Assembly: GCA_000002445.1 (NCBI GenBank)
Contig: CM000208.1
Span: 1,760,001 to 1,824,000 of the forward strand
Source of the DNA: Trypanosoma brucei
Taxonomy: Eukaryota
DNA length: 64,000 bases
Reading direction: 5' to 3'
In this document: positions 1 to 64,000 of the stretch, one piece after another
Layout: every line of letters begins with the position of its first letter
How positions within the stretch are numbered: the stretch's first letter is position 1
The notes under the pieces: model-generated
Seen by the model: only the letters and a program-made list of their open reading frames with translations
Database searches by the model: none
What the model was told of the DNA's origin: nothing
Made by a program: the position numbers and the translations under genes

Positions 1-249
1 AGCGATTGAGAAGCGGGGCAAACAACTTGTCTGCGCACAAGTTGAGACAAAGCCACCGCAAAGCCTGATGAGGCGCTTCGCGAGGCGTCTGCACACCCCA
101 TTGATTCTGCGCAAGACGAGGGATACGCCTGTCACTCCGCTTCGCTTCTGCAGTGCTTCCACAAATAATGCCACAAGTGAAGTTGCCCTCAATCATGGTC
201 GCAATCCACTGGATTTGGTTGATGTGCTGGGTGGTGGTGAAAGACCCCT

Positions 250-2133
250 TTGGAAAGGAATTGTGAGGCGACAGGGGCGGCCAACCTTTCCAAGGTAACA
301 TTGAGGCAGATTGTGCGGGATGTTGCGGCAACTACAGGCGCACACCACAACTCCGATCGCGGCGTTGGAAATTACGAAAATGATACTGGCATTAGCGGTA
401 GCAGCGGATTAAGTGGCGAAACGAACGCTGGTTGCGTAGAGGAGTCACCCTACAAGGTAGCAATTGCGGATCGGTACGGCATGCCCGCGGAGCTTCCCCC
501 TTCTGCACCACAGTTTTTTAAAGATCTAGCCGAGCTGTGTCCAAGTGAGACTCTGAGGCGACAGTTGCTGGAGCTTCAGCGGACTCGCAATTGGAATGAC
601 ATGACAGCCGTGCAGCGCGCGGCAATCCCTCTTGCGTTGGAGCATCGGGATATTCTTTGCATCGCACCCACCGCAACAGGCAAAACGTTCGGTTATTTGT
701 TTCCGTCTATGCTACGTTTGGCGATGTACGCCGGAACAGATGGTAGTTCGAACCTCACAGGCAGTGTTAGTGAAGACTTGAATAGACCCAACATCGAAAA
801 GCTTATGCAAGACAAAATGGAAAAAGGTGAAGTGTGTCGTTATTGTGAGTTGTCGGTGACAGAGGTGAGAGTTTGTCCCCTGACTGGGCAACCGCACCCG
901 GACCCCGTTCCAGAGGATGCAGCGAAGCAGCAGCGGTCTCCCATGTGGGTGAGTGAGCTGTCATCCGTGGCCGAGCCCCTCCTTCTTGTACTCGTTCCTA
1001 CTTCCCAACTCGTCATGCAGGTATATCATCTTTGCAAGAAGTTAGATGCAGACTTCCGCGTTAAGTTTCTCGTTCGCGCCTCCAGTGCGGAGGAGCAGAA
1101 GCGCCACCTGAACGCACTTGAGGGATGTGATGTGTTAATCACCACACCGGAGACCATGCTTCCTGCCCTGTACAAACGCAAGTTATCGCTGAAGCGAGTT
1201 AAAGTGCTTGTTTTAGATGAGGTTGACGACCTATTATCTACCAATCACTTCGAGAAAGTAAAGATCATACTTGGTGCACTTCCCAAAGGTCCGCAGCGTC
1301 CTCAGCGACTGCTCTTCGGTGCCTCGCTTCCCCCATCTGTGTACCAGATGATTAAGGAACAGATGCTTCTTCCATCTCACCGTTTCGTTTTGGTTGATGT
1401 GAAAACTGATAAGCTCGGGCACCCGATTGCTCCCGCCCCTGGTTCCATATGTGGAGCTGCGGTTTGCGCATCCATAACGCATGTTGTTTTTATGGTTTCG
1501 CAAGCAGAGAAGATCAGCAGGTTGGCTTGGCTCTACAGCAGCGGTAAGTTGCGTAAGGATCAGCGAACCCTCATATTCTGTAATTCGCGCCATAATGTGG
1601 CGTACGTGTGTGAGCGGTTGCAAAACCTTGTACCCGGTCTGCGTGTGACGACACTCACATCCCACTCGTCCGCCACGGGGAAAACAGGTACGATGAAACT
1701 GTTCAGCAGAGGTGCCTCCACTTGTCTCATATGCACGGATATTCTCAGTCGTGGCATTGACTTTGCTGATGTGATATATGTTGTCCATTATGACGTACCA
1801 ACTGAGTTCGAGACGTGGGTGCATCGCAGTGGCCGTTGCGGAAGGCGAGGGCTGCGGGGTTACTGTTACACGTTCTTCCAACCGGAGAATGTACGGTTGG
1901 CGAAGCCACTTGTAGCACATCTGCGACAAACACAGCAACTGATTCCGCCAAAACTTCAGGAATATGCGCGACAATCCCTCATCGATGTGTTTAAAACTTC
2001 TTTATTTTACCATCCGACACGCCGATATCGACCGAGGGACCCGCAGCAGCAGGCCCCTGTTCTGGGACGCGCAACACCCCGCTTCCCGGATTATAAGCAA
2101 GACAGGCTGAACAAGAACTTTAGGCCTCTTTGA
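250..2133 (+). CDS. DEAD-box-family ATP-dependent RNA helicase (DEVD variant)
   Basis: Helicase motifs read in the translation: Q-motif-like FFKDL...TAVQ, motif I APTATGKTF, motif II VLDEVDDLL (DEVD rather than DEAD), motif VI HRSGRCGRRG. The true start may be the internal ATG at 481 (MPAELPP...). A Cys-rich insert, CRYCELSVTEVRVCPLTGQPH, lies between motifs I and Ia. Confidence 0.8.
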   Translation: MERNCEATGAANLSKVTLRQIVRDVAATTGAHHNSDRGVGNYENDTGISGSSGLSGETNAGCVEESPYKVAIADRYGMPAELPPSAPQFFKDLAELCPSETLRRQLLELQRTRNWNDMTAVQRAAIPLALEHRDILCIAPTATGKTFGYLFPSMLRLAMYAGTDGSSNLTGSVSEDLNRPNIEKLMQDKMEKGEVCRYCELSVTEVRVCPLTGQPHPDPVPEDAAKQQRSPMWVSELSSVAEPLLLVLVPTSQLVMQVYHLCKKLDADFRVKFLVRASSAEEQKRHLNALEGCDVLITTPETMLPALYKRKLSLKRVKVLVLDEVDDLLSTNHFEKVKIILGALPKGPQRPQRLLFGASLPPSVYQMIKEQMLLPSHRFVLVDVKTDKLGHPIAPAPGSICGAAVCASITHVVFMVSQAEKISRLAWLYSSGKLRKDQRTLIFCNSRHNVAYVCERLQNLVPGLRVTTLTSHSSATGKTGTMKLFSRGASTCLICTDILSRGIDFADVIYVVHYDVPTEFETWVHRSGRCGRRGLRGYCYTFFQPENVRLAKPLVAHLRQTQQLIPPKLQEYARQSLIDVFKTSLFYHPTRRYRPRDPQQQAPVLGRATPRFPDYKQDRLNKNFRPL

Positions 2134-2261
2134 ACCCCTGAAAGGAGGTGAAAGTTGGCTTTCCCTACGGCTCATGTCAGTGCTTTAAAAGCCTTTGGCT
2201 TAGCTGGTTGCTCAACCCCTATTAATCACGCGATCGAGATTAATTACTGCCTTTGCACCAC

Positions 2262-2362
2262 CTTTCCCTCTCCCCTTCACCCCACAAACGCGATGTATTT
2301 TTCCCCGATATTGCGTTTATCTGTTAAATGTGTTCACCTTTCCTTTATATACTCACTACAGA
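2262..2362 (+). promoter_or_regulatory. Polypyrimidine tract and AG trans-splice acceptor region upstream of the alternative oxidase CDS
   Basis: C/T-rich run (ttccctctccccttcacccc...ttcacctttcctttatatactcactacag) ends in an AG about 120 nt upstream of the ATG at 2481. This is the typical kinetoplastid SL-addition context. Confidence 0.45.
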
Positions 2363-2480
2363 GGTAATATCTTGACACCAAGAGCAAAAAAGAAAAAAAA
2401 ACCTTTGCCATACGAAAAGAAATACAACATTAAGTGACCACAATACATCCAGACAAATTTTAAAACTACATCCTTGAGGA

Positions 2481-3470
2481 ATGTTTCGTAACCACGCATC
2501 GAGGATCACTGCCGCAGCTGCGCCTTGGGTGCTCCGGACGGCTTGCCGCCAGAAGTCTGACGCCAAAACACCTGTGTGGGGACACACTCAACTGAACCGT
2601 CTCAGTTTTTTGGAAACCGTGCCTGTCGTTCCTTTGCGTGTTTCCGATGAAAGCAGTGAGGACCGCCCCACCTGGAGCCTTCCCGATATTGAGAATGTGG
2701 CCATAACGCACAAGAAGCCAAACGGCCTCGTTGATACACTCGCCTACCGCAGCGTCCGCACCTGCCGCTGGTTATTTGACACATTCTCTCTCTACCGTTT
2801 CGGTTCCATCACGGAGAGCAAAGTCATCAGCCGCTGCCTTTTTCTTGAAACTGTTGCCGGTGTCCCGGGGATGGTCGGTGGAATGTTGCGCCACCTTTCA
2901 TCATTGCGGTACATGACGCGCGACAAGGGTTGGATTAACACTCTTCTTGTTGAAGCAGAGAATGAGCGCATGCACCTCATGACGTTCATTGAACTTCGCC
3001 AACCAGGGCTCCCCCTACGCGTTTCCATCATTATTACGCAAGCCATTATGTACCTCTTCCTCCTGGTCGCCTATGTGATTTCCCCCCGTTTTGTACACCG
3101 CTTTGTCGGTTACCTTGAAGAGGAAGCCGTCATTACATACACCGGCGTTATGAGAGCAATTGACGAAGGAAGGCTGCGCCCTACCAAAAATGATGTTCCC
3201 GAAGTGGCTCGCGTGTACTGGAACCTCAGCAAAAATGCCACATTCCGCGACCTCATCAACGTGATCCGAGCTGACGAGGCGGAGCACCGTGTCGTTAACC
3301 ACACATTTGCTGACATGCACGAAAAACGCCTGCAAAACAGTGTCAACCCCTTCGTTGTTCTGAAGAAGAACCCAGAGGAAATGTACTCCAACCAACCAAG
3401 TGGTAAGACAAGGACGGATTTTGGAAGCGAAGGCGCCAAAACTGCGAGTAATGTAAACAAACACGTGTAA
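2481..3470 (+). CDS. AOX: Mitochondrial alternative oxidase (trypanosome alternative oxidase, TAO)
   Basis: 329-aa protein with an N-terminal mitochondrial presequence (MFRNHASRITAAAAPWVLRTACRQ). It has the di-iron carboxylate motifs LVEAENERMHL and RADEAEHRVVNH, plus LETVAGVPGMV. I recognise it as T. brucei TAO from memory. Confidence 0.95.
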   Translation: MFRNHASRITAAAAPWVLRTACRQKSDAKTPVWGHTQLNRLSFLETVPVVPLRVSDESSEDRPTWSLPDIENVAITHKKPNGLVDTLAYRSVRTCRWLFDTFSLYRFGSITESKVISRCLFLETVAGVPGMVGGMLRHLSSLRYMTRDKGWINTLLVEAENERMHLMTFIELRQPGLPLRVSIIITQAIMYLFLLVAYVISPRFVHRFVGYLEEEAVITYTGVMRAIDEGRLRPTKNDVPEVARVYWNLSKNATFRDLINVIRADEAEHRVVNHTFADMHEKRLQNSVNPFVVLKKNPEEMYSNQPSGKTRTDFGSEGAKTASNVNKHV

Positions 3471-3565
3471 GAGCTGACATTACCTTTGATGGAGTTCCGC
3501 CTTTCAGAGTGATTTGAATGCATGCATTTGTGTTTCTTTTTTTTTTTGGCTCAATATTGTGTTCA

Positions 3566-3589
3566 TGTGTGTGTGTGTGTGTGTGTGTG
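3566..3589. repeat. (GT)12 microsatellite in the TAO 3' region
   Basis: Direct read: tgtgtgtgtgtgtgtgtgtgtgtg. Confidence 0.9.
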
Positions 3590-4700
3590 GTGCGTGTGGA
3601 TTGTGGGGATGGGGGCGGGGGAAATTATGAAATAATCGGCAGAGGGCAGGGTCAAATGAGAGGGAAAGAGGAATATATAAATATATATTTATTTATATTT
3701 ATATTTCTACTCGCTTATTTGTGCTTGGATGCCATCAGTGAAAATTATATGCGTCCTCGAACTCACCGGATGTAAGGAAGCGCGCAGGTTTACTCACGTT
3801 ACAGTGAAAATGTGTAACGCAAGAAAAAACAAAAAGGCTTGTGAGCAAAAAAGAGGAGGAAGGAGGAGAAGGTTAAAAAGAGGAGAGATGCAAAAAAAAA
3901 AAAGGTGAAACAGGAGCAAGAAAAGGTACAGATGTTCAAACAGAGGCAACAAAAAGAGAGACACAAAGTCATAAAATATATTTAGTGATCTATTGAAAGT
4001 GATTTGAGATATTTCAAAAAAAAAAATAAGTGACAACGATGGGAACAATTTTTAATATTAAAAAGAAAAGGGGAAAAAACTATTTTTCCCAACGTGGATT
4101 TTTTTTGTTTTTTCTCCCCTTTTCTTTTCCCACGTCTTTATCCTCTATCCCGTTGGCTGCTTTCCTTTTTTTGTTGTTGTTTTTTTTTTACTGTTTGTTT
4201 TTTGTTCCGTCCATTATTGATCGATTACTGAAGTTTTCGTATCATATGAAATATTTGCTTCTGTTTTGTTGTATAAATAAATATAAATTATTTTTCTTTT
4301 AATCTCTCTTTCCTACTCCTCTTTCATTTGACCTCGCTGTTTTGCCGTCATTTGCTTCCGGTTTTGTTTGGGATGTTTTATGTTAAGTTGTGTTGTGTTA
4401 TATTTTCCTCCTCGACATTATGCGAGAGGGAGAAATGACGGAGTGAAAGAAAGGGGGGAAAAAATGAAAAATAAAAATAAAAAAAAGATGGAACGGTACG
4501 GTGCCCCCAATGAAACCGATATGATTAAATGAGTGAACTGAAAGATTTGGTTTGTATTTTGTTGTGTTATGTTGTGTTATGTGGCGATGCCTTCCCCTGT
4601 GGAGGAGCAACAATAAAAGCAGTGCCTTGGGAATAATAAAAAGAAGAGAGAGAGAGAGAAGAGTAATGTGAAGGGCTGCACAAACATAGTTTTTTTTTCC

Positions 4701-4719
4701 CACACACACACACACACAC
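4701..4719. repeat. (CA)n microsatellite
   Basis: Direct read: cacacacacacacacacac, flanked by a poly-T run. Confidence 0.85.
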
Positions 4720-7380
4720 GCACACTTTGGTTTGTTTCGTTTTGTGTTCTTTATTGTGTGCATGAGACTGTCATTAAAAAGAAAAAGAAATAAAAAGAGA
4801 GAAAACATAAAAGAATACGAAATGACGGTGACTTCATACAAGCGTATACGCATGAATATAATAAATATATTTAAATCATGGGTATATGTATTTATATTTA
4901 TATTTGTATGAAGTTGCTAGTGTTCGTGTGCATGTGTTTGGGTGGTGGGGAGAAGCAAGTGACTGAAATGAAAAAAAAAGGAAAGAGGTTATAAAAACAA
5001 TTATGATAATAATAATATACGCGTTGCTTTAGAAATACAGAATGTTTTTTTTTAAAAAAAAATAAATAAAACAGTGGACGGGAAGTGAGATATGTTTTCC
5101 TTTGTTACTATAACAAAACAACAACAACAATAATAATAATAACAATAGCAGTAACGGTAACGATAACGATAATTATAAGAGTAATTTAGAAAGTAAAAGC
5201 AACAAATATTTAATTATTCATTTATGTGGTAGAGAAAGAGAGAGAGAGAGTAAAAGGGGAAAAGGTAGGAATAGGAATAACATTGTTTGTGTTTGTGCTT
5301 TTTTTTCTTTTTTTTCTTTTTTTTCATGTGTGTGTGTTGGGGGGGGGGAACTTCTTTAATTCAACCACTTGTACAACAAAACTTCCAGTAATCGAAGGGT
5401 AAAATCAAATGAGAAGCGGGGGAAAATGTTTTTTTTTGTTTGTTTGTTTGTTTAATGAAAGGAGAAGTATATATGTATATTTATATATACGAATATGTGC
5501 ATCTTTTAAATATTTTAGGTCATCTTCAATATCCTTTCTTCTTTTTTTTTGTGTGTGTGAGAGAGGGAGAGAGAGATTTTTTTTTGTTCGCTTTGTGGCT
5601 CTGACGTGTTCGGCAATCCCATTAGAGAAAAGAAAAAGTTTAGGTATTTTTTTTTATTTAAAAAAAAAAAAGCGTCGTAAGATTTGCGGTCCCCGTATGC
5701 ACATGGCGGTTGCATCTCGTATGTTTTCTCCATTTTTTTTCTTTTTTATTCAGTTATCAACAGTTTCCTTTCTATCTTTTTTTTCTTTTTTTTCTTTATT
5801 ATAATAATTATTGTTCCTTTTCTTTTCATTTTACCTTTTTCTTTTCTGTTTTTGTGTCGTTTATGCTGTTAAAAGAAAAAAAAATGAAAGAAGGGAAAAA
5901 ATAAAAGGAGTGAAGGAGGGACGGACTGGCGGGTGGGAAAAGAAAAGAAAAGAAAAAAACAAAAAAAAGGAAAAGGAAAAAGGAATATATTTTACGATTC
6001 GAAGCAGCCAAAATGAAGTTGTGGTCAGTTAGACGGGGTGAAAGTTTTTTTTTAATTCTTTTCTTTTTCCACTGTTTTTACTCCCTTTCCCCCTTTTCTC
6101 TCCCGTCCTTATCATTATTATTATCATCATCATCCGCTTTGTTTTGTTATATTTTATTCATTTTTCATTTATATCCTTCAGATTCTTCTTTTGGTTGTTG
6201 TAATGACGATGGGTCTGTAGTTGTTTTTTTTTGTTTTTTTTGTCCCAAACTTTAACCAACCTTAAGTTTGAGGATCATTCAAAACGCATCAACTGGTGGA
6301 AAATACGGGGAAAGGGTTAATGGGCGAGAAAAAGAAAAAAATGAAACAACAGCAACAAATAAAAAAAGAGAGAGAGAACAAAAAAAAAAAAAAATATATA
6401 TATATATAAGAGAAACGGAAGGACAAAGTTGATAGTTATGATGTTTTTAAAAAAAAAAGAAAAGTTAACTTTCCTCCGTTTATTTCATATTTACACAAAT
6501 GACCATTATGCACCAGTTATACAGCATCAGAAAGAGAAAAGGGGAAAGGAAATAAATAAGGAAGGGAGGTACTCATGTCTGTTTTATGTTTTGTGCATTT
6601 GTATGTATGACTGTGCGTAGTTGCACACATTTTCTTCCTCCTTTCTTTCTTTTTATTTATTTGTTTGTTTCTTTCTTTCTCATCATTTGAATGGTGGTAA
6701 GAAGGTTATATGGGGGAGGAAAACAAAAAAATATATTTATATCTACATCCATACCTATATTTATTAAATTCCACATGCAGACACATATGTATATATAAAA
6801 ATGAGAGTGTTTAGAGACGGCGCATTTGTCACTGATCTCTCACGCTCTGATTTGAGATATGTTTTGCTTTTCATCTTCTCGCCTCTTCGTCCTTCTTTTC
6901 CTTGTTTTGTCTCTATCTTCTATCTTAATATCATTGTTTTTTTGTTTTTTTTTTAGAAATGAAGCCTTCAAAACAAAACAAAAAGCAATGATTATGTTAT
7001 GTTCTAACTTAGTTTCATTTAGATGAATATACGCGACATGTTCACAACGCATGGAAAAGTTGCTGAAGTAAACAGCATGGAAATCATGTGTATAATCGCG
7101 GAGGCGAAGTTGCGCGGAGGGAACAAGGGAAATGCATTGAATTAATATTATAAAAGCAACAGGAGATGTAAAAATATTTAAAAAAAAAAAGAAACAAAGT
7201 CACCAGTGAAATGGTTCTGATGCATGACGTTAAGGTGGATTTCATCACTCACAGGCTGTGTTAGTTTGTGTTATTTATCTTTAGATTTCAGGAATTATTT
7301 TCACTGAGAAGTCGAGTAAAATGAATGAATGACTTAATGAAAAGAGCTGGACTTCAATTCTCCCTCCAACCCTTAATGTT

Positions 7381-7460
7381 TTCAGTACTATTTCCTTTCG
7401 TTCTCTTCCTGCTGCTGCTATGCCCTTTTTTTTTAATTTTCTTGAACCTTCGTTTTGGAT
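7381..7460 (+). promoter_or_regulatory. Polypyrimidine tract upstream of the desaturase CDS
   Basis: ttcagtactatttcctttcgttctcttcctgctgctgctatgcccttttttttaattttcttgaacc precedes the ATG at 7595 by about 150 nt. Confidence 0.4.
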
Positions 7461-7594
7461 CAATCTATTTAAGCGAAAGACTTTCTCTAAGGTGGGACGC
7501 GTTTCCTATAAAAAGAAATAAAATTAACGAAAATAAAAAGAAGGAGGGTTGCGTGGTCTAAAGGTTCAGAAAAGGGGAAATTAAGGCATAGCAA

Positions 7595-8860
7595 ATGAGT
7601 TCGGTAAAGAGTAAAGGTTCAAGTTGTTCCACAGCTGATGTTGTGCGCATCGATGGAATATATTACGATACGGCAAAACTTGCAGCAATTCATTGCGGTG
7701 GCCCAACGATGGTAAATATGGCAAATGGTACGGATTGCACACGTGTATTCCTCAGCTACCACCGTCGTCGGTTTCCCCACGAAAAATACAAGTCGCTGCA
7801 GGTTTCACCTTCGGATGTGTTGGATGGTGCGGTCACCGATGAACCCGACACTACAAACTTTGATAAATATTTGGACTTGTGCTCACTGATACGTCCCGTC
7901 ATTGCCCCGACTGGAGGCTTTGCACCATGGCATTATTTCATCAAGACGTTATTTTGGTGCAGTCTTGTTTTCTTCTTGGATATTTATGCCATATTTGCCT
8001 TTAGGTCCTTATACCTCACTATCATCCAATCATTAGCCATGGCAATGGTGGGACTTAATGTGCAGCATGATGCCAATCACGGCGCTATTAGCCGCTACCC
8101 GCTCATTAACACAATTTTTGGACTCACTCAAGACATATTGGGTGGAAGCCGCATCAGTTGGATCATTCATCATGATTTCATTCATCACGTGTACACAAAC
8201 GAACCTCATCATGACTTGGATCTGGATATTCCCTTATTGAGACTTCATCGCTTCGTTCCCAAGCGGCTGTGTTATGCATTTCAGCATATTTATTTTCTTC
8301 TTCTAGAGGCCGTGTTTGGGCCTGTTCATGTTATATCCAGCATGAAATTTGTTTGGCAGGGTCCCACTACGAAACAGCGGTTCCTGCAGCGAGAGTGGAC
8401 AATGAGCCGAATTTTGACACTTATTCCACCACTGCGTCTTGCCCTTAACATTCTTCACGCGCCAACGCTCCTCCATGCATTAATCTCGACATTCCTGCAA
8501 TATGCAATTGGCGGAATGTACCTCGCTTTCTTTTTCCTCATTTCCCACAACTTCCATGGAGTGAGGAAAGACGGAACTGAGGTGGGGGAGTGTTTTGTGA
8601 AGGCGCAAGTGGAAACAAGTAGTAGTGTTGGTGGTTGGTGGCTGGCACAGCTTAATGGTGGGCTAAACTACCAAATAGAACATCATTTATTCCCCCGTGT
8701 GCACCATAGTTATTACCACTACCTTGCTCCTATTGTGCGGGATTACTGTACGAAACTCGGTATTTCGTACACACGCTTCGATACCGTGTTGGATAACGTC
8801 GTGAGCACCTCTAAACACCTCGCCCAGTTCGGAAAAGGCATAGAAGACAAACGGTTGTGA
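7595..8860 (+). CDS. Membrane fatty-acid front-end desaturase (delta-4/5/6 family) with degenerate N-terminal cytochrome-b5-like region
   Basis: Three histidine boxes: HDANHG, HHDFIHH and QIEHHLFP. The last is the QxxHH variant typical of front-end desaturases. There are multiple hydrophobic spans. The N-terminus shows IHCGGPTM where cytochrome b5 has HPGG. Confidence 0.85.
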   Translation: MSSVKSKGSSCSTADVVRIDGIYYDTAKLAAIHCGGPTMVNMANGTDCTRVFLSYHRRRFPHEKYKSLQVSPSDVLDGAVTDEPDTTNFDKYLDLCSLIRPVIAPTGGFAPWHYFIKTLFWCSLVFFLDIYAIFAFRSLYLTIIQSLAMAMVGLNVQHDANHGAISRYPLINTIFGLTQDILGGSRISWIIHHDFIHHVYTNEPHHDLDLDIPLLRLHRFVPKRLCYAFQHIYFLLLEAVFGPVHVISSMKFVWQGPTTKQRFLQREWTMSRILTLIPPLRLALNILHAPTLLHALISTFLQYAIGGMYLAFFFLISHNFHGVRKDGTEVGECFVKAQVETSSSVGGWWLAQLNGGLNYQIEHHLFPRVHHSYYHYLAPIVRDYCTKLGISYTRFDTVLDNVVSTSKHLAQFGKGIEDKRL

Positions 8861-9637
8861 TTACTGGTGAGCTAACTCTCAGAGCTTTAAGGAATGTAAC
8901 ACATAACACGAACTTAACTTAAATTAACCTTTTGTTTGAATAAAACAGTTGCTTGCCCACATTGCCGAATGGCTGTTGTGGACAAGTGACGACACGAAAT
9001 GGAAGTTGAAGCGTGTCACAAAATAAACTAGAGGGGGTGACGGGAGGCGTAAAAACATCTTTCGTACCACTGAACGGAGCGCCGTTGGCGTTGTGTACAT
9101 TGCATTTTCCACTGGTAATTATGTGCTTCAGCTCTTTTAAACATACATGTGGACGACATGAGGGAATGTTTTCTTGGCTTTTTTTTTTCCTTTTACTATT
9201 TACTGCTGCAGTTATTATTATTATTTTTTTTTTTTATGTAATCGGTTCTGTGCGGGTATGCTGTTTTGTTGGCTAAATTTTTGTATTACCTCATGCCATG
9301 TGTTTGTGAGTTTGTCCTGTTAGCAACCCTCTTCACCCACTTGTACACTTCCCGCTACTTTCTGTTTAAAATGTGTTGATATCCATTCTTCATTTCCTTT
9401 CACTTAATTTATGTGTACGCATTTAGCAGCATCAGCTCCGTATCGAAGGCTCCATCTTGGCTTGCTCTACACCTTAAGCGGGAGGGAGAAAGAAATAATA
9501 ATAATAATAATAGTAACTAATTTTTTTTTTAAAAAAAAAGAGGAAACGAATAGCCAAAGAACGAGAGATCGACTATCGCTAGAGGGGAATAAAAATAAAA
9601 AGTGAAAGCGAAAGGAGAGGAGAGTTCCTGAAGATTC

Positions 9638-11236
9638 GTGTTGTGGTACATGCCAGCCGTCCGTACGAAAAGTGGCCATGGCGTGGAGTACACAGACGAA
9701 GCCATCACCGCAACGTATAGTTACAACACAACACGTGTGGAGAAGGAAGCAAATGGTGATGTGACTGTACAACCAATCCAACTCCACCTGAAGTTCCGCA
9801 CCCAACGCAAAGTACAACGCACAGGTGTTATGTTAATTGGATGGGGTGGAAACAATGGCACCACCGTGACGGCCGCTCTTATGGCTCATAAACACGGAGT
9901 CTCGTGGCGCACCAAAACTGGAACGAAACAACCGGATTATCTCGGCTCCATCACGCAGTCAAGCACGATGAGCGTAGGTCTTACAAGTGAAATGGAGGAG
10001 GTCTTCGTGCCCATGAAGGCTCTGGTACCAATGATAAATCCAGCCGAACTCGTAATTGGCGGTTGGGACTGCAGTGGTATGAATATTGCTGATGCCATGC
10101 GTCGGGCACAAGTTCTAGATGTCACGCTACAAGATGCCTTGTACAACTATTTGAAGGATATGCATCCGCTTCCCGCTGCATTCGACCTCGACTTTGTCGC
10201 GGAGAATCAACTCAGTCGTGCGGATAACATCATGCAGACAAAGAATAAGTGGGAGTCGGTGGAGCAGCTGCGGGCGGATATCCGCAACTTCAGGGAAAAG
10301 AATTCTCTTGAAGAAGTTATCGTACTTTGGACAGCGAACACCGAACGCTTCTCAGAGCATATCACCGGGGTTCATGACACTGCTGATCATTTGATCGATG
10401 CCATACGGCGGAATGAGAATGAAATTGCCCCTTCCGTACTGTATGCAACAGCAGCTATTATGGAAGGCTGCAGTTATATCAACGGAGCTCCACAAAATAC
10501 CTTATGTACTGGCCTTATAGAGCTTGCCCGTAGGCATGGTGTGTTTGTTGTTGGGGATGACTTTAAAAGTGGTCAAACAAAGGTGAAAAGTGGCCTGGTG
10601 GAGTTCTTCATGGATGCCGGTATTAAACCCGAGTGCATAGCCAGCTACAACCATCTTGGCAATAATGACGGATATAACTTGGCAGCCCCAAAGCAGTTTC
10701 GTTCGAAGGAGGTTACGAAAGGCGGTGTGCTGGACGATATGGTATCGTCAAACAGTATTCTTTACCCACCAGGAAGCCGAGGCCCTGATCACTGCATTGT
10801 TATTAAGTACCTCCCGTATGTGGGTGACAGCAAACGTGCATTGGATGAGTACAACTTCTCAATATTTATGGGAGGTGAACAAACAGTGGTGCTCCATAAC
10901 ACATGCCAGGACTCGTTGCTGGCTGCACCACTTATCATTGATTTGGTTGTGCTAACTGAGTTGATGCACCGTGTCACCGTGACGCAATGCGATGGGGAAG
11001 GTTGTTGTGACAAGAAGGAAAAAATGACATCATATACGCATATGGAAACGGTGCTTTCACTTTTATCTTACTTGCTGAAGGCTCCACGTGTGCCGGAGGG
11101 AACACCTGTGGTGAATGGACTAAATCGACAGGGGCAAGCCATTAAGAATGTATTGCGTGCACTCGTTGGACTTCCACCGGATAACAATATGCAACTGGAA
11201 TGCCGACTGCCTTTCCTTCGCGGCGTGGGAAGTTGA
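9638..11236 (+). CDS. INO1: myo-Inositol-3-phosphate synthase
   Basis: Conserved MIPS blocks: MLIGWGGNNGTT (NAD-binding GWGGNNG), NGAPQNT, SYNHLGNNDG, and LAAPLIIDLVVLTEL near the C-terminus. The start may be the ATG at 9650 (MPAVRT...). Confidence 0.92.
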   Translation: MLWYMPAVRTKSGHGVEYTDEAITATYSYNTTRVEKEANGDVTVQPIQLHLKFRTQRKVQRTGVMLIGWGGNNGTTVTAALMAHKHGVSWRTKTGTKQPDYLGSITQSSTMSVGLTSEMEEVFVPMKALVPMINPAELVIGGWDCSGMNIADAMRRAQVLDVTLQDALYNYLKDMHPLPAAFDLDFVAENQLSRADNIMQTKNKWESVEQLRADIRNFREKNSLEEVIVLWTANTERFSEHITGVHDTADHLIDAIRRNENEIAPSVLYATAAIMEGCSYINGAPQNTLCTGLIELARRHGVFVVGDDFKSGQTKVKSGLVEFFMDAGIKPECIASYNHLGNNDGYNLAAPKQFRSKEVTKGGVLDDMVSSNSILYPPGSRGPDHCIVIKYLPYVGDSKRALDEYNFSIFMGGEQTVVLHNTCQDSLLAAPLIIDLVVLTELMHRVTVTQCDGEGCCDKKEKMTSYTHMETVLSLLSYLLKAPRVPEGTPVVNGLNRQGQAIKNVLRALVGLPPDNNMQLECRLPFLRGVGS

Positions 11237-12838
11237 TGGTGCAAAGGAAAAAAAAAAAAGAAAAGCGACTTTGACTGAACAAAGTGGGCATGTGCAGTTT
11301 GTTTAAGCGTGCGCATGTGCATGTGTGTACACACAGAAGGTAGCTGAATGTAACCGTCTACTTCGTTCCGCATATTTTGACTTAATAGCGGTAGTGTTGC
11401 GATTCCGCGCCTGTACGATAATAAAGGCAATTCAAACGCACAGCCGCGGTTTGTAATGACATATGCAACACGTGTGTATATTACTCCAAAGATGGTGGTA
11501 AAATAGAGGAGGCATGTGTGTGGAGGGAGGGGCGAAGAGATCGGGAACGGGATTGGGGGAACCACGTGTGTTATTATCCACATGGCTCCATTAATCAATC
11601 GGATTTGTGAGGGTTCTCTTCATTCCCCGATGTTTTCTTTTCATTTATCTATTCGTGTGCGTGTGAAAAGGTTTAAAAAAAGATAGGGAAGAAGCGTTAC
11701 ATCCCTATCAAAAAGAAAAAAAGAAAATTGAGTTTTTTCTACCTTATTTTGTGTTGACAAAAATCAATACATTCCTTCATATTCGGGCTCGTCTCCATTA
11801 TGACTTCCTCCATACGTGCTAAGAGGAAATGGAGAAGGCATGTGAAGCTGGTTTAGCGTTTGTTCTTTTTGTGTTGTTGTTGTTGTTTTCGCAAAATGGA
11901 AGGAACGAAATTTGAGCCCGCTCACAAACCCTCAGTTACAACCGATGGAGGTCGCGTGTTTCAGCAGCCAGCGAATGCGCTCATCAAAGGCAAAGTTTCC
12001 CTTGGGAAAATTAGTTACGTTTGAATAATAGCACCTGTCGCCCGAAACTCCATGGGAAGGATTCAGTGAGTTTATACCCTAATAATTACCCTTTTCTATG
12101 AGGAGCGTTGCCCTCCCGTCTTCTTAATTATCGCTTGTTTCCTCCGCAACGGGCCGTGAGGACAAAAACACAACGCTTTTTCCCCCCCTTTTGGAGGAAC
12201 TTGGCATGGTCTAGCAGGGTCCGTTTGTTTGTTGGGTGTTTTGTTTTGAATACTTTTTTCGTGCAACTCTCCGTTAACTCACGTCGTTGTGGGGTTGTAA
12301 AAAAGAAAGAAAAGATGTCACTGTCCCACTCGACTGTAGCGGTGGGAAAAAAAAAAACATTACTTTCGCGTGCATCAGCAGACGGTCAGGCGTCTGACGC
12401 GCCCACAGCTCTGTTCTTTTCCTCTTCTCGCCCTCAAACATATGCCTTTTTTTTTTCGGGTGTTTGTTTGCTTGCCTGCTCACTTTAAATTGCTTTTCCA
12501 CTCCCCTTTCCCGTTTGCATTCTACTTTGGTATTTTATTTCGTTTGGATACCCTCTCTGTTAACCTCGGAAAAAGTAAATTAACACAATATAGAATCCAC
12601 AAAAGGCGTGAAGTGAAGGAAGTGGTGGAGAGGGTGGGCACACCAGTAGTAACAGGGACGACAAAACAGACTCAGTTGCCTCTGCTATTGTTCCTTTGCA
12701 CCATTTCGTGTGTGTGTGTGTGTGTTTGAGTGCAAAGAAAAGAAAGAAAGGAAAAGGAGTGCGAGGGAAAGGGAAAGGGATACATCAAGGTTGAGTTGTA
12801 TATAAACTTACACTTTTACTTTCGCTAGGAACCGCGGG

Positions 12839-13816
12839 ATGCCTTTAAGGACCGATTACGCTCGCTATCCGCGTGATGTGCGTGAAAAACAGAACGTGAC
12901 GCGGCCCGCCGGGGAGCGGCGCCTGGCGGATCTTCACCTCACCGCATACCCCAGTGTTCTCAACAGTAATGCACTGGCGGCAGCAGATTCATCTGAAACC
13001 CCGCCAAAGCCCGTTGCGCAGAACAAACCGTACATGGAGAAACCTCCAGTGGAGCTGATGACAACAAATCAGTTGACCGCGCTCCTCAGTAAAATGGCGA
13101 AAGAGGAGGCACTCAAGGACACAACGAAGGGTACGCCACTCGGTGGCGTGGAGTGTACGGAACTGGATCGCAAAACAACCTACCGACTCGATTATTGCAA
13201 CAAGGACGTGCCGGGATTTCACACACGGCAGCGGGTTATACCAGACTACATGAAGAACTGGACTGAGACAGAGAAGGATGATATCCGAGAAGCCAGGAAG
13301 TATCCTTATCTCTCTATCCCGCAGAGTGTGCTTAATTGTCGACCAACTACGTACCGCCGTGATTACATTCCGACAGCACAGCCCAACGAATACAGGACTC
13401 TCTCTCACAAGACAAACCTCCAGGATATGCCTCCATCCTTCGCGTACTCAACGTATGCACTGGATGATCCACGGCGCATCATTAAGTACGACGAGGTTGT
13501 GGCCGCGTGCAGCAAACCAAAATGCATGCTGTGGAAGAGTTATAGTCCGCGCGATTCTTTCCGTGCGAAGACAGGAGTTGCAAAGGACGTTGCCGAGGAG
13601 TTGAGACTACTGCAAGAGTTGCGAGGGCCATCGAATCGATCGTCGGAATCGAGCTCCGTGGCTGGGAAACAGAGGGAAAGCAGTGTTGAATGCAAGAAAC
13701 CGATTCTCTTGCCAGGGTTGCGTGGAATGGGATATCGTATGGCACCGGGTGATGGCAAGGAGTACATTTGGCTTCCTCGAGATCACTTTTGTCATCGAAT
13801 CGTATATGACTACTAG
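12839..13816 (+). CDS. Hypothetical protein (325 aa)
   Basis: Long ORF on the cluster strand with coding-like composition, preceded by a pyrimidine-rich tract. I recognised no domain. Confidence 0.6.
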   Translation: MPLRTDYARYPRDVREKQNVTRPAGERRLADLHLTAYPSVLNSNALAAADSSETPPKPVAQNKPYMEKPPVELMTTNQLTALLSKMAKEEALKDTTKGTPLGGVECTELDRKTTYRLDYCNKDVPGFHTRQRVIPDYMKNWTETEKDDIREARKYPYLSIPQSVLNCRPTTYRRDYIPTAQPNEYRTLSHKTNLQDMPPSFAYSTYALDDPRRIIKYDEVVAACSKPKCMLWKSYSPRDSFRAKTGVAKDVAEELRLLQELRGPSNRSSESSSVAGKQRESSVECKKPILLPGLRGMGYRMAPGDGKEYIWLPRDHFCHRIVYDY

Positions 13817-14426
13817 AACTTCTGCCAGCAGTTTGTTCGTGTAACAACTGTCATCTGACTTACACTGATTGGCACTGAGACAAAAGGATATGGTTGACGT
13901 ATGTAGAGATTTTATATGAAAATTGTGTGTTCCTACAATTGGCTTGAGCAGGTCCCTATTCCAATGGAATCTGTACTATATGTCCGCAGGGGTGTGGATG
14001 CCTTTCCACCTCCCCAGGCGAATGAAGGGAACGCAAGAGAGCCCTCTCTCGTGTACAGAAAAAGAAAAGGGGGGAAGAAGAAAGAAAGAGAGGTGTTTGG
14101 CATTATGTGGGTATGCATGACTCTTCTCTCGCTCTCTCTCTCCCTCTCTTACCTTGTACATTTTCTTTTTTGTGTGCCGTCCCTCCTCCTTCGCCTGATG
14201 AGCACAACCTCACTGCTATTATTAACTTCATCACCATGACACTTCCGGCAAATCCTGTTAGGGTCACACTGGCACGGGTAAAGCACATTTTGCCCATGTT
14301 TACATAACTCTATCTTTAATTTCATTTCTTCGTGTTTTGCCTTCCTTCCACCCCCGCACCGCCCCACGTACGCACGTGCGCCGTGTTCCTAAGGTAACAC
14401 AAGGAACATAAATCAAGCGATTACAC

Positions 14427-16667
14427 ATGGCTTCCGACTTGCAGAAGTCGCGGAACACAGTAAGCGCTGTGCGGAAAATGTTAGTCGGCGACCTTAAGGA
14501 CAACCCTGACGAGCGCCTGAAGGTGTACAACATGCTTGCCGACACTCCATTTAAAGGCACGGGAAAGTCGCCATCGGATCACTGGGTTTCCATGATGTTA
14601 AAGGCGGTGCAGGATCCCTGGTCTCGCATCCGCAAGTTAGGGAGACAATGTCTTCTACGCATCGCCTCCACGCAAACAGGCGTGCAAAAAAAGCGCTATA
14701 TCAAGCAGCTATTAAATCTCGTGCGGGACAGGTGGCCGCGAGTTAGAAATTGGTATGAAAAAGAGGGATTGCTCCTTCTGTTGCTCGATGTGCTTAGCTT
14801 CGCGGAGCCTACCTCGTTAGAGGAAGGTTTGTTAGCAAATATGCTGCTTCTATTGGTTCTACCGTCGGTGTCCGATCCTCAGTTACCGGTAAGTGACGCT
14901 GCGGTTGAGGTGGCACTTCTTGTCACACAGCGTAGTGAAAACCTCGCTTCCTTCACAGTAGATTACAACGTGGTAGCACTCAGAAAGACATGTATCTTTG
15001 ACAAAACCGGTGTTTCGGATCCTCTCACTACTGCTGGACATCTCGGCTGTTTGGCAAAGCTCCTGGCGCTGCATGCAGGGTTGTATACCACCCGTTTGAT
15101 GGCAGACCTGCATCCAATTCTCCAGCAGTTGTCTGCTTATCCTGCTGCTAGTCTTCGCCAACAGGTAGCTCGAGTATGGGCGCTACGCTCCGTAGAAAAC
15201 TTTGACATGGCTCTTACCACAATGGTTGAGAAGGCACACGCCCCCTCAGATAGTGATGAGTGGTGGTGCGTGGTAGAGACACTTCTCATGGCACTGCAGG
15301 AACAATTAACGTATTACCTGTGCTTCCCGGAGAAGGCAAGGGCGCTAAAGCAAATGGCACGCGGAACCATCGTTAAGTCACTTTACGCAGTTCTGGTCCT
15401 GATTGAGGCAAAGCAGTTCGAGGTGGCTCGCATGGCGAAGCAGGTTTTGCCTCTGCTCACGCAGTTTGTGGTTCGATTTACGGAATCCCTCGCATTCCTG
15501 GGGGAGTTGTTGGGTAAAGAAGCCGCACGATTTCAGGAGCGCACGAACTTTGCTTTCCCTTTCCTGTCTGATTTAGTCTGGTTTTTGGTAATTCGACGGT
15601 ATGTGCGGCCCGCTGGGGAGGCAACAGCAGTGCAGAAGGCCGTGATGCAATACCTGATTCCGAGCCTTGTTGGGGAAGGAGATGTGAGCGGCAACATCGA
15701 CACAGAAGGCGTAGCAGCAACCCGGGGGCATGTCGACGACCCACTGTCTGTCATACTTGTCTGCACTTACTTTCCCGAATGCTTAAAGGAACCCGCCGGC
15801 AAAAGACTTTTGAAGTTTGCCATTGATGAGGCGGCGTGGCGGAAGGCATTTTCATGTTTCGGGAATGTTGTCCAATACGCATCAGATTTCACACTTTTAA
15901 TCAGGCAGGAGGAAGTGTCAGCGGGGCAGCTGTTGCCGTTATGGTTCAATTGGCTAGCTGGAGCGTATACACATCAGCAGTGCTTGATACTGGATGCAAT
16001 AAAGGTTGCTATCGCCCCAAAGGAGCAGTTAGTAGGACGAAAGCGCCTCTCATTTGCATATCACTCGGCTTTCTACGCGCCCACAATGAAAGATGAAGGG
16101 GAGGAAGTACCGCTCGGCTTCCACTGGCTGAAGCAGCGCTTCCCAAGCGAGGAGTTGCTGCCAGAGACGCAGCCGGTGCCTATGAATAATATGGAGGGGG
16201 TGGAAGATGTCTTGGGCGACCTCCACAACGTGGTATACCGAAAACTGTACGCCTACAAAGGCACGGAACCATCAGTCCTTAATGCGGTGCGTTCCTTAAT
16301 GATGGCGGAGTGTGGGGCTATGCCACAGCATAAAACACTTGCCGCTGTCGTCTCCGCCGTTGTCACACGCTTGGACAGTGTGGCACCCGAGTGGCGCGGT
16401 GTGTTGGTAACGCAGGGTGCAAAATCGGTCGGCGAAACCACCGCCGCCACGTCCAGGACGGGGGATGCACCATCTGGTGGTTGCAACAATTGGGATGATT
16501 CCGACAGTGAGGAAAACGTCGCAGGTGTAAGTCCGGATGAAGAGATACGGAATGCACGAACAACCCTGTCTGCATTAGTTTACACACATTTTGATGGGAG
16601 GGAAGAGGCTTTTATTCAAGCTGTTTGTGCCACGGGTTCTGAGGATGTGAGGAAGTTGCTGCGCTAA
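14427..16667 (+). CDS. Hypothetical protein (746 aa), helical-repeat-like
   Basis: Long uninterrupted ORF on the cluster strand. Leu-rich amphipathic segments suggest HEAT/ARM-like repeats. No catalytic motif found. Confidence 0.65.
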   Translation: MASDLQKSRNTVSAVRKMLVGDLKDNPDERLKVYNMLADTPFKGTGKSPSDHWVSMMLKAVQDPWSRIRKLGRQCLLRIASTQTGVQKKRYIKQLLNLVRDRWPRVRNWYEKEGLLLLLLDVLSFAEPTSLEEGLLANMLLLLVLPSVSDPQLPVSDAAVEVALLVTQRSENLASFTVDYNVVALRKTCIFDKTGVSDPLTTAGHLGCLAKLLALHAGLYTTRLMADLHPILQQLSAYPAASLRQQVARVWALRSVENFDMALTTMVEKAHAPSDSDEWWCVVETLLMALQEQLTYYLCFPEKARALKQMARGTIVKSLYAVLVLIEAKQFEVARMAKQVLPLLTQFVVRFTESLAFLGELLGKEAARFQERTNFAFPFLSDLVWFLVIRRYVRPAGEATAVQKAVMQYLIPSLVGEGDVSGNIDTEGVAATRGHVDDPLSVILVCTYFPECLKEPAGKRLLKFAIDEAAWRKAFSCFGNVVQYASDFTLLIRQEEVSAGQLLPLWFNWLAGAYTHQQCLILDAIKVAIAPKEQLVGRKRLSFAYHSAFYAPTMKDEGEEVPLGFHWLKQRFPSEELLPETQPVPMNNMEGVEDVLGDLHNVVYRKLYAYKGTEPSVLNAVRSLMMAECGAMPQHKTLAAVVSAVVTRLDSVAPEWRGVLVTQGAKSVGETTAATSRTGDAPSGGCNNWDDSDSEENVAGVSPDEEIRNARTTLSALVYTHFDGREEAFIQAVCATGSEDVRKLLR

Positions 16668-16682
16668 TTGTGGATGGCCGAC

Positions 16683-16709
16683 ACGCGCACACACACACAC
16701 ACACACACA
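16683..16709. repeat. (CA)n microsatellite immediately 3' of the 746-aa ORF
   Basis: Direct read: cacacacacacacacacacacacaa. Confidence 0.85.
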
Positions 16710-17248
16710 ACGTCGCGGCCCACCCTTCAGGCTTTCTCCAGTCCCACGGGGAATTAACGTTTGTTGTTCGTTTAGCTCGCCGTCCCATCGGAGTTGACAC
16801 GGGTTTTGTGTGCGTAGCGTCGGTCCGACATGCACTAGGTTACAGTTTGCGTGAAACCAGCAGTGGTGGGGAAGCGGAGGGGCGTGCTGCGCAGCTGAGG
16901 CTCCTAAAGGGCCGTTACGCCTCTGCGCCATCTATGCTACCCGGGTGGGCTCCTGTAAGGCACTTTGTCCACTCCCCTTTTTGACTGACGTTGTTTGTTG
17001 TATACATGATGTTTCGTGGCCAACTGCCGCATTTCTCCACTTTTTGGCTCTGTCTTCTCCGTGCAGCAGCCTCACATCGGTCAGCGCCCAACGTGTAACA
17101 ATTTAAATGTCAGACGAGTTTCTTGCTTTGTTTTGTGAGTTCTACGTTTACCCTCTTTAGTGTTCCCATATCTGTTTTCTACCCTCCACTAATACCTTCG
17201 GAACACTACTTCCAGGAAACGATAAAGGACAAAACAGGTGCCGAGGCG

Positions 17249-18754
17249 ATGCCTTACGCCTGCCTCCATGGCGGTTCTCTGTGCTTGTTGATATCGCTGC
17301 TTTCGTGCCTCGGTGCCCAGGCAGTACAAACCCTACACCTTGTGCAGCTTGTCCACCGTCACGGAGCGCGGTCTCCCAAGGTAAAACACAATCAAAGTCA
17401 AATATGCGGTGAGGTGCCGTGTGGGTATCTGAACGCTGCCGGGAAGATGATGCTAGTCAATGCAGGTGAATTTCTTAGGAATCACTACAACAGTAACGCA
17501 TCTGAGCCTTTCTTCCCGGAGGAGAGTTACAACTCCTGTGTGACCTACTCGCGTTCCACAGATGTCCCGCGTACGCTGCAGAGCGCTGGGTGTCTTCTGC
17601 GCGGAATGTTCCCCAATGCGTCGGAATTCTTTCCAGCTATACACACTGCAGATGTGAGTACCGATTGGCTACTGCGTTACGACGTGATACCTCAAGCATA
17701 CGCCTTCAGTCATTTAGATGAGCATTGGTGGAGAAATGTGTGTAACCCAAAGCTGGACACGCTTATCGACACCAACACGTTGTTATCCGTTTCGCGGGAG
17801 GTGTTCAGTGAAGGGTTCTGCGCTGATCCACAAAACCGGTGCCATTGCGCGGCGACGCTGTTCGACATTGGTGTCGCCATGCAGTCCGACGGTCGCATCG
17901 ATAAACACCCACTTTTGAGGGAAAATCTCGGCCGGTTGCGCGATATCAAGTTCTTTGAGGATTCTCACCGATTTGTTTACAACGCCTCTGATCGTACGCA
18001 CGCAAAGATGGGGAGTTTGGGGCAGCACCTTGCTCAGGAAATTTTGAAAAATGCGGAGAATCATATGAATGGACTAACGTCGTACAAACTCTATCACTAC
18101 AGCGCACATGACACAACGATAGCACCACTGGCTGCGACACTCGGGGACAGCACAACCACTGGAATCACGCCACCTTACGGTCAGCTGTATGCTTTTGAAC
18201 TGCTGTACGACCACGAAGTTAAAGGGTATATTATTCGGATAAGGCGCGGTGCGCCAGGTCAGAAACCCGAGGAAGGCTATGCATTTAGTTGGGGAGAGTT
18301 TCAGATGAAATGCATGAACGAAAACCACACTGTTTACACAGCTGAGGACAACAAGTGCCCTTACCACGACTTCCGGCGGTTCGTGAAATCCACCAAACCG
18401 CATGATCCCGCGGGACTTTGTTATCTCAACCGGAGGTACCGCGAGCTTTTCCACTGCCCGGGAAATGTTGGAAAACCACCTAATAAGCAGTGCAAAGTCT
18501 TTCGGCGTGTGTGTCCAGCGTGGTCCTGCGAAGAAGGTTACACGTTGAACAGTGTTACCTTAGAGTGCGTGTGCAGTTCCAGGAAATGTATGGAGAATCG
18601 TGACCTGAGCATCAGCACTGACACACTTGGCAGGAATCTTTTCACCATCTTCATCTTTGTGCTCTTGGCACTTCTCATCCCTATTTTTTCCGTATTCGTG
18701 TGCATCGGTAAAAAATTGCGGGCACGAACCCGCAGAACGAGGGCGAAGGGCTAG
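17249..18754 (+). CDS. Membrane-bound histidine acid phosphatase (type I membrane protein)
   Basis: Signal peptide MPYACLHGGSLCLLISLLSCLGAQA. RHGxRxP signature LVHRHGARSPK, and a distal HD motif (YSAHDTT). Cys-rich juxtamembrane segment. C-terminal transmembrane span LFTIFIFVLLALLIPIFSVFVCI followed by a basic tail. The ORF-track start at 17123 translates a pyrimidine tract, so I moved the start to the ATG at 17249. Confidence 0.85.
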   Translation: MPYACLHGGSLCLLISLLSCLGAQAVQTLHLVQLVHRHGARSPKVKHNQSQICGEVPCGYLNAAGKMMLVNAGEFLRNHYNSNASEPFFPEESYNSCVTYSRSTDVPRTLQSAGCLLRGMFPNASEFFPAIHTADVSTDWLLRYDVIPQAYAFSHLDEHWWRNVCNPKLDTLIDTNTLLSVSREVFSEGFCADPQNRCHCAATLFDIGVAMQSDGRIDKHPLLRENLGRLRDIKFFEDSHRFVYNASDRTHAKMGSLGQHLAQEILKNAENHMNGLTSYKLYHYSAHDTTIAPLAATLGDSTTTGITPPYGQLYAFELLYDHEVKGYIIRIRRGAPGQKPEEGYAFSWGEFQMKCMNENHTVYTAEDNKCPYHDFRRFVKSTKPHDPAGLCYLNRRYRELFHCPGNVGKPPNKQCKVFRRVCPAWSCEEGYTLNSVTLECVCSSRKCMENRDLSISTDTLGRNLFTIFIFVLLALLIPIFSVFVCIGKKLRARTRRTRAKG

Positions 18755-19532
18755 TGCATTGTTGTTTTGTGTTTGTGTGTATGTGTTTCCGTTTGGGGAT
18801 GACGGGGCATTTGTAGACCAGGGAAGCCGCAGTATGATACTGGTATCTGACTGTTCTGATGCATGTGGTTTGTCCGCTGCTTTCCTCCGTTTAGTCCGGC
18901 TCCGTTCGACCTCAAGCTCCTCATGCAAAGAACGTAACTGCCGAATACCGTAGACGCTTAGTTCCTCCGGTGGATGCAGTGTAAAAATCGGACCAACAAC
19001 CAGTGATATAACAAATCCCCACCATCTTCCTCTGGGACTGGCCTGTTGTAAATAAGTTTGTTTGCGTGAATTTTTTTGACCTTGTGCGGTAATCACGTGA
19101 GGCCCTGGGAGAAGGGTGACCCTTCCTCTACACCCTCAGGCCTGAAAGAAAGTGCTCTCCTGAAGGGCAAATTGCTCGCACTAAGCACATAAAACCCTCT
19201 GTTTGCGTTTTCTCACTGTGCATAAAGTGGAAGGGATATGTGTTCAGCGAAGTGATGAGACTTCGCCAATGTTTGGGCGTATGTTTGATATGTGTTGCTC
19301 GGGCCCCTCCCCCCACGGTGCTGGCCGGTCATTTTTTTTTGTTGGCGGACGCCAGCACTGCAGCGGAGAGGTGCCGATGCGCTGTATCTCTTTTGTGCGG
19401 CTTCATGGAAGTTACGACCGAAATAACCGGAAAGGAAACTCCAACTCACCGCCGTCGCGTTGGCCGCAAGACGGTCGTGTCGTGTTTCTCCTAACATTCG
19501 CGTCTCGGTACTATCGGCGGGGCAGCCGGCGC
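18755..19532. other. Convergent strand-switch region between the plus and minus polycistronic clusters
   Basis: All supported CDSs from 250 to 18754 are on the plus strand. All from 19533 to the window end are on the minus strand. No tRNA-like A/B box was found in between. Confidence 0.7.
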
Positions 19533-19817
19533 TCATGCATGTAGCCTCGCAACTCCACGGAGCAGTTGGACTTCCTCGAGTTTTCTGTCAGCCTCCATGA
19601 GTTTCTGCTCGACGAAACCGTGCACAGCCTTTAGTTTTTTTGAGGTATTACATAACGCTTTTATTGCGGACAATTTCAAAGCTGCCCCAGCGTCCGCATG
19701 ATGACAACAACCACTTACTAACGCCACTACTAAAAATGCCACTGTTCTTCGCATTTGCTGAAGAAAACAAAAGATGCCTGGCACCTGCAACCCACTAAGT
19801 TTTCCCTTAAACCACAC
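19533..19817 (-). pseudogene. Truncated paralogue of the N-terminal part of the 20184-20969 protein (signal peptide plus helical region only)
   Basis: ADAGAALKLSAIKALCNTSKKLKAVHGFVEQKLMEADRKLEEVQLLRGVARL aligns with ADSGALSLSGAAEALRNASGKLKSVYAFVQAKTKYATEKVREFEDMVELVRL of the neighbouring ORF (about 40% identity by eye). The ORF terminates after 94 aa. Confidence 0.35.
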
Positions 19818-20183
19818 AAACTAAGAAATACGAATTTAAAACAACCAAAAATAACAACGCGAGGGTCCTCCTGAGAGAGTCAGCCCTGCCAACACCACAT
19901 ATCGCCATCTCCTCCAACAGCTTCTCCTCTTGCACCGTTTCTCTGTTCCCGAGCACGACGAATGACTTCCCACTATCCTCATCTACCACTACTGTGCTTT
20001 TATTTCCGTGGGTGCCCGTGTTCACAATAGCTTGCGCGTATTCCCAGTTCCAGTGTGCGCCGGTTTCGTGCGCCAGCTCTTCGATGTGAGTATACAAGTT
20101 CACAAATTTGCGAAGCTCTCGGTAGGCGTTTCTAAGAACGGGGACGTTGTTAACGGGGTCTTCCTCCCAAGTTACATCGTGTA

Positions 20184-20969
20184 TTAGAACCTCTGCACGG
20201 GTTTTTCCTGTCCCCCCAACGAATCCTCTTCCACTTCGTTTAAGGGAAATAATTCTATCTCCCCAGAGTATTCCTCTGGAGGTGCTGTTTTCGGAGAGGT
20301 AGCCGCCCCCGGACGGGTGTTTGTTAGGTGGCAGTTTGCGCTGTGGACGTAGCGTTCCAAGGGGTTTCCACCGCCACCAGTGAGCCTAAGCAATTCGTTC
20401 ATACTCTCCCGTGTCATGTTCATTTCCTCCACCCTTTCCATGCGGTGCATACCCCCCAAAGAAATAAATTCATCCTTCTCCGAGTCACTTAAATAGCAAT
20501 TCAACAACTGATTCCGCGTCGCGTGGTGCTCGCTATTTCCTACGCAAAAATCCCCTTTCCCACTGGAATACGCGCGCCGCCACACATTTATCATTTCATC
20601 CAACCTCCCCGCCGCTATCCCTGCTGCCCCTACCGCTGAGTATCCAAGATATCTCAACCTCTTCAATTCTCTCCTCTTCACCCTATTCACTTTACTCCCC
20701 ACACGTTTCAAAAACTTCGCGATCCCCGTGCACGAGGTCCAATTGCTATTTCCCCCTTCATTTCCCCTAACCTTCACAATCTTCAACCTCACCAACTCCA
20801 CCATATCCTCAAACTCCCTCACCTTCTCGGTTGCATACTTAGTTTTCGCTTGGACGAAGGCATACACCGATTTCAACTTCCCCGACGCATTACGGAGCGC
20901 TTCCGCAGCTCCACTCAAACTCAGTGCGCCACTGTCCGCAAAAGCAAAATGACAAAGAGAAAAATACAA
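20184..20969 (-). CDS. Hypothetical secreted/surface protein, possibly the 5' part of a frameshifted gene that continues into 19807-20103
   Basis: N-terminal signal-peptide-like MYFSLCHFAFADSGA. The 261-aa ORF is followed, in another frame, by ORF 19807-20103. That ORF ends in a hydrophobic GPI-signal/TM-like tail (LALLFLVVLNSYFLVCVV). The two starts differ by one frame. Confidence 0.5.
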   Translation of the reverse strand: MYFSLCHFAFADSGALSLSGAAEALRNASGKLKSVYAFVQAKTKYATEKVREFEDMVELVRLKIVKVRGNEGGNSNWTSCTGIAKFLKRVGSKVNRVKRRELKRLRYLGYSAVGAAGIAAGRLDEMINVWRRAYSSGKGDFCVGNSEHHATRNQLLNCYLSDSEKDEFISLGGMHRMERVEEMNMTRESMNELLRLTGGGGNPLERYVHSANCHLTNTRPGAATSPKTAPPEEYSGEIELFPLNEVEEDSLGGQEKPVQRF

Positions 20970-23900
20970 CGACTAGCGCATCCACGCGTCGATGAACTTT
21001 ACTCTTGGCGGAAGGGGCGGGGGAAGGGGAAGTGAATAAGTTGTTAGTGGGCCTGTGAAGAAAAAAAATCAGTAATTTGACATGCCTTCTTTCCAGAACC
21101 GGCTGGCTTGTCTTTTCATATGGCGGTGCAACTACCGCGGCAATATTGGTGGGGGAGGGGAGATGCAATGAGATTGTTATTCCACTTTCAAACTTGGTGC
21201 ACAACCCTCGCAAGAAAACCTGGTTCCGCCTTACCAAAGCTGGGCACGGCATGCTCGACACAAAGACTAGTGATAATCGGCACGGGTGTGAATCGGTGCG
21301 GTGAGGTGTTGAGTCCGCTCACTCGCCCACATCGCGCAGTTGAATGCGGCGTGAAATGGCACTTTGATGGGGAAATGGGACTTCCCAACGTCAGAAGCCG
21401 AAATAAGATTATCAGAACAGAAATTATTCCACTCGGGCGTAGCAGTGCACGGGGGATGCAACGCACCCTTATGGATCTTGAAACAGACAACGGTCAACCA
21501 GCAGCGGGCCGCCTCCAACGTATGGATCGGAGTGTGCGTCAACAGAATTTACTTGTGCCATTACGAGCTTAGATCGCCCGCGTAAGGGGGAAATTGTTGG
21601 GAAATTTGCCCACAAATACGTACCCGCGGGCTTCGGAGGGGATCTTATCGCCTCCTAAGAGGTGGGACGTTATGGATGAATCCCTTCGGGAGCCGAATAG
21701 CGTGGCTGTGGCGGTGGAAAACCCACGGTGGAAACGGGCTGCCGCCACATCTCTGGGGACGAGCCTTGCAAGGCGCGTGGGTTACGGGAGATAAAGATTG
21801 CCAAGCCGAAAAGGGCGCACAGAAACAGTGCCATATGGCGGTGGGTGGTGCGGAACCTCGAAACCAAAAGCGGCCGAATCAGCAGGTTAGAATTTGACAC
21901 AGTGCTTACTCCAAGCTCTCTTAAACTTGATTGCAGTACCCGACAAACAACCGTTAGCAGGGAGGCATCAGGGGAATTGCCCTTCAGGGATGAGCAGCGC
22001 GAAGCCCGAAAACATGCCGAAAGATCCAATGATGGAACCACCGGGAACGGGGAATCGTAAGCCGAAGCCCTTGGCCTTGGCCTTAGGGAGGGGGGGGTTA
22101 AAGTTAACGGTAAATGAATTTTGTACAGGAGCCGCGCCCTTGGGAAATATACACTAAGGGGATTTGCAGAAGGTCTGTGGGAAAGGGAGGCTGCGCTTGC
22201 TGGGCTTTGTGACCACCTCACCGAAAGCACTGTCACACAATGAAAAGCGGGAGATGGTCATTATAATGCCAATCTTGGTGTCAAAACATGATGAAACGCC
22301 AATAGCAACCTGCAGTGGCCCTCGGCAGCACCATCCAAGGCGCGTCCCACAGCAATGCCCAGTGCGGCACGCCCATCCACTTCAAATATCACCTATCGCT
22401 AAGAGTGGCGGGATACCGTCACCAAATGTTTCCACCACTCCTAAAATACTGTGTTGCGATTTCGAAGTGGGGCAGCCAAGCAAGCGTTGAAGATATATCG
22501 ATGGAAAAAAGAAAGGGGCGTCGGCGGTTAGGTGATGTCCGCTACCGCAGCGCCCACGGCATCCGAGGGGAAGCGCAGTTGCCACAACCACGGCGCACGA
22601 CTCCGCGTAGTTCAATCCGACCTCTGAACATTCCACTATGTGCCAGGGGCAAGTGGGGGTAAAAAAGATACCAAGGACGACAGAGTAACCTGGATATGCC
22701 TGAATCCCTTCCCTAAACGCGCAAACTGACTGTGCAGTCCTGAAAACAGCAACACCGCACACGCCACGCACGGAGGAACGCAACACCACCCCAGGTTGGT
22801 TGATCAAACAAACAGGAAAGCAACATTCCGGGTGTTCGAAAGGAAAGCGAGAGAGCGACCACCAACTGGCGCCAAGGCTGCCGGAGAACAACAAAATCTC
22901 TCCGGGTTGTTAAAGCAGTTGGGGTGGAAGCAATAGTGAGAGGCGATACCGGAAGTGCTAGGCCCTTAAAGAATCCGGTACTATCCGAACAACAGGTTGC
23001 AGGAAATAACGGAAATTGGTGCACGAATGTGGCTGGCGGAATGGGGAACATATCTGCATGCAGATACGGATGCTGCACACCAAAAATAGATGGCCGAGCA
23101 ACACACCGCCACCAAATACATAGAACGCAAGCATGGCCACAACCTACAAAAGCAGCGCAACTCCCTTAAGTTTGAGTCCGAGGAATTTTCTCTACACCTT
23201 CCCCCGCTCCAACTCCCAAGGGCATTGCATGCAGAATGTGAAGTGGATACCGTCGTAACAGTTGGAATTAGTAGCTCAGGAGGGTTATCAAAGTTGAATA
23301 ATGATCACCCGCGATGATTTTGCAAGCCATTCCGTTGTATTGATCCCACCAAAACTGTCGGTGTGAGCAATGCCGTACCAACGCATTGGTCTATACACTA
23401 TACCTTCACTTTCCAACATATATTAAAAGGGCCAAGAAAAATTAGGCGCAGAGTGGGGGGATTTTTCCCACGACGGAAACTCCAACTGAACCACCATACA
23501 AGCGGTTGCACGAAAAGTGCGACGTGTGAAGCAGAGGCGACGGTTGCAGCACCAGCACGCATGGGCGACGCTGAAGTCTTCGGTTATCACTCGTTTGTGT
23601 TTACCCGTAAAGCGCCAAGCAGATTATAGGGGTTAAGTTTCTATTTCCCGATGTTCCCCCCACTAAACCGCTCACTGGCCCCCAAATTGAAAACTTTCCC
23701 TCCTTAATTACATGTTGCATCTATCGTGTTTTAGGGTTCTCAGCAGGGTCAATGCCGCTTGCGAAAACTACTTCATCAGTCTAAATACGGTACGCTTCAG
23801 AGAAAACACGATGACACAGACAAACTATGGTCTAAAAATATTTAGAAAAAAGGATAAAGAATAAGGGCTTCTGGAATGACGACGGCAGTGGAGCGTTCTC

Positions 23901-24393
23901 CTATTTTCCAACAAACACTCGGCCAAAAGTGAAATTATTCCCGCAATAGTTGAAATTGCTCACGAAGAATCATATGTTTGTAAAAGAAAAAATGTATGTA
24001 TATATATAGATAAATATAATTATTGTTATTCATACGTGCGCACTCGTACATAAATGTACTGCTAATACCTACAACACATCCAAACAGAAATGCAATAATC
24101 CCAACTCGAGTACGAAGCGGAGCAACGCTCACACAACTTCGTCCCCCATACCGTTTGTGGGAACCAGTGGCACGTCACATGTGTTCACTCCCTGTTCTGT
24201 ACATGCAGAACTGTTAAATCTCAATGAGTACATGTTTACCTGATGAAAAGAAAAAACTGGGCTCAAAGACTACGAAAAAAAAATAGGTAAATAAACTCCC
24301 TCCCGATCGATCACAACATAATAAATCTTCGAAAAAAAAAACTTTCCCCCTTACCGGTCCCCTTTCATCCGGTTAAAACAAAAAACTATAGCT

Positions 24394-27300
24394 TTACGGT
24401 TTCGCTTCATCTGAGGATTGAGTTACGGGTACGGCAAAAGATGCATCAGATAAGCATCGTGGCACCTCCTCCATCATAACCTCGTTGTCGCATATGACAA
24501 CCGCGTTCTGGCGTTCCCTTCCCAAAAATAAAACTGCCGACAGCCCCACCGCCAGTAACAAAAACGTGGAACCAACCAAAAGCAGCAATCCCGCACTGAC
24601 GCTCGATCCTTTCCCCTTTGCATTCGAGAACTTGGGGGAATCCTCAGTAGAGCATCCATCACAGAATGCAACAAGCTTTAACGAACACGAAGATTTCAAG
24701 AACATTCCGTCAGTCCCGTCCGCTGCATCGCTTACCTCCGTATCATTGCAGTCACCTGTGATGTCGCAATCATCAGTTTCATTGCAGTCACCTGTGATGT
24801 TGCAATCATCAGTTTCATTGCAGTCACCTGTGATGTCGCAATCATCGGTTTCATTGCAGTCACCTGTGATGTTGCAATCATCGGTTTCATTGCAGTCACC
24901 TGTGATGTTACAATCATCGGTTTCATTGCAGTCACCTGTGATGTCGCAATCATCGGTTTCATTGCAGTCACCTGTGATGTTGCAATCATCGGTTTCATTG
25001 CAGTCACCTGTGATGTTACAATCATCGGTTTCATTGCAGTCACCTGTGATGTCGCAATCATCGGTTTCATTGCAGTCACCTGTGATGTTACAATCATCGG
25101 TTTCATTGCAGTCACCTGTGATGTTGCAATCATCGGTTTCATTGCAGTCACCTGTGATGTTGCAATCATCGGTTTCATTGCAGTCACCTGTGATGTTGCA
25201 ATCATCGGTTTCATTGCAGTCACCTGTGATGTTGCAATCATCGGTTTCATTGCAGTCACCTGTGATGTCGCAATCATCGGTTTCATTGCAGTCACCTGTG
25301 ATGTTGCAATCATCGGTTTCATTGCAGTCACCTGTGATGTCGCAATCATCGGTTTCATTGCAGTCACCTGTGATGTTACAATCATCGGTTTCATTGCAGT
25401 CACCTGTGATGTCGCAATCATCGGTTTCATTGCAGTCACCTGTGATGTCGCAATCATCAGTTTCATTGCAGTCACCTGTGATGTTGCAATCATCGGTTTC
25501 ATTGCAGTCACCTGTGATGTTGCAATCATCGGTTTCATTGCAGTCACCTGTGATGTTACAATCATCGGTTTCATTGCAGTCACCTGTGATGTCGCAATCA
25601 TCGGTTTCATTGCAGTCACCTGTGATGTTGCAATCATCGGTTTCATTGCAGTCACCTGTGATGTCGCAATCATCGGTTTCATTGCAGTCACCTGTGATGT
25701 CGCAATCATCAGTTTCATTGCAGTCACCTGTGATGTTGCAATCATCGGTTTCATTGCAGTCACCTGTGATGTTGCAATCATCGGTTTCATTGCAGTCACC
25801 TGTGATGTTACAATCATCGGTTTCATTGCAGTCACCTGTGATGTTGCAATCATCGGTTTCATTGCAGTCACCTGTGATGTTGCAATCATCGGTTTCATTG
25901 CAGTCACCTGTGATGTTGCAATCATCAGTTTCATTGCAGTCACCTGTGATGTTGCAATCATCAGTTTCATTGCAGTCACCTGTGATGTTGCAATCATCAG
26001 TTTCATTGCAGTCACCTGTGATGTTGCAATCATCAGTTTCATTGCAGTCACCTGTGATGTTGCAATCATCAGTTTCATTGCAGTCACCTGTGATGTTGCA
26101 ATCATCGGTTTCATTGCAGTCACCTGTGATGTTGCAATCATCGGTTTCATTGCAGTCACCTGTGATGTTGCAATCATCAGTTTCATTGCAGTCACCTGTG
26201 ATGTCGCAATCATCAGTTTCATTGCAGTCACCTGTGATGTCGCAATCATCGGTTTCATTGCAGTCACCTGTGATGTTGCAATCATCAGTTTCATTGCAGT
26301 CACCTGTGATGTCGCAATCATCGGTTTCATTGCAGTCACCTGTGATGTTGCAATCATCGGTTTCATTGCAGTCACCTGTGATGTTGCAATCATCAGTTTC
26401 ATTGCAGTCACCTGTGATGTCGCAATCATCGGTTTCATTGCAGTCACCTGTGATGTTACAATCATCGGTTTCATTGCAGTCACCTGTGATGTCGCAATCA
26501 TCGGTTTCATTGCAGTCACCTGTGATGTCGCAATCATCGGTTTCATTGCAGTCACCTGTGATGTTGCAATCATCGGTTTCATTGCAGTCACCTGTGATGT
26601 TGCAATCATCGGTTTCATTGCAGTCACCTGTGATGTTGCAATCATCAGTTTCATTGCAGTCACCTGTGATGTTGCAATCATCAGTTTCATTGCAGTCACC
26701 TGTGATGTCGCAATCATCGGTTTCATTGCAGTCACCTGTGATGTTGCAATCATCGGTTTCATTGCAGTCACCTGTGATGTTGCAATCATCAGTTTCATTG
26801 CAGTCACCTGTGATGTCGCAATCATCGGTTTCATTGCAGTCACCTGTGATGTTGCAATCATCGGTTTCATTGCAGTCACCTGTGATGTCGCAATCATCAG
26901 TTTCATTGCAGTCACCTGTGATGTTGCAATCATCAGTTTCATTGCAGTCACCTGTGATGTTGCAATCATCAGTTTCATTGCAGTCACCTGTGATGTCGCA
27001 ATCATCAGTTTCATTGCAGTCACCTGTGATGTCGCAATCATCGGTTTCATTGCAGTCACCTGTGATGTTGCAATCATCAGTTTCATTGCAGTCACCTGTG
27101 ATGTCGCAATCATCGGTTTCATTGCAGTCACCTGTGATGTCGCAATCATCGGTTTCATTGCAGTCACCTGTGATGTTACAATCATCGGTTTCATTGCAGT
27201 CACCTGTGATGTCGCAATCATCGGTTTCATTGCAGTCACCTGTGATGTTGCAATCATCAGTTTCATTGCAGTCACCTGTGATGTCGCAATCATCGGTTTC

Positions 27301-27840
27301 ATTGCAGTCACCTGTGATGTTGCAATCATCAGTTTCATTGCAGTCACCTGTGATGTCGCAATCATCGGTTTCATTGCAGTCACCTGTGATGTTGCAATCA
27401 TCAGTTTCATTGCAGTCACCTGTGATGTCGCAATCATCGGTTTCATTGCAGTCACCTGTGATGTTACAATCATCGGTTTCATTGCAGTCACCTGTGATGT
27501 CGCAATCATCGGTTTCATTGCAGTCACCTGTGATGTTGCAATCATCGGTTTCATTGCAGTCACCTGTGATGTTGCAATCATCGGTTTCATTGCAGTCACC
27601 TGTGATGTTACAATCATCAGTTTCATTGCAGTCACCTGTGATGTTACAATCATCGGCGTAACCCGTAGCGTTCTTGTAGTCGAAGAAGAAATCATCATGT
27701 ACGGCATCAGCAGGGGGTGTGGCTACCTCAGCATTTGATTCTTCAAAGATTGGACCTGCCTCGTTAGCCATGCCAGGCACACACGCGGTGCTGGTGAATA
27801 AGACGGTCATAAACAAAGGAATGTAGTATTTGGCGGACAT
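24394..27840 (-). CDS. CRAM: Cysteine-rich acidic integral membrane repeat protein (CRAM-like), type I membrane protein
   Basis: Signal peptide MSAKYYIPLFMTVLFTSTACVPG. About 81 tandem copies of the 12-aa unit DDC(N/D)ITGDCNET. C-terminal transmembrane span GLLLLVGSTFLLLAVGLSAVLFLG plus a roughly 40-aa cytoplasmic tail. This matches the published description of T. brucei CRAM: a 12-aa repeat encoded by a 36-bp unit, flagellar-pocket location. Confidence 0.9.
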   Translation of the reverse strand: MSAKYYIPLFMTVLFTSTACVPGMANEAGPIFEESNAEVATPPADAVHDDFFFDYKNATGYADDCNITGDCNETDDCNITGDCNETDDCNITGDCNETDDCNITGDCNETDDCDITGDCNETDDCNITGDCNETDDCDITGDCNETDDCNITGDCNETDDCDITGDCNETDDCNITGDCNETDDCDITGDCNETDDCNITGDCNETDDCDITGDCNETDDCNITGDCNETDDCDITGDCNETDDCDITGDCNETDDCNITGDCNETDDCDITGDCNETDDCDITGDCNETDDCNITGDCNETDDCNITGDCNETDDCDITGDCNETDDCNITGDCNETDDCDITGDCNETDDCNITGDCNETDDCNITGDCNETDDCDITGDCNETDDCNITGDCNETDDCNITGDCNETDDCNITGDCNETDDCNITGDCNETDDCDITGDCNETDDCDITGDCNETDDCNITGDCNETDDCDITGDCNETDDCNITGDCNETDDCNITGDCNETDDCDITGDCNETDDCNITGDCNETDDCDITGDCNETDDCDITGDCNETDDCNITGDCNETDDCNITGDCNETDDCNITGDCNETDDCNITGDCNETDDCNITGDCNETDDCNITGDCNETDDCNITGDCNETDDCNITGDCNETDDCNITGDCNETDDCNITGDCNETDDCNITGDCNETDDCNITGDCNETDDCNITGDCNETDDCDITGDCNETDDCDITGDCNETDDCNITGDCNETDDCDITGDCNETDDCNITGDCNETDDCNITGDCNETDDCNITGDCNETDDCDITGDCNETDDCDITGDCNETDDCNITGDCNETDDCDITGDCNETDDCNITGDCNETDDCDITGDCNETDDCNITGDCNETDDCNITGDCNETDDCNITGDCNETDDCNITGDCNETDDCNITGDCNETDDCDITGDCNETDDCNITGDCNETDDCNITGDCNETDDCDITGDCNETDDCNITGDCNETDDCNITGDCNETDDCDITGDCNETDDCNITGDCNETDDCDITGDCNDTEVSDAADGTDGMFLKSSCSLKLVAFCDGCSTEDSPKFSNAKGKGSSVSAGLLLLVGSTFLLLAVGLSAVLFLGRERQNAVVICDNEVMMEEVPRCLSDASFAVPVTQSSDEAKP
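24732..27650. repeat. 36-bp tandem repeat array (about 81 units) inside the CRAM-like CDS
   Basis: Plus-strand unit: tcattgcagtcacctgtgatgt[t/c]gcaatcatc[g/a]gtt. Three polymorphic positions per unit: AAC/GAC (N/D), ACC/ACT (synonymous Thr) and TGC/TGT (synonymous Cys). Confidence 0.95.
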
Positions 27841-28374
27841 TGCCCTGTTTAAGAATAGCGTTAACTTGTGTCGCGAAAGCTCCTTGGGATGAGGAGGTAG
27901 GGGAAAGGAGAGATTTAGAACATTGGAGAGGACGCAAAGTGAATTCGGGCTTCAAGAGGCGCAGGATGGAAAAAAGAGTCAGAACATCGAGCGACAGCAT
28001 GGTGGTGAAATCTTTCAAACAAACTCACCCTTTTAAGGCACATACCTTATCCGTTTCTTCCCCCACCGTTGAGGCCACTGAAGCTTCTCCGCACTGCCAC
28101 ACTTGCAACAAAGGTGCCGTACACAAAACAAGTTGAAGGGAGAATTGACCGTGGACCACAAAAAATGTCTGAGAATTCCAATCGATGTGGCTCACGTCGA
28201 ACCCCAACACCGGAAGAAACGATCCCCAAAGAGAAGCCTAGCAGGCAAAGTCTTTTTATCAACCCCCATCCGGCCAGCTCTTCAATCAGTCTGAGAATAT
28301 GAGGTATATTTATCTGCTGAGCATGCGACAGGAGGATTGTGGAAGCACCACGCGGTACTGACGCTTGACGAGTG

Positions 28375-28830
28375 TCACTTATTTCGGCTGTCCAGCACAA
28401 GCGTCACTGGGCCATCGTTGGTCATATTGATATTCATGTAGGATTGGAATCGCCCTGTCGATATTTTGTGAGCCGCATAGTCCCTGCAAAGAGCCTCACG
28501 CAAGTTGTTAAACAGTTCAGATGCTCTCTCTGGCTTCATTGCCAGGTGGAAGTCGGGTTTATTTCCCTTAAGTACGTGCATGAGAGTAAATTGTGACACG
28601 AGAAGAATTCCGCCGTCCACCTGCTTCACATTACGGTCCCACGTTTTCTGCCCATCCTCACTACGCCATATGCGAAGCGACAGCAGTTTGTGGGCAATGT
28701 AGTCCACATCGCTCATATCATCTTCGTGGTGTATGCCCACCAACGCCACAATTCCACGCCCAACACTACCAACAACCTCCTCACCAACCGTTACGGCACC
28801 CTCCAGAACACGCTGAACGACAACTCTCAT
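28375..28830 (-). CDS. DTD: D-tyrosyl-tRNA(Tyr) deacylase (D-aminoacyl-tRNA deacylase)
   Basis: Canonical N-terminus MRVVVQRV and the SQFTL motif. About 150 aa, the expected family size. Gly-cisPro-like segment NMTNDGPVTL. Confidence 0.9.
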   Translation of the reverse strand: MRVVVQRVLEGAVTVGEEVVGSVGRGIVALVGIHHEDDMSDVDYIAHKLLSLRIWRSEDGQKTWDRNVKQVDGGILLVSQFTLMHVLKGNKPDFHLAMKPERASELFNNLREALCRDYAAHKISTGRFQSYMNINMTNDGPVTLVLDSRNK

Positions 28831-29671
28831 ACGTGACGCTTAAAACACGCCCCACATATACACCCCAATACACGTCCGCACATTTGAAAGGGGGAAAAAA
28901 GCAGAAGTGCACATTTCACACACGATTTAGTGGCAGGGAAGGAGGAAAAATAAAATCAACTACATACACATATAGCCATGTGAAACCCGTTTTAATATTG
29001 AGAATAATATCAACAATAATAATGGTAACAAATAGTAGTAGTGATGAAAATGGCCCCTCGCCGTCATGCATCGGCGAAACCTCTCATTGATATCCCAATG
29101 GGTTAACTCCCTTACCACCGGTGACGGAAAAGCAATTTCCCCACGCAAGTTTCAGACCAGCTGCAGACGAGGCCAACCCCTTCCTTAATCCTCAGTTCAA
29201 TCAGTGAAATCAGTTCACCGTTGCGTACCAAACCAGTAGAATTAAGAATCGCCACTGACCAAAACACGCACACAAAAAACCCAAATGGTTTGAGCGGCCG
29301 GCAGTGAGTGAGCCAACAAGAGGTCTCTGTGGATAATGCAAGCGCGCGAAAACCACCAATCAGATTAAGAGGTTGCGCCCATACCGTCAGCTGGGCTCTA
29401 CTCCGCCTCCCTCTATAGGTCCATAGTTGATAGTGTGGAAAGGGAATCTGTCACAGTGCCTCGGGTTTCCCGCAACACCAAACACGCACCTACGCTTAGG
29501 TGTAGTTGCGCTCAACCGCACCTCACACGGAACCGAAACGTGAGAAGAGGAACAGTCAACACATGATGGGGAATTTCCAAAGAAAACGGAGAGATCAGAT
29601 ACGGTAAATGCCCACAATAGCAACAGCAGCAATCAGGGATGAAGCCAATGGTGGTCCACGAGCTCCAAATC

Positions 29672-32212
29672 CTACGAAGCCTGCTGCTGTTCAAGCACGG
29701 CATGGAGCGTCTCAAAACCCTTCAGTTCGCGCAGTCGCTCCCGCTGCGACTCCACCGTGCAGCAACGGGACAATGCGATAGCAACGTTCTTCTGTGCTGC
29801 ACGCGCATGGCACCACTGCGGTGTACCATTTTTTCCTTCATGCTCCAACGAAAACAGGGACGCCCGCACCTTACGAAGGCTCTCCAACAAAACATCGACG
29901 CCGCGAAGTGCCACGTAGTGCTCACATCCTGCAGGTGGAACAAAGGAACAAATAAGAGCAGCATTACCAACCGCCACCGCGTGTCGGTCTCCCCCCAGTT
30001 GGACGACACGCAGCAAAGCGCGAACCCGCTCGAGCTCCCATAAGCCTTCCACACTCGAGAGAAGCTTCTTTGAATAGAACCCCGCAAGCAACGTTGTGGT
30101 GTGCTCCACAACTTCCCATAGCGCAGACGGTTTAGCCTCCGAACCCTCGCTGTCCACTGCGAGTCCATCCCTTTTCGCTTCAGCTTCATATATCTCCACT
30201 GCGTCGCCTCCAAGTATGGAGAGCGCGGAATCGAGCATCGACCACAGCGTACCTTCATCCTTCAATATGGCATCACGGAGTGAGTCGTCGAAAGGAGAAA
30301 ACTTTGAAAGAACCCCCGTCATTTTAGAACAAACGGTCGCTCTCTCCGTCGAGACTCCACCGGATTGGGCTCGGTCGCGCAGCACGTACCAAGCACAGAG
30401 TGCAAAGTGCATTTTGCCATTACCAGTTTCAACCATCGTGTCGCACCATTGCTTCACATAATCTCGCCGAGACTCCGCCTGCAGGAACAAATTGTACACA
30501 AGAGCAAATAACCCCTCTTCCGCCCGAGCTGACAAAGGGGCTGACGCACAAACCTTTGGGGGCGGCAGCATTTGAGCGAGAGCACACGTGAAACTGGACG
30601 TGGACATCGCTTTTGCGCACGTATGGTTTGTACATGACACACGGACGGCCAGTGACAGTCCTACTTCCTTCAGCAGCGTGGGCCCTGCCGTGAGAGCTGC
30701 GTCAACCACACGCACGCCAATTTTTTCTAGCGTCGGTGTCATTGCTTTTGCGACGACCTCTACTTTTAGGAGCGCCTCTAGAAGCCCACAAAGAAAGTAG
30801 AGTGGCTGCGGAGCAGGACGACCCCCTCTCAACACACTTTCCGATATTTTCTCCATTACTGGACCACAAGGAGTGTGAACTTCATTGGGAAAGCGCGTGG
30901 CTAAGCCTTCCAGAGCCTGGAGCAACCCAGACACAAGCGATAAACAAGTCTCTATATTTACCCCTCGAGCTGCTCCCTTGTCCATGCCTTCAACAGCTTC
31001 AACTAAAACTGCCGTTAGGTTGTTTGCCATTTCGTGAATACTTGAAGGCTCCAACTCATCTGCACATGCCTCACTTCCAACCAAAACAAGAGACAAGAGT
31101 CGAAGGGAAGCAAACAAGACCATTCCCTCAGGCGACATGTCTTTGGCACCCGCGGCACAAACAACACCGAAACGTTCTTCTGCACTACCAGAAAGCAGAC
31201 CGAGAATCAGCTCCGTCAACGAGTCCATTCCATCACGGAGAGCGAACAGGACCGCTGCGCCGAGATGAAAACACTGAACGACTTTCAGGCAGCGGCAGAC
31301 GGCCTTCAAAACCCGTATCATACACTTCCTCTTACGACCTTGCTTTTCCGCAACATTTTCTCTGTTTTCCTCACTACTCGCCTCACTCACATTCGGTAAC
31401 TCCTTCACGGCGGCAATGAGATCACATGTCGCATTAGACAGCTGTTCCGCGTCTCCTGAATAATGATGCTGGAAGGCAGCACAGCGTTCATGTTCACTCT
31501 TTATTCGCCGCAACCACTGAGCAAGATCCGCTGCCTCTTGATTTGAAACATCTTTCTGGAGCGCCGCTTCAGCATCTCGCAGCGCATCCAGCGGCCTGCG
31601 CAGATGTCTTAGCGCTGTGGCGCGCCGCAACAGAGCCTTCACATTCGTTGGCTCCTCGCGTAAAACATAGCTTGCGTCTTCCACAGCATCCAAGTAGCGT
31701 TTCAACTTCAGCTGAACAAGAGCGCGGTTGTTGTGCAGCGTAACCTGCAGTGACGCATCCACCACATTCAACCCAATGGCATTGGAGTACAATTTAAAGG
31801 CAGTTTCCCAATCAGAAGCTCTCACAGCCTTCGCCGCCTCCTCCTTCATTCGTAGTGCCTCATCCAAAGAGACCCTTTCCGCCCGGCTAAATAATGCTTC
31901 ATCCTTATTACAGTTCTTGCCTTTACCCTTGCAAGTGGGACCATCGGTTTCTTTCAACAGTGTATCAATAAATTCATCGTTCTCAAAACGCGAGTAGTAA
32001 CGCGGATCGTACCGCATTTTCACTTTATCACGCCTTTCCCGTGCCTCAGCCTCGCGGCGACGGGCTTCACGCTCCTCTCGCTTTCGTTCCGCTTCCATGG
32101 GATCCTCGTTGAGTATCTCTTGCACTGCGGCGGTAATGTCATCGATGCGGTCAAGCCAATTTTCCACCTCGTGTCGCGATGGTGCCTTGCAATCCAAATT
32201 AATTTCTGGCAT
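29672..32212 (-). CDS. TPR-repeat-containing protein with large helical (ARM/HEAT-like) C-terminal region
   Basis: 846-aa ORF. Charged coiled region (EREARRREAEARERRDK), then TPR-like helices (FKLYSNAIGL...NRALVQLKLKRYLDAVEDASYVL...NVKALLRRATAL), then a long Leu/Ala-rich helical region. Confidence 0.7.
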   Translation of the reverse strand: MPEINLDCKAPSRHEVENWLDRIDDITAAVQEILNEDPMEAERKREEREARRREAEARERRDKVKMRYDPRYYSRFENDEFIDTLLKETDGPTCKGKGKNCNKDEALFSRAERVSLDEALRMKEEAAKAVRASDWETAFKLYSNAIGLNVVDASLQVTLHNNRALVQLKLKRYLDAVEDASYVLREEPTNVKALLRRATALRHLRRPLDALRDAEAALQKDVSNQEAADLAQWLRRIKSEHERCAAFQHHYSGDAEQLSNATCDLIAAVKELPNVSEASSEENRENVAEKQGRKRKCMIRVLKAVCRCLKVVQCFHLGAAVLFALRDGMDSLTELILGLLSGSAEERFGVVCAAGAKDMSPEGMVLFASLRLLSLVLVGSEACADELEPSSIHEMANNLTAVLVEAVEGMDKGAARGVNIETCLSLVSGLLQALEGLATRFPNEVHTPCGPVMEKISESVLRGGRPAPQPLYFLCGLLEALLKVEVVAKAMTPTLEKIGVRVVDAALTAGPTLLKEVGLSLAVRVSCTNHTCAKAMSTSSFTCALAQMLPPPKVCASAPLSARAEEGLFALVYNLFLQAESRRDYVKQWCDTMVETGNGKMHFALCAWYVLRDRAQSGGVSTERATVCSKMTGVLSKFSPFDDSLRDAILKDEGTLWSMLDSALSILGGDAVEIYEAEAKRDGLAVDSEGSEAKPSALWEVVEHTTTLLAGFYSKKLLSSVEGLWELERVRALLRVVQLGGDRHAVAVGNAALICSFVPPAGCEHYVALRGVDVLLESLRKVRASLFSLEHEGKNGTPQWCHARAAQKNVAIALSRCCTVESQRERLRELKGFETLHAVLEQQQAS

Positions 32213-32449
32213 TTCTATGTCGTATTTTTTTTTTTAATGTTGTGAAGATTTTCTGTTCCTTTTCTTGTTTTTAAATCTCTCGTACGGATTGCCTTCAACA
32301 CCGCCAAAAACACGGAAGAAAAAAACCGTAGCAACCTCTCTCCTATCTCTGTAACACTAACAATTACACACCATCATCATCACAATCATCATCACAACAA
32401 CAACAACGATAATAATAATAATAGCAACAAAAAGCGCCATGTTCATGAC

Positions 32450-32689
32450 CTAAACTGGACCTCTGGGATGATTCCCTTTATATTCCTCAAATACACAATT
32501 CCATTCCGCAGTATTACCGTTACTTAGCATTTCAATGCTATGATCTTCGAACACAGATACGCGCACAATTTCAGCAAATCGAGGGTCGAGTACATCACTA
32601 TCAGTTATGTGTTGTGCTGATAATGTAACCCGCTGAGCGTTAGGTTGTATGTTTGCAGCACTGCCAGTAACGGGAGTTGCATTAGACAT
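32450..32689 (-). CDS. Small hypothetical protein (79 aa)
   Basis: Isolated ORF on the cluster strand between low-complexity tracts. Coding-like composition. No motif recognised. Confidence 0.35.
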   Translation of the reverse strand: MSNATPVTGSAANIQPNAQRVTLSAQHITDSDVLDPRFAEIVRVSVFEDHSIEMLSNGNTAEWNCVFEEYKGNHPRGPV

Positions 32690-33958
32690 AATCCTTTTTC
32701 TTTCCTTTCTTTTTTGTATAACAAAAAGATTAGAATTTTCCCTTTTATACCTGTTTGTTTCTGTGCCTACTTCCTTCTTTCTTTAAATTATTATTATGAT
32801 TATTGTCCCGTCGTACGACTCGTGCAGAAGCTTCTAAGTTCCCCCCACCTTTGGCACCAGGGTAAACAGGAAAACGTTTTTTTTTAAAAAAATAAGAAGA
32901 GGGATGGAAAATGTATCAAATCTTTAAAACTACAATTTTAAATTTTTAAAAAAAATGAAAAAAAAACAGCAGCCTAACATTGGAGCCACTATCTCCTTCC
33001 CCTTCACGCTGTATACAGGTTTTACAACACAACGTCCCCTCATTTTCTCCCGTCTTTCCTTTTCTAAAAAGAAAAAACAAAACAAGAGAAACAAAAAATT
33101 GTCTCTTTGCCGTTAGCCCTTTCCATCACAGAAATTACGTTAATAATGTTTTTCGCATCAATGCAAATACAAGTGAGGGAGAGAGAAGAATTCAGAATGG
33201 TAACAAATTTGCAACTGCTGCTCTCATTGAAGGAATCTTCCTTTCTCCTACCACATAACCCTACTTCCACACATGTTTTTTTTTCCCACATAATTTCCCT
33301 CGTAATTACCACTACATTTGAAAAATAAAAGCCCCTACCCAACTCCGCGCTCGCTTCAATGGGAAATGGCACATGGCGCTAAGTAAAATGTTAAGTTTTT
33401 TTCTGCTTTTTTTTCCCCCCCCACCCCTTCCATCTAACACCCATTCAAATGAGGGAAGTTGGACACATTTCAGCCCATTATGCTGAACGGAACCGTAACA
33501 TTGCCGTTGCCACAAGAAAAAGAAGAGGAAGGAGAAAATAATCATCATTATTTTCCTTTTTCCCTTTCTAAAAACAATTAAAAAAAATGGAAAACAAATA
33601 CAGCGGTACTGCGCTCAACTAGTTAAACATCATGTTGAGTACCTTCAGGATGTGTTGTAAACACTCGCCCACGCGTAAAACATCATAGGCTGAAGGAGAA
33701 CTAAAAAGAAAAAAAAAGATAGGAAGGGAGGAAACTCAAGACCAAAGCAAAACAAAAATCTTTCTACACGTAGTCGCATACAAATCACACTTTTTAAGCA
33801 CACAACAACAAAAAAAGGGCAAAAATAAGTCTTTTATACGTATGTTTGTCTATAGGCAGGACGAACATGCAATGAAGACCACAACTGGGATTAGCACCAC
33901 AACTGGGATTAGCACCACAACTGTACACAACCAAGTGAATTCTCCATTTGGCTTAATT

Positions 33959-34645
33959 TTATCCTTCATCAGAATCATCCATATCATTCGACACTAAAGG
34001 TACAAGTAATGTAATGCGCATGACGGCATCCACAAGGCCACCAGGGGCTGCGAAGAGTCGCTCCATTGCGATACGGGACCTTTCATTAAATGCGCGAACG
34101 GCTGCCAGGATTCGCCTCCGGCTTCGTGGGGATTCGTCACGTCCTTCCTCGCTATCATCGGGAATTATATCATCACCATACAAAAGATCCGCAAAAGCCA
34201 CTTCATCATAGTCGAAAACGTATTTCCGCATCAACTCCAACTCATCATCACTCAGCCGCTTGGCAACACTAGTGTTATACCGACACAAATCTCTTGGTGT
34301 GAGAAATGGTGTCCCATCAAGAAATGAGTTGAGTGAGCACCGAAACCGACGAGGCCTCGCTGACATGCGATGACGGTTCGGCTTCTCTGTTAGCAACGCA
34401 CTACTCGCACGTATGGCACAAAATATCATTGATGGATCAAAACACCGCGAGCATCTTCTTGGCGCATTATTACGCATATGTTCGCGTATCCGCCGCAGCC
34501 ATCTCTTCGTGTCAGCAATGCGCTGATCGATGTTTTCACTAAGAAGAAACCGAATAAAAGCTGATGCGTCGGTGCTTCTGGAAGGAGTGCCTCCTCTGGG
34601 GCTTCTGTAAGGGGAAGTGCTACGGCTATAAGTGGCGCGGGACAT
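33959..34645 (-). CDS. Hypothetical protein (about 229 aa), Arg/Ser-rich N-terminus and acidic C-terminus
   Basis: The upstream 118 codons of ORF 33959-34999 translate low-complexity CA/TA/pyrimidine repeats, so I trimmed the start to ATG 34645 (MSRATYSRS...). Confidence 0.55.
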   Translation of the reverse strand: MSRATYSRSTSPYRSPRGGTPSRSTDASAFIRFLLSENIDQRIADTKRWLRRIREHMRNNAPRRCSRCFDPSMIFCAIRASSALLTEKPNRHRMSARPRRFRCSLNSFLDGTPFLTPRDLCRYNTSVAKRLSDDELELMRKYVFDYDEVAFADLLYGDDIIPDDSEEGRDESPRSRRRILAAVRAFNERSRIAMERLFAAPGGLVDAVMRITLLVPLVSNDMDDSDEG

Positions 34646-34794
34646 GACACGGCCCTGCGCAGCCGATACCTTTTGCTGTGAAACTAGTCTATTTGTTACT
34701 CCAAAACTACGATAACAAGAGACGCAAACAAAAAAACAAGAGAAAGAGGGAGGAAAAACACGAATAACAACAAAATAGTAAACGAATTTCCACG

Positions 34795-34832
34795 CATACA
34801 CACACACACACACACGTATATATATATATATA
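34795..34832. repeat. (CA)n-(TA)n compound microsatellite
   Basis: Direct read: acacacacacacacacacgtatatatatatatatac. Confidence 0.85.
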
Positions 34833-35338
34833 CGTGTATGCATATAGAATTTTATATACGCGCGCACAAATTTAATAGTTTCCTTCGTATGCTTAGCGGC
34901 ACATCGTGCAGACATATAAAAAACAAAATAAAAACGAAGGGTAAAAACTGTCAGCAACGCATCTAAACAAGGCAAAGTATGCACCCTTTGGAGCCGCAAG
35001 CGTCAACAGTTAAGCTGAAAATGTTGTGGACATACCAACAGGATAATAGGCAAAAAAAAAAACCTCGCGCTCCTTGCAGGTTCATGTAAGGCAAAGAAAC
35101 GTATGTGCGTCAGTAACGGCGTAGGCGTTGGTCCGACGCAAGACTAAAATATATATATATATACGATGGCAATGTGTGAAGAAATAAAAGCAAGAGGGGA
35201 AAGAACATAAGTTGACTTGTGAGGTGCAATCGTGCTCATACAAACACATATAAACAAACATGCGTGTTTGAACACGCCTACCCAAGTTGTAGAGTGCATC
35301 CACACAAAACAATGTTGTGCGTTGGCGTAATATCGCCT

Positions 35339-36700
35339 TCACCTGTGAAGAAAGTCGATAATAAGCCGCAGAGGTCCCTCAACATACGCCTGCAGGCAGC
35401 ACTTCGTTTCCATCATTTGCATCCACTCTGCCTCACGCAACATTTCATCGAGTGTGACCCGAATAATGTCTTCAGCACTACCACCACCAACACAATACTG
35501 CCCAAGCGGGAAAGAACTCCCGGTGCCTGGAAGGCCCTCCAACGCCGCTTTCGCCCGCTGTATCACCTGCTTTAGCACTCGCCTATCATGTTCAGTTAAT
35601 GGCGCTCGCCCTTTGTTGTCATGCGAGAGACAAGAAGGACGGACACCAACCCAGCGAATGGGAAGAAGCGCAGCCACAACGGATGTCGACAATTCGGGGA
35701 CACGTTCCGCTGGCTGACATCGCCGGCCGCGGTTGATATCCTCCCCGAAAAGTCCCATGAAAGTAAGGGCAATGCGCAATCCATGAGGGTCCCCATCAAC
35801 AAGAACAAGAATCGGCAGCTCAGGTAACTCACGATGAAGGCTGCGAAGAAAAAGACGGGAGGCTCGGCACGGATAGCCCTTACTGCACAAGTAAGCACAT
35901 CGGTCTGAAATAGATTCACTCCCCAGTGCGCTCTTAACATCCGCAAGGGTGTGCAGCGTGCTTTCCTTTTCCACTACAACAAGTGCAGCTGTGACACCAT
36001 TGCCACGACCCGCTCCTGCAGCCCTGAAGTTGTGCGCATGTAAACCAAGTGTTGTGCTGACAAGTACACCGGAAATGTGATGTTTGGCATTGACCTCCAC
36101 AGAAGGCACTTTGGCACTGGGAACGCACGTCGGCAACTCCTGTGCACCACCCGACACTAATGAGGTCGAGGTTGCGGAAACTGTAGGAATGTCAAATGCA
36201 AGGTTTCCAAGAAGAATGCTCTTCCCACTCGCTCCAATACGAAGGTCCTCACGGGTGTAGCGACGGCGCTCACCGGCAGATGATGCTGGTGGAAGCGGGC
36301 AAACACAACTCATCCATCGACAGAGTCGCTCAATGCTGCAGTGGGTGTCGCGCTGTCCGTTTGGAAACAGTTCTGTATTGCGGTAGTACACATCCCGTTC
36401 AGTGCACAGTAAACCCTCCTGAACCATATTAACGACGCAACAAAGCACATGCAAAGCCTGGGCATCATACCGCAATAGTTCTGAGCACCTCCCTCTTAAT
36501 GTTTGCATCTCATCACCCACCGCAGTACCATGGGGGAGTAAAGGCACCTGCTGCCCCTGCACAATGAGACTGAGGAAGTGAAAACTGTGCTTTTGTGAAG
36601 TCCTCGCGCGCGCACCAGTGGGAGGTGGAGAAAATAGAGAAGTGAGATACGCCCGAGTGATGGCCTCCGCCGCGTTCATCACCTCCTTGTCACTGAGCAT
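35339..36700 (-). CDS. SPO11: SPO11 / topoisomerase VI subunit A-like meiotic DNA double-strand-break protein
   Basis: Catalytic-tyrosine motif CTERDVYYRN (family consensus RDIYY). Toprim region LVVVEKESTLHTLA (consensus VLVVEKEAVF), CSKGYPCRASRLFLRSL (consensus TGKGYPD..TR.FL) and LVLVDGDPHGLRI (DxD). Confidence 0.85.
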   Translation of the reverse strand: MLSDKEVMNAAEAITRAYLTSLFSPPPTGARARTSQKHSFHFLSLIVQGQQVPLLPHGTAVGDEMQTLRGRCSELLRYDAQALHVLCCVVNMVQEGLLCTERDVYYRNTELFPNGQRDTHCSIERLCRWMSCVCPLPPASSAGERRRYTREDLRIGASGKSILLGNLAFDIPTVSATSTSLVSGGAQELPTCVPSAKVPSVEVNAKHHISGVLVSTTLGLHAHNFRAAGAGRGNGVTAALVVVEKESTLHTLADVKSALGSESISDRCAYLCSKGYPCRASRLFLRSLHRELPELPILVLVDGDPHGLRIALTFMGLFGEDINRGRRCQPAERVPELSTSVVAALLPIRWVGVRPSCLSHDNKGRAPLTEHDRRVLKQVIQRAKAALEGLPGTGSSFPLGQYCVGGGSAEDIIRVTLDEMLREAEWMQMMETKCCLQAYVEGPLRLIIDFLHR

Positions 36701-37774
36701 ATGGGGAATCTGCTGAGGAACTCTCGTGAGGATAGTGGCAAATAATTACAACACCAGCGATATGTACTATCTTTGCAACGGCCAGAAATGTGTATACACC
36801 CATATAAACAGTGAAAGGGAAGATAGCGGTGAACAACAACAACCAAAATCATTCATTGAAACCGGGGGAAAGCACAAGGAATGAAAAAGGGAATGAATGG
36901 GCATTGACAAATGGTGAGAGCTGCAGCCCCCTCAGATGAATAACAATATTAATGAAGAAGGAGCATGTGTGAAAACAAAAGAAAAAAAAAGAAGAACAGC
37001 ACCCGTAGTATTTGTAATCCGGTACATAAAGAAATGCGCGCACGTAAATAAACAAGTGTATGAACACTTACACTGAAGTTTGAATATCAAAACGTCGTGC
37101 TCGCTGGGCAGACAACTTGATTAATTTGAAACCGTGAAGAATTCAAGCACTTCACAGAAACAACCCGAGAATCCCATTCGTATTAGACATCTTTCCTTCC
37201 TTTAGTCTGAGTCTCTTTGCTAGTTGCGCCCATTCCCCCTTTACGAATGGAAGGATGGCATATAAAACGAATTCTACTATTGACTTCCTTTTTTAAAAAT
37301 TTCTTTCTCACTTTTTTCTACCACTTATCTTTCTTCTACTTGATAATCTGAACGGTTGTACAGGAAACCACGCACCACCTAGGTAGTACACATGTAATGT
37401 TTGGTAATTCTAACATAGAGGGAGGGTGGAAAGCTCAAAAACAAAAAAATGGTCGAAATAATACCAACGGCAATTATTATCCCCCCTCCGTGATAGTTTC
37501 TTTTTTTTTTATTCCTTCGGCTTCCCGTTGGAAAGACCGGAAGAAAGGGGGGGAATCCTCTGAGCCTTTGTTCGAGCGGAATTTGACATCCTCAACATGT
37601 CGTATCTCAATTAACATATGTTTTGCTTACTTTTCTCCTTATTCCTCTGCTCCGCCTTGTTCCGTCCGGATGTTCGCGGTCGGCGACAATTCTATCTCGT
37701 GTCTGCCGGCCTACTTCTGCTGAGGAAAAGGAAGAGGAATGTGGAGGGAAAGAAACAGCCTCCACTACTGTAAA

Positions 37775-40700
37775 CTACATCTGGTGTATCATCGCAAGGG
37801 CAACGCGAAATTCTTCGTATGTCATGCGGCCGTTACCACGTCGCCTCATTCCTTCGAACATCTTTGACATCTTGCCCTTGGACGGAGGCTGTCCAAAGAA
37901 ATCCAACATCTTGATGTCTCTTTCGAAGGCTTCCCCATCGATGGTACTGCGCAAAATGTCGCATATTGAGCTGCGGTTGCCTGCAGACGATGCGGCAACG
38001 CGGGACAAGAGGGAACTGACGTAGCCCTGCTTCCGCAGCTCCTCTTTACACTCGAGTTTGCCGCCATAATGAACCCACAGACGTGGCACATCTTCCGCGG
38101 ACGCGTGCAGAAGACTCTCCCACAACCATCCCTTTAGTGCTGCCTCATCCGAATTTCTGGCGGGATTACCAAAGTAATGCTGTGGGTCGCACACCCAATC
38201 ATCTTCCCTCGATTTCGGTCTTTCGCACTCCACATCGGGCCCATTTCCACTGACCTTTTCATCAAGTCCAATGTGTGCCGGTGCCAGGGGGACAAAAGTC
38301 CCTTCCCTCTCAGTAAGGACGTCAATAAACTGCTTGGTGTCGAGCCCATGCACGAAGCTAAACATGTGACCAGTGTAGTATCCATCGTTTAACTCGTGTC
38401 GCTTACTACCTGTGTAACGAACTAGCGGGTTCTCCGCCCACTCTGACAAGTCGGTGGGGTCATGATCAACGTGACATAACGCACGAACAAGTGGGTCAGG
38501 CGCAAAATCTCCCGTGCCGCACCACAGATCGCGCTCCTTGTACGCTTGCAACGGCCCTTCACTCGCTAACACGACGTTATCGATACGGTTGGGTCTTACT
38601 GGAAGGTCATAATCCTCCCAATCAGAGAAGAGTTCACCGCGGAAAGAAGTGGGAACCGCTCTCTCGGGGTCAGGGTCACCAATGACATCGTGCAGAAACT
38701 TTTTCCAACTGCAGTCCCGCTGGTCCCAGCTCACTATATAACAGTGGACGTCATTGACGCCAGGCTCGCTCTCGATCATGCGTTCGCATTCAAAAGGAAT
38801 AGCGGCGTTGACAACGTAAACATCTTCTGCATGGAACTTCGTTATTTCCATATCGTAGGCAAGATGGACATGCTGCTGTTGCGGGAGGGACCACTTAACG
38901 TAGAGTTGCGAGGGTGTCAACGAGAAGCGGATGAGGGCCTCACGGGCGCCAACAACACGTTGCGACTTCGCGGCCTCTTTCCATTCCTCACCGAACGCGT
39001 CGTAGAAATCGTCCTCTCCACCAGGTGTCACATCCAAATAGCCATTGGTACACGTTGTTGCGTAGAGCATGGGGGAGGAAAACTGTTTTTCGATAAGTGT
39101 CGGGGTCGTTCTCTTGCGAACCTCCCGCTTTATCCGTATACCGTTTTCATTGAGAACCCTCTCCAATAGACCCATCACCTTCACGTTGCCTGCTGCATGA
39201 GGTTTCAAAATGATCATAGCGGTATTCCTGTAGAGCAATGAGGGGCCCGTCTCCGCCGGCTGCGGGGCCCTTGAAGAAACTGTCATGGGCCCTTCGGCTT
39301 CCTCCCCTAGTGTGGAATGTCGCTCCTGCGTTGGCGTGCTAGCGGTGCCATCACGTCCTCCGTCATGAGCACACTCATTAGCGGGGAGTCGCGCCGCTCC
39401 AGTTGGATCAACCTCCTCCTCCTCGCGCTTCAACTCCTCCGACAACGCGGTCATCATAAACATGACACGGGAGGTGTCACATTGGCCAAGATGTTCGAAT
39501 ATGCTCATCTTGATTCCTCCGGACAACACCTCAGGGTTTTCGACCCATGTTTGTAGCACACACTCGAGCACTCCTTTCCGCAAAAGCAAAGAACCAAGAT
39601 AATCTTCTTGAACGGAGTACTTCACACACTTCGTACGCTCTCTAATCGCCTGGATGGCACCTTGACTAACGTGCAGACCGTTACGCAGCTCATCTGGTGG
39701 TTCAGTTATCCCGTAATCTCTCCATCTGCGATTCAGTTGTCCCCGAATGCTCGTTGGCACAGCATCCGCTGGGGACTCGCTCCCAACAACCTCCTCTAAG
39801 AATGTGGGCCAGTCCATCTCACGGGGCTCCCACGACACGACATACCAGTGATGCATCGCCTCAGATGATTCGAGGAAGCATTTCAACCCCGGCATGAGGC
39901 CATTTACGACAAACACGCCATCAAACGGCAACTCAAAAATTTCAAGGCCTGGGCGAACCATCAACCGCCTTGATGCCGCCGTACACTTATAGAAGAGTTG
40001 AACAGGTGTAATGTTACTTAGCGCAACCAGCGCCTCGTACGCGTTTACCAGTACGCCGCCCTCAAGCAGGTTGCACCAACTAACCCCAAAACTCAGCTGC
40101 ACTCTGTCCCTTTCCTTCCGTGACAATTTAATAGTTGAAACATCGCAGTCCGCGTACTCCAGCTCAACAGCGTAAAGGTGCTGAACAAAATCGCGCTCAC
40201 GTAAGGTGGCAGCGCTCACATCACCTTCCTCGTCAATCCGCACCCTCGCGCGCGCAAAGACCGTCTCAACCGTCAAAGCAAAGCCACGGCACAGGGAGCC
40301 GGTCTTCATCAACACAAAAGCAGAGTTACGCGGCGCCTCGGAAAGATGTGCAAAATTCTCCGACTGGAGAAGTTGTAATGCCTCCTTGCTGTTCATCCTG
40401 CGCGCCATATCGAATAGGAATCGGCCGTCGCCACAGGGGGTACGTGGGTTTGTTAGACACCTTCTCATTACGTATGGTGTGATAGACAGTTCATCCATTC
40501 CAAAACGACACACCGCGTCACGTTTGATTCCCAACGAAAGCCACATTTGTTTCAAACGCATCGCCTCCAGAGGACTCGCGGATGCCATCACCGCACCCTC
40601 AAACGAGTCCGGTGGCCGCCGTAGCCCGGCAGCCTTCCACTCCTCACATAGGACCTGCTGCAAGCTTCCCGGTCTGGCTTCCTTAAGGTAAGGATCCCCA

Positions 40701-43700
40701 ATGATGTAATCCATAAAATGAGCGTAATCCATGTCGCTGCTATTCCACGATACTGTCAAAAAATATTTCATGTTGGCCTCACCGCAAAACGTTTCCACAG
40801 TGTGAAGGGCAAACCCGTTAACAACATAAACGTCATGGTCGGGCATCTTACCGACGAAACAGTTTGGGGCTATGCGCGCCAGAGGTTCACACATCAGCCA
40901 CCTATCCCTTAGGTATGCCGCCGAGTAGTCAAACTCCACAGCTGCGTCCACAGCGTTGAACACCTTTCGCGGGTCCCACATCGTTCCAAAAGTGCTGAGG
41001 AAAAGGGACAGGGCCTCCGAGTCGAGTGCATACTGGTAGGGAGATTGTCTGACTGCGTATTTGAATACGCCGTCCTGGACGGCGTGAGCCACGCTGCTTA
41101 GATCCTGATTTCCACCAACCATGCTTCCACTTCCGTCGATCCGTATGTTATAGTGGCGCAGAAAATCGGCGATATAGTTAATCACACGATCACTTGCTTC
41201 CGATGAAGTGCAGGCGGGATTGACCACAATGAAGGCGTAGTTCCGCTTCAAGTTTCCCTCTTCATCCTTCAGGGTTGACGAGGTGTCCCCTTCGGGGCAG
41301 AGAGGCTTCCCTTCCGCCCGCAGCACGCCTTTACATCCGTCAACACACTCTTTTCCAGTGTCCCTTTTCACCTTGTACTCGTGGCTGGACGAGAGCTCGG
41401 GGGGAACCGGCACAAATCTTGGTGCCTGGGGTGAAACGATGTGCATTCCACCAGACGACTGCAGCCCGATTAGTTGCGCTATCAGAAGTGGGTTCTCCGT
41501 GCATAACTTGTCGAACGCATCGCCCATGGACTCCAATGGCTCCTCTCTGTGTCGCACAAGGGGGTTCTCAAGTATCTTACGAAGATACCCGGGGTCTACG
41601 CCACCCATAACCAGTAACCGTCCGAAAACATCCTGTTCCAAGCTTACCCCAAGCCAAGAGACACGATCTGCAAGCCCCTCAACAGGCGTGGCAGAGGCGC
41701 AAAAACCGTTGTCAATACCGTCTGGCTGCCGTTGCAGACCGAGCTCCACCCAAGATTTGTACAGTGTGTGGCGAAGAGATGATTCCTCAGCCTTTTCTGG
41801 CACATCTGTACCGATCACGTACCGGTGGAAATCCCCCCACGTCATTATCTCGCTATCCCATGACACAACGTACCAAGAAACGTGGGAGCCAGCGTACATT
41901 CGCGAACGCAAATAAGGATAGAACCCATTGACAACATAAAGCCCCTCCCTCTCTAAGTAAGCAATGTAAAGGGAAGGAGCCAAGCACACCTTACGTGGTG
42001 CCTCATCCCAATCCTTTAGCAACTGCAAAACGCCAATCCTATCCACCGCCTGCGCTGCATTGATAACCAAATGAAGGTTCATCGCGGTATTCCACGTGAT
42101 ACCGAAGGTAGCATCAAACTCTGCCATCTGTTTTGTGCTGATGGGAATCTCGTGCACTGCGCGTGTCATGGCGTTGCGATAGAGGGTGCACTGCTTGCGG
42201 TCGGCAAGTTCCTTATCAAAGACTTCCGCCATGGGTACGCGACCCGAAGAAATTACCTCAATACGGTGTTGCAACAGTGCTTTTGGGATCCACGCTTCCA
42301 CATGCTTTGTGCATGCGTGCGGTTTGACCCACAGAAATGCGTAATTCATTTTCAAACCGCGCAAAAAACGTGAAGTAATAACCTTCATGCGACGAACCAC
42401 TTCAGAACTCTGTACGTGATACGAAAGATCAGACCTTGTATATTGTGGCAGAAAACATCCGGTTGCGCTCCAGTTCTTCCTTGATGTCCATGACTTCGGA
42501 GGTGGAGACGACGTATCATCAATATTCTTGATCGCCTTTACCCCTTCCTCCTCCTCTTCATCATCCTCATCTTGCGGGTTGCGTTCACCGTCTATGTACG
42601 TCGTAAGCATTGAAAGCGGCACACCTTCCAGTAGGAGGCGCTGTACAAAGTGGTCCTCCGGTAACTGAACGTCCAGCCAAATTTCTCGATCAACGGTACC
42701 CTCCAAAGGACCTTGCGAAACTGAAACGGCAGCAGACCAACGCGAGGCTGGCTTGAATGGCAACCCGAAACCCTTCCACTCATCCGCAAACGTGCGCTGC
42801 AAGCTTCCCTCCGTTGCTTTGTAGGGAATACAGTCGTCACTGAAACCAACCAAGCGCTCAGAGAGGTCGTGCCAAGTCCAAACATCCTCCTTCCACTCCA
42901 CATCAAAGACGTGAGTCACGCTCCCAGGTTTTCCATGGGTCTCCCGAACAAAGGGAACAAAACCATTTAGCACGTATATTTCGTGGTCGGTTAGGTGAAC
43001 CACCCAGCAGTTTGAGTGAAGCTGCACCGGTTGTACTGACTCCCACAGATGAAGGAGCTCCGTTGGTGTTAAACCCAGTACCTCGCAAGCAGAGGTTGCG
43101 CCCATCAACTGTCCACTGATAACACAACCCTCCCACGTATATCCGAATTGTGCATGAAACTGCTTTTTGATCGATGAACTGACGTTTCCGCACATATCAT
43201 CTTTTTTGAAGTCAGCCCAGTGCGCCAGCTTAAGGAATTCATTGCTGCCGAGGTACCGTTTCTCGACGCTTCTGCTCAATAATGTTAGCTCCCGCACCAC
43301 CGCTACATCAGCGGCAGCAAAACAATTCCTCACAGTTTCTATAGTCCACTCGTTGACGGCAAAGGGCCTCAGTACTACCACTGCTCGGTTGACCGATCGT
43401 TCGTTGTACTCTGCAAGAACATGCTGCTCTGCCTCGCACATAAGGTCCACGACTTCAGAAGTTTGTAAGTTCTCTAGAAGGTCAAAAACATGACCGGATC
43501 GCACCCCATCGGCCATTACAACCGCCGGATTCGACCGCCAGCCGTACAGCAGCGCACCTGTCAACCCACGCTCTTGCAGCCGTAGTGTGAGTGGATCGTG
43601 TGTGAGTGGTGATCCGATCCACAGGTAGCGCTCCAGCACTGCCTCCAGCGGACCCGCCGAGGCGTGGACCCCGTTGTTTGTTGTTGTGGGAATGCCCTGC

Positions 43701-45340
43701 AGCCCCAGTTCGCGCCAGCGGTTTTGTATCAACCCGCGCAAACTGGTTGGCGGTGCTTTGGCGGGGTTCGTACACCCAACCAGCTCCTCACGGAAGCTCC
43801 TCCAAGTCAGATGTTCTTCGAGCCATGAAACCACGTAGCACGTTACCTTCGCATCCTTCCGCTCATAGCTGTCCCGAATGTATGGAAAGAAGCCGTTAAT
43901 CACAAAAGCATTCTCCTCAGAGAGGCGCGCAACGTACGCTCCAGGGGCAACCTTCAACACATCAGTGCATGAGCACCACATCTCGTACAACTCGGTGGAG
44001 GATATATCCCCAAGGATGCGCAAGGCAGAATCAGCATTCCACACCCGTCCACTCCGAACCAACTCCTTCCAGGACATGCCAAACCGCTCCTGGAATTCTT
44101 GCATTGTTTTGGGGCTCAACTCGATCAAATCGGGTGTTAAAACAGCGGCGTACTTCGCAATGGTTCCGTAATGCTGCTCCATCACGTGCCTCGACGCTAT
44201 TTCGCTTCCAGAGATATGGTGTTGAGACAAGATTTGTACGCCCTTAACCTGTGTGAGTCGTTCCTCCACCAGCGCTCGGGTTTCGGGGGTGTTGGCGTGG
44301 GGTTTCACAAACAGCAGGGCCCTGTTGCGTACCTCGTCTGGATCTTCATCGTTTAGTACAATAGTCCAATCAGCTATGCGTGAAGGTGAAATCGGAGTAT
44401 CAGCTTGATTCTTCCGTTCACTTAGGCACTTTTGTCTCTCATCAGCATAAACAGCGGCCACTAGACAGGTAGCCTCACTACTCTGCATGTCTTCTGTAAT
44501 CTCAAATACAGAGCGACACGCGCCCTTGTAGCTGATGGGGGGATTTTTCATCAGTCCCTCAACAAAACCTCGCCCAACACCCTCTTGCAGCAGCTGCCGC
44601 CCAAAGTCATCTTCGTTGATACCACGATGCATCCACACAGAGCGGAGCGCAAGTGCCTCAATGGGCCCATTGGCATATATCAGGCCGTTGTCCGCAATGC
44701 TTGGTTGTTCACTGAGCCCGTATTCCTCCCAGTTCTCGTACATCAATCGGCGGAGGGACGTTGAGTCGGCTTCGCTGGGGTCCGCCGCGCCGATCACCTC
44801 TAAACAAAACCGTTTCCACGAGTACCGCGCCTCGGGCCATGAAAGGACGAAGAAACAAATCTTACTAGTGGGAGCGGTGAAGGAATTAAATAGCAGCGGG
44901 TAAAAGCCATTAATTACATATAGCCCTTCCTCTTTGAAATATGATACATAGAACCCGTACTCAAGCCGAACCCGCAATTTGGATGACCACCAACGGGCGT
45001 TTAATCCTTCCATAGTTGTATTGAGGGCTACCATAGCATCCTCGGGGGTCAGCACACGCCGTTCCTCCATCGCGACGGTCCAAGATTCACCAAACGCAGA
45101 GAAAAAAAGCATGGCAGACTCCTCTGAAGCGAATGTCCCCATTTCTAGAGAGGAGGACATGACACGCGCCGCAGTTGCGCTGTAATGTCGCTCCACATAC
45201 GCGCCCCGGCTAACCTCCTGGCCTGTCAGTAGCTGCATGTCGTCCACGCGAATCCCATGGGAGTCAAAATGATCTCGTGCCTTCTCAATAAACGTATCCC
45301 TGCATGCACTGGGTTTAACTAGTACGAATGATGTATTCAT
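37775..45340 (-). CDS. Giant (2521 aa) protein with about seven tandem divergent nucleoside-diphosphate-kinase-like domains and a C-terminal EF-hand-like segment
   Basis: Seven repeats of the pattern [AF][LFV].VKP.A...(beta1), then EG/D.YV[VI]NGF.P, then YVVSW...W..F, then a Kpn-loop-like stretch, then NG..AS.GP. The last element aligns to NDK NIIHGSD: His is kept in repeats 2 and 6 (NGVHASAGP, NGLHVSQGA) and lost in the others. C-terminal RRRGNGRMTYEEFRVAL resembles an EF-hand. Confidence 0.75.
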   Translation of the reverse strand: MNTSFVLVKPSACRDTFIEKARDHFDSHGIRVDDMQLLTGQEVSRGAYVERHYSATAARVMSSSLEMGTFASEESAMLFFSAFGESWTVAMEERRVLTPEDAMVALNTTMEGLNARWWSSKLRVRLEYGFYVSYFKEEGLYVINGFYPLLFNSFTAPTSKICFFVLSWPEARYSWKRFCLEVIGAADPSEADSTSLRRLMYENWEEYGLSEQPSIADNGLIYANGPIEALALRSVWMHRGINEDDFGRQLLQEGVGRGFVEGLMKNPPISYKGACRSVFEITEDMQSSEATCLVAAVYADERQKCLSERKNQADTPISPSRIADWTIVLNDEDPDEVRNRALLFVKPHANTPETRALVEERLTQVKGVQILSQHHISGSEIASRHVMEQHYGTIAKYAAVLTPDLIELSPKTMQEFQERFGMSWKELVRSGRVWNADSALRILGDISSTELYEMWCSCTDVLKVAPGAYVARLSEENAFVINGFFPYIRDSYERKDAKVTCYVVSWLEEHLTWRSFREELVGCTNPAKAPPTSLRGLIQNRWRELGLQGIPTTTNNGVHASAGPLEAVLERYLWIGSPLTHDPLTLRLQERGLTGALLYGWRSNPAVVMADGVRSGHVFDLLENLQTSEVVDLMCEAEQHVLAEYNERSVNRAVVVLRPFAVNEWTIETVRNCFAAADVAVVRELTLLSRSVEKRYLGSNEFLKLAHWADFKKDDMCGNVSSSIKKQFHAQFGYTWEGCVISGQLMGATSACEVLGLTPTELLHLWESVQPVQLHSNCWVVHLTDHEIYVLNGFVPFVRETHGKPGSVTHVFDVEWKEDVWTWHDLSERLVGFSDDCIPYKATEGSLQRTFADEWKGFGLPFKPASRWSAAVSVSQGPLEGTVDREIWLDVQLPEDHFVQRLLLEGVPLSMLTTYIDGERNPQDEDDEEEEEGVKAIKNIDDTSSPPPKSWTSRKNWSATGCFLPQYTRSDLSYHVQSSEVVRRMKVITSRFLRGLKMNYAFLWVKPHACTKHVEAWIPKALLQHRIEVISSGRVPMAEVFDKELADRKQCTLYRNAMTRAVHEIPISTKQMAEFDATFGITWNTAMNLHLVINAAQAVDRIGVLQLLKDWDEAPRKVCLAPSLYIAYLEREGLYVVNGFYPYLRSRMYAGSHVSWYVVSWDSEIMTWGDFHRYVIGTDVPEKAEESSLRHTLYKSWVELGLQRQPDGIDNGFCASATPVEGLADRVSWLGVSLEQDVFGRLLVMGGVDPGYLRKILENPLVRHREEPLESMGDAFDKLCTENPLLIAQLIGLQSSGGMHIVSPQAPRFVPVPPELSSSHEYKVKRDTGKECVDGCKGVLRAEGKPLCPEGDTSSTLKDEEGNLKRNYAFIVVNPACTSSEASDRVINYIADFLRHYNIRIDGSGSMVGGNQDLSSVAHAVQDGVFKYAVRQSPYQYALDSEALSLFLSTFGTMWDPRKVFNAVDAAVEFDYSAAYLRDRWLMCEPLARIAPNCFVGKMPDHDVYVVNGFALHTVETFCGEANMKYFLTVSWNSSDMDYAHFMDYIIGDPYLKEARPGSLQQVLCEEWKAAGLRRPPDSFEGAVMASASPLEAMRLKQMWLSLGIKRDAVCRFGMDELSITPYVMRRCLTNPRTPCGDGRFLFDMARRMNSKEALQLLQSENFAHLSEAPRNSAFVLMKTGSLCRGFALTVETVFARARVRIDEEGDVSAATLRERDFVQHLYAVELEYADCDVSTIKLSRKERDRVQLSFGVSWCNLLEGGVLVNAYEALVALSNITPVQLFYKCTAASRRLMVRPGLEIFELPFDGVFVVNGLMPGLKCFLESSEAMHHWYVVSWEPREMDWPTFLEEVVGSESPADAVPTSIRGQLNRRWRDYGITEPPDELRNGLHVSQGAIQAIRERTKCVKYSVQEDYLGSLLLRKGVLECVLQTWVENPEVLSGGIKMSIFEHLGQCDTSRVMFMMTALSEELKREEEEVDPTGAARLPANECAHDGGRDGTASTPTQERHSTLGEEAEGPMTVSSRAPQPAETGPSLLYRNTAMIILKPHAAGNVKVMGLLERVLNENGIRIKREVRKRTTPTLIEKQFSSPMLYATTCTNGYLDVTPGGEDDFYDAFGEEWKEAAKSQRVVGAREALIRFSLTPSQLYVKWSLPQQQHVHLAYDMEITKFHAEDVYVVNAAIPFECERMIESEPGVNDVHCYIVSWDQRDCSWKKFLHDVIGDPDPERAVPTSFRGELFSDWEDYDLPVRPNRIDNVVLASEGPLQAYKERDLWCGTGDFAPDPLVRALCHVDHDPTDLSEWAENPLVRYTGSKRHELNDGYYTGHMFSFVHGLDTKQFIDVLTEREGTFVPLAPAHIGLDEKVSGNGPDVECERPKSREDDWVCDPQHYFGNPARNSDEAALKGWLWESLLHASAEDVPRLWVHYGGKLECKEELRKQGYVSSLLSRVAASSAGNRSSICDILRSTIDGEAFERDIKMLDFFGQPPSKGKMSKMFEGMRRRGNGRMTYEEFRVALAMIHQM

Positions 45341-45911
45341 CGGTGGTAATACGTCTTGAAAAAGTCTTTGTTACCTTGCTTCTTCTTGTGTATTCTGAAA
45401 GGAAGTGCAAAGGTGGTATATGATTTAGGCGGAACAACCAACAAGACAAGTAAAAGGAACAGGCACAAACTGGAAGAAAACGAAAAGCGCAAAATCGGCA
45501 ACAGAACAGGAACATCTAAATGCATTTCGTCAGGTAGCAGGTACATCCTGCGAAATAAAAAGAACGGATGCTATTGCTCGTAGACGGAAACTGCAAAACA
45601 AATGTATGATATAAAATATATCATACATTTATGCCGACTTTTTTTTTGGGGGGGGAGGGTACAACGAGAAACCCAACAACAGTAAAAACTAAAAAAAAAA
45701 GTGAGAAAACTTTACGCTGAAGCGCATCTAAAGAGAGTATACGTGAAGAGTGAAAAGAAATGGATGCTTGCAGGAGCGTATGACCGAAACATACCAAGGA
45801 GGCAGGAACTTACGTGTACGTCTCAAAATGCGAACCTGCACACCGGAGAACGTATTTCCCCCAACCTCCCCAAACGCACTGAATGTTTGTCTGTTCGCCT
45901 TAGCTTGTTTT

Positions 45912-47969
45912 CTAACGAGGAAATCGGAGCGCCGCGTTATACTCATTTATGAGCGCTACGGCGTCGCCCGGAATAGCCAACATGGCAGTGTTTAACTGAA
46001 CCAAATAAGCGGCCACCTGCATACCCTCCGCCACCCCTGACACAAGGCTCCGAATCTTTTCTACCTGCTGTTGGTGAAGGTGTATAGCGTTTTCATTTTC
46101 TAGAAGCGCACGCATAAGCGTTGCCACGTCATGGCCATGAAACACGCACTCACCCCTGTGGCAACTCTCCCCATAAGTTAGCGGAATGGTTCGTCCAGCG
46201 TTGCGGTCGACAAACATGCTAAAATCCACTAATTTTTCCCAGTGCACTGGAATTAGCAATGCCGAGGTCATGTCCTGAGCACCGCCACCATCAGGTAGAG
46301 CAAAGAAAATGTGGTTCAATCCGTAGAGATTACCGTGCACCGTGCGTCTCGCAACAAGGTCCAACAGCATCTTGAGTATTAGCTTCATACACGTAGGAAA
46401 CGAGCAAGGCGACAGGGGAAGAAGAGAGAGCGGAACGCTGCGGTACCCTTTAGCCAGTGTAATGACGGTCAGCCCCCCATCAGAGTAGCGGTAGCCGGCA
46501 ACATGCACAGCGGATGTACTGCCAGTGACATACGATAATCCAAGTGCCGCACGATGTGCCTCATTTACTCCCTCTTGCACTGCTCTTACGCTCCAGCGGT
46601 AAATAAGAGCCTGCGGAGGTGAGCCCATGGCAGAAGAACAAGAAGGGATAACTGAGGGCACGCCCTGCGTTGGACCCTCCGTCATTTCCTGCGCCTCGTA
46701 CACATCAGCAGAGGCATGGTGGCACACGATACGGTAAAAACGGCCTTCCAGAACCAAAACTTTGCCAGGCGATACCTGCGGTGCGGACGCATCACTTGTG
46801 TAAAATTCGCCACCTGAGCAGAACGCCTCAACGTTTGCGTTAACAAACGACAAAACGCTAGCAGCGGGGATGGTTTGGCTTTGAGCTCCATAAACCTTAG
46901 TAGGTATAGTGACGGGATGATGAACAGTGGACTGCGGCGTCGGTCCGCACTTGGGTGGGAAAAGCTGCTTTGTCGTGCGAAACTCCGACAACCCCTCTCC
47001 TGCGCGTTGCGATGCGGACCCATCCGCAGGACATTCAGGAGACGTTTTGGCGTGGAGCACCGAACTACTTGACGTTACGCCCTCCCCTCCTAGTCTATCG
47101 TTGACGGCACCTTGCCACTCCAAAGGAGACGCTGTGCTGCTTCGCAGAGGTGGCGCCGCCGAGGCTAATTGGCTCGTTTGGTTCTCGGACGACTGCCCAA
47201 GATCTTCACCAGTAGAGAGCAGCACTGGAAACGCGGAATGACGACCATCTGATATCACCTCTGATTGAAATAGTAATTGATCCCGTGGTTGTTGCCGCGG
47301 CTGCCCGACAACACCTTCTGACCATGGAAAGGGGTTCACGCATGGATTCGCTCTCCTATCAGGGTAAGTGGAAAATTGAGACATCGGAACCGTGCCAGCC
47401 GCTGCCGCCGCTGGTGTTAGCGTGTACGACTCCGATGGGGCGACCAAGCTGGAAAACCGCTGAGTTGATGCAGACACCTCAAAGTTACTTTCTGTGTCAT
47501 TCATTGGGGGCAAGTTGACATATGGTGTTGGTCGGTACACGGAGTCCCTGCCCTCGTGGTCCTGTTCCTCCACGTGGCCCACTGGGCGGGTCACAGAAGC
47601 GTGGTTTCTCTCATTACTAACACCAGTACCCGAAGCGAGACGCACAGCAGAGTTTCGTGTGGCATCCCCTCGTCCCTCCACACGGAGGAGTTCGTGTTGC
47701 ACCTCCGACTCGATTATTTGGTAGAGTACACACAGTTCACGACCACAGTTATCACGCACTGGAAACTGGGAACGAAACACTACATTGGGGTCTCGTGAAG
47801 TGAGCAGGCCATTCCTTCTCTTGGCATCATCCGTCTGGCATCGCAAACCCTCCACAGAGGTGGCATCTTCATCCTCTTTCATGTAATCGAGCAATGACAT
47901 GCGCCTGATGTAAGTCCTGTCAAACCCGTAGTAGGCCTTGTAGGGTGAATACGCATTGACTTCTTCCAT
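45912..47969 (-). CDS. Hypothetical protein with C-terminal protein-kinase-like (probable pseudokinase) domain
   Basis: HGNLYGLNHIF sits where HRDLKPEN is expected (catalytic Asp replaced by Asn). KLVDFSMF sits where DFG is expected. The N-terminal half is Ser/Pro-rich and low complexity. Confidence 0.55.
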   Translation of the reverse strand: MEEVNAYSPYKAYYGFDRTYIRRMSLLDYMKEDEDATSVEGLRCQTDDAKRRNGLLTSRDPNVVFRSQFPVRDNCGRELCVLYQIIESEVQHELLRVEGRGDATRNSAVRLASGTGVSNERNHASVTRPVGHVEEQDHEGRDSVYRPTPYVNLPPMNDTESNFEVSASTQRFSSLVAPSESYTLTPAAAAAGTVPMSQFSTYPDRRANPCVNPFPWSEGVVGQPRQQPRDQLLFQSEVISDGRHSAFPVLLSTGEDLGQSSENQTSQLASAAPPLRSSTASPLEWQGAVNDRLGGEGVTSSSSVLHAKTSPECPADGSASQRAGEGLSEFRTTKQLFPPKCGPTPQSTVHHPVTIPTKVYGAQSQTIPAASVLSFVNANVEAFCSGGEFYTSDASAPQVSPGKVLVLEGRFYRIVCHHASADVYEAQEMTEGPTQGVPSVIPSCSSAMGSPPQALIYRWSVRAVQEGVNEAHRAALGLSYVTGSTSAVHVAGYRYSDGGLTVITLAKGYRSVPLSLLPLSPCSFPTCMKLILKMLLDLVARRTVHGNLYGLNHIFFALPDGGGAQDMTSALLIPVHWEKLVDFSMFVDRNAGRTIPLTYGESCHRGECVFHGHDVATLMRALLENENAIHLHQQQVEKIRSLVSGVAEGMQVAAYLVQLNTAMLAIPGDAVALINEYNAALRFPR

Positions 47970-48399
47970 ATTTCCCCCTCACAACTACAAGTTCCCCTTC
48001 TGCTCAAAGAACTCGCACCACAAAACTATGGAAACAACGCCTCACCAACAAGTCTACACACGGCTTCAGCCTTCGACCCACTCCCTTCCGCACACAAAAT
48101 GACACGAAAACGAAAAGACTGTGATGCAAAGGTACACAGAAATTGAAGGCTGCAAGGCAAAGAAAGAAGTTAGAGCTAACGACGATTATGGCACCAATGA
48201 GTATGGTTGGTAAGGGAAAAAAAAACAAATCGAACGGTCCAGAGGTATATGGAAACACAAAAAATAACGAGTACGTACGTGTATATACACAAATAAATAT
48301 ATGTAAAAGTCTCTTTACTACCACATTCAGGATGACGAAGTTTCAGTGATCCAAATCCAATTCGCACTTAGCTCAAAATCAAACGATCGCGCACGCGCC

Positions 48400-49803
48400 T
48401 TACCCACTGGGTGGGGCACTATGCTTTATAACAGTAACACAAATCAACTCCCGACACTCAGGGTAGGACAAAACTTTGTCCAACGATTCACGTGAGGCGT
48501 GCAACCCCACATTCGTCGAGCCTCTAATACCGTTCATTCCCCTACCCGCCGTCTTCTGCTCTGTCTCTCTCTGGCCAGCTTCTTGTGACAGCCACCGCAG
48601 AGCCACACTGTCCAACATTTCAAACACCGTCAACGACAGCTCACCTCCTGCCCTGTTGTCATCGTTTTCCACACTATTGCTATTACTGTTGCCACTGACA
48701 CCGTCCCCACCTCCAGCACTAATCATTATATTGGGAACGAAATGGCCACTATTGGTGTAGCCGTGCACGATGTCACCAATCCGAGTGGTTGCCATCTCTC
48801 GGCGTATTGTGAAGAGGTGCGCCACCATTGGACACAGTAAACCCATCACGTGCGCAGGGGACACCATGACATGGACGAAGCTTGTAATCGGAGTAGTGTC
48901 ACGTGGGAGTTGTTCCTGCCGCTGCTGCCTCTGGTACTTCAACAATGCAGGGCTGCGAAGTGAGAAGGGGGGCTCACGAGCACGGGACAAGAGAGGTCGT
49001 GCGAACAGGAGCGCCACAACTTTCAACAATCGAAAGAGCAACGGGACTCTCCCCGGAATGTAGCATCCCGGTACGCTATGGTGCAACATGGCACCGCGCA
49101 ACACGATTAAAAGGTGCCGCAAGTAGCGGGATACCTCACAAGAGAGCGTCACAGTGTCCACCAGCTCGCAACCATCCTCTGAGAGCATCACTTCAAGCAT
49201 ATTGCGCCTATTGACGACGTTTGACTCATCATTGTCTGTAGACTGAATAACCGCAGCACTTTCCATGGTGAACGATGACATGTACGTGGATAGTGCGAAA
49301 CCTGCACGTAACCATTCCGGGACTGCCGTTGCGAATACACGGGCGTCACAGTACGCCACAATACGCAAAGAAGGCACGCGTCGAACCTCCCCACCCACAC
49401 GGACAACGGAGAACTGCAGCACATCCATGATTGCGGACTGCACGGAGGGTGTAGCGGCAGCCAGGCCAGTTAAGCAGATAATATTCACAGGCCGTTGTTT
49501 CCCCTCTACGATATTGTTACCGGTAGAACTAGCGGTTTCTGCGCGGGATACGAAACTGCAGAAGGTTTCACTACTGGTTTGTTCGGTGAGTCGCAGCTCC
49601 AAGTACGTTGGCCCCTTCGGCATCGATGTCACGGTGGTGTTACAAGCCCCGTCATGAAGTACAAGAAGGTGTGCGGATGGCACGCAACAACATACTGAGA
49701 CAAGCACGTACAGCTGCCGGCACTCGCATAGCACTGGATGGTTCGTAGCGGGCCACTGACTGGAAAGGGGATCGGGAAAACACTGGCTAAACGTGGCCGG
49801 CAT
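48400..49803 (-). CDS. Hypothetical protein (467 aa)
   Basis: Long ORF on the cluster strand with coding-like composition. No motif recognised. Confidence 0.6.
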   Translation of the reverse strand: MPATFSQCFPDPLSSQWPATNHPVLCECRQLYVLVSVCCCVPSAHLLVLHDGACNTTVTSMPKGPTYLELRLTEQTSSETFCSFVSRAETASSTGNNIVEGKQRPVNIICLTGLAAATPSVQSAIMDVLQFSVVRVGGEVRRVPSLRIVAYCDARVFATAVPEWLRAGFALSTYMSSFTMESAAVIQSTDNDESNVVNRRNMLEVMLSEDGCELVDTVTLSCEVSRYLRHLLIVLRGAMLHHSVPGCYIPGRVPLLFRLLKVVALLFARPLLSRAREPPFSLRSPALLKYQRQQRQEQLPRDTTPITSFVHVMVSPAHVMGLLCPMVAHLFTIRREMATTRIGDIVHGYTNSGHFVPNIMISAGGGDGVSGNSNSNSVENDDNRAGGELSLTVFEMLDSVALRWLSQEAGQRETEQKTAGRGMNGIRGSTNVGLHASRESLDKVLSYPECRELICVTVIKHSAPPSG

Positions 49804-50323
49804 TTCTCCACTGTTGAAGCGTTACAGCTACGGTATGTGTCTCAAGTGCTGTAGGACGACACTCCCAATAACATATCTTGCCACACACGTAGAGAAGGAG
49901 GGGAACGACGTTGCCCAACATTCAGTAACAAAGGAATAACACACAAACAAACCAAGGAGGAAAGGAAAGTTGCGTTTAAAAAACAATAAAGTCGCGAGGG
50001 GAACACAAAAGAAAAGCGGGAAATACTCAAGAAAAAAACGTAACCAACCACGGCTATGGCGCGCGTAAAAAGCACACAGCGCAGGACACCTCAAATAGCG
50101 CTGCGAGAGAAGGAAAAGAGAGGGTAAGAAAACGGCTGTGAGATCAATCGCTACACCACAACCATAAAAGAAATACTGAGAAGGGGCGGCAACGAAACGC
50201 ATCCACTGAGGAAGCGTTCGCCCCGTTGATGGACAGGCCCCTTATCCTTTTTCGTCTTCGTGAAGCAGAAACGATAACGCAGTTTCGTGGAAACGGTATG
50301 GAAAAAAAAAGAAATTGCAAGGT

Positions 50324-51901
50324 CTATAGTGCGTCAGGAGAATCGATGCGTGGGGAAAGTGCGTTATCGTCTCCAAAATTACTTACGTCCCAAAGCTCCT
50401 CCCCACTTAAATTGTGGGGCTCGTGGCTGCCATTGGCTCTAGTACCTGCCACCGCCCCAGTCGCAGTGCGCCGACGGGAAACTACCCTTCTAGTGTCTGA
50501 AATGTTTGTAAATGCGTGAGAAAAATCATCGTTACCCTGCAGGGCGTCAGGAGTAAATGCAGTGCCTCCATCACCAAAGGCTGTGCTTTCATTCTGCCTC
50601 TCTCCCCCAAAGACGTCAGGATACCCTATACTGCCAGGACGCTGCCATTGTTGTACCGTTGCCGCTTGGTTGTCACCTACCGATGCGTCGAAACCCCCCA
50701 CAGCTCCTGGGGCCAAACCCGCTCTATTGAGAGATAAGTCACTGAGGTTATCGACATTAAAAACATCAGCTAAATTGTCAGCACCACGTCCCATCATCCC
50801 TGAGCCAAACGGGGGCACGGTGTCGCCGACACCCTGCACCACAGGAGTCCCATCCGGCCTCAGTGGCTCCGCCTTTTGCAGCCCCGAAGAGCCCCAATGC
50901 ATCGCGCTTCCTCCCGCATGAGGTTCATCCTCCAACAGAGAGTGCATATTTTTGAACTGCTCTTCCTGGGCGCGGGTGGCGAATAGTCTTCGCATTTCCT
51001 CCACCTGTTCGTTGTAGTCGGCTTCTGTCATAAGGGCATAACTTCGCACGATGCGGACTCGTTCCCCTCTCCCAATAGCATCACGAGCCTCCGATATGAT
51101 CCTCTCCCGTGCCGCGGTATGAATGCTGAGTGCTGCCTTATCTACAGAAAGCCTTATACCAGTCTTTTCCCACGGTACGTCTGACATTGAAAAAAGGGCT
51201 ATTGCCGGATCGTGTGATTTATATACCCGTGTGACAAGTCCGATTGTGTATATGATAAGGTTGACAATGGCTGCTCCCATAGCCCACTCGAGCCGGGTTC
51301 CGAACAGATGGAACCCATCAAAGCCAGACTCTAGAAGTTTCTCGTTATCTTCCTCGGCGAGCTTAGCCGCACAGAATTCCAAACTGGCACTGTAGTAAGA
51401 CCGAACAGGACCTGACACCGCCACAAGCGCGATGATCGTGACGGTCAAAACGTATGCCAATACATTTAAAATGAGATGCACTGGTACGTGTAGACCAAAC
51501 AAATGCATATGACGAATATTGGTGGAGTAGCAATACCCACCCGCAACACCGTTGAGGGCCGCCAGGAACTGCACAACTAGAACAGCGCGCATGTGTTGCA
51601 GCATAGAAATAATCGCAAAGGGAAGAGACTTAGCGTTGACACCCACCACCACTCCGACACCGTAAATTGGCATTATGCCTTCGTACTCGCAGTTACTCAT
51701 CACCATTTCTAGCGAATCAGAAAGATTCGCGCCGGGAGCGCTGAAGCTGCCATGCATACCTGCCTGCAATCGAACGTCAGCCTCGGTTAGAAGCACAACG
51801 TAACTAATGACGAAAATCGCCGCACCCAACTGATAAAGTACCCTCATTACTCGTTCAACCCTCTGTCGGGGGGACGTAGGAAACGGAAAGACGAAAAACA
51901 T
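50324..51901 (-). CDS. Hypothetical multi-pass membrane protein with Gly/Asp-rich disordered C-terminal region
   Basis: Four or five hydrophobic spans in the first roughly 230 aa (for example AAIFVISYVVLLT, VLAYVLTVTIIALVAVSG). Then a helical and a Gly-rich tail. Confidence 0.6.
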   Translation of the reverse strand: MFFVFPFPTSPRQRVERVMRVLYQLGAAIFVISYVVLLTEADVRLQAGMHGSFSAPGANLSDSLEMVMSNCEYEGIMPIYGVGVVVGVNAKSLPFAIISMLQHMRAVLVVQFLAALNGVAGGYCYSTNIRHMHLFGLHVPVHLILNVLAYVLTVTIIALVAVSGPVRSYYSASLEFCAAKLAEEDNEKLLESGFDGFHLFGTRLEWAMGAAIVNLIIYTIGLVTRVYKSHDPAIALFSMSDVPWEKTGIRLSVDKAALSIHTAARERIISEARDAIGRGERVRIVRSYALMTEADYNEQVEEMRRLFATRAQEEQFKNMHSLLEDEPHAGGSAMHWGSSGLQKAEPLRPDGTPVVQGVGDTVPPFGSGMMGRGADNLADVFNVDNLSDLSLNRAGLAPGAVGGFDASVGDNQAATVQQWQRPGSIGYPDVFGGERQNESTAFGDGGTAFTPDALQGNDDFSHAFTNISDTRRVVSRRRTATGAVAGTRANGSHEPHNLSGEELWDVSNFGDDNALSPRIDSPDAL

Positions 51902-52312
51902 GACAGCTCGCTCAATGTATGCCGAGAGAAGAGCGAAGAAAAAAGGAGGGAGCTGGTTTGGTACAACGCAGCTCCTAAGTTTATGAATATGTGTATTTAT
52001 GTATGTATGGTACGACTTTGCTTCACTAAGGGGAAAACCTGAAGCGTTTGAAAACTCTTGTGTCTCTACTCTACTTTTATCGGAAGTATCGGTGTAAGTT
52101 CTCTCTGCGACAACACCTTAGATAAATTCAAATGGAGGAAAAGAGAAAGTTAGAGCAGAATAAGAAGCAATATAAATAGAAAATGCAAAAGCCACCTCAT
52201 CAAAGCACCTAGCACAACAACGGCGTGAGAGTTACCGGTAAAGGTGTATTAAATAGACACGCTCTCCGCCACGCATCGACATGTACTCCACCACCTGTAT
52301 TCCCCCGTGTGA

Positions 52313-55300
52313 TCACCTGCGACGCCTCTGCTTAGAGATTCTCCACGAGTTTCCGCTCTCCCATGCGCGCAGAATTGGATTAAGGCGTTCGGCACGTTGC
52401 TCTTTCGTTAATTTCCCCTTCCGCGGTTTGCTGTAAAACGCTGGGGCGAGTTCCACAAGCCAACGTGGCTCGATGGCCAGTATCTCACGCATGTACTCGC
52501 GGCTTGTTAATTGAACCTCGTTGTACAAGAGATATTTTGGTGGTGTGTCCCGTAAACAGGACGAAGGATGAACATAAACCTCGCGCCGCTCCGCAAGCGT
52601 GGCGTAGGCCACGTCCGTGATACGTCTTGCAGCATTGAAAAAGTACCCAGCGGTAATGGCCCGTCGCACCTCCGTAAGTGAGGAGTCGTTATGATGCTCA
52701 ATGTTTGTATGTCGCTTCCGCAACATTTCGCTAAGTTGGTCACGGGTATCGCGAGCCTCCATAAGCATGCGGTGTTTTAAGAAGTTCCGCTTACACCAGT
52801 TTTCGCTCAGACCGTTGGCCACCCATGCATCGTACACAGCAAGCAGTGTAATGTGGTCACCCTCCGGTTGGTGAAACTGCCGCTTTGCTGCATCTGCCGC
52901 CTCGTGTTGATCACGCGGCCGGTAAAATACGCCACGCTTTTGAGCTGCGAGCATAGAGACTATGGTGAGCACGGGCTCGCTGCAACCCAAGTCGACAGCC
53001 GTAAGAAGTGTCTTGCTGTGCGAGGGATCAATGGGCAAATGAGCCATACGACCTCCCAGCGGCGTCAGAAGCCCATCCTCATCCAATGCCTCGAGGTAGC
53101 GCAACTTTTGTAACGCCGTCACCAGCGTCTCTTGGGGAGGTGGATCCATGAGGTCCAGAGCGAAGAGGTCATTAATTCCCATTGCCTTCAATTGCAGAAC
53201 TACGTGGAACAAGTTCGAACGCTGAATATCAGGAACGGTGGCAGGGTCCATATCCTGGCGAAACTGAATCTCCGTGTACATACGAAAGCACTTGCCGGGC
53301 CCAATACGCCCTGCACGCCCGGCCCGTTGACGCGCTTGTGCTTGCGAGATGGGCATGATTTTGAGTTGCTCCATCCCTGTCTTCGGGTCGAACACATTTT
53401 GCTTACTATACCCGCTGTCCACCACGTAAGAAAGGTTACTAATTGTAATGGAAGTTTCTGCGACATTTGTGGCGAGCACGACCTTCCTGCAATGTGGCGG
53501 CGTCGGCTCGAAAACGCGTGACTGCACATCTTGTGGCAGTGTCGCAGTTAAGGGGAGGATGAGCATGTCCGGCACCGGGAGGTCACTGAGGCCCCGAAGC
53601 CGCTCCATCCAGCGGAAGAGACGGTCACCACCAAACTCAATCTCCTCTTGTCCTGTAAGAAATACAAGGACATCGCCTGGTGGCTCCTCAAGATGTAACT
53701 TCATCACAGTTTTTAGAGCACAGTCGAGGTAATCCTCCGTTGGCTCCGCAAGGAAATACGTGTCAACAGGAAAAGTGCGACCTTCGATAAAAAACACATC
53801 GTGGACGTTGAAGTACGAACAGAATTTCTCCCTCTCAAGTGTGGCAGAAGTGACAATAACTTTTAGTGTTGGCCGCTTGTGTGTTGCGTTGCGTACAATT
53901 GCAAAGAGCAAATCAGTGTTGACCGACCGCTCGTGTGCCTCATCGAGGATGATAACGCTATACCTCTGAAATGAGTCATCAAGAAGGGCTTCACGCAGCA
54001 ACATACCGTCTGTCATGTACTTTATGCACGTGAGGGAAGATGTGACATCGCGAAACCGGACAGTGTAACCGACTTCCTCACCGAGGCGGCAACCGTACTC
54101 CTCGGCCACACGGATTGCAAGTGTCTCCGCCGCCACTCGCCGGGGTTGGGTGCAACAAACAACACCGTTCTTACCGTAACCGTGCTCAACAAGATACTGA
54201 GGAATTTGTGTTGTTTTGCCACTGCCAGTTTCTCCCACCAACACAGTTACTGCATGTGCATCAACGTGCTGTAGGAACCGATCACGAAATGCATAAATGG
54301 GCAGCGAACGACGCTGCTCTGCAAGGCTCTCAGAGGTTTCCATCATACCGAAGCGGGGCTTCTCCCCGAAACTGTGTTTCATCCACGGTGGAAGCGCAGA
54401 ACGAGAACCACGGCCAAGTCCGCCCCTATGGAGGTGTTCTTCCGGGCGCTCTAATAATTCCCGATCGAGGAACGTATTGCCCTTGTAGTGGGTTCCATCC
54501 TCCTCGTTATTACCCTCCTCATCATCTCCCTCTTCCTTTCTGTCAGCAGCATCATTCGGTTCATAGAAACCGCGCGCCTGCTCTGCCAACCGCTGCTGCC
54601 GCCGCTCCTTCGCTTGAAGAATCTGCCGCTCCTTGTTACGTTGCTGCTGCGCCAAGGCAGCACGCTTCATGGTATTAGTTTCAATCTCTTCGGCGCAAGC
54701 TTGTTGCACGACGCGGCGTGCAATGATGGCTTCTCGCTGTGCCGGTGTGCTCGCCCTCATCAACTGCTCGGACGGCAACAACGCCCGGTAGTTGATGGGT
54801 TTGTGTCGCACCAACCCACGCAAGAACAGGGGTTCTTCTTCATTCAGCTCCACCTGCTCCACATCCTCATCATCCGTCTTAACCTGAAGTAATTCCGACT
54901 CATCCAGTAACCCGGTGCGTACCAACTGCGCCAACTGCATTTTCTCCTCCGCTCTCACCTTCATCGCCGCTCTGCGCTCCGCGGGGTCCACTGAAAGGTC
55001 CTGCAAAGTCCTTTGTCTACCGGCGGCGCTGTCGCCTCCCTCGTTTGCATCCCGTCGGGCCTCCTCTTCCTGCAGAATCTTTTGCCTGAGAGTTTCTTCA
55101 ATTTCCCGCCGTTCCTGCTCCACGATGGCGAGTGCCCCAGCTGCGAGACATTTCGACCAGTCGATGTCACCCAAAAGTGATCGCATTAGGCACGCAAGGT
55201 CCTGCAACTGCGAGAGCTGTATGGGTGGCTCATCATTCTCATCTCCATTGATAGCGCTATCAAGCGCGTCAACCAGCGACTTGTTTCTCTCCTCTGCTGA

Positions 55301-55540
55301 AACTTCCTTCAAGTCATCACTATCCCGTTTTTTTTCATTCGCCTCAGCGAAAAGAGAAACAAGCCCCTCCACGTCATCATAAAGTCCCTCTGCCTCCGCC
55401 GCACTCTCCGGCCTACCAAGCACGTGCTCTAGCCTGTGGTACAGCTCATTTTTGCTGTAAATGAGTTGCAATTTCCTCAGCACACATAACTCATCGCTCA
55501 TTACCTTTTCGCCGCACTTTTTTCCCGGCGCAACCCCCAC
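52313..55540 (-). CDS. DEAH-box ATP-dependent RNA helicase, spliceosomal PRP16/PRP22 (DHX38/DHX8) family
   Basis: Motif I VLVGETGSGKTTQIPQYL, Ia CTQPRRVAA, II IILDEAHERS, III TSATL, FLTGQEEIE, IV-V VLATNVAETSITI, VI QRAGRAGR. The helicase-associated HA2/OB C-terminal region is present. N-terminal acidic/coiled extension. Confidence 0.9.
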   Translation of the reverse strand: MGVAPGKKCGEKVMSDELCVLRKLQLIYSKNELYHRLEHVLGRPESAAEAEGLYDDVEGLVSLFAEANEKKRDSDDLKEVSAEERNKSLVDALDSAINGDENDEPPIQLSQLQDLACLMRSLLGDIDWSKCLAAGALAIVEQERREIEETLRQKILQEEEARRDANEGGDSAAGRQRTLQDLSVDPAERRAAMKVRAEEKMQLAQLVRTGLLDESELLQVKTDDEDVEQVELNEEEPLFLRGLVRHKPINYRALLPSEQLMRASTPAQREAIIARRVVQQACAEEIETNTMKRAALAQQQRNKERQILQAKERRQQRLAEQARGFYEPNDAADRKEEGDDEEGNNEEDGTHYKGNTFLDRELLERPEEHLHRGGLGRGSRSALPPWMKHSFGEKPRFGMMETSESLAEQRRSLPIYAFRDRFLQHVDAHAVTVLVGETGSGKTTQIPQYLVEHGYGKNGVVCCTQPRRVAAETLAIRVAEEYGCRLGEEVGYTVRFRDVTSSLTCIKYMTDGMLLREALLDDSFQRYSVIILDEAHERSVNTDLLFAIVRNATHKRPTLKVIVTSATLEREKFCSYFNVHDVFFIEGRTFPVDTYFLAEPTEDYLDCALKTVMKLHLEEPPGDVLVFLTGQEEIEFGGDRLFRWMERLRGLSDLPVPDMLILPLTATLPQDVQSRVFEPTPPHCRKVVLATNVAETSITISNLSYVVDSGYSKQNVFDPKTGMEQLKIMPISQAQARQRAGRAGRIGPGKCFRMYTEIQFRQDMDPATVPDIQRSNLFHVVLQLKAMGINDLFALDLMDPPPQETLVTALQKLRYLEALDEDGLLTPLGGRMAHLPIDPSHSKTLLTAVDLGCSEPVLTIVSMLAAQKRGVFYRPRDQHEAADAAKRQFHQPEGDHITLLAVYDAWVANGLSENWCKRNFLKHRMLMEARDTRDQLSEMLRKRHTNIEHHNDSSLTEVRRAITAGYFFNAARRITDVAYATLAERREVYVHPSSCLRDTPPKYLLYNEVQLTSREYMREILAIEPRWLVELAPAFYSKPRKGKLTKEQRAERLNPILRAWESGNSWRISKQRRRR

Positions 55541-57008
55541 TACAGGCGAAGCAGCAGCAGCACTGAGGAAGGCAGAGCCACTGGGCAGTTAATGGAGGAA
55601 ATGGGGAGAAAAGAAAAGAAGAACGCAAGGGGTGTTACAGTTACAGTGATCACGTAATAGAAAAATATGTCATGTATGGAGAGGCACACACACATATATT
55701 ATTTATGTAAGGTATGAACCAAAAATACTCGTAGGGAAGTAAAAGCATGGCCTCCCAATGAAGAGGGACACTGCGTAAAGGGAAATTGGAAATCCCAGGC
55801 TTAACAGAGGGCGGTTGAATTTAAGATAGAGCCAAAAGAAGAGACAATGGGGAAAAAAAAAACAGCGGTACGAACAAGAAACTTTCAAAAAAATAAAATG
55901 AAGTTAACGATCAGGTGTGAAGGGAAGTGGGTCACGTCCGGAAAGAAACACACGCAATAAACCAGCGATGAGGTAAAAAAAGGGGGGAAAAGATGAGAAG
56001 GGAGTCTATCATCGCTTAACGTTGTCAAAACACCTTGAAGAGAAGGAAATTATAAATAACCGCAAACGCACGCAACAACTCTAGTCACTTCGTCCCATCG
56101 CAGTACAATGTAGGCGCAATGGAGTGAGTTGCTACCTTTATTAGCACTAAATGAAGAAGTGGCAGGAAAAAAAAAACATTATCCATCCTTTTCTTCTTTT
56201 CCGTTGTTGATCAATTGTATCCACACAACCACACACACGCACACTGTTTAACAAGTCCCCCTTTTTTTTTTGCATCTGCACAAGTTCTAACGCTTGTGAA
56301 ATCAAACCGAGCGTCCAAGCCACTAAAGTGTAAAACAAAAAAAAACATAAATTACCGCTCCTCCACCGACAAACCTATGTAGAGAAAAACATACACGTAG
56401 TACTGAATTAAAAGTCTCGAAATCAAAATAAGTAAACAAATAAACAAACATATATTTACTTGCACTTCTTTATATATTGAAAGACAGGAAACTTTACGCA
56501 CACGACGCTCACTATGCATTTAATTCAAACTGATGGAGCTACTTCCCCTCGGTTTCTTTTCTCCCGCTCAATTCCCTCCACAGCAAGCGTGGGTACTGCC
56601 ACCGCTGCTGTCATAATCCCTTTTCACTCAGATGATGTACTGTGCACACGAGTGCTGGTATAAGACATATATATATTAAAACATGAAAAAAAAATAACAA
56701 CACTGGAAAAGTTGAAGGATGAGTAAAAAAGAAAAGAAAAAAGAAAAAGAAAAATTAAATAGGGAGTGGTACTGGAATAGTGAAATGGGATTACAGAGAA
56801 GAGTACAAAAAAAAACGAAAAGGAGGAAAGAAGATATCCTCTTACCCCTGGGTGCCCCTTTCTACGTTACCTACGCCCCCAGTCACATTCACGCACGGGT
56901 AAACCACATCTGAAATTCCTCGCAGCGAACATTTCTGGGCATGTATTTTTCATTCATACAAAACATTACTCGACAAATCACACTCTTGTCAACACAAAAC
57001 TCTACTCA

Positions 57009-60000
57009 TCATCGTCTTCTATCCGGCGACTCCTGAGGAGAAAAAAGGAATCTCGTCATCATCTCCCGATTACGTCGTAGCGCCATGGGCCCCGACGGCA
57101 CGTCATCAAATCCCTTCGACGGGCTGCCTCCCTCATGAGCATCGAGGTGTTTCATGAGTGTTCGCCGCCCTGACAACTTCCGCTTTACCTTCTCAAATTT
57201 CACAAGACCGTAAGGACTGCGACCCTTATCCATCAGGTTACCAATTTCAATAAATTTAGGAACATCGACAGTCCAAAACATACCAAAGACAGTGTGCTCC
57301 GCCTCCCACAGCAATACAGACTTGGTATCGGGGTTGTACGCCTTTATCAGTGCTGCACTGCGGCCAAAACCCACCACGTCATGCGCTATGGCAGTGTCGT
57401 AGTTCAGGAGGAGAACTGTGTTATTATTCTCCCGACGTGTGGCATCTCTAAGAATCGAATCGATATTCCCTTCCGTCACATCCTCCATGACCTCCACATG
57501 CACAAGCCACTCTTCATCATTGTGTTCATCGATTTGACTGTCACTTGACCCCCTTGTAGAATTGCGAGATTCCAGAAACATGCGGCAAATCTGGGCGAGA
57601 AATACTGTATCGATTTGCTTGTTAATCACTGAAAGAGATACATCCACGTCACGCCACGCAAATGCCTGAGTCCCCCGGCGACGTTGACGGTTCATTGTCT
57701 GAAGGTACGCCTCGTAAAATATCTCCTCTGGTGAGTAGAAGAATCCAAGCTGGGTGAAGGCGCACGAAAGTGCCTGGAAATGCGGCGATGGGCTAACATG
57801 GAAAATGTTCCGTAGAGGCAGCATACGCAACGGTGTTTCTCGAGAATACTCAAGTGGAAACGATGGTGCCGGAAGAGTCGTGCAGTGTGACACTTTAAGG
57901 AAGCCACAACGGCGGTGAACGGTGTCCGCATCATGCATGGCCCTGAAGAGAGTGTGGAGGCACACGGACCATGTGCGGAAGTATCGGTTGGGATTCGTAT
58001 CCATCACCGTCACGCCGCCGGTTGCCTTATTGTAACCAACAACTAGGCCTGTGGAACCAAATGGACGGGAGTCACCGAACACCTCAATTTCATTTGTGTT
58101 GAACAACATGACGAGGGCCTTGCCACGGTCCGCCAAGCATTCCTCCATGATTTGTTCAAACTCCTCGACGGTTACACGTGCTTTGTTGCCGTTTCGCCTG
58201 TCAGTATGATAGGCCTTTACGCTTACATTAAGACCGACATGCTCCACGTACGTCGTGAGGCAAACAGCCATTGATTCAAGCGTGAAGTAGCGCAGCATCA
58301 ACGACGATATTTCGAAGGGTAGGGCAACAATAACGTCTTCAAATGTCGTAGGACAGCCCAACTCCGTTAAAGTTAGCGCAATCATCGTTGGGCTCAATGG
58401 CAATGATGGAAAACACAATGTTCTCATCACCTCCCTTCTCGTCACACCGAGTGCATCTTGGTCCCTTAGTAGAGCGAGGTATCTTTGCACAGTTGGATCC
58501 ACGCGCCTCAAGGCCCCAACCCGCGGAGCCTGCGATTCATGTCCCAAAGGCAGCGAGTCACACCATGTCTCATCATGACTTAATCCCACATGTGTGCTGG
58601 CTGCGGTGCGCTTGGAGAATATAAGGTATCCGTTTGAGGTCATAGCCCGATGCAGGCGTTCAAGTGAACAAGTCCAGAGCTTCATGAACTTCTTCGGGTG
58701 CGCATCAATAAGCGACACCACCTGTGACTCCTCATCATAACCGGAGAGCACGCACCACTGGGGAGTATTGCTGACGTACAGGACATTGTGCGCAACGTTA
58801 GCATTATACATAATCACCATGACGTGCTCCGGGGCGTCAGGATCCTTGTTTGCATTCTTTACGTCGGTGAGAATTGACTCCAGCTCGAACACAGAGATGG
58901 TTGGCACCGCGTCTTCTCGAGAGGTGTTTGTGAGAATAGGGTAAATGGAGACATCGTAATTACGCTCCGTAAGGCGGATGTACTCTCGCGCGTATTTGAA
59001 TACCTCTCCCAACGGCAGCGTGCTGTCGATGAGCACCTCTGCTGGAAACTTCATGGTGCGGACAATATCCGAAACTGGTAGCCCATTACCGTGGCCGTGC
59101 GCACTTGCTCTGTCACCTCCGAGAAGGTGCATCGCCCACGCAACTGCGATGATGTGAGGGCTGGTGTGGCCTGAGATGGCAGAGGCATGGGTTCCCATAG
59201 ATGTCGTGCCAAGTACATTTCCTCCCGCCAGTTCAGGCGAGAACATGGATTGAACTTCGTCGTGGGACATCACCGGCACGCTATCCTTGCGAAAGATACG
59301 CATGAAACCACGCGCTCGTTCATTCTCCAACGGTACTGTCATCGCCTTGAAAAGGGCTGCGGCAGGAACTTCAAACAACCTTACGTGCAACTGATCATCA
59401 ACGATACCTTCTGCGAGGGTAACCATCAGCTCCACTACACACCGCACCTCCACAATAACAGCGTACACTCCATTGTTATTTTTAGAATATTGCCTCTCCT
59501 GATCCCTTAATCCAACACGGATAGAGTCTGCGAGGGCGGAGACGTCGTCATCTCCATCCACAAAGTTGTCAACGAATGTTTCCTGCTGGAGAACGTATGG
59601 ATCATAATTTACAATGCGTACTGCTTGAATCTGCTCTTCACTGTCGTTGGCTATGGCTTTTGTGAACTCGTGCAACTGCATGCACGTCTGCCGATCGCCC
59701 ACCTCGTTGCGACCAAGTTCCACCTGCCCAACGACGGGCGAGATGTCAAAATGGACAACAGAAAGGCCATACTCGTTCTTGAAGCGATTGTCAACATCAA
59801 TAAACTCACGGAGAATGTCGCTCATGACCTGTAGTGTCTGGACACCGCTGTGGAGGTAGTGGAGGGGTAAGTGGACAGCAAAAAATATATCTTCCATGGT
59901 AACGCACTTTTTGCGATCCCTGCAGCCGCGCGCACCTCCGAGAAGGTAGGAAAGAGCAACTGCAGCAGCACCAAAGTGGCCGCATTCCATAATAGCCTTA

Positions 60001-60476
60001 TGCTCGTAATCCCGCTGCACCTCGTAACTCTTGAAGAATGCCATACGGGCTTTGCGAATTTCTACCACCTGTTGGCGGCTTCTGTGTTGACCTACAAGGG
60101 ATCCAGTCCTCGATTGCTCCGCATTGTTAATGTTACTCGTGTTGCCTGATTGGTTCGTTCCCCACGACCGCCCGTTGTTTTCGTTGGGCGTTTGGTTCTG
60201 TCGCCGTGGGGGCTGGTGCTCGGTACACGACGACTCAGAGCCCCCAGCTGTCGTGCTGAATGAAACCTGCGAGGACCGACACGCTCCGCGCATTGAACCC
60301 TCCAATACCTCTTCATTTCCACTGCGCGCGTCTTCTGCACCGCCGTAGTAAACCCGATCCCTTTCCATTGCACGGCGGCCTGAATTTGACACCTTCTCAA
60401 GTGCTGCCAGAGCGGCTTCCCACTTCCTGAGGTGCTCCTCAGTGGAGGCACGGGCATTAATTTGGCCGTTCCCCAT
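57009..60476 (-). CDS. Large protein with four tandem phytochelatin-synthase-like (papain-fold Cys-His-Asp) domains
   Basis: Repeat 3 aligns to plant PCS: VGYNKATGGVTVMDTNPNRYFRTWSVCLHTLFRAMHDADTVHRRCGFLKVS against [51 protein letters not shown]. Repeat 1 carries a catalytic-Cys-like ECGHFGAAAVALSYLLGG (PCS EPAYCGLASLSVVLNAL). Repeats 2 and 4 carry AHNV/AHDV (His) and LIDAHPKKFMKLW. Confidence 0.6.
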   Translation of the reverse strand: MGNGQINARASTEEHLRKWEAALAALEKVSNSGRRAMERDRVYYGGAEDARSGNEEVLEGSMRGACRSSQVSFSTTAGGSESSCTEHQPPRRQNQTPNENNGRSWGTNQSGNTSNINNAEQSRTGSLVGQHRSRQQVVEIRKARMAFFKSYEVQRDYEHKAIMECGHFGAAAVALSYLLGGARGCRDRKKCVTMEDIFFAVHLPLHYLHSGVQTLQVMSDILREFIDVDNRFKNEYGLSVVHFDISPVVGQVELGRNEVGDRQTCMQLHEFTKAIANDSEEQIQAVRIVNYDPYVLQQETFVDNFVDGDDDVSALADSIRVGLRDQERQYSKNNNGVYAVIVEVRCVVELMVTLAEGIVDDQLHVRLFEVPAAALFKAMTVPLENERARGFMRIFRKDSVPVMSHDEVQSMFSPELAGGNVLGTTSMGTHASAISGHTSPHIIAVAWAMHLLGGDRASAHGHGNGLPVSDIVRTMKFPAEVLIDSTLPLGEVFKYAREYIRLTERNYDVSIYPILTNTSREDAVPTISVFELESILTDVKNANKDPDAPEHVMVIMYNANVAHNVLYVSNTPQWCVLSGYDEESQVVSLIDAHPKKFMKLWTCSLERLHRAMTSNGYLIFSKRTAASTHVGLSHDETWCDSLPLGHESQAPRVGALRRVDPTVQRYLALLRDQDALGVTRREVMRTLCFPSLPLSPTMIALTLTELGCPTTFEDVIVALPFEISSLMLRYFTLESMAVCLTTYVEHVGLNVSVKAYHTDRRNGNKARVTVEEFEQIMEECLADRGKALVMLFNTNEIEVFGDSRPFGSTGLVVGYNKATGGVTVMDTNPNRYFRTWSVCLHTLFRAMHDADTVHRRCGFLKVSHCTTLPAPSFPLEYSRETPLRMLPLRNIFHVSPSPHFQALSCAFTQLGFFYSPEEIFYEAYLQTMNRQRRRGTQAFAWRDVDVSLSVINKQIDTVFLAQICRMFLESRNSTRGSSDSQIDEHNDEEWLVHVEVMEDVTEGNIDSILRDATRRENNNTVLLLNYDTAIAHDVVGFGRSAALIKAYNPDTKSVLLWEAEHTVFGMFWTVDVPKFIEIGNLMDKGRSPYGLVKFEKVKRKLSGRRTLMKHLDAHEGGSPSKGFDDVPSGPMALRRNREMMTRFLFSPQESPDRRR

Positions 60477-62983
60477 CTGTCAGATTTCACCCTAAACCGT
60501 CACTATTCTACACCCCGTTTCCGGAAACTCGCTTGATCACTACCTTTAGCCCGTAGTGGTAGAGACACTGCTTCAATAATAAGTTTCGAAGCCACACCCT
60601 TTCCTTCTTACTTGAATACAGCGTACAAGAGTACATATAAATGGAGGTAGACAAATATAGGCATGGTGACATACAAATCAAAAAACTGACCTGTACGAAG
60701 CGACGTACAGGAGTAAAGGTGGTGACGGTGAGGGGAAACAACGAAGAGGAGGAAAAACATCGAAAAAAAAAAATTCTGCCCAACGGTTGAAGCAAACAAA
60801 TCTCTTAACGTGCACTGCTCCTCTTGTTATAGGCAAAATTGCAGAAATTTTGCTCATGTGTGGCGGGGTTCCGCGCACAGCGCTGCTGAATAACAAGATT
60901 TGACGCCGGCGGCATAAATATCACAAGCAAAGCCAAATAGAACCCGTGGGTGTTTTCACGGTCCCCAGAGGGATTTATATCTTTTATTTTTTTTTTTTAG
61001 TCTCCGTTATTGCTAATACTCATCCTTCCCTTTTCTCATTTTTCAACCTAAAAAATTAGAAAAGGAAGCGGGACATCTACGTATTTATTTATTTTTTTTT
61101 ACAAGTTAAAGAAAAACGAGGAGAACCAAAAGGAGGAGAAAAACAAGAAACAACGACAACGACAACAACAATCGGAGACGTGGCCGTTGTCCACTTCCCA
61201 TTGTGGGTTACACTAATCGGGGAATAACAACCAAGATTTAGCGAAAGAAGAAAAATGTGTGTTTTTCCATCAGCAAACAAAAACAGAAATCAGCTAACAG
61301 GAGGAGGCCGCGTATAGCGTTCTCCCCTCACTCCTTTCCCTCTCGTTTATTTTGCATTTTCATTTCTTTTCACTTTCTAAACAAGGGAGGAACAGCGCCG
61401 AGAAGGTGGAGAGACCACAACAAGCAAAAAAAAAAAAAAAGACGAATGTGGACCTTTGAAGAATGGAACTAAACCCGTTACCAATTGTTTTTTTTTCCTC
61501 TTCCTCTCTCCTCTTTGTCTTCCGCATAGCTTGAATTATTATTATTATTGTTATATATATATATATATATATATAGCCCCCTATATTCTTTTCTCTCCAC
61601 TTCTTCTTCCTTTTGCTTTTCTTTCGGTAATGTTGTGTCACGTGGCCCAAAGGGAGCGTATGGAAGGGAAGGGAGAAGCCTAAATCAAAATGTCAAGTGG
61701 TTGAGCGTAGAGCAAAAGTTGTCACATGACATCATGACGAAACAACGAAGGAAACAATAACGTTACTAGTGACAAAAGTGGGTGCGCCAAAAGAAGACAA
61801 GGAGGAGGAGGAGGAGGAGGAGGAAGAACCCAAAGAAGGTAGACAAGTATAATAAAAAAAAAAGCGAGAGAAAAAAAAAAGAGAAGAGAAAAGAAAAGAA
61901 AAAAGAAGAGAGGCGCATGGCATATAAAATACCTGCAGTATCCCGCCCCCGCCCCACACACACACACACACCACGTGTTTTTAAAGCATTCCCTTCATTA
62001 CAACTACTGTTTATACCTCCTTTTTATTTACCCACACCCTTCACCACAAACAATTGCGCGCCCCTCGCCTTTTTTACTCACAGCTCCCGTCCAACATCAA
62101 GCGCCCATCCCACAAATAAAGAGAGAGAGAGGGAGAGAGAAAAAGGGGGAAAGAAAAAGGGTAGAAAACACACACAAACATTAGCATATAAATGCATCAT
62201 TATAAACGCCTCCATCATCGCCTGGAAACTTCAGCATTCACAGGCTTCCATGAACAAATCGGCAACACCCGAACAGCACACATGAACGTCCAGTTTCTCT
62301 TTTTTTAGCATCTCTCCTCCCTCACCCCTTTTTTTTTCTTCTACGCATCCACTTGCATATAAAAATATAAATATACACGAGTTTTATACCTTGCAGCTTC
62401 CCAGCTCCCTCTTTTTTTTTTTATTTGTTCTTTAGATCATCTTCGGTGTGTGGGGGGGGGGGGCTTTTCTTTTGGCTGTAGTGGCGCCGTTGCCCCGCTA
62501 ATCCGCACACCTTCAGGTTGTTTGTAGCTCATTTATTTACTTTATTTTTACATTTCGTTCTTAGCGTTTGTTTTTTTTTCTGTATATAAAACCGAGAAGA
62601 AAAGAGCCAACTAGACCAAAACGAAGCAAAAAAAAGGAGGAGGAATGTGAACTCCGTTTGTTTTCTTTCGGTTTGTTTCTTCTAATTGTTTTATTTTCTC
62701 TTGAATTCGCATCAAGTTAGAAATACAGGTTAATTACAAAAAAAAAAACCGGAACAAACCAAACGGAGAGGGGGAAAAGGCCACTAGAAGTGAGCTTCAT
62801 GGGGGAGAGAAAGAAGAGGAGAGGCCAACAAAAAACGAAGCGAAAAAAAAAATGTTGATGAGAACCCCTAACCGTACTTTTGTTGTTATTATTATTATTA
62901 TTTTTTTCCCACCCCTTCCAGTCTTCCCCCCTGTCCCTTTCCTCTTCCTCCTCCAAAAAGTAATCAAACCATCACTGTGGTTC

Positions 62984-63271
62984 TCATCGCTTTTTGCATT
63001 TCCCATCATTGGGATCCACTAAACCCAACATAACATTTGATAAAATGGAAGCTCCCGAGTTGCTGCTTTTGGAATCATTGCGGTTACGGCGTCCCGGCAT
63101 GCATTGGCGTTGAAGTTCGTTGATTTCCTTCTCAATGGGCTCAGTGATGGCGGCAATATCTTCCAATTCCTTCTGTAACCTTTCCACCTCTTTTGTCGCT
63201 TGTGCAATTTCATCCCCATTGCGTTTTTTGAGGGTCTCCAACTGTTGGCGGAGCTCCGCCACAGTCGACAT
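62984..63271 (-). CDS. Small coiled-coil protein (95 aa)
   Basis: MSTVAELRQQLETLKKRNGDEIAQATKEVERLQKELEDIAAITEPIEKEINELQRQ has a heptad-like pattern. The upstream part of ORF 62984-63451 is a translated pyrimidine tract and was trimmed. Confidence 0.4.
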   Translation of the reverse strand: MSTVAELRQQLETLKKRNGDEIAQATKEVERLQKELEDIAAITEPIEKEINELQRQCMPGRRNRNDSKSSNSGASILSNVMLGLVDPNDGKCKKR

Positions 63272-64000
63272 CGCTCTCCGGTGGGGAAAAAAAATTTGAA
63301 AAAAAAAAAAGATCCTTTCAAATGTGAATATACGCACAACCGGTGCTGGTACCGTTGTGGTGAAGAAAATAAAGAAAGGGAAGACGAGAAAATGGAAATT
63401 GTAACAAAACAAAGGAAAGAAAACCTGATGGCTCGAATACTTCCAAAGCAACTAGACGGTCACACGAAGGAGTTGTGCATGCCTTCACTTCGGGTATACA
63501 CACACATACACAAAATAAAAGAAACGAGAGCGAAGAACGCACGGACAAATTCAGAGGGAAAGTTAAGAGATGAACTTCAACTGATCGTGCGACGTGCAAC
63601 GGATATCGACTGCTGCTTCAAAATAATAAAAAAAATAAAAATAACGGGATGTTACATTAGGCATGCGCACAAGAGAATGAGGAAGTCACCAAAACACCTC
63701 TTTAAAGTTGTTGAACGCATACAACGGAGGGAAATCACGTTTGCACAAATGTGCTGCTTTCATCCACCATTCGCGTTGAAATCTCGCAGTGTTTACTTGC
63801 GTTAGGAGCTACAAATTAAATGGAACGCCCATTTGTAAGACATCTAACGCCCAGAAACACTGCTTTGAGTAGTGCCCACAGTAATACGCCCACGTATAGC
63901 GTGTGTGGAAAGGGGGGAATGGGAGAGAGAGAGAGAGAACAAAAAGGAGGGAAAAGAAAAAAGGGAGTTGCGGCCGGCCCGGGGAGCTCCAGTGAGATTC

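What the first reader, a model, noticed from the sequence alone, without database searches (positions are those of the whole stretch)
19533..20969. Two paralogous secreted/GPI-type protein gene copies, one truncated and one apparently frameshifted, at the convergent strand-switch
The first minus-strand ORFs after the strand switch are 19533-19817 and 20184-20969. They share a signal peptide plus a roughly 50-residue helical N-terminal block (AD.GA..LS......L.N.S.KLK.V..FV..K...A..K..E......L.R.L). The larger copy is followed, in a different reading frame, by ORF 19807-20103. That ORF ends in a hydrophobic GPI-signal-like tail (LALLFLVVLNSYFLVCVV). A one-base frame change would fuse them into a roughly 360-aa surface protein with a signal peptide and GPI-type tail. 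The smaller copy stops after 94 aa. This looks like a small duplicated surface-protein family decaying, or undergoing frameshift variation, at a transcription-termination zone. I did not recognise the family. The helical N-terminus with the ALC motif is loosely VSG/ESAG-like.
Basis: partly seen in the sequence, partly recalled or inferred. Interest (0 to 1): 0.55.

Follow-up and report, generated by a model that had tools for sequence, protein, structure and literature searches.

The report
Decayed PAG1–PAG5 copy at strand switch
The two ORFs are one 1.4-kb copy of the junction between two procyclin-associated genes (PAG1 and PAG5) of Trypanosoma brucei, sitting broken at the end of a transcription unit; this kind of element is already annotated and described, so the finding is real but ordinary.

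Summary
The window is Trypanosoma brucei brucei TREU927 chromosome 10 (exact protein matches). Window 20939→19559 on the minus strand is a single 1,381-bp block. It is 98.4% identical to the segment "PAG1 codon 39 to stop, 81-nt spacer, PAG5 codons 1-65" of the EP/PAG1 procyclin locus, and both boundaries are sharp.

The PAG1-like part carries three disabling lesions relative to its intact 381-aa orthologue in T. b. gambiense DAL972:
- CAG→TAG at codon 3 (20975-20973).
- A G6→G5 deletion at 20310-20306. This is the frameshift, and it is not at 20100-20190.
- A 1-bp insertion at 19846/19845, which creates the long hydrophobic "GPI-like" tail by read-through.

It has also lost a family-invariant Cys and the final Gly of the WGDG motif. 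In T. b. equiperdum the same gene is split by a 5.25-kb ingi retrotransposon. The small ORF is a PAG5 stub cut off by the end of the duplication.

PAG proteins are relatives of ESAG6/7 (the transferrin receptor) and of a-type VSG. The locus is already annotated (EAN78123.1, "PAG1 protein, putative"). PAG-like sequences at strand-switch regions were described by Haenni et al. 2009.

Verdict: a real pseudogene of a known family. Low novelty.

The parts
19559..20939 (-). Single dispersed segmental duplicate of the EP/PAG1 procyclin-locus segment: PAG1 codon 39 to stop, 81-nt spacer, PAG5 codons 1-65.
   Evidence: blastn of L022 859-2239 against window 20939-19559 gives 98.4% identity over 1,382 columns with 2 gaps. 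Similarity ends abruptly at both ends.
19836..20981 (-). PAG1-like pseudogene. Ancestral CDS of 381 codons, from ATG 20981-20979 to the ancestral stop TAA 19838-19836.
   Evidence: 96% aa identity to the intact T. b. gambiense orthologue CBH15785.1 and 94% to TREU927 PAG1. The reference annotation EAN78123.1 (206 aa) is the internal-ATG part of this gene.
20973..20975 (-). Lesion 1: nonsense codon TAG at codon 3. It is CAG (Gln) in T. b. gambiense and T. b. equiperdum.
20306..20310 (-). Lesion 2: G5 run where the orthologues and PAG1 have G6. This -1 frameshift separates ORF 20184-20969 from ORF 19807-20103.
   Evidence: Protein: TRPG|GGYLSENSTS in PAG1 against TRPGAATSPKT in frame A.
19845..19846 (-). 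Lesion 3: GG where the orthologues and PAG1 have A (1-bp insertion plus substitution), four codons before the ancestral stop. It causes read-through to TAA 19809-19807 and creates the tail VVLNSYFLVCVV.
19533..19754 (-). PAG5-derived stub ORF of 73 codons. Codons 1-65 are PAG5 sequence (signal peptide plus first helix). Codons 66-73 and the stop lie in unrelated flanking DNA.
   Evidence: 96% identity to aa 1-71 of P0003 (EAN78416.1, 370 aa, the gene numbered next to PAG1 EAN78417.1). DNA homology ends at 19559; no PAG homology further downstream. Pfam PF00913 at 25.1 bits (cut-off 22.1).
20940..20981 (-). Locus-specific 5' end (MR[Q/*]SLYFSLCHFAFA) that replaces the PAG1 signal peptide. It is not derived from PAG1.
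   Evidence: no similarity to PAG1 or PAG2 upstream of codon 39. It is conserved in the DAL972 and equiperdum orthologues.
18755..19532 (.). Convergent strand-switch spacer between MBAP2 (plus strand) and the PAG5 stub (minus strand).
   Evidence: No tRNA genes or Rfam families here or anywhere in the window.

Best explanation
A 1.38-kb piece of the procyclin EP/PAG1 locus was copied to the 3' end of the RNA polymerase II transcription unit that contains CRAM. The piece runs from PAG1 codon 39, through the PAG1-PAG5 spacer, to PAG5 codon 65. [quoted passage not shown] This happened before the T. brucei subspecies split.

The PAG1 part picked up a new ATG and a short hydrophobic leader from the flanking DNA. 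It is still an intact 381-aa ORF in T. b. gambiense. The PAG5 part was a truncated stub from the start.

In strain TREU927 (this window) the PAG1-like gene is a dead pseudogene. It has a stop at codon 3, a -1 frameshift, a +1 frameshift at the C-terminus, and loss of a family-invariant Cys and of the WGDG motif. In T. b. equiperdum the same gene was destroyed independently by an ingi retrotransposon.

Shown: the homology, the boundaries, the lesions and the orthologue states. Inferred: no functional protein is made here, and the segment drifts neutrally apart from occasional gene conversion with PAG1. It belongs to the published class of 'PAG-like sequences at strand-switch regions'. Any role in damping transcription at the unit's end is possible but unproven.
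For: - Genome identity: exact matches to TREU927 proteins EAN78120, EAN78121 and EAN78127.
- Family: PAG1 at E=8.6e-214.
- One contiguous block, 98.4% identical to PAG1-PAG5 DNA, with sharp ends.
- Two-frame match to PAG1.
- Intact 381-aa orthologue in DAL972 at the syntenic site.
- The three lesions located base by base.
- Invariant Cys changed to Arg and WGDG changed to WGDR, in this copy only among 8 family members.
- An ingi of 5,253 bp with the 12-bp target-site duplication TTTATTTCTTTG interrupts the orthologue in GCA_003543875.1.
- TREU927 versus DAL972 identity: the PAG1-like gene (19836-20981) is 98.2% identical, against 98.5-98.7% for flanking non-coding DNA and 99.4% for the MBAP2 CDS.
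- The reference annotation EAN78123.1 reproduces the frameshifted tail exactly, so the lesions are part of the finished reference sequence.
- Literature: PAG-like sequences cluster at strand-switch regions, and all annotated ones lie at convergent ones (PMC2731899).
Against: - dN/dS among the three orthologues is about 0.5 (8 synonymous, 13 non-synonymous differences). This is too few changes to tell relaxed from weak constraint.
- The DAL972 ORF is intact, so the gene may still function in some lineages.
- I could not inspect reads, so the lesions rest on the quality of the reference assembly.
- No expression data were examined.
Confidence: 0.88

Rival explanations
1. The PAG-derived DNA is kept at this convergent strand switch because it acts in cis as a transcription attenuator or barrier. 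It would stop polymerase running from the CRAM unit into the opposing MBAP2 unit, or the reverse, and would do so whether or not it can encode a protein.
For: - Haenni et al. [quoted passage not shown] - This copy retains 98.4% identity to nearly the whole PAG1 ORF.
- The block is present at the same site in three subspecies although its ORF is broken in two of them.
Against: - The block is no better conserved than flanking non-coding DNA.
- A 5.25-kb ingi insertion in its middle is tolerated in T. b. equiperdum.
- An effect on Pol II was never tested, and most strand-switch regions lack PAG sequences.
- End-of-unit locations may simply be places where insertions are tolerated.
Confidence: 0.15
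2. The lesions are sequencing or assembly errors, and TREU927 really has an intact 381-aa PAG1-like gene encoding a secreted, transferrin-receptor-like protein.
For: Two of the three lesions are 1-bp length changes at homopolymer runs. The orthologue in DAL972 is intact.
Against: - The nonsense change is a substitution, not a homopolymer error.
- This copy alone carries about 8 further non-synonymous changes, including loss of an invariant Cys and of the WGDG Gly.
- The deposited TREU927 annotation was built on the same frameshifted sequence.
- From general knowledge, not tested here: TREU927 chromosome 10 is a finished Sanger reference.
Confidence: 0.04
3. The short ORFs are themselves functional products. 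The 73-aa PAG5 stub would be a small secreted peptide, or the annotated 206-aa internal-ATG product would be a truncated PAG.
For: The 73-codon ORF keeps a signal-peptide-like N-terminus, has a pyrimidine tract and AG just upstream of its ATG, and is open with the same stop in three subspecies.
Against: - At about 1% divergence, a 222-nt ORF staying open is expected by chance.
- Its last 8 codons are fortuitous flanking sequence.
- The only relatives found were PAG-family proteins: PAG5 and a T. congolense PAG-like protein. The word-based search found nothing.
- The 206-aa product lacks a signal peptide and the first helix of the fold, and ends in 41 out-of-frame residues.
Confidence: 0.03

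Closest known systems
PAG1 (procyclin-associated gene 1; Q01889 / EAN78417.1) of the T. brucei EP/PAG1 procyclin locus
   Same: 94% aa identity over PAG1 residues 30-404. 98.4% nucleotide identity over the block, which starts at PAG1 codon 39. Same family motifs (AGIAAGRLDEM, GGGYL, WGDG, WEEDP) and the same C-terminus in the ancestral state.
   Different: It is not next to procyclin genes or a Pol I promoter. It lies at the end of a presumed Pol II unit downstream of CRAM. It lacks the PAG1 5'UTR and signal peptide, having a different 15-residue leader. It is inactivated in this strain by one nonsense and two frameshift lesions.
PAG5 (EAN78416.1, 370 aa; identified as PAG5 by its position next to PAG1, which is an inference)
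   Same: The small ORF is 96% identical to residues 1-71. It lies the same 81 nt downstream of the PAG1-type stop as in the EP/PAG1 locus.
   Different: Only codons 1-65 are present. The remaining 305 codons or so were never part of this copy.
'PAG-like sequences' at strand-switch regions (Haenni, Studer, Schumann Burkard & Roditi 2009, NAR; PMC2731899)
   Same: [quoted passage not shown] The PAG1 ORF query they used (positions 1240-1920) is contained in this copy.
   Different: I could not read their Supplementary Table S1 or Figure S3. That this exact locus is on their list is therefore inferred, not verified. A terminator or silencer function has been shown only for PAG1 in the procyclin locus and only for Pol I.
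ESAG6/ESAG7 transferrin receptor and the a-type VSG N-terminal domain (Pfam PF00913)
   Same: Detectable sequence homology: ESAG7 at E=8e-8 and ESAG6 at E=1e-5 in PDB entry 6soy. The PAG5 stub passes the PF00913 gathering score. ESAG6/7 and the T. congolense TfR-like genes are typically arranged in tandem pairs (PMC3605285). The PAG1-then-PAG5 tandem order here loosely resembles that.
   Different: No evidence of transferrin binding for any PAG. This copy cannot make the protein. It is not in a telomeric expression site.

Membership tests
PAG family (Fam14, TfR-like; Jackson 2013) | Significant full-length sequence homology to PAG1/2/4/5 | tested here: met
   PAG1, E=8.6e-214; two-frame tblastn at 94% identity; family alignment; the small ORF against PAG5 and a T. 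congolense PAG-like protein.
PAG family (Fam14, TfR-like; Jackson 2013) | Intact ORF with a signal peptide and the conserved Cys and WGDG positions | tested here: not met
   Stop at codon 3, two frameshifts, Cys changed to Arg, WGDG changed to WGDR. It is a pseudogene member. The DAL972 orthologue meets this feature.
PAG family (name-giving feature) | Located downstream of procyclin genes in a Pol I unit | tested here: not met
   No EP or GPEET repeats in the window. The upstream neighbour is CRAM. DNA similarity to the procyclin locus is limited to the 1.38-kb block.
PAG-like sequences at strand-switch regions (Haenni 2009) | PAG1-ORF-related DNA at a strand-switch region or a change of polymerase type | tested here: met
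   Plus-strand genes run to 18754 and minus-strand genes start from 19533. The block at 19559-20939 directly borders the switch.
PAG-like sequences at strand-switch regions (Haenni 2009) | Reduces transcription elongation or is enriched for H3.V | not testable with these tools
   Needs nuclear run-on, ChIP or deletion experiments. Only the literature on PAG1 itself is available.
a-type VSG N-terminal domain (Pfam PF00913 Trypan_glycop) | Passes the Pfam gathering threshold | tested here: inconclusive
   The small ORF scores 25.1 bits against a cut-off of 22.1 (met). The repaired 391-aa conceptual fusion gave no Pfam hit at E<=0.01. PAG1, PAG2 and the DAL972 orthologue carry precomputed PF00913 hits, some of them weak.
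GPI-anchored surface protein | C-terminal GPI addition signal: omega site, spacer and a hydrophobic stretch of at least about 10-15 residues | not testable with these tools
No GPI predictor was available. The ancestral tail is ...DSLRRTLALLFLLF, with only about 8 hydrophobic residues.
ESAG6/7 heterodimeric transferrin receptor | Sequence homology to ESAG6/7 | tested here: met
   ESAG7 E=8e-8 and ESAG6 E=1e-5, aligned over the N-terminal domain.
ESAG6/7 heterodimeric transferrin receptor | Expression-site location, pairing of GPI+ and GPI- subunits, transferrin binding | not tested
   The locus is chromosome-internal. Binding cannot be tested, and the second partner here is a 65-codon stub.

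The most novel reading that the evidence does not exclude
PAG1-ORF DNA is maintained at certain convergent strand-switch regions as a coding-independent cis element that attenuates RNA polymerase II or insulates the two opposing units. Gene conversion with the procyclin locus keeps it PAG1-like. This would explain why the block sits at the same site in three subspecies although its reading frame is destroyed in two of them.
Probability: 0.12. Interest if true: 0.45.

Novelty: already known. Interest (0 to 1): 0.12.

Why it matters
It matters little beyond annotation.

- The TREU927 model EAN78123.1 (206 aa, 'PAG1 protein, putative') is the internal fragment of a pseudogene and should be flagged as such. 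The neighbouring 73-codon ORF is a PAG5 stub.
- The locus gives a clean three-state example of one gene: intact in T. b. gambiense, point-mutated in TREU927, and ingi-disrupted in T. b. equiperdum. This shows that this PAG copy is dispensable, which fits the published finding that PAG genes are not needed for tsetse transmission.
- If PAG-derived DNA proved to act as a Pol II terminator at strand switches, this locus would be a convenient natural test case, because coding and DNA-level functions are already uncoupled.

Tried and rejected
- A word-based homology search with the 73-aa ORF found nothing. The full HMMER scan was needed to find PAG5.
- A PDB search with the 73-aa ORF gave only chance hits.
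- Exact-protein look-ups failed for TREU927 PAG1, PAG5, the 846-aa TPR protein and the 73-aa ORF. TREU927 DNA appears not to be in that index. PAG1-PAG5 DNA was finally obtained through the Q01889 allele in Logan assemblies.
- Sensitive tblastn looked for further PAG remnants downstream of the stub (18700-19540) and upstream (20970-24400). It found nothing significant.
- tRNA and Rfam scans of the whole window found nothing, so there is no Pol III gene at this switch.
- The supplement of Haenni 2009 that lists PAG-like loci is not held. Searches for the likely TriTrypDB or GeneDB identifiers gave nothing useful.
- dN/dS among the orthologues is inconclusive because there are only 21 differences.
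- Programmed frameshifting or phase variation was rejected. The G-run change comes with a nonsense codon, a second indel and damaging substitutions.
- No structure was predicted. The sequence evidence settles the family, and the protein is not made here.

Full report
**Where the window comes from.** The window carries the CRAM repeat protein (Pfam CRAM_rpt; an 81 x 36-nt array). It also carries a histidine acid phosphatase, an alternative oxidase, a fatty-acid desaturase and inositol-1-phosphate synthase. Exact-sequence look-ups place three of its proteins in T. brucei brucei TREU927 chromosome 10: MBAP2 (EAN78121.1), EAN78120.1 and EAN78127.1. The last of these matches only in TREU927. Plus-strand genes run up to 18754. 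Minus-strand genes begin at 19533 and continue to the end of the window. [quoted passage not shown]

**Checking the observation.** The three ORFs exist.
- The two N-termini align at 40% identity over 57 residues, E=1e-8. That part of the observation reproduces.
- ORFs 20184-20969 and 19807-20103 are two frames of one gene. TREU927 PAG1 residues 30-251 match frame -3 and residues 245-404 match frame -2, both at 94% identity.
- The frames overlap at about 20301-20325.
- ORF listing used the bacterial code, so the 261-aa ORF 'starts' at a TTG. Reading the DNA shows the real start ATG at 20981-20979, followed by CGC and then TAG.

**Family.** The conceptual repaired protein hits PAG1 of TREU927 (E=8.6e-214) and a T. 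b. gambiense PAG. In the PDB it hits ESAG7 and ESAG6 of the trypanosome transferrin receptor (6soy; E=8e-8 and 1e-5). The small ORF passes the Pfam gathering score for the a-type VSG domain PF00913 (25.1 against 22.1 bits). This matches the literature. PAG1 was described as related to ESAG6/7 (Koenig-Martin 1992, cited). PAG1/2/4/5 form Fam14, the sister group of ESAG6/7 Fam15, and both derive from a-type VSG-like genes (Jackson 2013, PMC3605285). The family is well known.

**Orthologues and the lesions.** Look-ups through conserved neighbouring genes retrieved the syntenic region from two other genomes: T. b. gambiense DAL972 and T. b. equiperdum GCA_003543875.1.
- In DAL972 the orthologue is an intact 381-aa ORF (CBH15785.1, 'PAG1 polypeptide, putative').
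- Base-by-base alignment shows three disabling differences in the window:
  - CAG→TAG at codon 3 (20975-20973).
  - G6→G5 at 20310-20306, which is the -1 frameshift.
  - GG in place of A at 19846/19845, four codons before the ancestral stop (TAA 19838-19836). The reading frame then runs on to TAA 19809-19807.
- The third lesion produces 'VVLNSYFLVCVV'. The ancestral end is ...DSLRRTLALLFLLF.
- In a family alignment the window copy alone replaces the invariant Cys of ALCNAS with Arg and changes WGDG to WGDR.
- In T. b. equiperdum codon 3 and the G run are intact. There the ORF is split at window position about 20457-20470 by a 5,253-bp element. The element has the ingi/RIME 5' end, reverse-transcriptase, endonuclease and RNase H ORFs, a poly(A) tail and a 12-bp target-site duplication TTTATTTCTTTG.
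- One gene thus shows three states in three lineages, two of them independent inactivations.
- The deposited TREU927 protein EAN78123.1 (206 aa) equals the window ORF from the internal Met (MVELV...) to the frame-A stop, out-of-frame tail included. The lesions are therefore part of the reference sequence, and the locus is already annotated as PAG1-like.

**The small ORF.**
- A full HMMER scan of 1.84 billion representatives found just two relatives. One is a 370-aa TREU927 protein, 96% identical over residues 1-71 (EAN78416.1). The other is a T. congolense 'transferrin receptor-like, PAG-like' protein.
- EAN78416.1 is numbered next to PAG1 (EAN78417.1). It is none of PAG1, PAG2 or PAG4. The published locus order is EP1/EP2/PAG1/PAG5/PAG2*/PAG4 (PMC4288722). 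From this I infer that it is PAG5.
- DNA of a PAG1-PAG5 junction, from Logan assemblies carrying the Q01889 PAG1 allele, settles the anatomy.
- Window 20939→19559 aligns as one block to L022 859-2239 at 98.4% identity with 2 gaps. Similarity stops sharply on both sides, at PAG1 codon 39 and at PAG5 codon 65.
- The 81-nt PAG1-PAG5 spacer is included in the block.
- The last eight codons and the stop of the 73-codon ORF are unrelated flanking sequence. No PAG homology follows.
- The 'two paralogous copies' are therefore not duplicates of each other. They were copied together from the procyclin locus. The stub was truncated by the end of the duplicated segment, not by later decay.
- The same stub with the same stop is present in DAL972 and equiperdum. 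The duplication therefore predates the subspecies split.

**Selection.**
- Between TREU927 and DAL972 the PAG1-like gene is 98.2% identical. The flanking non-coding DNA is 98.5-98.7% identical and the MBAP2 CDS 99.4%. There is no sign of constraint on the block at either the protein or the DNA level.
- dN/dS among orthologues is about 0.5, but it rests on only 21 differences, so it is inconclusive.
- Most of the differences are unique to the TREU927 copy. A few (GNSNW, LYTHIEEL) are shared with TREU927's own PAG1 and not with the orthologues. This hints at gene conversion between the paralogues.
- Paralogue identity (98.4%) is about the same as orthologue identity, which is consistent with that hint.

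**Mechanism.** The best-supported account has these steps.
- A dispersed segmental duplicate of the PAG1-PAG5 junction landed at the 3' end of the CRAM transcription unit.
- It briefly, or in some lineages still, formed a new PAG1-like gene with a substitute leader (MRQSLYFSLCHFAFA).
- It is now decaying neutrally in TREU927.
- It belongs to a class already described. Haenni et al. 2009 found six annotated PAG-like genes, all at convergent strand switches, and about 30 unannotated PAG-like sequences almost exclusively at strand switches or at changes of polymerase type. They also showed that the PAG1 ORF in either orientation lowers Pol I-driven expression of a downstream gene 4- to 7-fold.
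- Whether such sequences act on Pol II is untested.
- The lack of extra conservation and the tolerated ingi insertion argue that no strong cis function is needed here. I give that reading about 0.12-0.15.
- Sequencing error (about 0.04) and functional micro-ORFs (about 0.03) are unlikely, for the reasons listed under the rival explanations.

**Verdict.** The 'decaying VSG/ESAG-like surface family at a termination zone' reading is right in spirit. The element is a known, annotated PAG pseudogene of a published class. Novelty is low, and interest is low except as an annotation fix and a possible natural test case for the PAG-as-terminator idea.

Noticed in passing
window 24394-27840 (array 24743-27656): The CRAM gene has 81 copies of a 36-nt repeat, giving a 1148-aa product. 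The orthologous product is 734 aa in T. b. gambiense DAL972 (L014) and 500 aa in T. b. equiperdum (L013). This is either repeat-number polymorphism or assembly collapse. The long ORFs in other frames or on the other strand inside the array (24485-27661 plus strand, 24732-27707 minus strand) are repeat artefacts.
   Followed up: partly
L013 16442 onward and L003 17650 onward (GCA_003543875.1, record coordinates about 1818479-1823732): A full-length ingi retrotransposon of 5,253 bp is inserted in the PAG1-like ORF of T. b. equiperdum, in the same orientation as the gene, with the 12-bp target-site duplication TTTATTTCTTTG. It is absent from TREU927 and DAL972.
   Followed up: yes
window 19590 and about 27600; L001/L005/L012 and L015: The T. 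equiperdum OVI assembly (GCA_001457755.2) breaks on both sides of this locus. One contig ends inside the PAG5 stub. The other ends about 765 nt past the D-Tyr-tRNA deacylase gene. This is probably because the PAG paralogues and the CRAM repeats could not be assembled.
   Followed up: no
window 4000-8000: An AT-rich stretch (GC 0.31-0.35) with strong GC skew and many poly-T and poly-A tracts lies between the alternative oxidase and the fatty-acid desaturase genes. DAL972 aligns here in two overlapping blocks at only 93-96% identity, which suggests an indel or duplication difference.
   Followed up: no
window 20940-20981: The duplicated PAG1 fragment lacks its own signal peptide. In DAL972 and equiperdum it has an in-frame ATG plus a 15-residue hydrophobic leader drawn from the flanking DNA. 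This is a possible case of a new signal peptide recruited after a partial gene duplication.
   Followed up: partly
PMC2837033, Table 2 (other loci on chromosomes 10 and 11): Other PAG-like clusters at convergent strand switches (Tb10.70.1300/1310 and Tb11.01.6210/6220) are reported as 14- to 122-fold up-regulated in bloodstream forms. Some PAG-like copies at strand switches are therefore expressed and stage-regulated. I did not check whether the copy in this window is.
   Followed up: no

Follow-up and report, generated by a model that had tools for sequence, protein, structure and literature searches.

[quoted passage not shown] Two further open reading frames across the same region, 24485..27661 (+) and 24732..27707 (-), were rejected as genes, being stop-free frames of the CRAM repeat; among all frames across the array, only that of 1148 aa encodes a coherent protein architecture. 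A tRNA scan and an Rfam scan of the window returned no matches. Near the N-terminus aa 5-19 form a hydrophobic core, 11-aa windows that start between aa 5 and aa 13 (thus covering aa 5-23) average 1.35-1.8 on the Kyte-Doolittle scale, and small residues stand at -3/-1 ahead of aa 20 and aa 24, a heuristic sign of cleavage; the signal peptide, called by hydropathy and the -3/-1 heuristic, is predicted only. Towards the C-terminus, aa 1083-1106 are the one place in the protein where the Kyte-Doolittle mean over 19 aa exceeds 1.6. Hydropathy therefore agrees with a preliminary description of this DNA, which had placed a repeat array between a signal peptide and a transmembrane-plus-tail segment, and the layout is that of a type I protein (signal peptide, single transmembrane helix and a tail of ~41 aa, here 42). 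The predicted protein has a pI of 4.05, 168 Cys and 134 N-glycosylation sequons, and its charge composition is extreme, with 376 Asp+Glu against 11 Lys+Arg. On the general pattern of trypanosome splice acceptors, the polypyrimidine tract and AGs lying 41-44 nt upstream of the ATG are a putative trans-splice acceptor.

Table 1. Features of the CRAM gene, in window positions
Feature	Position	Strand	Basis
CRAM coding sequence, 1148 codons + stop (stop codon 24394..24396)	24394..27840	-	ORF list, Pfam, flank identity
Predicted signal peptide, aa 1-23 (MSAKYYIPLFMTVLFTSTACVPG)	27772..27840	-	hydropathy heuristic
Unique N-terminal ectodomain segment, aa 24-62, one NAT sequon	27655..27771	-	
81 head-to-tail 36-bp units, DDC(N/D)ITGDCNET, aa 63-1034	24739..27654	-	TRF + unit parsing
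Unique membrane-proximal stalk, 48 aa, aa 1035-1082, 4 Cys	24595..24738	-	
Single transmembrane helix, aa 1083-1106 (AGLLLLVGSTFLLLAVGLSAVLFL)	24523..24594	-	hydropathy
Cytoplasmic tail, 42 aa, aa 1107-1148	24397..24522	-	
Polypyrimidine tract 27899..27913, then AG at 27883-27884 and 27880-27881	27880..27913	-	sequence read directly

The identification as CRAM, already proposed in the preliminary description, is borne out by both the repeats and the flanks. The Pfam model PF07016 (CRAM_rpt), whose cut-off is 19.8, scored 1612.9 bits in 77 stretches, and the non-repeat flanks share 155 of 165 residues (94%, E 9e-116) with an nr record named 'cysteine-rich transmembrane protein precursor - Trypanosoma brucei (fragments)'. 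This original CRAM deposit (1990) begins at the residue corresponding to M24 of the window protein and contains one unit only; it differs by 10 substitutions across the 165 flank residues. The window protein has the repeat peptide of the known CRAM unchanged, and signal peptide, repeats, stalk, transmembrane helix and tail of ~42 aa follow in the known order. The genomic setting identifies the window as chromosome 10 of the TREU927 reference genome: the products of nine neighbouring ORFs are identical to TREU927 chromosome-10 proteins (EAN78117-EAN78136), four of them exact to TREU927 alone, and the CRAM ORF fits the annotated gene Tb10.6k15.3510 in chromosomal position, with no difference detected between the two. 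There being no direct accession match, it is the neighbours, together with the 80x repeat count discussed below, that support equating the ORF with this gene model. Searches for relatives returned little else. An exact-sequence look-up in a collection of 15 billion proteins found none of the CRAM queries (the TREU927 protein, its two alternative starts, and the IVM-t1 and DAL972 products); the neighbours do occur there, but such repetitive proteins are apparently left out, so that the absence of homologues from it is weak evidence. When the array was collapsed to 4 units between its flanks and this construct was used for a homology search, the old 'fragments' entry was the sole match. An exhaustive HMMER search, in which 1.84 billion representatives were compared with the C-terminal 126 aa, detected no distant family, yielding that same entry and two irrelevant repetitive proteins (E 4e-5 and 7e-4).

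Tandem Repeats Finder reported a single array at 24743..27656 with a period of 36, 80.9 copies, 96% matches and no indels, and in-register parsing resolved it into exactly 81 units spanning 972 of the 1148 aa (84.7%). The estimates made beforehand from protein length, about 81 copies and some 85% of the coding sequence, were thus accurate. The units comprise 52 copies of DDCNITGDCNET, 28 of DDCDITGDCNET and a single terminal DDCDITGDCNDT. Each carries two Cys; two sequons are present in 52 units and one in the other 29, again as the preliminary description had it (up to two per unit). Leaving aside the last unit, only 3 of the 36 nucleotide positions vary: position 9 (C/T) and position 36 (C/T) are synonymous, and position 10 (A/G) switches Asn and Asp. 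Seven unit variants are arranged aperiodically, with no autocorrelation peak indicating higher-order periodicity; the longest exact duplicate inside the array is 214 bp, and 97% of 200-mers and 100% of 250-mers are unique. The longest repeated string of units is five units long, a length reached in 69% of shuffles and hence at chance level. Switches between Asn and Asp units are slightly more frequent than a random order would give (46 runs against 38.2 expected, P ~0.03), an excess that is marginal.

The abstract of Lee et al. 1990 reportedly describes the repeat as 'roughly 66-fold', the figure against which the preliminary description had set its own count. A literature search for the figure of about 66 copies found nothing relevant and, because the only deposit retrieved from that era is the 'fragments' entry with its one unit, the 66 is taken to be an older estimate and not a sequenced count. 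Therefore, although the difference in array size from the original description stands, with 81 now exact, the novelty implied for it does not: Table 4 of a 2007 repeat survey already lists CRAM, Tb10.6k15.3510, with 1 TM and 80 x ITGDCNETDDC (PMC2254594). Indeed, the window protein contains exactly 80 perfect ITGDCNETDDC, as expected from 81 units of which the last is variant. Since that printed count for the TREU927 gene model matches ours, the copy number of 81 is already public and the finding is correct but ordinary; CRAM has been under study since 1990, and as a discovery this carries little importance.

CRAM is confined to the flagellar pocket and has been postulated to be a lipoprotein receptor (PMC2365980), and a passage of a review citing Liu et al. 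2000 describes it as an HDL receptor in procyclic forms, adding that further HDL uptake routes exist (PMC9719944); the preliminary description, which had named it a flagellar-pocket lipoprotein-receptor candidate, is in line with this literature. Exit of CRAM from the ER requires its cytoplasmic domain (PMC2739429), its cis-acting sorting motifs have been mapped according to a passage in a paper citing Qiao 2006, and expression studies find it commoner in procyclic forms. We regard it as very probable that this architecture, lipoprotein uptake at the flagellar pocket and concerted evolution of the array belong together in one explanation, for which identity, architecture, unit count, provenance and the disagreement between assemblies were computed here, and location, ligand, sorting signals and stage regulation come from the literature. 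The signal peptide would send CRAM, a type I membrane glycoprotein, into the ER, with an ectodomain consisting almost wholly of the 81 copies of an acidic 12-aa unit bearing two Cys and one or two sequons. Signals in the tail would then, judging from the published work, secure ER exit followed by retention in the flagellar pocket and endocytosis in procyclic forms. There the polyanionic ectodomain would bind lipoprotein (HDL has been shown, and insect lipophorin suggested), perhaps electrostatically, leading to receptor-mediated uptake, with the gene being dispensable in culture.

The receptor role itself is not settled, because the gene is dispensable and HDL has alternative uptake pathways. 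CRAM may instead belong primarily to the lumen or glycocalyx of the flagellar pocket as a polyanionic, heavily glycosylated component, serving as a spacer, cation binder or protective matrix and not as a lipoprotein receptor, in which case repeat number would set bulk or length and not ligand valency. Knockouts grow normally and are normal in their pH response (PMC8807625), and CRAM has also been termed 'a FP protein of unknown function' (PMC2365980). The extreme composition, with 376 acidic residues against 11 basic ones and 134 sequons, would suit such a role, as would the failure to detect an LDL-receptor class A domain (see below). Nevertheless, the trafficking signals in the tail are of a kind typical for receptors that cycle, and the review passage citing Liu et al. 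2000 assigns HDL receptor activity to CRAM (PMC9719944), so we consider this alternative rather unlikely.

The original CRAM paper reportedly claimed a resemblance to LDL-receptor class A modules. These modules are, like CRAM, extracellular, Cys-rich and strongly acidic, and lipoprotein binding has been proposed for both, but a module has ~40 aa and 6 Cys whereas the perfectly periodic CRAM unit has 12 aa and 2 Cys. The corresponding Pfam model, PF00057, had no match in the whole protein at E<=0.01, nor, at E<=10, in either a repeat fragment of 231 aa or the last 126 aa, a threshold to be read with the fact that HMMER filters drop many matches above E ~0.1. With PF00057 undetected, membership of CRAM in the LDL-receptor class A family was rejected; from outside that family, CRAM may still function as lipoprotein binders of acidic character do. 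Another comparison is with the procyclins (EP/GPEET), which are likewise acidic, regulated by stage and found on the surface of procyclic T. brucei, are built from short perfect tandem repeats and appear together with CRAM in the repeat survey (PMC2254594) and in expression studies. Procyclins, however, are GPI-anchored, Cys-free and spread over the whole surface with far fewer repeat residues, whereas CRAM is transmembrane and restricted to the flagellar pocket (PMC2365980).

A structural alternative would have the array fold into a long beta-solenoid rod stapled by disulfides, tens of nanometres in length and with each coil made of 12 or 24 residues, which would bring CRAM nearer to insect antifreeze beta-helices or curli subunits than to LDL-receptor-type modules. 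AlphaFold2 does predict a beta-solenoid for the CRAM repeats, but a meaningless antisense frame of the same DNA gave the same fold with equal confidence, so the prediction is uninformative and leaves the fold unsupported. A sequence search of the PDB gave no CRAM match at E<=10 and Foldseek against the PDB nothing at E<=0.001; with respect to beta-solenoid proteins such as curli CsgA and the insect and bacterial antifreeze beta-helices, the prediction does not discriminate, and CRAM has no sequence similarity to solved structures. We hold the rod to be quite improbable. Since a nonsense frame is predicted just as confidently, high-confidence AlphaFold2 solenoids of such perfect repeats are not to be trusted.

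The length of 81 units rests on one assembly, and the array is resolved in none of the others examined. In T. b. gambiense DAL972, 56 units are followed by 100 N and by a repeated segment (DTD end, intergenic region and CRAM 5' end) with 23 units; in T. equiperdum OVI the contig breaks off 45 bp inside the array; and T. equiperdum IVM-t1, an assembly made mainly from short 300-bp MiSeq reads with just 7,508 PacBio reads, has 27 units. Logan short-read contigs stop in the DTD-CRAM intergenic region and, ending short of the array, say nothing about its length. The warning in the preliminary description that such regions are collapsed or mis-sized in assemblies thus proved apt. These failures, and the fact that the TREU927 reference shows a diploid genome in haploid form, could mean that 81 is an artefact of mis-joined units and that the true TREU927 array, in one or both alleles, is substantially longer or shorter; yet we find this highly doubtful, because aperiodic internal markers allow reads of Sanger length to tile the array unambiguously (no duplicate exceeds 214 bp), the window is gap-free with an intact, in-frame ORF, and the count has been stable since the figure printed in 2007. 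With each 250-mer of the TREU927 array unique, 81 units is plausible. The array is also well suited to testing trypanosome assemblies. Of the four public Trypanozoon assemblies considered, three show a break, a gap or a possible collapse at CRAM, and statements comparing CRAM length between strains should for that reason not rely on assemblies unless reads back them.

The segment aa 24-62 shares 99.5-100% nucleotide identity with three other Trypanozoon assemblies, and the C-terminal unique part of TREU927 CRAM differs from DAL972 and IVM-t1 at 6 residues, 4 of them in the stalk, with one conservative K/R change relative to the other assemblies in the tail. Within the array, the same three unit sites vary in every assembly at very different frequencies: Asp-variant units make up 36% in TREU927, 7% in IVM-t1 and 12% in DAL972; C at position 36 is found in 68%, 7% and 16%, respectively; and T at position 9 in 14%, 63% and 43%. 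Because the variable sites are shared by every assembly and their frequencies are very different, we infer that concerted evolution, through unequal exchange or gene conversion, would keep the DNA of the array homogeneous. The unit peptide would thereby stay conserved apart from one Asn/Asp toggle, and unit number and the dominant synonymous variants would differ by lineage. The differences in unit number, from 81 in TREU927 and at least 56 (possibly 63) in DAL972 to 27 in IVM-t1, with the older estimate at ~66, could be partly real. Were they so, and the array a disulfide-stapled rod, CRAM might be a length-tunable receptor evolving fast by unequal exchange. We think this improbable; if true, repeat number would set the reach of the receptor into the flagellar-pocket lumen.

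By its sequence, the open reading frame at window 24394..27840 (-) is CRAM, the cysteine-rich surface protein of the flagellar pocket. Its sole Pfam-A family is PF07016 (CRAM_rpt, 1612.9 bits, cut-off 19.8), and a homology query of the CRAM flanks plus four units against 5.8 billion proteins returned one match, the 165-aa nr entry 'cysteine-rich transmembrane protein precursor - Trypanosoma brucei (fragments)', to which the flanks, repeats collapsed, are identical at 155 of 165 positions. Both results bear out the identity put forward in the preliminary description, and the array and ORF that it reported are indeed present at the positions it gave. Its 'about 81' units are exactly 81 when parsed in register, its array share of about 85% of the CDS was measured as 84.7% of the protein, and its signal peptide and TM-plus-tail correspond to a hydrophobic core at the N-terminus and to the TM helix and tail listed in the table. 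Tandem Repeats Finder, one of the checks it had proposed, reports one array only, at 24743..27656 (period 36, 80.9 copies, 96% matches, no indels).

The 12-residue units fall into three classes: DDCNITGDCNET (n=52), DDCDITGDCNET (n=28) and a terminal DDCDITGDCNDT (n=1). The last unit excepted, only 3 of 36 nucleotide positions vary; C/T at positions 9 and 36 is synonymous, and A/G at position 10 switches between Asn and Asp and with it the NIT sequon. The protein contains 168 Cys, 376 Asp+Glu versus 11 Lys+Arg, and 134 N-X-S/T sequons; its pI is predicted to be 4.05. Trypanosome trans-splice acceptors typically consist of a polypyrimidine tract and a following AG; one such arrangement can be read directly from the sequence 41-73 nt 5' of the CRAM ATG and is a putative acceptor for this gene. 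The first residue of the 1990-era nr entry corresponds to Met24 (MGNEAGP...; window 27771), and the entry thus lacks a 23-aa hydrophobic leader that is present in all three genome assemblies. Close to its N-terminus two residues also differ (A->G), perhaps through old sequencing errors or because the strains differ.

The window is part of reference chromosome 10 of TREU927, in a housekeeping region. Nine neighbouring ORFs exactly match proteins of T. b. brucei TREU927 (EAN78117 to EAN78136, XP_822945 to XP_822964) encoded on a 4,054,025-bp contig, and for four of them TREU927 is the only exact match in the public collection; the gene adjoining CRAM upstream encodes D-Tyr-tRNA deacylase (DTD). 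ORFs of at least 200 aa occupy the + strand as far as window 18754 and, from 20184 on, the - strand, and CRAM therefore lies near the end of its own transcription unit, adjoining a convergent strand-switch region (about 18750..20200). No tRNA or Rfam family was found across the whole window. None of the CRAM proteins of TREU927, DAL972 and IVM-t1 is in a 15-billion-protein collection, although all neighbours tested are; this collection may under-represent highly repetitive proteins, and empty homology searches for them therefore mean little.

The abstract of Lee et al. 1990 reportedly described the repeat as 'roughly 66-fold'. The search returned just one deposit of that era, which bears the label 'fragments' and contains a single unit; we infer that the array interior was incompletely sequenced and that the figure of 66 had been estimated, in another strain. 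A computed 66-unit version would have 968 aa (103 kDa), against 1148 aa (122 kDa) with 81 units. The count of 81 is not new, as CRAM (Tb10.6k15.3510, 1 TM) is listed with 80 x ITGDCNETDDC in a survey of perfect repeats in proteins that was published in 2007 (PMC2254594). The window protein holds exactly 80 non-overlapping ITGDCNETDDC, because the last of its 81 units is variant. The copy number has therefore been public for many years with the reference annotation. Within the TREU927 array, seven unit variants follow one another in aperiodic order, the longest repeated string (5 units) equals chance and exact DNA duplicates within the array reach 214 bp at most. Every 250-mer occurs only once, as do 97% of the 200-mers, and thus Sanger-length reads could tile the array unambiguously; the window contains no N. 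The count of 81 is plausible, although it cannot be proved without reads.

The warning that such arrays are collapsed or mis-sized in assemblies was well founded for DAL972, OVI and IVM-t1. When the locus was fetched through its DTD neighbour, these assemblies and TREU927 disagreed on the array, and TREU927 has the sole contiguous long version among those compared.

Features of CRAM and of its locus in other assemblies
Feature	Sequence	Position	Strand	Remarks
CRAM ORF	window	24394..27840	-	1148 aa
CRAM repeat array	window	24739..27654	-	aa 63 to aa 1034
Single TM helix	CRAM protein	aa 1083-1106		followed by 42-aa tail
Other-frame ORF	window	24485..27661	+	about 1000 aa; crosses array
Other-frame ORF	window	24732..27707	-	about 1000 aa; crosses array
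T. b. gambiense DAL972 locus	L002 (from FN554973.1)	11175..15255		56 units (first block); 100 N at 13193..13292; repeated last 70 bp of DTD, intergenic region and CRAM 5' end; 23 units (second block); CRAM 3' end
T. equiperdum OVI	L003 (from CZPT02001890.1)	11177..11221		contig ends 45 bp into array
T. equiperdum IVM-t1	L001 (from CM010681.1)	11177..12148		27 units; CRAM intact, 500 aa
Six Logan short-read contigs	ERR7929156-ERR7929164 (L004-L009)			carry DTD gene

The two DAL972 blocks share an identical stretch, units 48-55 of the first being the same as units 8-15 of the second, and simple overlap of the blocks suggests that the real array has about 63 units; the arrangement looks like a contig mis-join or a tandemly placed allele rather than a true duplication. 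The IVM-t1 assembly combined 300-bp MiSeq reads (ABySS, k = 68) with only 7,508 PacBio reads and was scaffolded on TREU927 (PMC6395869), and its 27 units are therefore possibly a collapsed array. The Logan contigs stop 215-362 bp past the DTD stop codon, 5' of the CRAM start codon, all inside the pyrimidine-rich intergenic region, and are thus uninformative on the array. Over the DTD gene, intergenic region and CRAM 5' unique part, OVI is 100% identical to the window, and DAL972 and IVM-t1 are 98.7-99.8% identical. Downstream of CRAM, IVM-t1 carries a retroelement ORF pair (RVT_1/Exo_endo_phos, RNase_H; L001 16450..20456) that begins where window homology stops, at about window 20457, and is not in TREU927 or DAL972.

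The same three unit sites vary in all assemblies, at very different frequencies. In TREU927, IVM-t1 and the first DAL972 block, respectively, the Asp variant (position 10 = G) makes up 36%, 7% and 12%, C at position 36 68%, 7% and 16%, and T at position 9 14%, 63% and 43%. The unit peptide is invariant, the Asn/Asp toggle aside, a pattern that would be expected under concerted evolution with purifying selection on the peptide. DAL972 and IVM-t1 have the same sequence in the C-terminal unique part (stalk, TM and tail; window 24397..24738), and TREU927 differs from both by six non-synonymous and two synonymous changes. Four of the six lie inside 20 stalk codons, one adds a Cys in TREU927 (S->C), and the cytoplasmic tail has a K/R change only. 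The 1990 deposit agrees with DAL972 and IVM-t1 at all six, and two other C-terminal residues in it differ from all three assemblies.

The two other-frame ORFs were rejected as genes, being stop-free frames of the repeat and hence artefacts. CRAM is a well-known annotated gene of the reference genome with a previously published copy number, and the preliminary description was correct in both observation and interpretation. The only added value lies in showing that the array is not resolved in other public Trypanozoon assemblies, and that AlphaFold2 models of it are unreliable and should not be trusted; the confident beta-solenoid predicted from the + strand artefact frame is a useful warning for repeat proteins.

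CRAM is located only in the flagellar pocket (PMC2365980) and, according to the literature, is more abundant in procyclic forms, where it is a reported HDL receptor alongside other uptake routes, with insect lipophorin perhaps its native ligand (PMC9719944). Its ER exit requires the cytoplasmic domain (PMC2739429), sorting motifs have been mapped (Qiao 2006, as cited), and it is dispensable in culture (PMC8807625). We rejected membership of the LDL-A family, since no PF00057 (LDL-receptor class A) match was found in CRAM by Pfam profile search even at E<=10 and its uniform 12-mer with two Cys differs from the LDL-A module of 40 residues with six Cys. It is possible that CRAM is no receptor and serves as a matrix or spacer in the pocket. 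Most likely, from the literature and inference, is a working model in which the glycosylated, polyanionic ectodomain would capture lipoprotein electrostatically and the tail would drive its uptake; CRAM may behave like an acidic lipoprotein binder.

What the first reader, a model, noticed from the sequence alone, without database searches (positions are those of the whole stretch)
37775..45340. 2521-aa single-exon protein with about seven tandem divergent NDK-like domains
The ORF is an internal seven-fold repeat of about 300-aa units. Each unit carries the NDK secondary-structure landmarks: a beta1 KP motif, an EG.YV.NGF.P stretch corresponding to NDK EGLNVVKTGR, and a Kpn-loop-like region. 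Each also has a segment aligned to the NDK catalytic NIIHGSD. The catalytic His is retained only in units 2 and 6 (NGVHASAGP, NGLHVSQGA) and substituted in the other five. That pattern suggests a mostly pseudo-enzymatic scaffold with one or two potentially active phosphotransfer sites. Multi-NDK proteins (NME8/NME9/RSP23-type) are typically axonemal, and the C-terminal EF-hand-like segment fits Ca-regulated flagellar proteins. Seven NDK folds in one polypeptide would be exceptional.
Basis: partly seen in the sequence, partly recalled or inferred. Interest (0 to 1): 0.72.

Follow-up and report, generated by a model that had tools for sequence, protein, structure and literature searches.

The report
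Trypanosome FLAM1: seven tandem NDK-like domains
The ORF is the already catalogued Trypanosoma brucei flagellar protein FLAM1 (Tb927.10.7230), a chain of seven enlarged nucleoside-diphosphate-kinase-like domains in which only the second keeps a complete catalytic site; the reading is correct, but the gene is already annotated.

Summary
Window 37775-45340 (- strand) is one 2521-aa ORF made of seven homologous units of about 300 aa, followed by a 176-aa tail.

The protein is identical to T. b. brucei TREU927 XP_822958.1 / UniProt Q38AP0, auto-named "Nucleoside-diphosphate kinase". Its T. equiperdum and T. cruzi orthologues are named Flagellar Member 1. Tb927.10.7230 (FLAM1) is listed in the detergent-insoluble DRC1-APEX2 axonemal proximity proteome.

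This "long NDK" unit is not kinetoplastid-specific. About 700 cluster representatives match at E≤1e-30, mostly single-domain protist proteins. There is at least one bacterial case, and some members are fused to adenylate kinase, EF-hand, Dpy-30 or IQ modules.

Unit 2 keeps all ten catalytic or nucleotide-binding residues in every orthologue. Unit 6 keeps the His but lacks two phosphate ligands. The other five units are degenerate. Bodo saltans keeps the His in all seven.

The tail is a degenerate EF-hand pair.

Verdict: correct reading of a known, functionally uncharacterised flagellar protein. Moderate to low novelty.

The parts
37775..45340 (-). Complete ORF of FLAM1 (Tb927.10.7230; XP_822958.1 / Q38AP0), 2521 aa plus stop codon
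   Evidence: exact sequence identity to the TREU927 protein
44450..45340 (-). Unit 1 (aa 1-297). Long-NDK domain, degenerate. Keeps the K12, Y52, F60, R105 and N115 equivalents. H118 is Ile, S120 is Ala, E129 is Leu.
   Evidence: Pfam NDK partial hit on aa 3-58
43430..44335 (-). Unit 2 (aa 336-637). Long-NDK domain with the complete catalytic set (K346, Y, F484, conserved Arg of alpha3, T, R, N556, H559, S561, E). It is the one fully equipped site.
43664..43666 (-). Codon of His559, equivalent to the NDK phospho-accepting His118, in unit 2
42509..43399 (-). Unit 3 (aa 648-944). Strongly degenerate long-NDK domain (R105 to Q, N115 to A, H118 to S). Joined to unit 2 by a 10-aa linker that is predicted to be a continuous helix.
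41459..42355 (-). Unit 4 (aa 996-1294). Long-NDK domain. H118 is Cys1214 in T. brucei and T. congolense, but His in T. vivax, T. cruzi, T. theileri and T. rangeli.
40358..41251 (-). Unit 5 (aa 1364-1661). Strongly degenerate long-NDK domain (K12 to N, R105 to Q, N115 to G, H118 to M).
39443..40336 (-). Unit 6 (aa 1669-1966). Long-NDK domain that keeps K, Y, R105, N115, H1890, S and E. It lacks the alpha3 Arg, T94 and, in T. brucei, F60. A 7-aa linker to unit 5 is conserved from Bodo to Trypanosoma.
39671..39673 (-). Codon of His1890, the H118 equivalent in unit 6
38306..39235 (-). Unit 7 (aa 2036-2345). Degenerate long-NDK domain (H118 to L, F60 to A). Keeps K12, R105, N115, S120 and E129.
37778..38080 (-). 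C-terminal EF-hand-pair remnant (aa 2421-2521). EF1 loop is split by an insertion. EF2 loop is RRRGNGRMTYEE (aa 2499-2510).

Best explanation
The ORF encodes FLAM1 (Flagellar Member 1, Tb927.10.7230), a ~283-kDa component of the detergent-insoluble flagellar skeleton of Trypanosoma brucei.

Architecture (shown). The protein is an array of seven 'long NDK' modules plus a degenerate EF-hand pair. Each module is a nucleoside-diphosphate-kinase alpha/beta core enlarged in three places: a ~90-aa alpha/beta insertion in the alphaA-alpha2 nucleotide-binding hairpin, a Kpn loop longer by ~11 residues, and a ~60-aa helical C-terminal extension.

Mechanism (inferred).
- Module 2 is a working NDP kinase. 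It would transfer the gamma-phosphate of ATP through phospho-His559 to NDPs, regenerating GTP and other NTPs locally in the flagellum.
- Module 6 is at best a weakened site.
- Modules 1, 3, 4, 5 and 7 are pseudo-kinase domains. They are kept under purifying selection as rigidly linked structural or docking elements that hold the active module on the axoneme or paraflagellar-rod scaffold.
- The ancestor had seven His-bearing modules and a Pfam-recognisable EF-hand pair, as still seen in Bodo saltans. Trypanosomatids progressively lost catalytic residues and Ca2+ ligands.
For: Identity and location:
- The window protein is identical to XP_822958.1 / Q38AP0 on the 4.05-Mb TREU927 contig. The T. 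equiperdum and T. cruzi orthologues are named Flagellar Member 1.
- Tb927.10.7230 = Flagellar Member 1 is listed in Table S1 of PMC8141408, the DRC1-APEX2 detergent-insoluble proximity proteome.

Fold:
- The unit profile hits almost only NDKs among PDB sequences. Both halves are collinear (profile 3-54 with NDK 1-52; profile 181-241 with NDK 84-136).
- AF2 model of unit 2: pLDDT 96, pTM 0.91.
- Foldseek: the 50 best matches listed are all NDKs, with TM 0.53-0.82 normalised to the target.

Catalytic residues:
- Unit 2 keeps K12, Y52, F60, the alpha3 Arg, T94, R105, N115, H118, S120 and E129 in all 12 orthologues.
- Unit 6 scores 7/10 in T. brucei. Units 1, 4 and 7 score 5/10. Units 3 and 5 score 2/10.

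Enzyme context of the family:
- Single-unit relatives keep the full catalytic set.
- Some are fused to adenylate kinase (PF00406), EF-hand, Dpy-30 or IQ modules.

Selection on dead units:
- There is 1:1 positional orthology between species. T. brucei and T. cruzi are 47-65% identical in every unit.

Rigid linkage:
- The u2-u3 pair model has pTM 0.75, with one continuous helix from the end of u2 into beta1 of u3. The short u2-u3 and u5-u6 linkers are conserved in most orthologues.

Ancestral state:
- Bodo saltans P0014 and P0010 keep His in all seven units. P0010 also has a Pfam-significant EF-hand pair, and the Bodo protein is named 'EF-hand domain-containing protein' by UniRef.
Against: - No enzymatic data exist for FLAM1 or for any member of the long-NDK subfamily in the literature I could search.
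- The Arg88 equivalent sits one residue out of register relative to canonical NDKs. The ~90-aa insertion lies at the mouth of the nucleotide pocket, so substrate or activity could differ.
- Canonical NDKs need hexamer or tetramer assembly for stability. Whether modules of a tandem array can substitute for that is unknown.
- Sub-flagellar position (axoneme versus PFR) is not established by what I could read. FLAM1 is absent from all solved T. brucei axoneme structures.
- pTM is only an indirect measure of inter-domain confidence, and no PAE was available.
Confidence: 0.6

Rival explanations
1. FLAM1 is a purely structural pseudo-enzyme. None of the seven modules catalyses phosphotransfer. The array acts only as an elongated scaffold or spacer in the flagellar skeleton. 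The conservation of unit 2 would reflect nucleotide binding needed for folding or stability.
For: - Five of seven sites are clearly dead and unit 6 is incomplete.
- Related ~2700-aa seven-unit proteins (P0017, P0021, P0024) have no NxxHxS motif in any unit, so wholly non-catalytic arrays can persist.
- The protein is detergent-insoluble and close to the axoneme.
- Rigid helical connectors are predicted between units.
Against: - All ten catalytic and ligand residues of unit 2 are invariant across Trypanosoma, Leishmaniinae-like and bodonid orthologues. Every neighbouring unit drifted. That pattern is hard to explain without selection on chemistry.
- Family members are fused to adenylate kinase.
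Confidence: 0.25
2. FLAM1 is a nucleotide sensor or regulator. The modules bind NDP/NTP or cyclic nucleotides without turnover and relay the energy or second-messenger state to the motility machinery.
For: - Units 1, 4, 6 and 7 retain part of the nucleotide-binding set (K12, R105, N115 and, in some, F60) while lacking His or phosphate ligands.
- Canonical NDK folds can bind cAMP. The top Foldseek match is human NDPK-C with cAMP, but this is only a fold match.
- Ancestral EF-hand pair, and family fusions to EF-hand and IQ modules.
Against: - There is no direct evidence of binding.
- The EF-hand ligands are lost in T. brucei.
- The idea does not explain the complete catalytic set of unit 2 better than catalysis does.
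Confidence: 0.12
3. The repeat is not NDK-related. The motif resemblance is chance and the units adopt another fold.
For: Pfam sees only two partial, individually sub-threshold stretches when units are scanned one by one.
Against: - Profile-to-PDB hits are almost exclusively NDKs.
- The whole protein passes the Pfam gathering score.
Confidence: 0.01

Closest known systems
Canonical nucleoside diphosphate kinases (Pfam PF00334; e.g. human NME1-4, Pyrobaculum aerophilum NDK 1xqi, T. brucei NDKB 4fkx)
   Different: Each unit is ~300 aa instead of ~150. It has a ~90-aa insertion between alphaA and alpha2, a Kpn loop ~11 residues longer, a ~60-aa C-terminal extension, and the alpha3 Arg shifted by one position. 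Seven units lie on one chain, five of them without the His. Sequence identity to canonical NDKs is only 12-25%.
Axonemal multi-NDK proteins of NME group II (NME7/CFAP67 with DM10 + 2 NDK; NME8/TXNDC3 and sea-urchin IC1 with thioredoxin + 3 NDK; NME5/RSP23 in radial spokes)
   Different: No DM10, thioredoxin, Dpy-30 or IQ domain. The unit belongs to the enlarged 'long NDK' subfamily rather than group II. Seven units rather than 1-3. The protein is not present in any solved axoneme structure.
Single-domain 'long NDK' proteins of protists and some bacteria (e.g. Guillardia theta L1JPP1 = P0062, Mucochytrium quahogii A0A7S2SHS7 = P0058, Sediminispirochaeta MAG protein P0246)
   Same: They match the whole 300-aa unit profile end to end, including the insertion and the C-terminal extension (260-350 bits). 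Identity to the units is 30-43%.
   Different: They are one unit long, or 2-4 units in a few proteins. They keep the full catalytic set. They are often fused to adenylate kinase, EF-hand, Dpy-30 or IQ modules rather than arrayed seven-fold. None is characterised, none has a solved structure, and no Pfam model covers the full unit.
Bodo saltans orthologue (A0A0S4IQT6 / B6DT84, 'EF-hand domain-containing protein', P0014)
   Same: Same seven-unit plus EF-hand architecture. The short u2-u3 and u5-u6 linkers are also present.
   Different: All seven units keep the catalytic His. Linkers are mostly 7 aa. Units are more alike (36-47% against 22-32% in T. brucei). The tail is shorter (108 aa).

Membership tests
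Nucleoside diphosphate kinase superfamily (PF00334 / NDK fold) | Alpha/beta ferredoxin-like NDK fold (beta1-alpha1-beta2-alphaA-alpha2-beta3-alpha3-Kpn loop-beta4-alpha4) | tested here: met
Nucleoside diphosphate kinase superfamily (PF00334 / NDK fold) | Sequence-profile match at Pfam's gathering score | tested here: met
   The whole protein scores 32.1 bits against a cut-off of 27. Single units scanned alone are below the cut-off (17.8 and 16.7 bits) or give no hit. The family profile against PDB sequences returns NDKs at E = 5e-5.
Catalytically competent NDP kinase (EC 2.7.4.6) | Phospho-accepting His118 with its partners Ser120 and Glu129 | tested here: met
   Met in unit 2 (H559) and unit 6 (H1890). 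Not met in units 1, 3, 4, 5 and 7, which read I, S, C, M and L.
Catalytically competent NDP kinase (EC 2.7.4.6) | Full phosphate and base ligand set (Lys12, Tyr52, Phe60, Arg88, Thr94, Arg105, Asn115) | tested here: inconclusive
   Complete only in unit 2. There the Arg88 equivalent is displaced by one residue, although that Arg is conserved in all His-bearing family members. Unit 6 lacks the Arg88, Thr94 and Phe60 equivalents.
Catalytically competent NDP kinase (EC 2.7.4.6) | Measured NDP kinase activity, or autophosphorylation on His | not testable with these tools
   No biochemical report was found.
NME group II axonemal proteins (NME7, NME8, NME9) | N-terminal DM10 or thioredoxin domain preceding the NDK domains | tested here: not met
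   The Pfam scan of the whole protein at E≤10 shows only NDK, plus a weak DUF7545 hit.
RSP23 / NME5-type radial-spoke NDK | Dpy-30 or IQ calmodulin-binding motifs next to the NDK domain | tested here: not met
   None found in FLAM1. Such fusions do exist in single-unit relatives.
EF-hand Ca2+-binding proteins | Helix-loop-helix pair recognisable by profile | tested here: met
   The tail family profile A3 hits calmodulin-like protein 5 (2e-8), troponin C, NCS-1 and calmodulin. The tail of orthologue P0010 passes Pfam EF-hand_7 at E = 1e-9. The T. brucei tail alone gives only E = 0.17.
EF-hand Ca2+-binding proteins | Canonical 12-residue loop with acidic or polar ligands at positions 1, 3, 5 and 12 | tested here: not met
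   In T. brucei, EF loop 1 is interrupted by a ~35-40-aa insertion and has Ala at position 12. EF loop 2 is R-R-R-G-N-G-R-M-T-Y-E-E, with Arg at positions 1 and 3.
T. brucei FLAM1 (Tb927.10.7230) | Sequence identity with the catalogued gene product, and flagellar proteome membership | tested here: met
   Exact match to XP_822958.1 / Q38AP0. The T. equiperdum and T. cruzi orthologues are named Flagellar Member 1. Tb927.10.7230 'Flagellar Member 1' is in Table S1 of PMC8141408. The link between the Tb927 identifier and the accession rests on orthologue names and chromosome-10 context. It is not a direct table look-up.

The most novel reading that the evidence does not exclude
Two linked readings are not excluded.

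1. The ~300-aa 'long NDK' unit could be an ancient and so far undescribed NDK subfamily. It occurs in bacteria and many protist lineages, is often fused to adenylate kinase or flagellar docking modules, and has no structure, no dedicated Pfam model and no biochemistry.

2. Kinetoplastid FLAM1 could be a seven-fold array of that unit that began as an all-active, Ca2+-regulated multi-site phosphotransfer machine, as in Bodo. In parasitic trypanosomatids it would then have been converted stepwise into a one-site enzyme embedded in six pseudo-kinase scaffold modules. Losses are still ongoing: unit 4 His to Cys occurred only in T. brucei and T. congolense.
Probability: 0.45. Interest if true: 0.5.

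Novelty: already known. Interest (0 to 1): 0.35.

Why it matters
Flagellar motility is essential for trypanosome viability and transmission. How ATP and GTP are supplied along a 20-µm flagellum is still explained mostly by adenylate and arginine kinases.

FLAM1 is a large, conserved, kinetoplastid-specific arrangement of NDK modules on the flagellar skeleton, with no animal counterpart of this architecture. Two experiments follow directly from knowing that exactly one module (unit 2, His559) is fully intact: an activity assay and an H559A knock-in. The domain boundaries also allow a search of unassigned cryo-EM and cryo-ET densities.

The analysis also shows that Pfam counting under-detects this enlarged NDK subfamily.

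None of this changes the fact that the gene is already catalogued, named and auto-annotated as an NDK. The finding is a correct rediscovery rather than a new system.

Tried and rejected
- Self-BLAST of the whole protein returned only the identity hit, so it was no use as a dot-plot. I replaced it with unit-against-unit BLASTP and HMM searches.
- phmmer of the whole protein against PDB sequences gave no hit. Only the profile of aligned units reached NDKs.
- hhalign of the unit alignment against a single NME2 sequence in global mode was uninformative for the N-terminal half (probability 2.3%).
- Foldseek against the AlphaFold database (afdb50) was not available.
- The original FLAM paper (Subota et al. 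2014) and the 2025 T. brucei doublet-microtubule paper are not held in the library. Sub-flagellar localisation of FLAM1 could therefore not be read directly.
- Full-text searches for 'FLAM1', 'Flagellar Member 1' and 'Tb927.10.7230' gave only passing mentions.
- I rejected the idea that FLAM1 is an NME7/8/9 or RSP23 orthologue. It lacks the accessory domains and the unit belongs to a different subfamily.
- I rejected the idea that the seven units arose recently. Positional orthology is 1:1 across trypanosomatids and the seven-unit plan is present in Bodo. Unit-to-unit orthology between Bodo and Trypanosoma could not be resolved, because there is only a weak diagonal signal.
- No tRNA genes are present in the window.
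Full report
**1. Observation**

The window carries a single uninterrupted ORF at 37775..45340 on the minus strand. It starts with ATG and encodes 2521 aa. It lies in a run of same-strand genes, as expected for a kinetoplastid polycistron.

Landmark motifs recur seven times. A MAFFT alignment of the seven segments shows a common unit of ~290-300 aa. The repeat is far beyond chance:
- Unit-against-unit BLASTP gives E = 9e-14 to 6e-43, at 22-32% identity.
- A unit HMM places seven domains at aa 1-297, 336-637, 648-944, 996-1294, 1364-1661, 1669-1966 and 2036-2345. Each scores 267-399 bits. A 176-aa tail follows.

**2. Identity of the gene**

- The protein is identical, residue for residue, to T. 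brucei brucei TREU927 XP_822958.1 / EAN78130.1 / UniProt Q38AP0. NCBI calls it 'hypothetical protein, conserved'. UniRef calls it 'Nucleoside-diphosphate kinase'. It sits on a 4,054,025-bp contig.
- The T. equiperdum protein in the same 90% cluster is named 'Flagellar Member 1'.
- The T. cruzi orthologue is 53% identical over full length and has the same name.
- In the supplement of PMC8141408, 'Tb927.10.7230 | Flagellar Member 1' is listed in Table S1. That table is the DRC1-APEX2 proximity proteome of the detergent-insoluble pellet.
- FLAM1-8 were defined by the intact-flagellum proteome of Subota et al. 2014, as cited in bioRxiv 10.1101/2023.07.09.548290. I could not read that paper.
- Flanking genes are KKT14, a type IIB topoisomerase/Spo11-like protein, a DEAH helicase and a phytochelatin-synthase-like protein.

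The finding is therefore the known gene FLAM1.

**3. Are the units NDK domains?**

Pfam is weak here. The whole protein passes the NDK gathering score (32.1 against 27 bits), but through two partial stretches only. Scanned singly, only unit 1 (N-terminal half) and unit 2 (C-terminal half) give sub-threshold hits.

A profile built from 31 units of several orthologues (A1) gives a clearer answer:
- Searched against all PDB sequences, it returns almost exclusively NDKs (best 3vvt_A, E = 5e-5).
- Profile positions 3-54 align with NDK residues 1-52, and positions 181-241 with NDK 84-136.

Structure prediction agrees:
- AlphaFold2 on unit 2 with this alignment gives a very confident model (pLDDT 96, pTM 0.91).
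- Foldseek against the PDB: the 50 best matches listed are all NDKs, at probability 1.0 and TM 0.53-0.82 normalised to the target.
- A second model, of units 2+3, predicts the same element order for the degenerate unit 3 (pLDDT 87, pTM 0.75).

Since all units are mutually homologous, seven NDK folds in one chain is established as far as prediction allows.

**4. Anatomy of a unit**

Relative to a 150-aa NDK, each unit has three additions:
- a ~90-aa alpha/beta insertion between helix alphaA (ending at the Tyr52-equivalent 'HY') and helix alpha2 (starting at 'NGF[FY]P', where Phe is the base-stacking Phe60);
- a Kpn loop ~11 residues longer between Arg105 ('SLRG') and Asn115 ('NGvHAS');
- a ~60-aa helical C-terminal extension after 'E..ER..W'.

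EG.YV.NGF.P is not the counterpart of EGLNVVKTGR. It is the strand plus turn that leads into alpha2. NDK beta3 'VVAMVWEG' corresponds to 'YVVSW.E'.

**5. Which sites are intact?**

I mapped ten NDK residues (K12, Y52, F60, R88, T94, R105, N115, H118, S120, E129) onto 84 units from 12 orthologues.

| Unit | T. brucei score | Notes |
|---|---|---|
| 2 | 10/10 | All ten kept in every orthologue. The Arg88 equivalent is shifted by one position, but is conserved in all His-bearing family members. |
| 6 | 7/10 | Keeps K, Y, R105, N, H, S, E. Lacks the Arg, Thr94 and Phe60. |
| 1, 4, 7 | 5/10 | See unit 4 note below. |
| 3, 5 | 2/10 | Strongly degenerate. |

- Unit 4 has His in T. vivax, T. cruzi, T. 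theileri, T. melophagium and T. rangeli, but Cys in T. brucei and T. congolense. That is a recent loss.
- In Bodo saltans (P0014) and in P0010, an unidentified bodonid-like protein from ENA, all seven units keep the His.
Only unit 2 is a fully equipped site.

**6. Conservation and architecture**

- Every full-length orthologue has seven units.
- Among trypanosomatids the units are 1:1 positional orthologues. T. brucei against T. cruzi gives 61, 64, 49, 65, 47, 54 and 58% identity for units 1-7. The dead units are therefore under purifying selection. Units 3 and 5 evolve fastest.
- Linkers are 7, 7, 7, ~30, 7 and ~40 aa in bodonids, and 38, 10, ~45, ~70, 7 and ~70 aa in Trypanosoma. The short u2-u3 and u5-u6 linkers are conserved in most orthologues but expanded to ~42-56 aa in P0011, P0012 and P0015.
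- In the pair model, the last helix of unit 2 runs continuously into beta1 of unit 3 (helix 294-314). This suggests rigid two-unit blocks, each pairing a His-bearing unit with a strongly degenerate one. That is an inference; no PAE was available.

**7. The unit is a widespread 'long NDK' subfamily**

An exhaustive HMMER search of 1.84 billion cluster representatives with the unit profile found 2591 hits at E≤1e-3 and 696 at E≤1e-30. Most are single-unit proteins of 300-450 aa that match the profile end to end.

- Named members come from Guillardia theta (UniProt L1JPP1, 'NDK-like domain-containing protein'), Mucochytrium, Prymnesium, Durusdinium, Neobodo, Aplanochytrium, Rhodomonas and Paratrimastix.
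- At least one member sits in a genuinely bacterial context, next to MoaC/MoeA/radical-SAM genes (L001).
- These proteins keep the full catalytic set.
- Some are fused to adenylate kinase (PF00406), EF-hand, Dpy-30 or IQ modules.
- Two- to four-unit arrays also exist. So do ~2700-aa seven-unit relatives with no His at all.
- No member is in the PDB, and Pfam has no model for the full unit.

**8. The tail**

The last ~100 residues align with the EF-hand pair of the bodonid orthologue, which passes Pfam EF-hand_7 at E = 1e-9. The T. brucei tail alone gives EF-hand_1 at E = 0.17. A profile of nine orthologous tails hits calmodulin-like protein 5 (2e-8), troponin C, NCS-1 and calmodulin.

In Trypanosoma, EF loop 1 is split by a ~35-40-aa insertion and has Ala at position 12. 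EF loop 2 reads RRRGNGRMTYEE. The tail is therefore EF-hand-derived, but canonical Ca2+ binding is unlikely in T. brucei.

**9. How it most likely works**

Shown:
- It is a component of the detergent-insoluble flagellar skeleton.
- It has seven NDK-fold modules.
- One site is complete and invariant (unit 2). One is partial (unit 6). Five are dead but conserved.

Inferred:
- Unit 2 performs ping-pong phosphotransfer through His559 and supplies NTPs locally.
- The other modules act as rigid scaffold or docking elements.
- The lineage evolved from an all-active, Ca2+-regulated ancestor.

The main rival is a wholly non-catalytic scaffold (0.25). It is favoured by the His-less seven-unit relatives, but disfavoured by the selective, complete conservation of unit 2. 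A nucleotide-sensor role (0.12) is possible. A non-NDK fold is refuted.

**10. Comparison and novelty**

FLAM1 works like the axonemal multi-NDK proteins (NME7/CFAP67, NME8, RSP23) in being a flagellar, partly pseudo-enzymatic NDK array. It is not a member of those families: it has no DM10, thioredoxin, Dpy-30 or IQ domain, and its unit belongs to a different subfamily.

The gene is already catalogued, named and auto-annotated as an NDK, and its flagellar association is published. I rate it 'already known'.

The details that appear to be absent from the literature I could search are:
- the boundaries of the enlarged unit;
- the single intact site;
- the stepwise loss of catalytic residues from Bodo to Trypanosoma;
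- the breadth of the long-NDK subfamily.

Interest 0.35.

Noticed in passing
window 24394-27840 (-), tandem array 24743-27656: A 1148-aa ORF contains 81 copies of a 36-bp repeat (96% matches). The repeat encodes a 12-aa Cys-rich acidic unit (DCNITGDCNETD) after a hydrophobic, signal-like N-terminus. It resembles the procyclic cysteine-rich acidic membrane protein CRAM (from memory, not tested). The exact sequence is not in the protein collection, probably because copy number varies.
   Followed up: partly
window 57009-60476 (-): A 1155-aa protein (EAN78136 / Q38AN4) with a phytochelatin-synthase-like domain. It lies six accession steps after FLAM1 (EAN78130). Table S1 of PMC8141408 lists Tb927.10.7290 as Flagellar Member 2, so this may be FLAM2. 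The correspondence is unverified.
   Followed up: partly
window 45912-47969 (-) and 35339-36700 (-): The immediate neighbours of FLAM1 are kinetoplastid kinetochore protein 14 (KKT14) and a type IIB topoisomerase/Spo11-like protein. There is no functional link to the flagellum, as expected for trypanosome polycistrons.
   Followed up: yes
window ~18750-20200, and 4000-8000: ORFs of 200 aa or more are on the + strand up to ~18.7 kb and on the - strand from ~20.2 kb. That is a convergent strand-switch region. GC falls to 0.31-0.35 at 4-8 kb. No tRNA genes are present in the window.
   Followed up: no
P0010 (ENA, 2306 aa), units 1, 3 and 6: Three units of this bodonid-like orthologue share an identical ~50-aa stretch (FVINGFYPANREKFTAPGKSIHWYVVSWNEADLSWKDFRAKIIGATNPADA). 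This suggests gene conversion between units, or assembly collapse.
   Followed up: no
L001 6001-6909 (+): A single-unit long-NDK gene (P0246, 302 aa) lies in a bacterial metagenome contig, between UbiA/MoeA/MoaC/radical-SAM genes and NfeD/Band_7 genes. The enlarged NDK subfamily is therefore not restricted to eukaryotes.
   Followed up: partly
P0017, P0021, P0024 (Logan assemblies, ~2675-2703 aa): These are seven-unit relatives of FLAM1 from unidentified organisms in which no unit retains the NxxHxS catalytic motif. They are fully pseudo-enzymatic arrays.
   Followed up: no
P0232, P0234, P0054, P0236, P0237 (ENA/JGI, 379-515 aa): These are natural fusions of adenylate kinase (PF00406) with a single long-NDK unit. 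The fusion points to a coupled AMP/ADP/NDP phosphotransfer role for the subfamily.
   Followed up: no

What the first reader, a model, noticed from the sequence alone, without database searches (positions are those of the whole stretch)
57009..60476. 1155-aa protein built from four tandem phytochelatin-synthase-like domains
Four consecutive modules of about 220 aa each resemble the catalytic domain of phytochelatin synthase (PCS, gamma-glutamylcysteine dipeptidyl transpeptidase; papain-fold Cys-His-Asp). The clearest alignment is VGYN...VMDTNPNRYFRTWSV.LHTLFRAM...RCGFLKVS against plant PCS GGYN...[23 protein letters not shown]...RRGFMLIS. A Cys-containing helix (ECGHFGAAAVALSYLLGG) sits at the PCS catalytic-Cys position in module 1. 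The catalytic residues appear differently conserved between modules: for example, the His is lost in module 3 (PFGSTGLVVGYN) but retained in modules 2 and 4 (AHNV, AHDV). That would suggest a mix of active and inactive domains. A tandem 4x PCS-fold architecture is, to my knowledge, not a described protein class. Trypanosomatids rely on trypanothione rather than phytochelatins, so the substrate (glutathione or trypanothione conjugates?) is open. An N-terminal MGNGQ start may allow myristoylation.
Basis: partly seen in the sequence, partly recalled or inferred. Interest (0 to 1): 0.78.

Follow-up and report, generated by a model that had tools for sequence, protein, structure and literature searches.

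The report
Four-domain dead phytochelatin-synthase-like trypanosome protein
This Trypanosoma brucei gene encodes a conserved, probably lipid-anchored protein built from four tandem copies of the phytochelatin-synthase fold, none of which keeps the full catalytic machinery, so it is most likely a non-catalytic scaffold or binding protein and not the enzyme its database name suggests.

The parts
57009..60476 (-). Complete CDS, 1155 aa plus stop. It is T. b. brucei TREU927 XP_822964.1 / EAN78136.1 / UniProt Q38AN4.
   Evidence: ORF listing. Exact-sequence look-up. 31 full-length orthologues across Kinetoplastea.
60456..60476 (-). N-terminal myristoylation-type motif, MGNGQIN (aa 1-7). Gly2 is conserved. 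Residue 6 is Ser in 19 of 20 orthologues but Ile in T. brucei.
   Evidence: Orthologue N-termini. The T. cruzi orthologue K4DZS1 was enriched by azidomyristate in LFQ and SILAC experiments and reduced by DDD85646 (PMC4974623 Tables S2, S4, S5).
60363..60455 (-). Conserved N-terminal helix (aa 8-38) containing the HLxKWExAL motif.
   Evidence: DSSP helix 8-38 in the AF2 model. H15 and W19 are invariant.
60087..60362 (-). Disordered low-complexity linker (aa 39-130). It holds the conserved R-x-S-S-x-V-S-F motif (aa 67-73; window 60258-60278), a possible basophilic-kinase site.
   Evidence: pLDDT below 50. S69, V71, S72 and F73 are nearly invariant. Alignment view. The phosphorylation reading is inference only.
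59262..60071 (-). Module 1 (aa 136-405): PCS-like papain-fold domain with two disordered insertions. Residues at the catalytic columns are C165 (one column before the nucleophile), V337 (His column) and E356 (Asp column).
59976..59984 (-). C165-G166-H167, the conserved C-x-H motif at the N-cap of the module 1 core helix.
   Evidence: C165 and H167 are each 95% conserved. The helix spans 166-179. Column mapping is stable under four alignment settings.
58557..59261 (-). Module 2 (aa 406-640): PCS-like domain. Catalytic columns hold S439/P440 (nucleophile region), Q573 (His column) and D591 (Asp column). All pocket positions are at least 90% conserved.
   Evidence: hhalign 99.3%, E 2.3e-20. Conservation. 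The His column is His in T. vivax and in the diplonemid, euglenid and Papus relatives.
57837..58556 (-). Module 3 (aa 641-880): the most PCS-like module in sequence and the least conserved among orthologues. Catalytic columns hold S695/P696, S808 and D826.
   Evidence: Alone it scores 24.5 bits on PF05023. hhalign 99.7%, E 3e-26. Residue-level alignment to NsPCS.
57912..58226 (-). The stretch that gives the direct Pfam PF05023 hit and the direct PDB Alr0975 sequence hit (aa 751-855).
57177..57836 (-). Module 4 (aa 881-1100): PCS-like domain with a helical insertion. Catalytic columns hold S897/P898, S1040 and E1058 (E1060 is invariant). The insertion carries the conserved motif QRRRGTQAFAWRD (aa 931-943; window 57648-57686).
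   Evidence: hhalign 98.0%, E 1.8e-13. Same secondary-structure order as the other modules. Motif conservation.
57012..57176 (-). Disordered, poorly conserved C-terminal tail (aa 1101-1155).
   Evidence: pLDDT below 50. Mean conservation 0.30.
60691..60776 (-). Polypyrimidine tract followed by AG about 215 nt upstream of the ATG. This is a candidate trans-splicing acceptor region (inferred).
   Evidence: Read directly from the sequence. No experimental mapping is available here.

Best explanation
The gene encodes a conserved protein of Euglenozoa. It has an N-terminal myristoylation motif, a short conserved helix, a disordered linker, and then four tandem domains that all descend from the phytochelatin-synthase (papain-fold, clan CA) catalytic domain. 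None of the four keeps the Cys-His-Asp triad plus oxyanion Gln that PCS chemistry needs. The protein is therefore not a phytochelatin synthase. It most likely acts as a membrane-tethered pseudoenzyme, meaning a scaffold or ligand-binding protein whose remodelled but strongly conserved former active-site pockets bind a partner instead of turning over glutathione. The pockets in question carry the [C/S]-x-H motif in modules 1, 2 and 4, and H563, Q573 and D591 in module 2. Shown here: the architecture, the fold, the state of the catalytic columns, conservation, and the family's distribution. Shown in the literature for the T. cruzi orthologue only: NMT-dependent myristoylation. Inferred: membrane association in T. 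brucei, the non-catalytic role, and the nature of the ligand.
Against: No experiment on this protein was found, so loss of activity is predicted from sequence only. Catalytic residues can migrate in pseudoenzymes, and C165 plus H167 are conserved strongly enough to suggest chemistry. I could not inspect model coordinates, so the pocket geometry is untested. T. brucei has Ile at residue 6 where almost all orthologues have Ser. The protein was not among the T. brucei or Leishmania orthologues listed in Table S7 of PMC4974623, and the Leishmania N-terminal string is absent from the L. donovani myristoylome supplements. Myristoylation of the T. brucei protein itself is therefore unproven.
Confidence: 0.6

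Rival explanations
1. The protein keeps a non-canonical thiol-dependent enzymatic activity. C165 in module 1 would be the nucleophile. Its general base would be H167 (C-x-H), or another conserved His such as H206, or a residue donated by a neighbouring module in the compact four-domain assembly. The other modules would serve as substrate-binding or regulatory domains.
For: C165 is conserved in 19 of 20 orthologues and in most distant relatives. H167 is 95% conserved. C165 sits at the N-cap of the core helix, where papain-fold nucleophiles sit. It aligns with the first Cys of the N-C-C motif of catalytically intact PCS-like relatives. An acidic residue (E356) is kept at the Asp column. Some relatives have fuller triads, namely P0037 module 1 (C/H/E) and P0058 module 2 (C/H/D).
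Against: The canonical His column is Val or Ala in module 1 throughout kinetoplastids. The oxyanion Gln is absent. Every alignment setting places C165 one column before the nucleophile. A residue two positions along the same helix turn is poorly placed to act as a general base; this last point is inference, since the geometry was not inspected.
Confidence: 0.25
2. It is a genuine phytochelatin synthase (glutathione gamma-glutamylcysteinyltransferase), as the automatic UniRef and GenBank names state.
For: PF05023 is hit above the gathering threshold. The name 'Phytochelatin synthase' appears in UniRef and in T. equiperdum GenBank records.
Against: The catalytic His and the oxyanion Gln are absent from all four domains, and Cys is absent from three. 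The Pfam hit covers only the C-terminal half of one domain. Pfam finds no Cys-rich PCS C-terminal domain. The names are domain-transfer annotations, and no paper on the protein was found.
Confidence: 0.03
3. The four-fold PCS resemblance is an artefact of weak profile matches, and only module 3 is truly PCS-related.
For: Modules 1, 2 and 4 have no direct Pfam or PDB sequence hit. The direct M1-M4 hhalign comparison is insignificant at 1.2%.
Confidence: 0.02

Closest known systems
Phytochelatin synthase catalytic domain (Pfam PF05023, MEROPS family C83, clan CA), for example Nostoc Alr0975/NsPCS (PDB 2BTW, 2BU3, 6TJL) and Arabidopsis AtPCS1
   Different: There are four tandem copies instead of one. 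No module has the catalytic His or the oxyanion Gln. Cys is present only in module 1 and is offset by one column. There is no Cys-rich C-terminal domain. The protein adds an N-terminal myristoylation motif and disordered linkers. It is therefore not expected to make phytochelatins.
Single-domain eukaryotic PCS-like subfamily with motifs QQxINCC, IAHG, GGGHF and ADVHPxKY (for example the Eutreptiella gymnastica protein UniRef A0A7S4LL99; P0100, P0106, P0109)
   Same: These are the closest sequence relatives of the modules.
   Different: They are single-domain and keep the Cys, His and Asp columns, so they are plausibly active enzymes. The trypanosome modules have lost the His.
Kinetoplastid calpain-like proteins (CAP5.5 and the small calpain-related proteins): N-acylated clan CA proteins, several of which lack catalytic residues according to established knowledge of the family
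   Same: This is a functional analogy. Both are papain-superfamily domains that have lost catalytic residues, carry an N-terminal MG acylation motif, and are conserved across kinetoplastids. CAP5.5 and calpain-like proteins appear in the same T. cruzi myristoylome set as this protein's orthologue (Table S5).
   Different: They belong to a different family of the clan (C2 calpain, not C83 PCS). No calpain domain is detected here. The four-fold tandem arrangement is not a calpain feature. This is an analogy, not membership.
Plasmodium SERA5, a papain-fold protein with Ser in place of the catalytic Cys
   Different: It belongs to the C1 papain family, has a single domain, and is secreted. There is no specific relationship.

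Membership tests
Phytochelatin synthase (PF05023 / MEROPS C83 / EC 2.3.2.15) | Significant match to the PF05023 profile | tested here: met
   31.5 bits against a cutoff of 24.9 for the whole protein, through module 3 only. Module 3 alone scores 24.5 bits. Modules 1, 2 and 4 have no direct hit but score 98.0-99.3% by profile-profile comparison.
Phytochelatin synthase (PF05023 / MEROPS C83 / EC 2.3.2.15) | PCS-type papain fold | tested here: met
Phytochelatin synthase (PF05023 / MEROPS C83 / EC 2.3.2.15) | Nucleophile Cys (AtPCS1 C56 / NsPCS C70) | tested here: inconclusive
   Module 1 has the conserved C165, but it lies one column before C56 in every alignment, at the helix N-cap. Modules 2-4 have S-P-H, S-P-T and S-P-H, with no Cys within two residues either side.
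Phytochelatin synthase (PF05023 / MEROPS C83 / EC 2.3.2.15) | Catalytic His (AtPCS1 H162 / NsPCS H183) | tested here: not met
   The column holds V337, Q573, S808 and S1040 in modules 1-4 under all alignment settings. All 23 single-domain relatives have His there.
Phytochelatin synthase (PF05023 / MEROPS C83 / EC 2.3.2.15) | Catalytic Asp (AtPCS1 D180 / NsPCS D201) | tested here: met
   D591 (M2) and D826 (M3). Glu occupies the column in M1 (E356) and M4 (E1058, with E1060 invariant).
Phytochelatin synthase (PF05023 / MEROPS C83 / EC 2.3.2.15) | Oxyanion-hole Gln (AtPCS1 Q50) | tested here: not met
   The column holds K160, S435, P690 and a gap.
Phytochelatin synthase (PF05023 / MEROPS C83 / EC 2.3.2.15) | Cys-rich C-terminal domain of eukaryotic PCS | tested here: not met
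   Pfam reports no family other than PF05023 at E up to 10. The C-terminal tail is disordered and poorly conserved.
Phytochelatin synthase (PF05023 / MEROPS C83 / EC 2.3.2.15) | Gamma-glutamylcysteine transpeptidase activity | not testable with these tools
   This needs an enzyme assay with glutathione and metal ions.
N-myristoyltransferase substrates | Gly at position 2 after the initiator Met | tested here: met
   The protein starts MGNGQI. Gly2 is conserved in orthologues.
N-myristoyltransferase substrates | Small or hydroxyl residue (Ser/Thr preferred) at position 6 | tested here: not met
   T. brucei has Ile6. 19 of 20 aligned orthologues have Ser6, including T. congolense.
N-myristoyltransferase substrates | Experimental NMT-dependent labelling | not tested
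   This is shown only for the T. cruzi orthologue K4DZS1 / TcCLB.507681.210 (PMC4974623 Tables S2, S4, S5). The T. brucei dataset (PMID 27331140) is not held.
Kinetoplastid calpain-like proteins (analogy only) | Calpain (C2) catalytic-core domain | tested here: not met

The most novel reading that the evidence does not exclude
An ancient protein class specific to Euglenozoa, in which a PCS-type gamma-glutamyl-thiol enzyme was quadruplicated, lipid-anchored and progressively inactivated. Module 2 still has His and Asp in the diplonemid, euglenid and T. vivax forms. The result would be a membrane-associated sensor or binder of glutathione, glutathionylspermidine or trypanothione-type thiols, possibly redox-responsive through the surviving C165-x-H167 motif and regulated through conserved RRxS sites.
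Probability: 0.15. Interest if true: 0.75.

Novelty: new variant of a known kind. Interest (0 to 1): 0.55.

Why it matters
Trypanosomatids run their thiol metabolism on trypanothione and are not known to make phytochelatins. Even so, public databases label this conserved 1155-aa protein 'phytochelatin synthase'. This analysis corrects that name: the catalytic His and oxyanion Gln are missing from every domain. It also defines an architecture of four tandem PCS-fold domains behind a myristoylation motif, which I could not find described anywhere. The architecture is conserved from euglenids and diplonemids to Leishmania and Trypanosoma, which implies an important function that is still unknown. 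The work yields concrete, testable residues (G2, C165, H167 and the S439/H441/H563/Q573/D591 pocket) and an evolutionary series in which catalytic residues are lost stepwise. That series is useful for studying how pseudoenzymes arise. Because the family appears absent from the hosts (inference), it may also interest parasite biologists if it proves essential.

Tried and rejected
1. Self-BLASTP with permissive settings found no internal repeat, so the repeat is visible only with profiles.
2. NCBIfam gave only a sub-threshold chance hit.
3. A single-sequence PDB search gave nothing relevant, and the module 1 profile gave no PDB sequence hit.
4. Literature searches found no paper on this protein. 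Terms tried were phytochelatin synthase with T. brucei, kinetoplastid, Leishmania and gene-ID prefixes, plus Q38AN4, TcCLB.507681.210, and PCS-like with pseudoenzyme or tandem.
5. I could not obtain the Tb927 gene ID, and an attempt through the neighbouring CRAM gene failed. TrypTag, RIT-seq and phosphoproteome data therefore could not be consulted.
6. The T. brucei lipidation dataset (PMID 27331140) is not held. The L. donovani myristoylome supplements contain no match to the Leishmania N-terminal string.
8. The last profile search, using distant relatives, returned only 5 proteins because of the word index. Contig look-ups for P0058 and P0075 gave unnamed ENA assemblies. Distribution beyond the named Euglenozoa is therefore undetermined.
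9. Gene neighbourhood was considered and rejected as functional evidence. The neighbours (DEAH helicase, Spo11-like, CRAM) are unrelated, as expected in trypanosome polycistrons.
10. The order of domain duplication could not be resolved from the pairwise profile scores.
Full report
**1. Observation.**

The window holds a single long ORF at 57009..60476 on the minus strand: 1155 aa, starting MGNGQ. An exact-sequence look-up identifies it as T. b. brucei TREU927 XP_822964.1 / EAN78136.1 / UniProt Q38AN4 on chromosome 10. GenBank calls it 'hypothetical protein, conserved', and UniRef auto-names it 'Phytochelatin synthase'. A database search returns 31 full-length orthologues at 34-99% identity. 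They come from Trypanosoma, Leishmania, Porcisia, Leptomonas, Novymonas, Phytomonas, Strigomonas, Trypanoplasma borreli and unnamed bodonid-like sources.

**2. Is it PCS-like, and are there four modules?**

- **Direct sequence evidence.** Pfam gives one family, PF05023 (Phytochelatin), at 31.5 bits against a gathering cutoff of 24.9 (E 1.3e-7). The hit covers only aa 751-855, which match profile positions 111-205 of 210. Thirteen of 20 orthologues hit the same family individually, with a best E of 5.9e-11. A profile of the orthologue alignment hits the Nostoc PCS-like protein Alr0975 (2BTW, 6TJL) at E about 7e-6, again through the C-terminal half of module 3.
- **Modules scanned alone.** Only module 3 (aa 641-880) reaches PF05023, at 24.5 bits. 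Modules 1, 2 and 4 hit nothing, and self-BLAST sees no repeat.
- **Profile-profile comparison between modules.** Slices of the orthologue alignment give M2-M3 99.2% (E 3.5e-19), M1-M3 97.7%, M3-M4 95.8% and M2-M4 95.9%. The pairs M1-M2 (53%) and M1-M4 (1%) are weak and are linked only through module 3. The N-terminal region used as a control gives 0.1-0.3%.
- **Each module against a PCS-like reference.** I built the reference from 23 single-domain PF05023-positive relatives plus the AtPCS1 N-domain. Each module scores 98.0-99.7% over 176-207 columns, while reversed-profile controls score at most 0.8%.
- **Structure.** The AF2 model of the whole protein has pLDDT 67 and pTM 0.68. It shows four folded modules with the same element order, H-H-H-H-E-H-E-(H)-E-E-E-H-E, separated by disordered linkers. 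Its top nine Foldseek PDB matches are all Alr0975 (E 2.4e-6 to 2.2e-5, TM about 0.5-0.63 on the target), followed by other clan CA folds.

The four-domain PCS-fold architecture is therefore confirmed.

**3. State of the catalytic machinery.**

PCS uses Cys56-His162-Asp180 (AtPCS1 numbering; Cys70-His183-Asp201 in NsPCS) plus an oxyanion Gln. This is established knowledge of family C83. Among the 23 single-domain relatives, all keep the His. All that cover the region keep the Cys. All keep the Asp except P0130, which has Glu.

In the trypanosome protein the catalytic columns read as follows:

| Module | Oxyanion Gln (Q50) | Y55 column | Nucleophile (C56) | His (H162) | Asp (D180) |
|---|---|---|---|---|---|
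| M1 | K160 | C165 | G166 | V337 | E356 |
| M2 | S435 | S439 | P440 | Q573 | D591 |
| M3 | P690 | gap | gap (S695-P696 follow) | S808 | D826 |
| M4 | gap | S897 | P898 | S1040 | E1058 |

- The His and Asp assignments are identical under four alignment regimes. HMMER's own alignment to NsPCS gives the same result for module 3.
- The only cysteine near a nucleophile position is C165 in module 1. It is conserved in 19 of 20 orthologues and in most distant relatives. It sits at the N-cap of the core helix 166-179.
- C165 is consistently one column before C56. It aligns with the first Cys of the relatives' N-C-C motif.
- Modules 1, 2 and 4 share a [C/S]-x-H motif at this spot: C165-G-H167, S439-P-H441 and S897-P-H899.

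No domain has a complete triad.

**4. Selection and evolution.**

- **Conservation of the former pockets.** They have not decayed. In module 2, S439, H441, H563, Q573 and D591 are 90-100% conserved, whereas only 33% of module 2 columns reach 90%. C165 and H167 are each 95% conserved, and S1040 and E1060 are invariant. Module 3 is the most PCS-like module in sequence but the least conserved (mean 0.52).
- **Wider family.** An exhaustive HMM search of 1.84 billion representatives finds 147 hits. Module HMMs show the M1-M2-M3(-M4) order in many divergent proteins of about 900-1500 aa.
- **Named sources.** These include the diplonemid Artemidia motanka, the euglenid Entosiphon sulcatum and Papus ankaliazontas, which has two paralogues. 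A second, highly divergent paralogue of 1350-1550 aa occurs in Leishmaniinae and Phytomonas.
- **Stepwise loss.** In the divergent relatives and in T. vivax, the module 2 His column is His, whereas core kinetoplastids have Gln. P0058 has Cys/His/Asp in module 2, and P0037 has Cys/His/Glu in module 1. Loss of catalytic residues therefore looks stepwise and lineage-specific.

**5. Lipidation.**

- **Motif.** The N-terminus is M-G-x-G-x-S followed by a conserved HLxKWE helix, in kinetoplastids and in diplonemid-type relatives. T. brucei alone among the 20 aligned orthologues has Ile at residue 6.
- **Experimental evidence from T. cruzi.** In the T. cruzi N-myristoylome study (PMC4974623), the orthologue K4DZS1 (TCSYLVIO_005055 = TcCLB.507681.210, 1183 aa, about 58% identical) is enriched after azidomyristate labelling in both LFQ and SILAC designs (FDR-corrected p 0.0094, LFQ difference 8.09).
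- **Inhibitor sensitivity.** The enrichment falls with the NMT inhibitor DDD85646, to -1.63 at 2xEC50 and -3.44 at 8xEC50, both significant. The protein is listed among the consistently enriched proteins, and the NMT predictor rates it 'RELIABLE'.
- **Gaps.** No orthologue was listed for the Leishmania or T. brucei enrichment sets. The T. brucei dataset itself could not be read.

**6. Mechanism.**

The best-supported reading is a membrane-tethered pseudoenzyme: four degenerate PCS-fold domains whose conserved pockets bind something instead of catalysing gamma-glutamylcysteine transfer. The close functional analogy is the kinetoplastid calpain-like proteins such as CAP5.5. They are also clan CA proteins with an N-terminal acylation motif, several lack catalytic residues (established knowledge of that family), and they sit in the same T. 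cruzi myristoylome table.

The main rival is residual non-canonical thiol chemistry at C165/H167. Conserved RRxS-type motifs in the N-terminal linker (aa 67-73) and in the module 4 insertion (aa 931-943) hint at phosphoregulation, which is inference only. Gene neighbours are uninformative.

**7. Novelty and verdict.**

The PF05023 domain hit is already in public annotation, so PCS-relatedness itself is known. Four things appear undescribed in the searchable literature: the four-fold architecture, the systematic loss of catalytic residues, the distribution across Euglenozoa, and the link to an experimentally supported myristoylation.

I rate this a new variant of a known kind, with moderate interest (0.55).

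Noticed in passing
window 24394-27840 (-): This is the CRAM gene, with 77 copies of the PF07016 repeat (1613 bits). The repeat array also produces long spurious ORFs on both strands (24485-27661 + and 24732-27707 -).
   Followed up: partly
window 18754-24394: Coding strand switches here. ORFs of at least 200 aa lie on the + strand up to 18754 and on the - strand from 24394 onward, which suggests a boundary between polycistronic units. An AT-rich stretch (GC 0.31-0.35) lies at 4001-8000.
   Followed up: no
window 37775-45340 (-): A 2521-aa ORF whose only Pfam signal is a partial nucleoside-diphosphate-kinase domain (aa 518-575, 32 bits).
   Followed up: no
window 52313-55540 (-) and 35339-36700 (-): The immediate downstream neighbour is a DEAH-box helicase (DEAD, Helicase_C, HA2 and OB_NTP_bind domains). 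A Spo11/Top6A-like protein lies further along the same unit.
   Followed up: partly
P0081, P0085, P0223-P0233 (Novymonas, Phytomonas, Leishmania, Leptomonas, Lotmaria): A second, much more divergent multi-module PCS-like paralogue of 1350-1550 aa, always annotated 'hypothetical', exists in Leishmaniinae and Phytomonas. The word-indexed search found no Trypanosoma copy.
   Followed up: partly
P0104 (1208 aa, unknown taxon): A catalytically intact PCS-like domain is fused to a Flavoprotein domain, ankyrin repeats and a gamma-glutamyl cyclotransferase (GGACT) domain. This combines two gamma-glutamyl-related activities in one protein.
   Followed up: no
window 58758-58760 (codon Q573), compared with P0008 and P0042-P0055: The catalytic-His column of module 2 is Gln in core kinetoplastids. 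It is His in T. vivax and in the diplonemid, euglenid and Papus relatives. P0058 has a full Cys/His/Asp set in module 2.
   Followed up: partly
window 60258-60278 and 57648-57686 (-): Two conserved basophilic motifs lie in low-confidence regions: RxSSxVSF at aa 67-73, and QRRRG[ST]QAFAWRD at aa 931-943. Both resemble R-R-x-S kinase consensus sites.
   Followed up: no
window 60459-60461 (codon 6): T. brucei has Ile at residue 6 of the myristoylation motif, where 19 of 20 orthologues, including T. congolense, have Ser. This may weaken NMT recognition in this species.
   Followed up: partly
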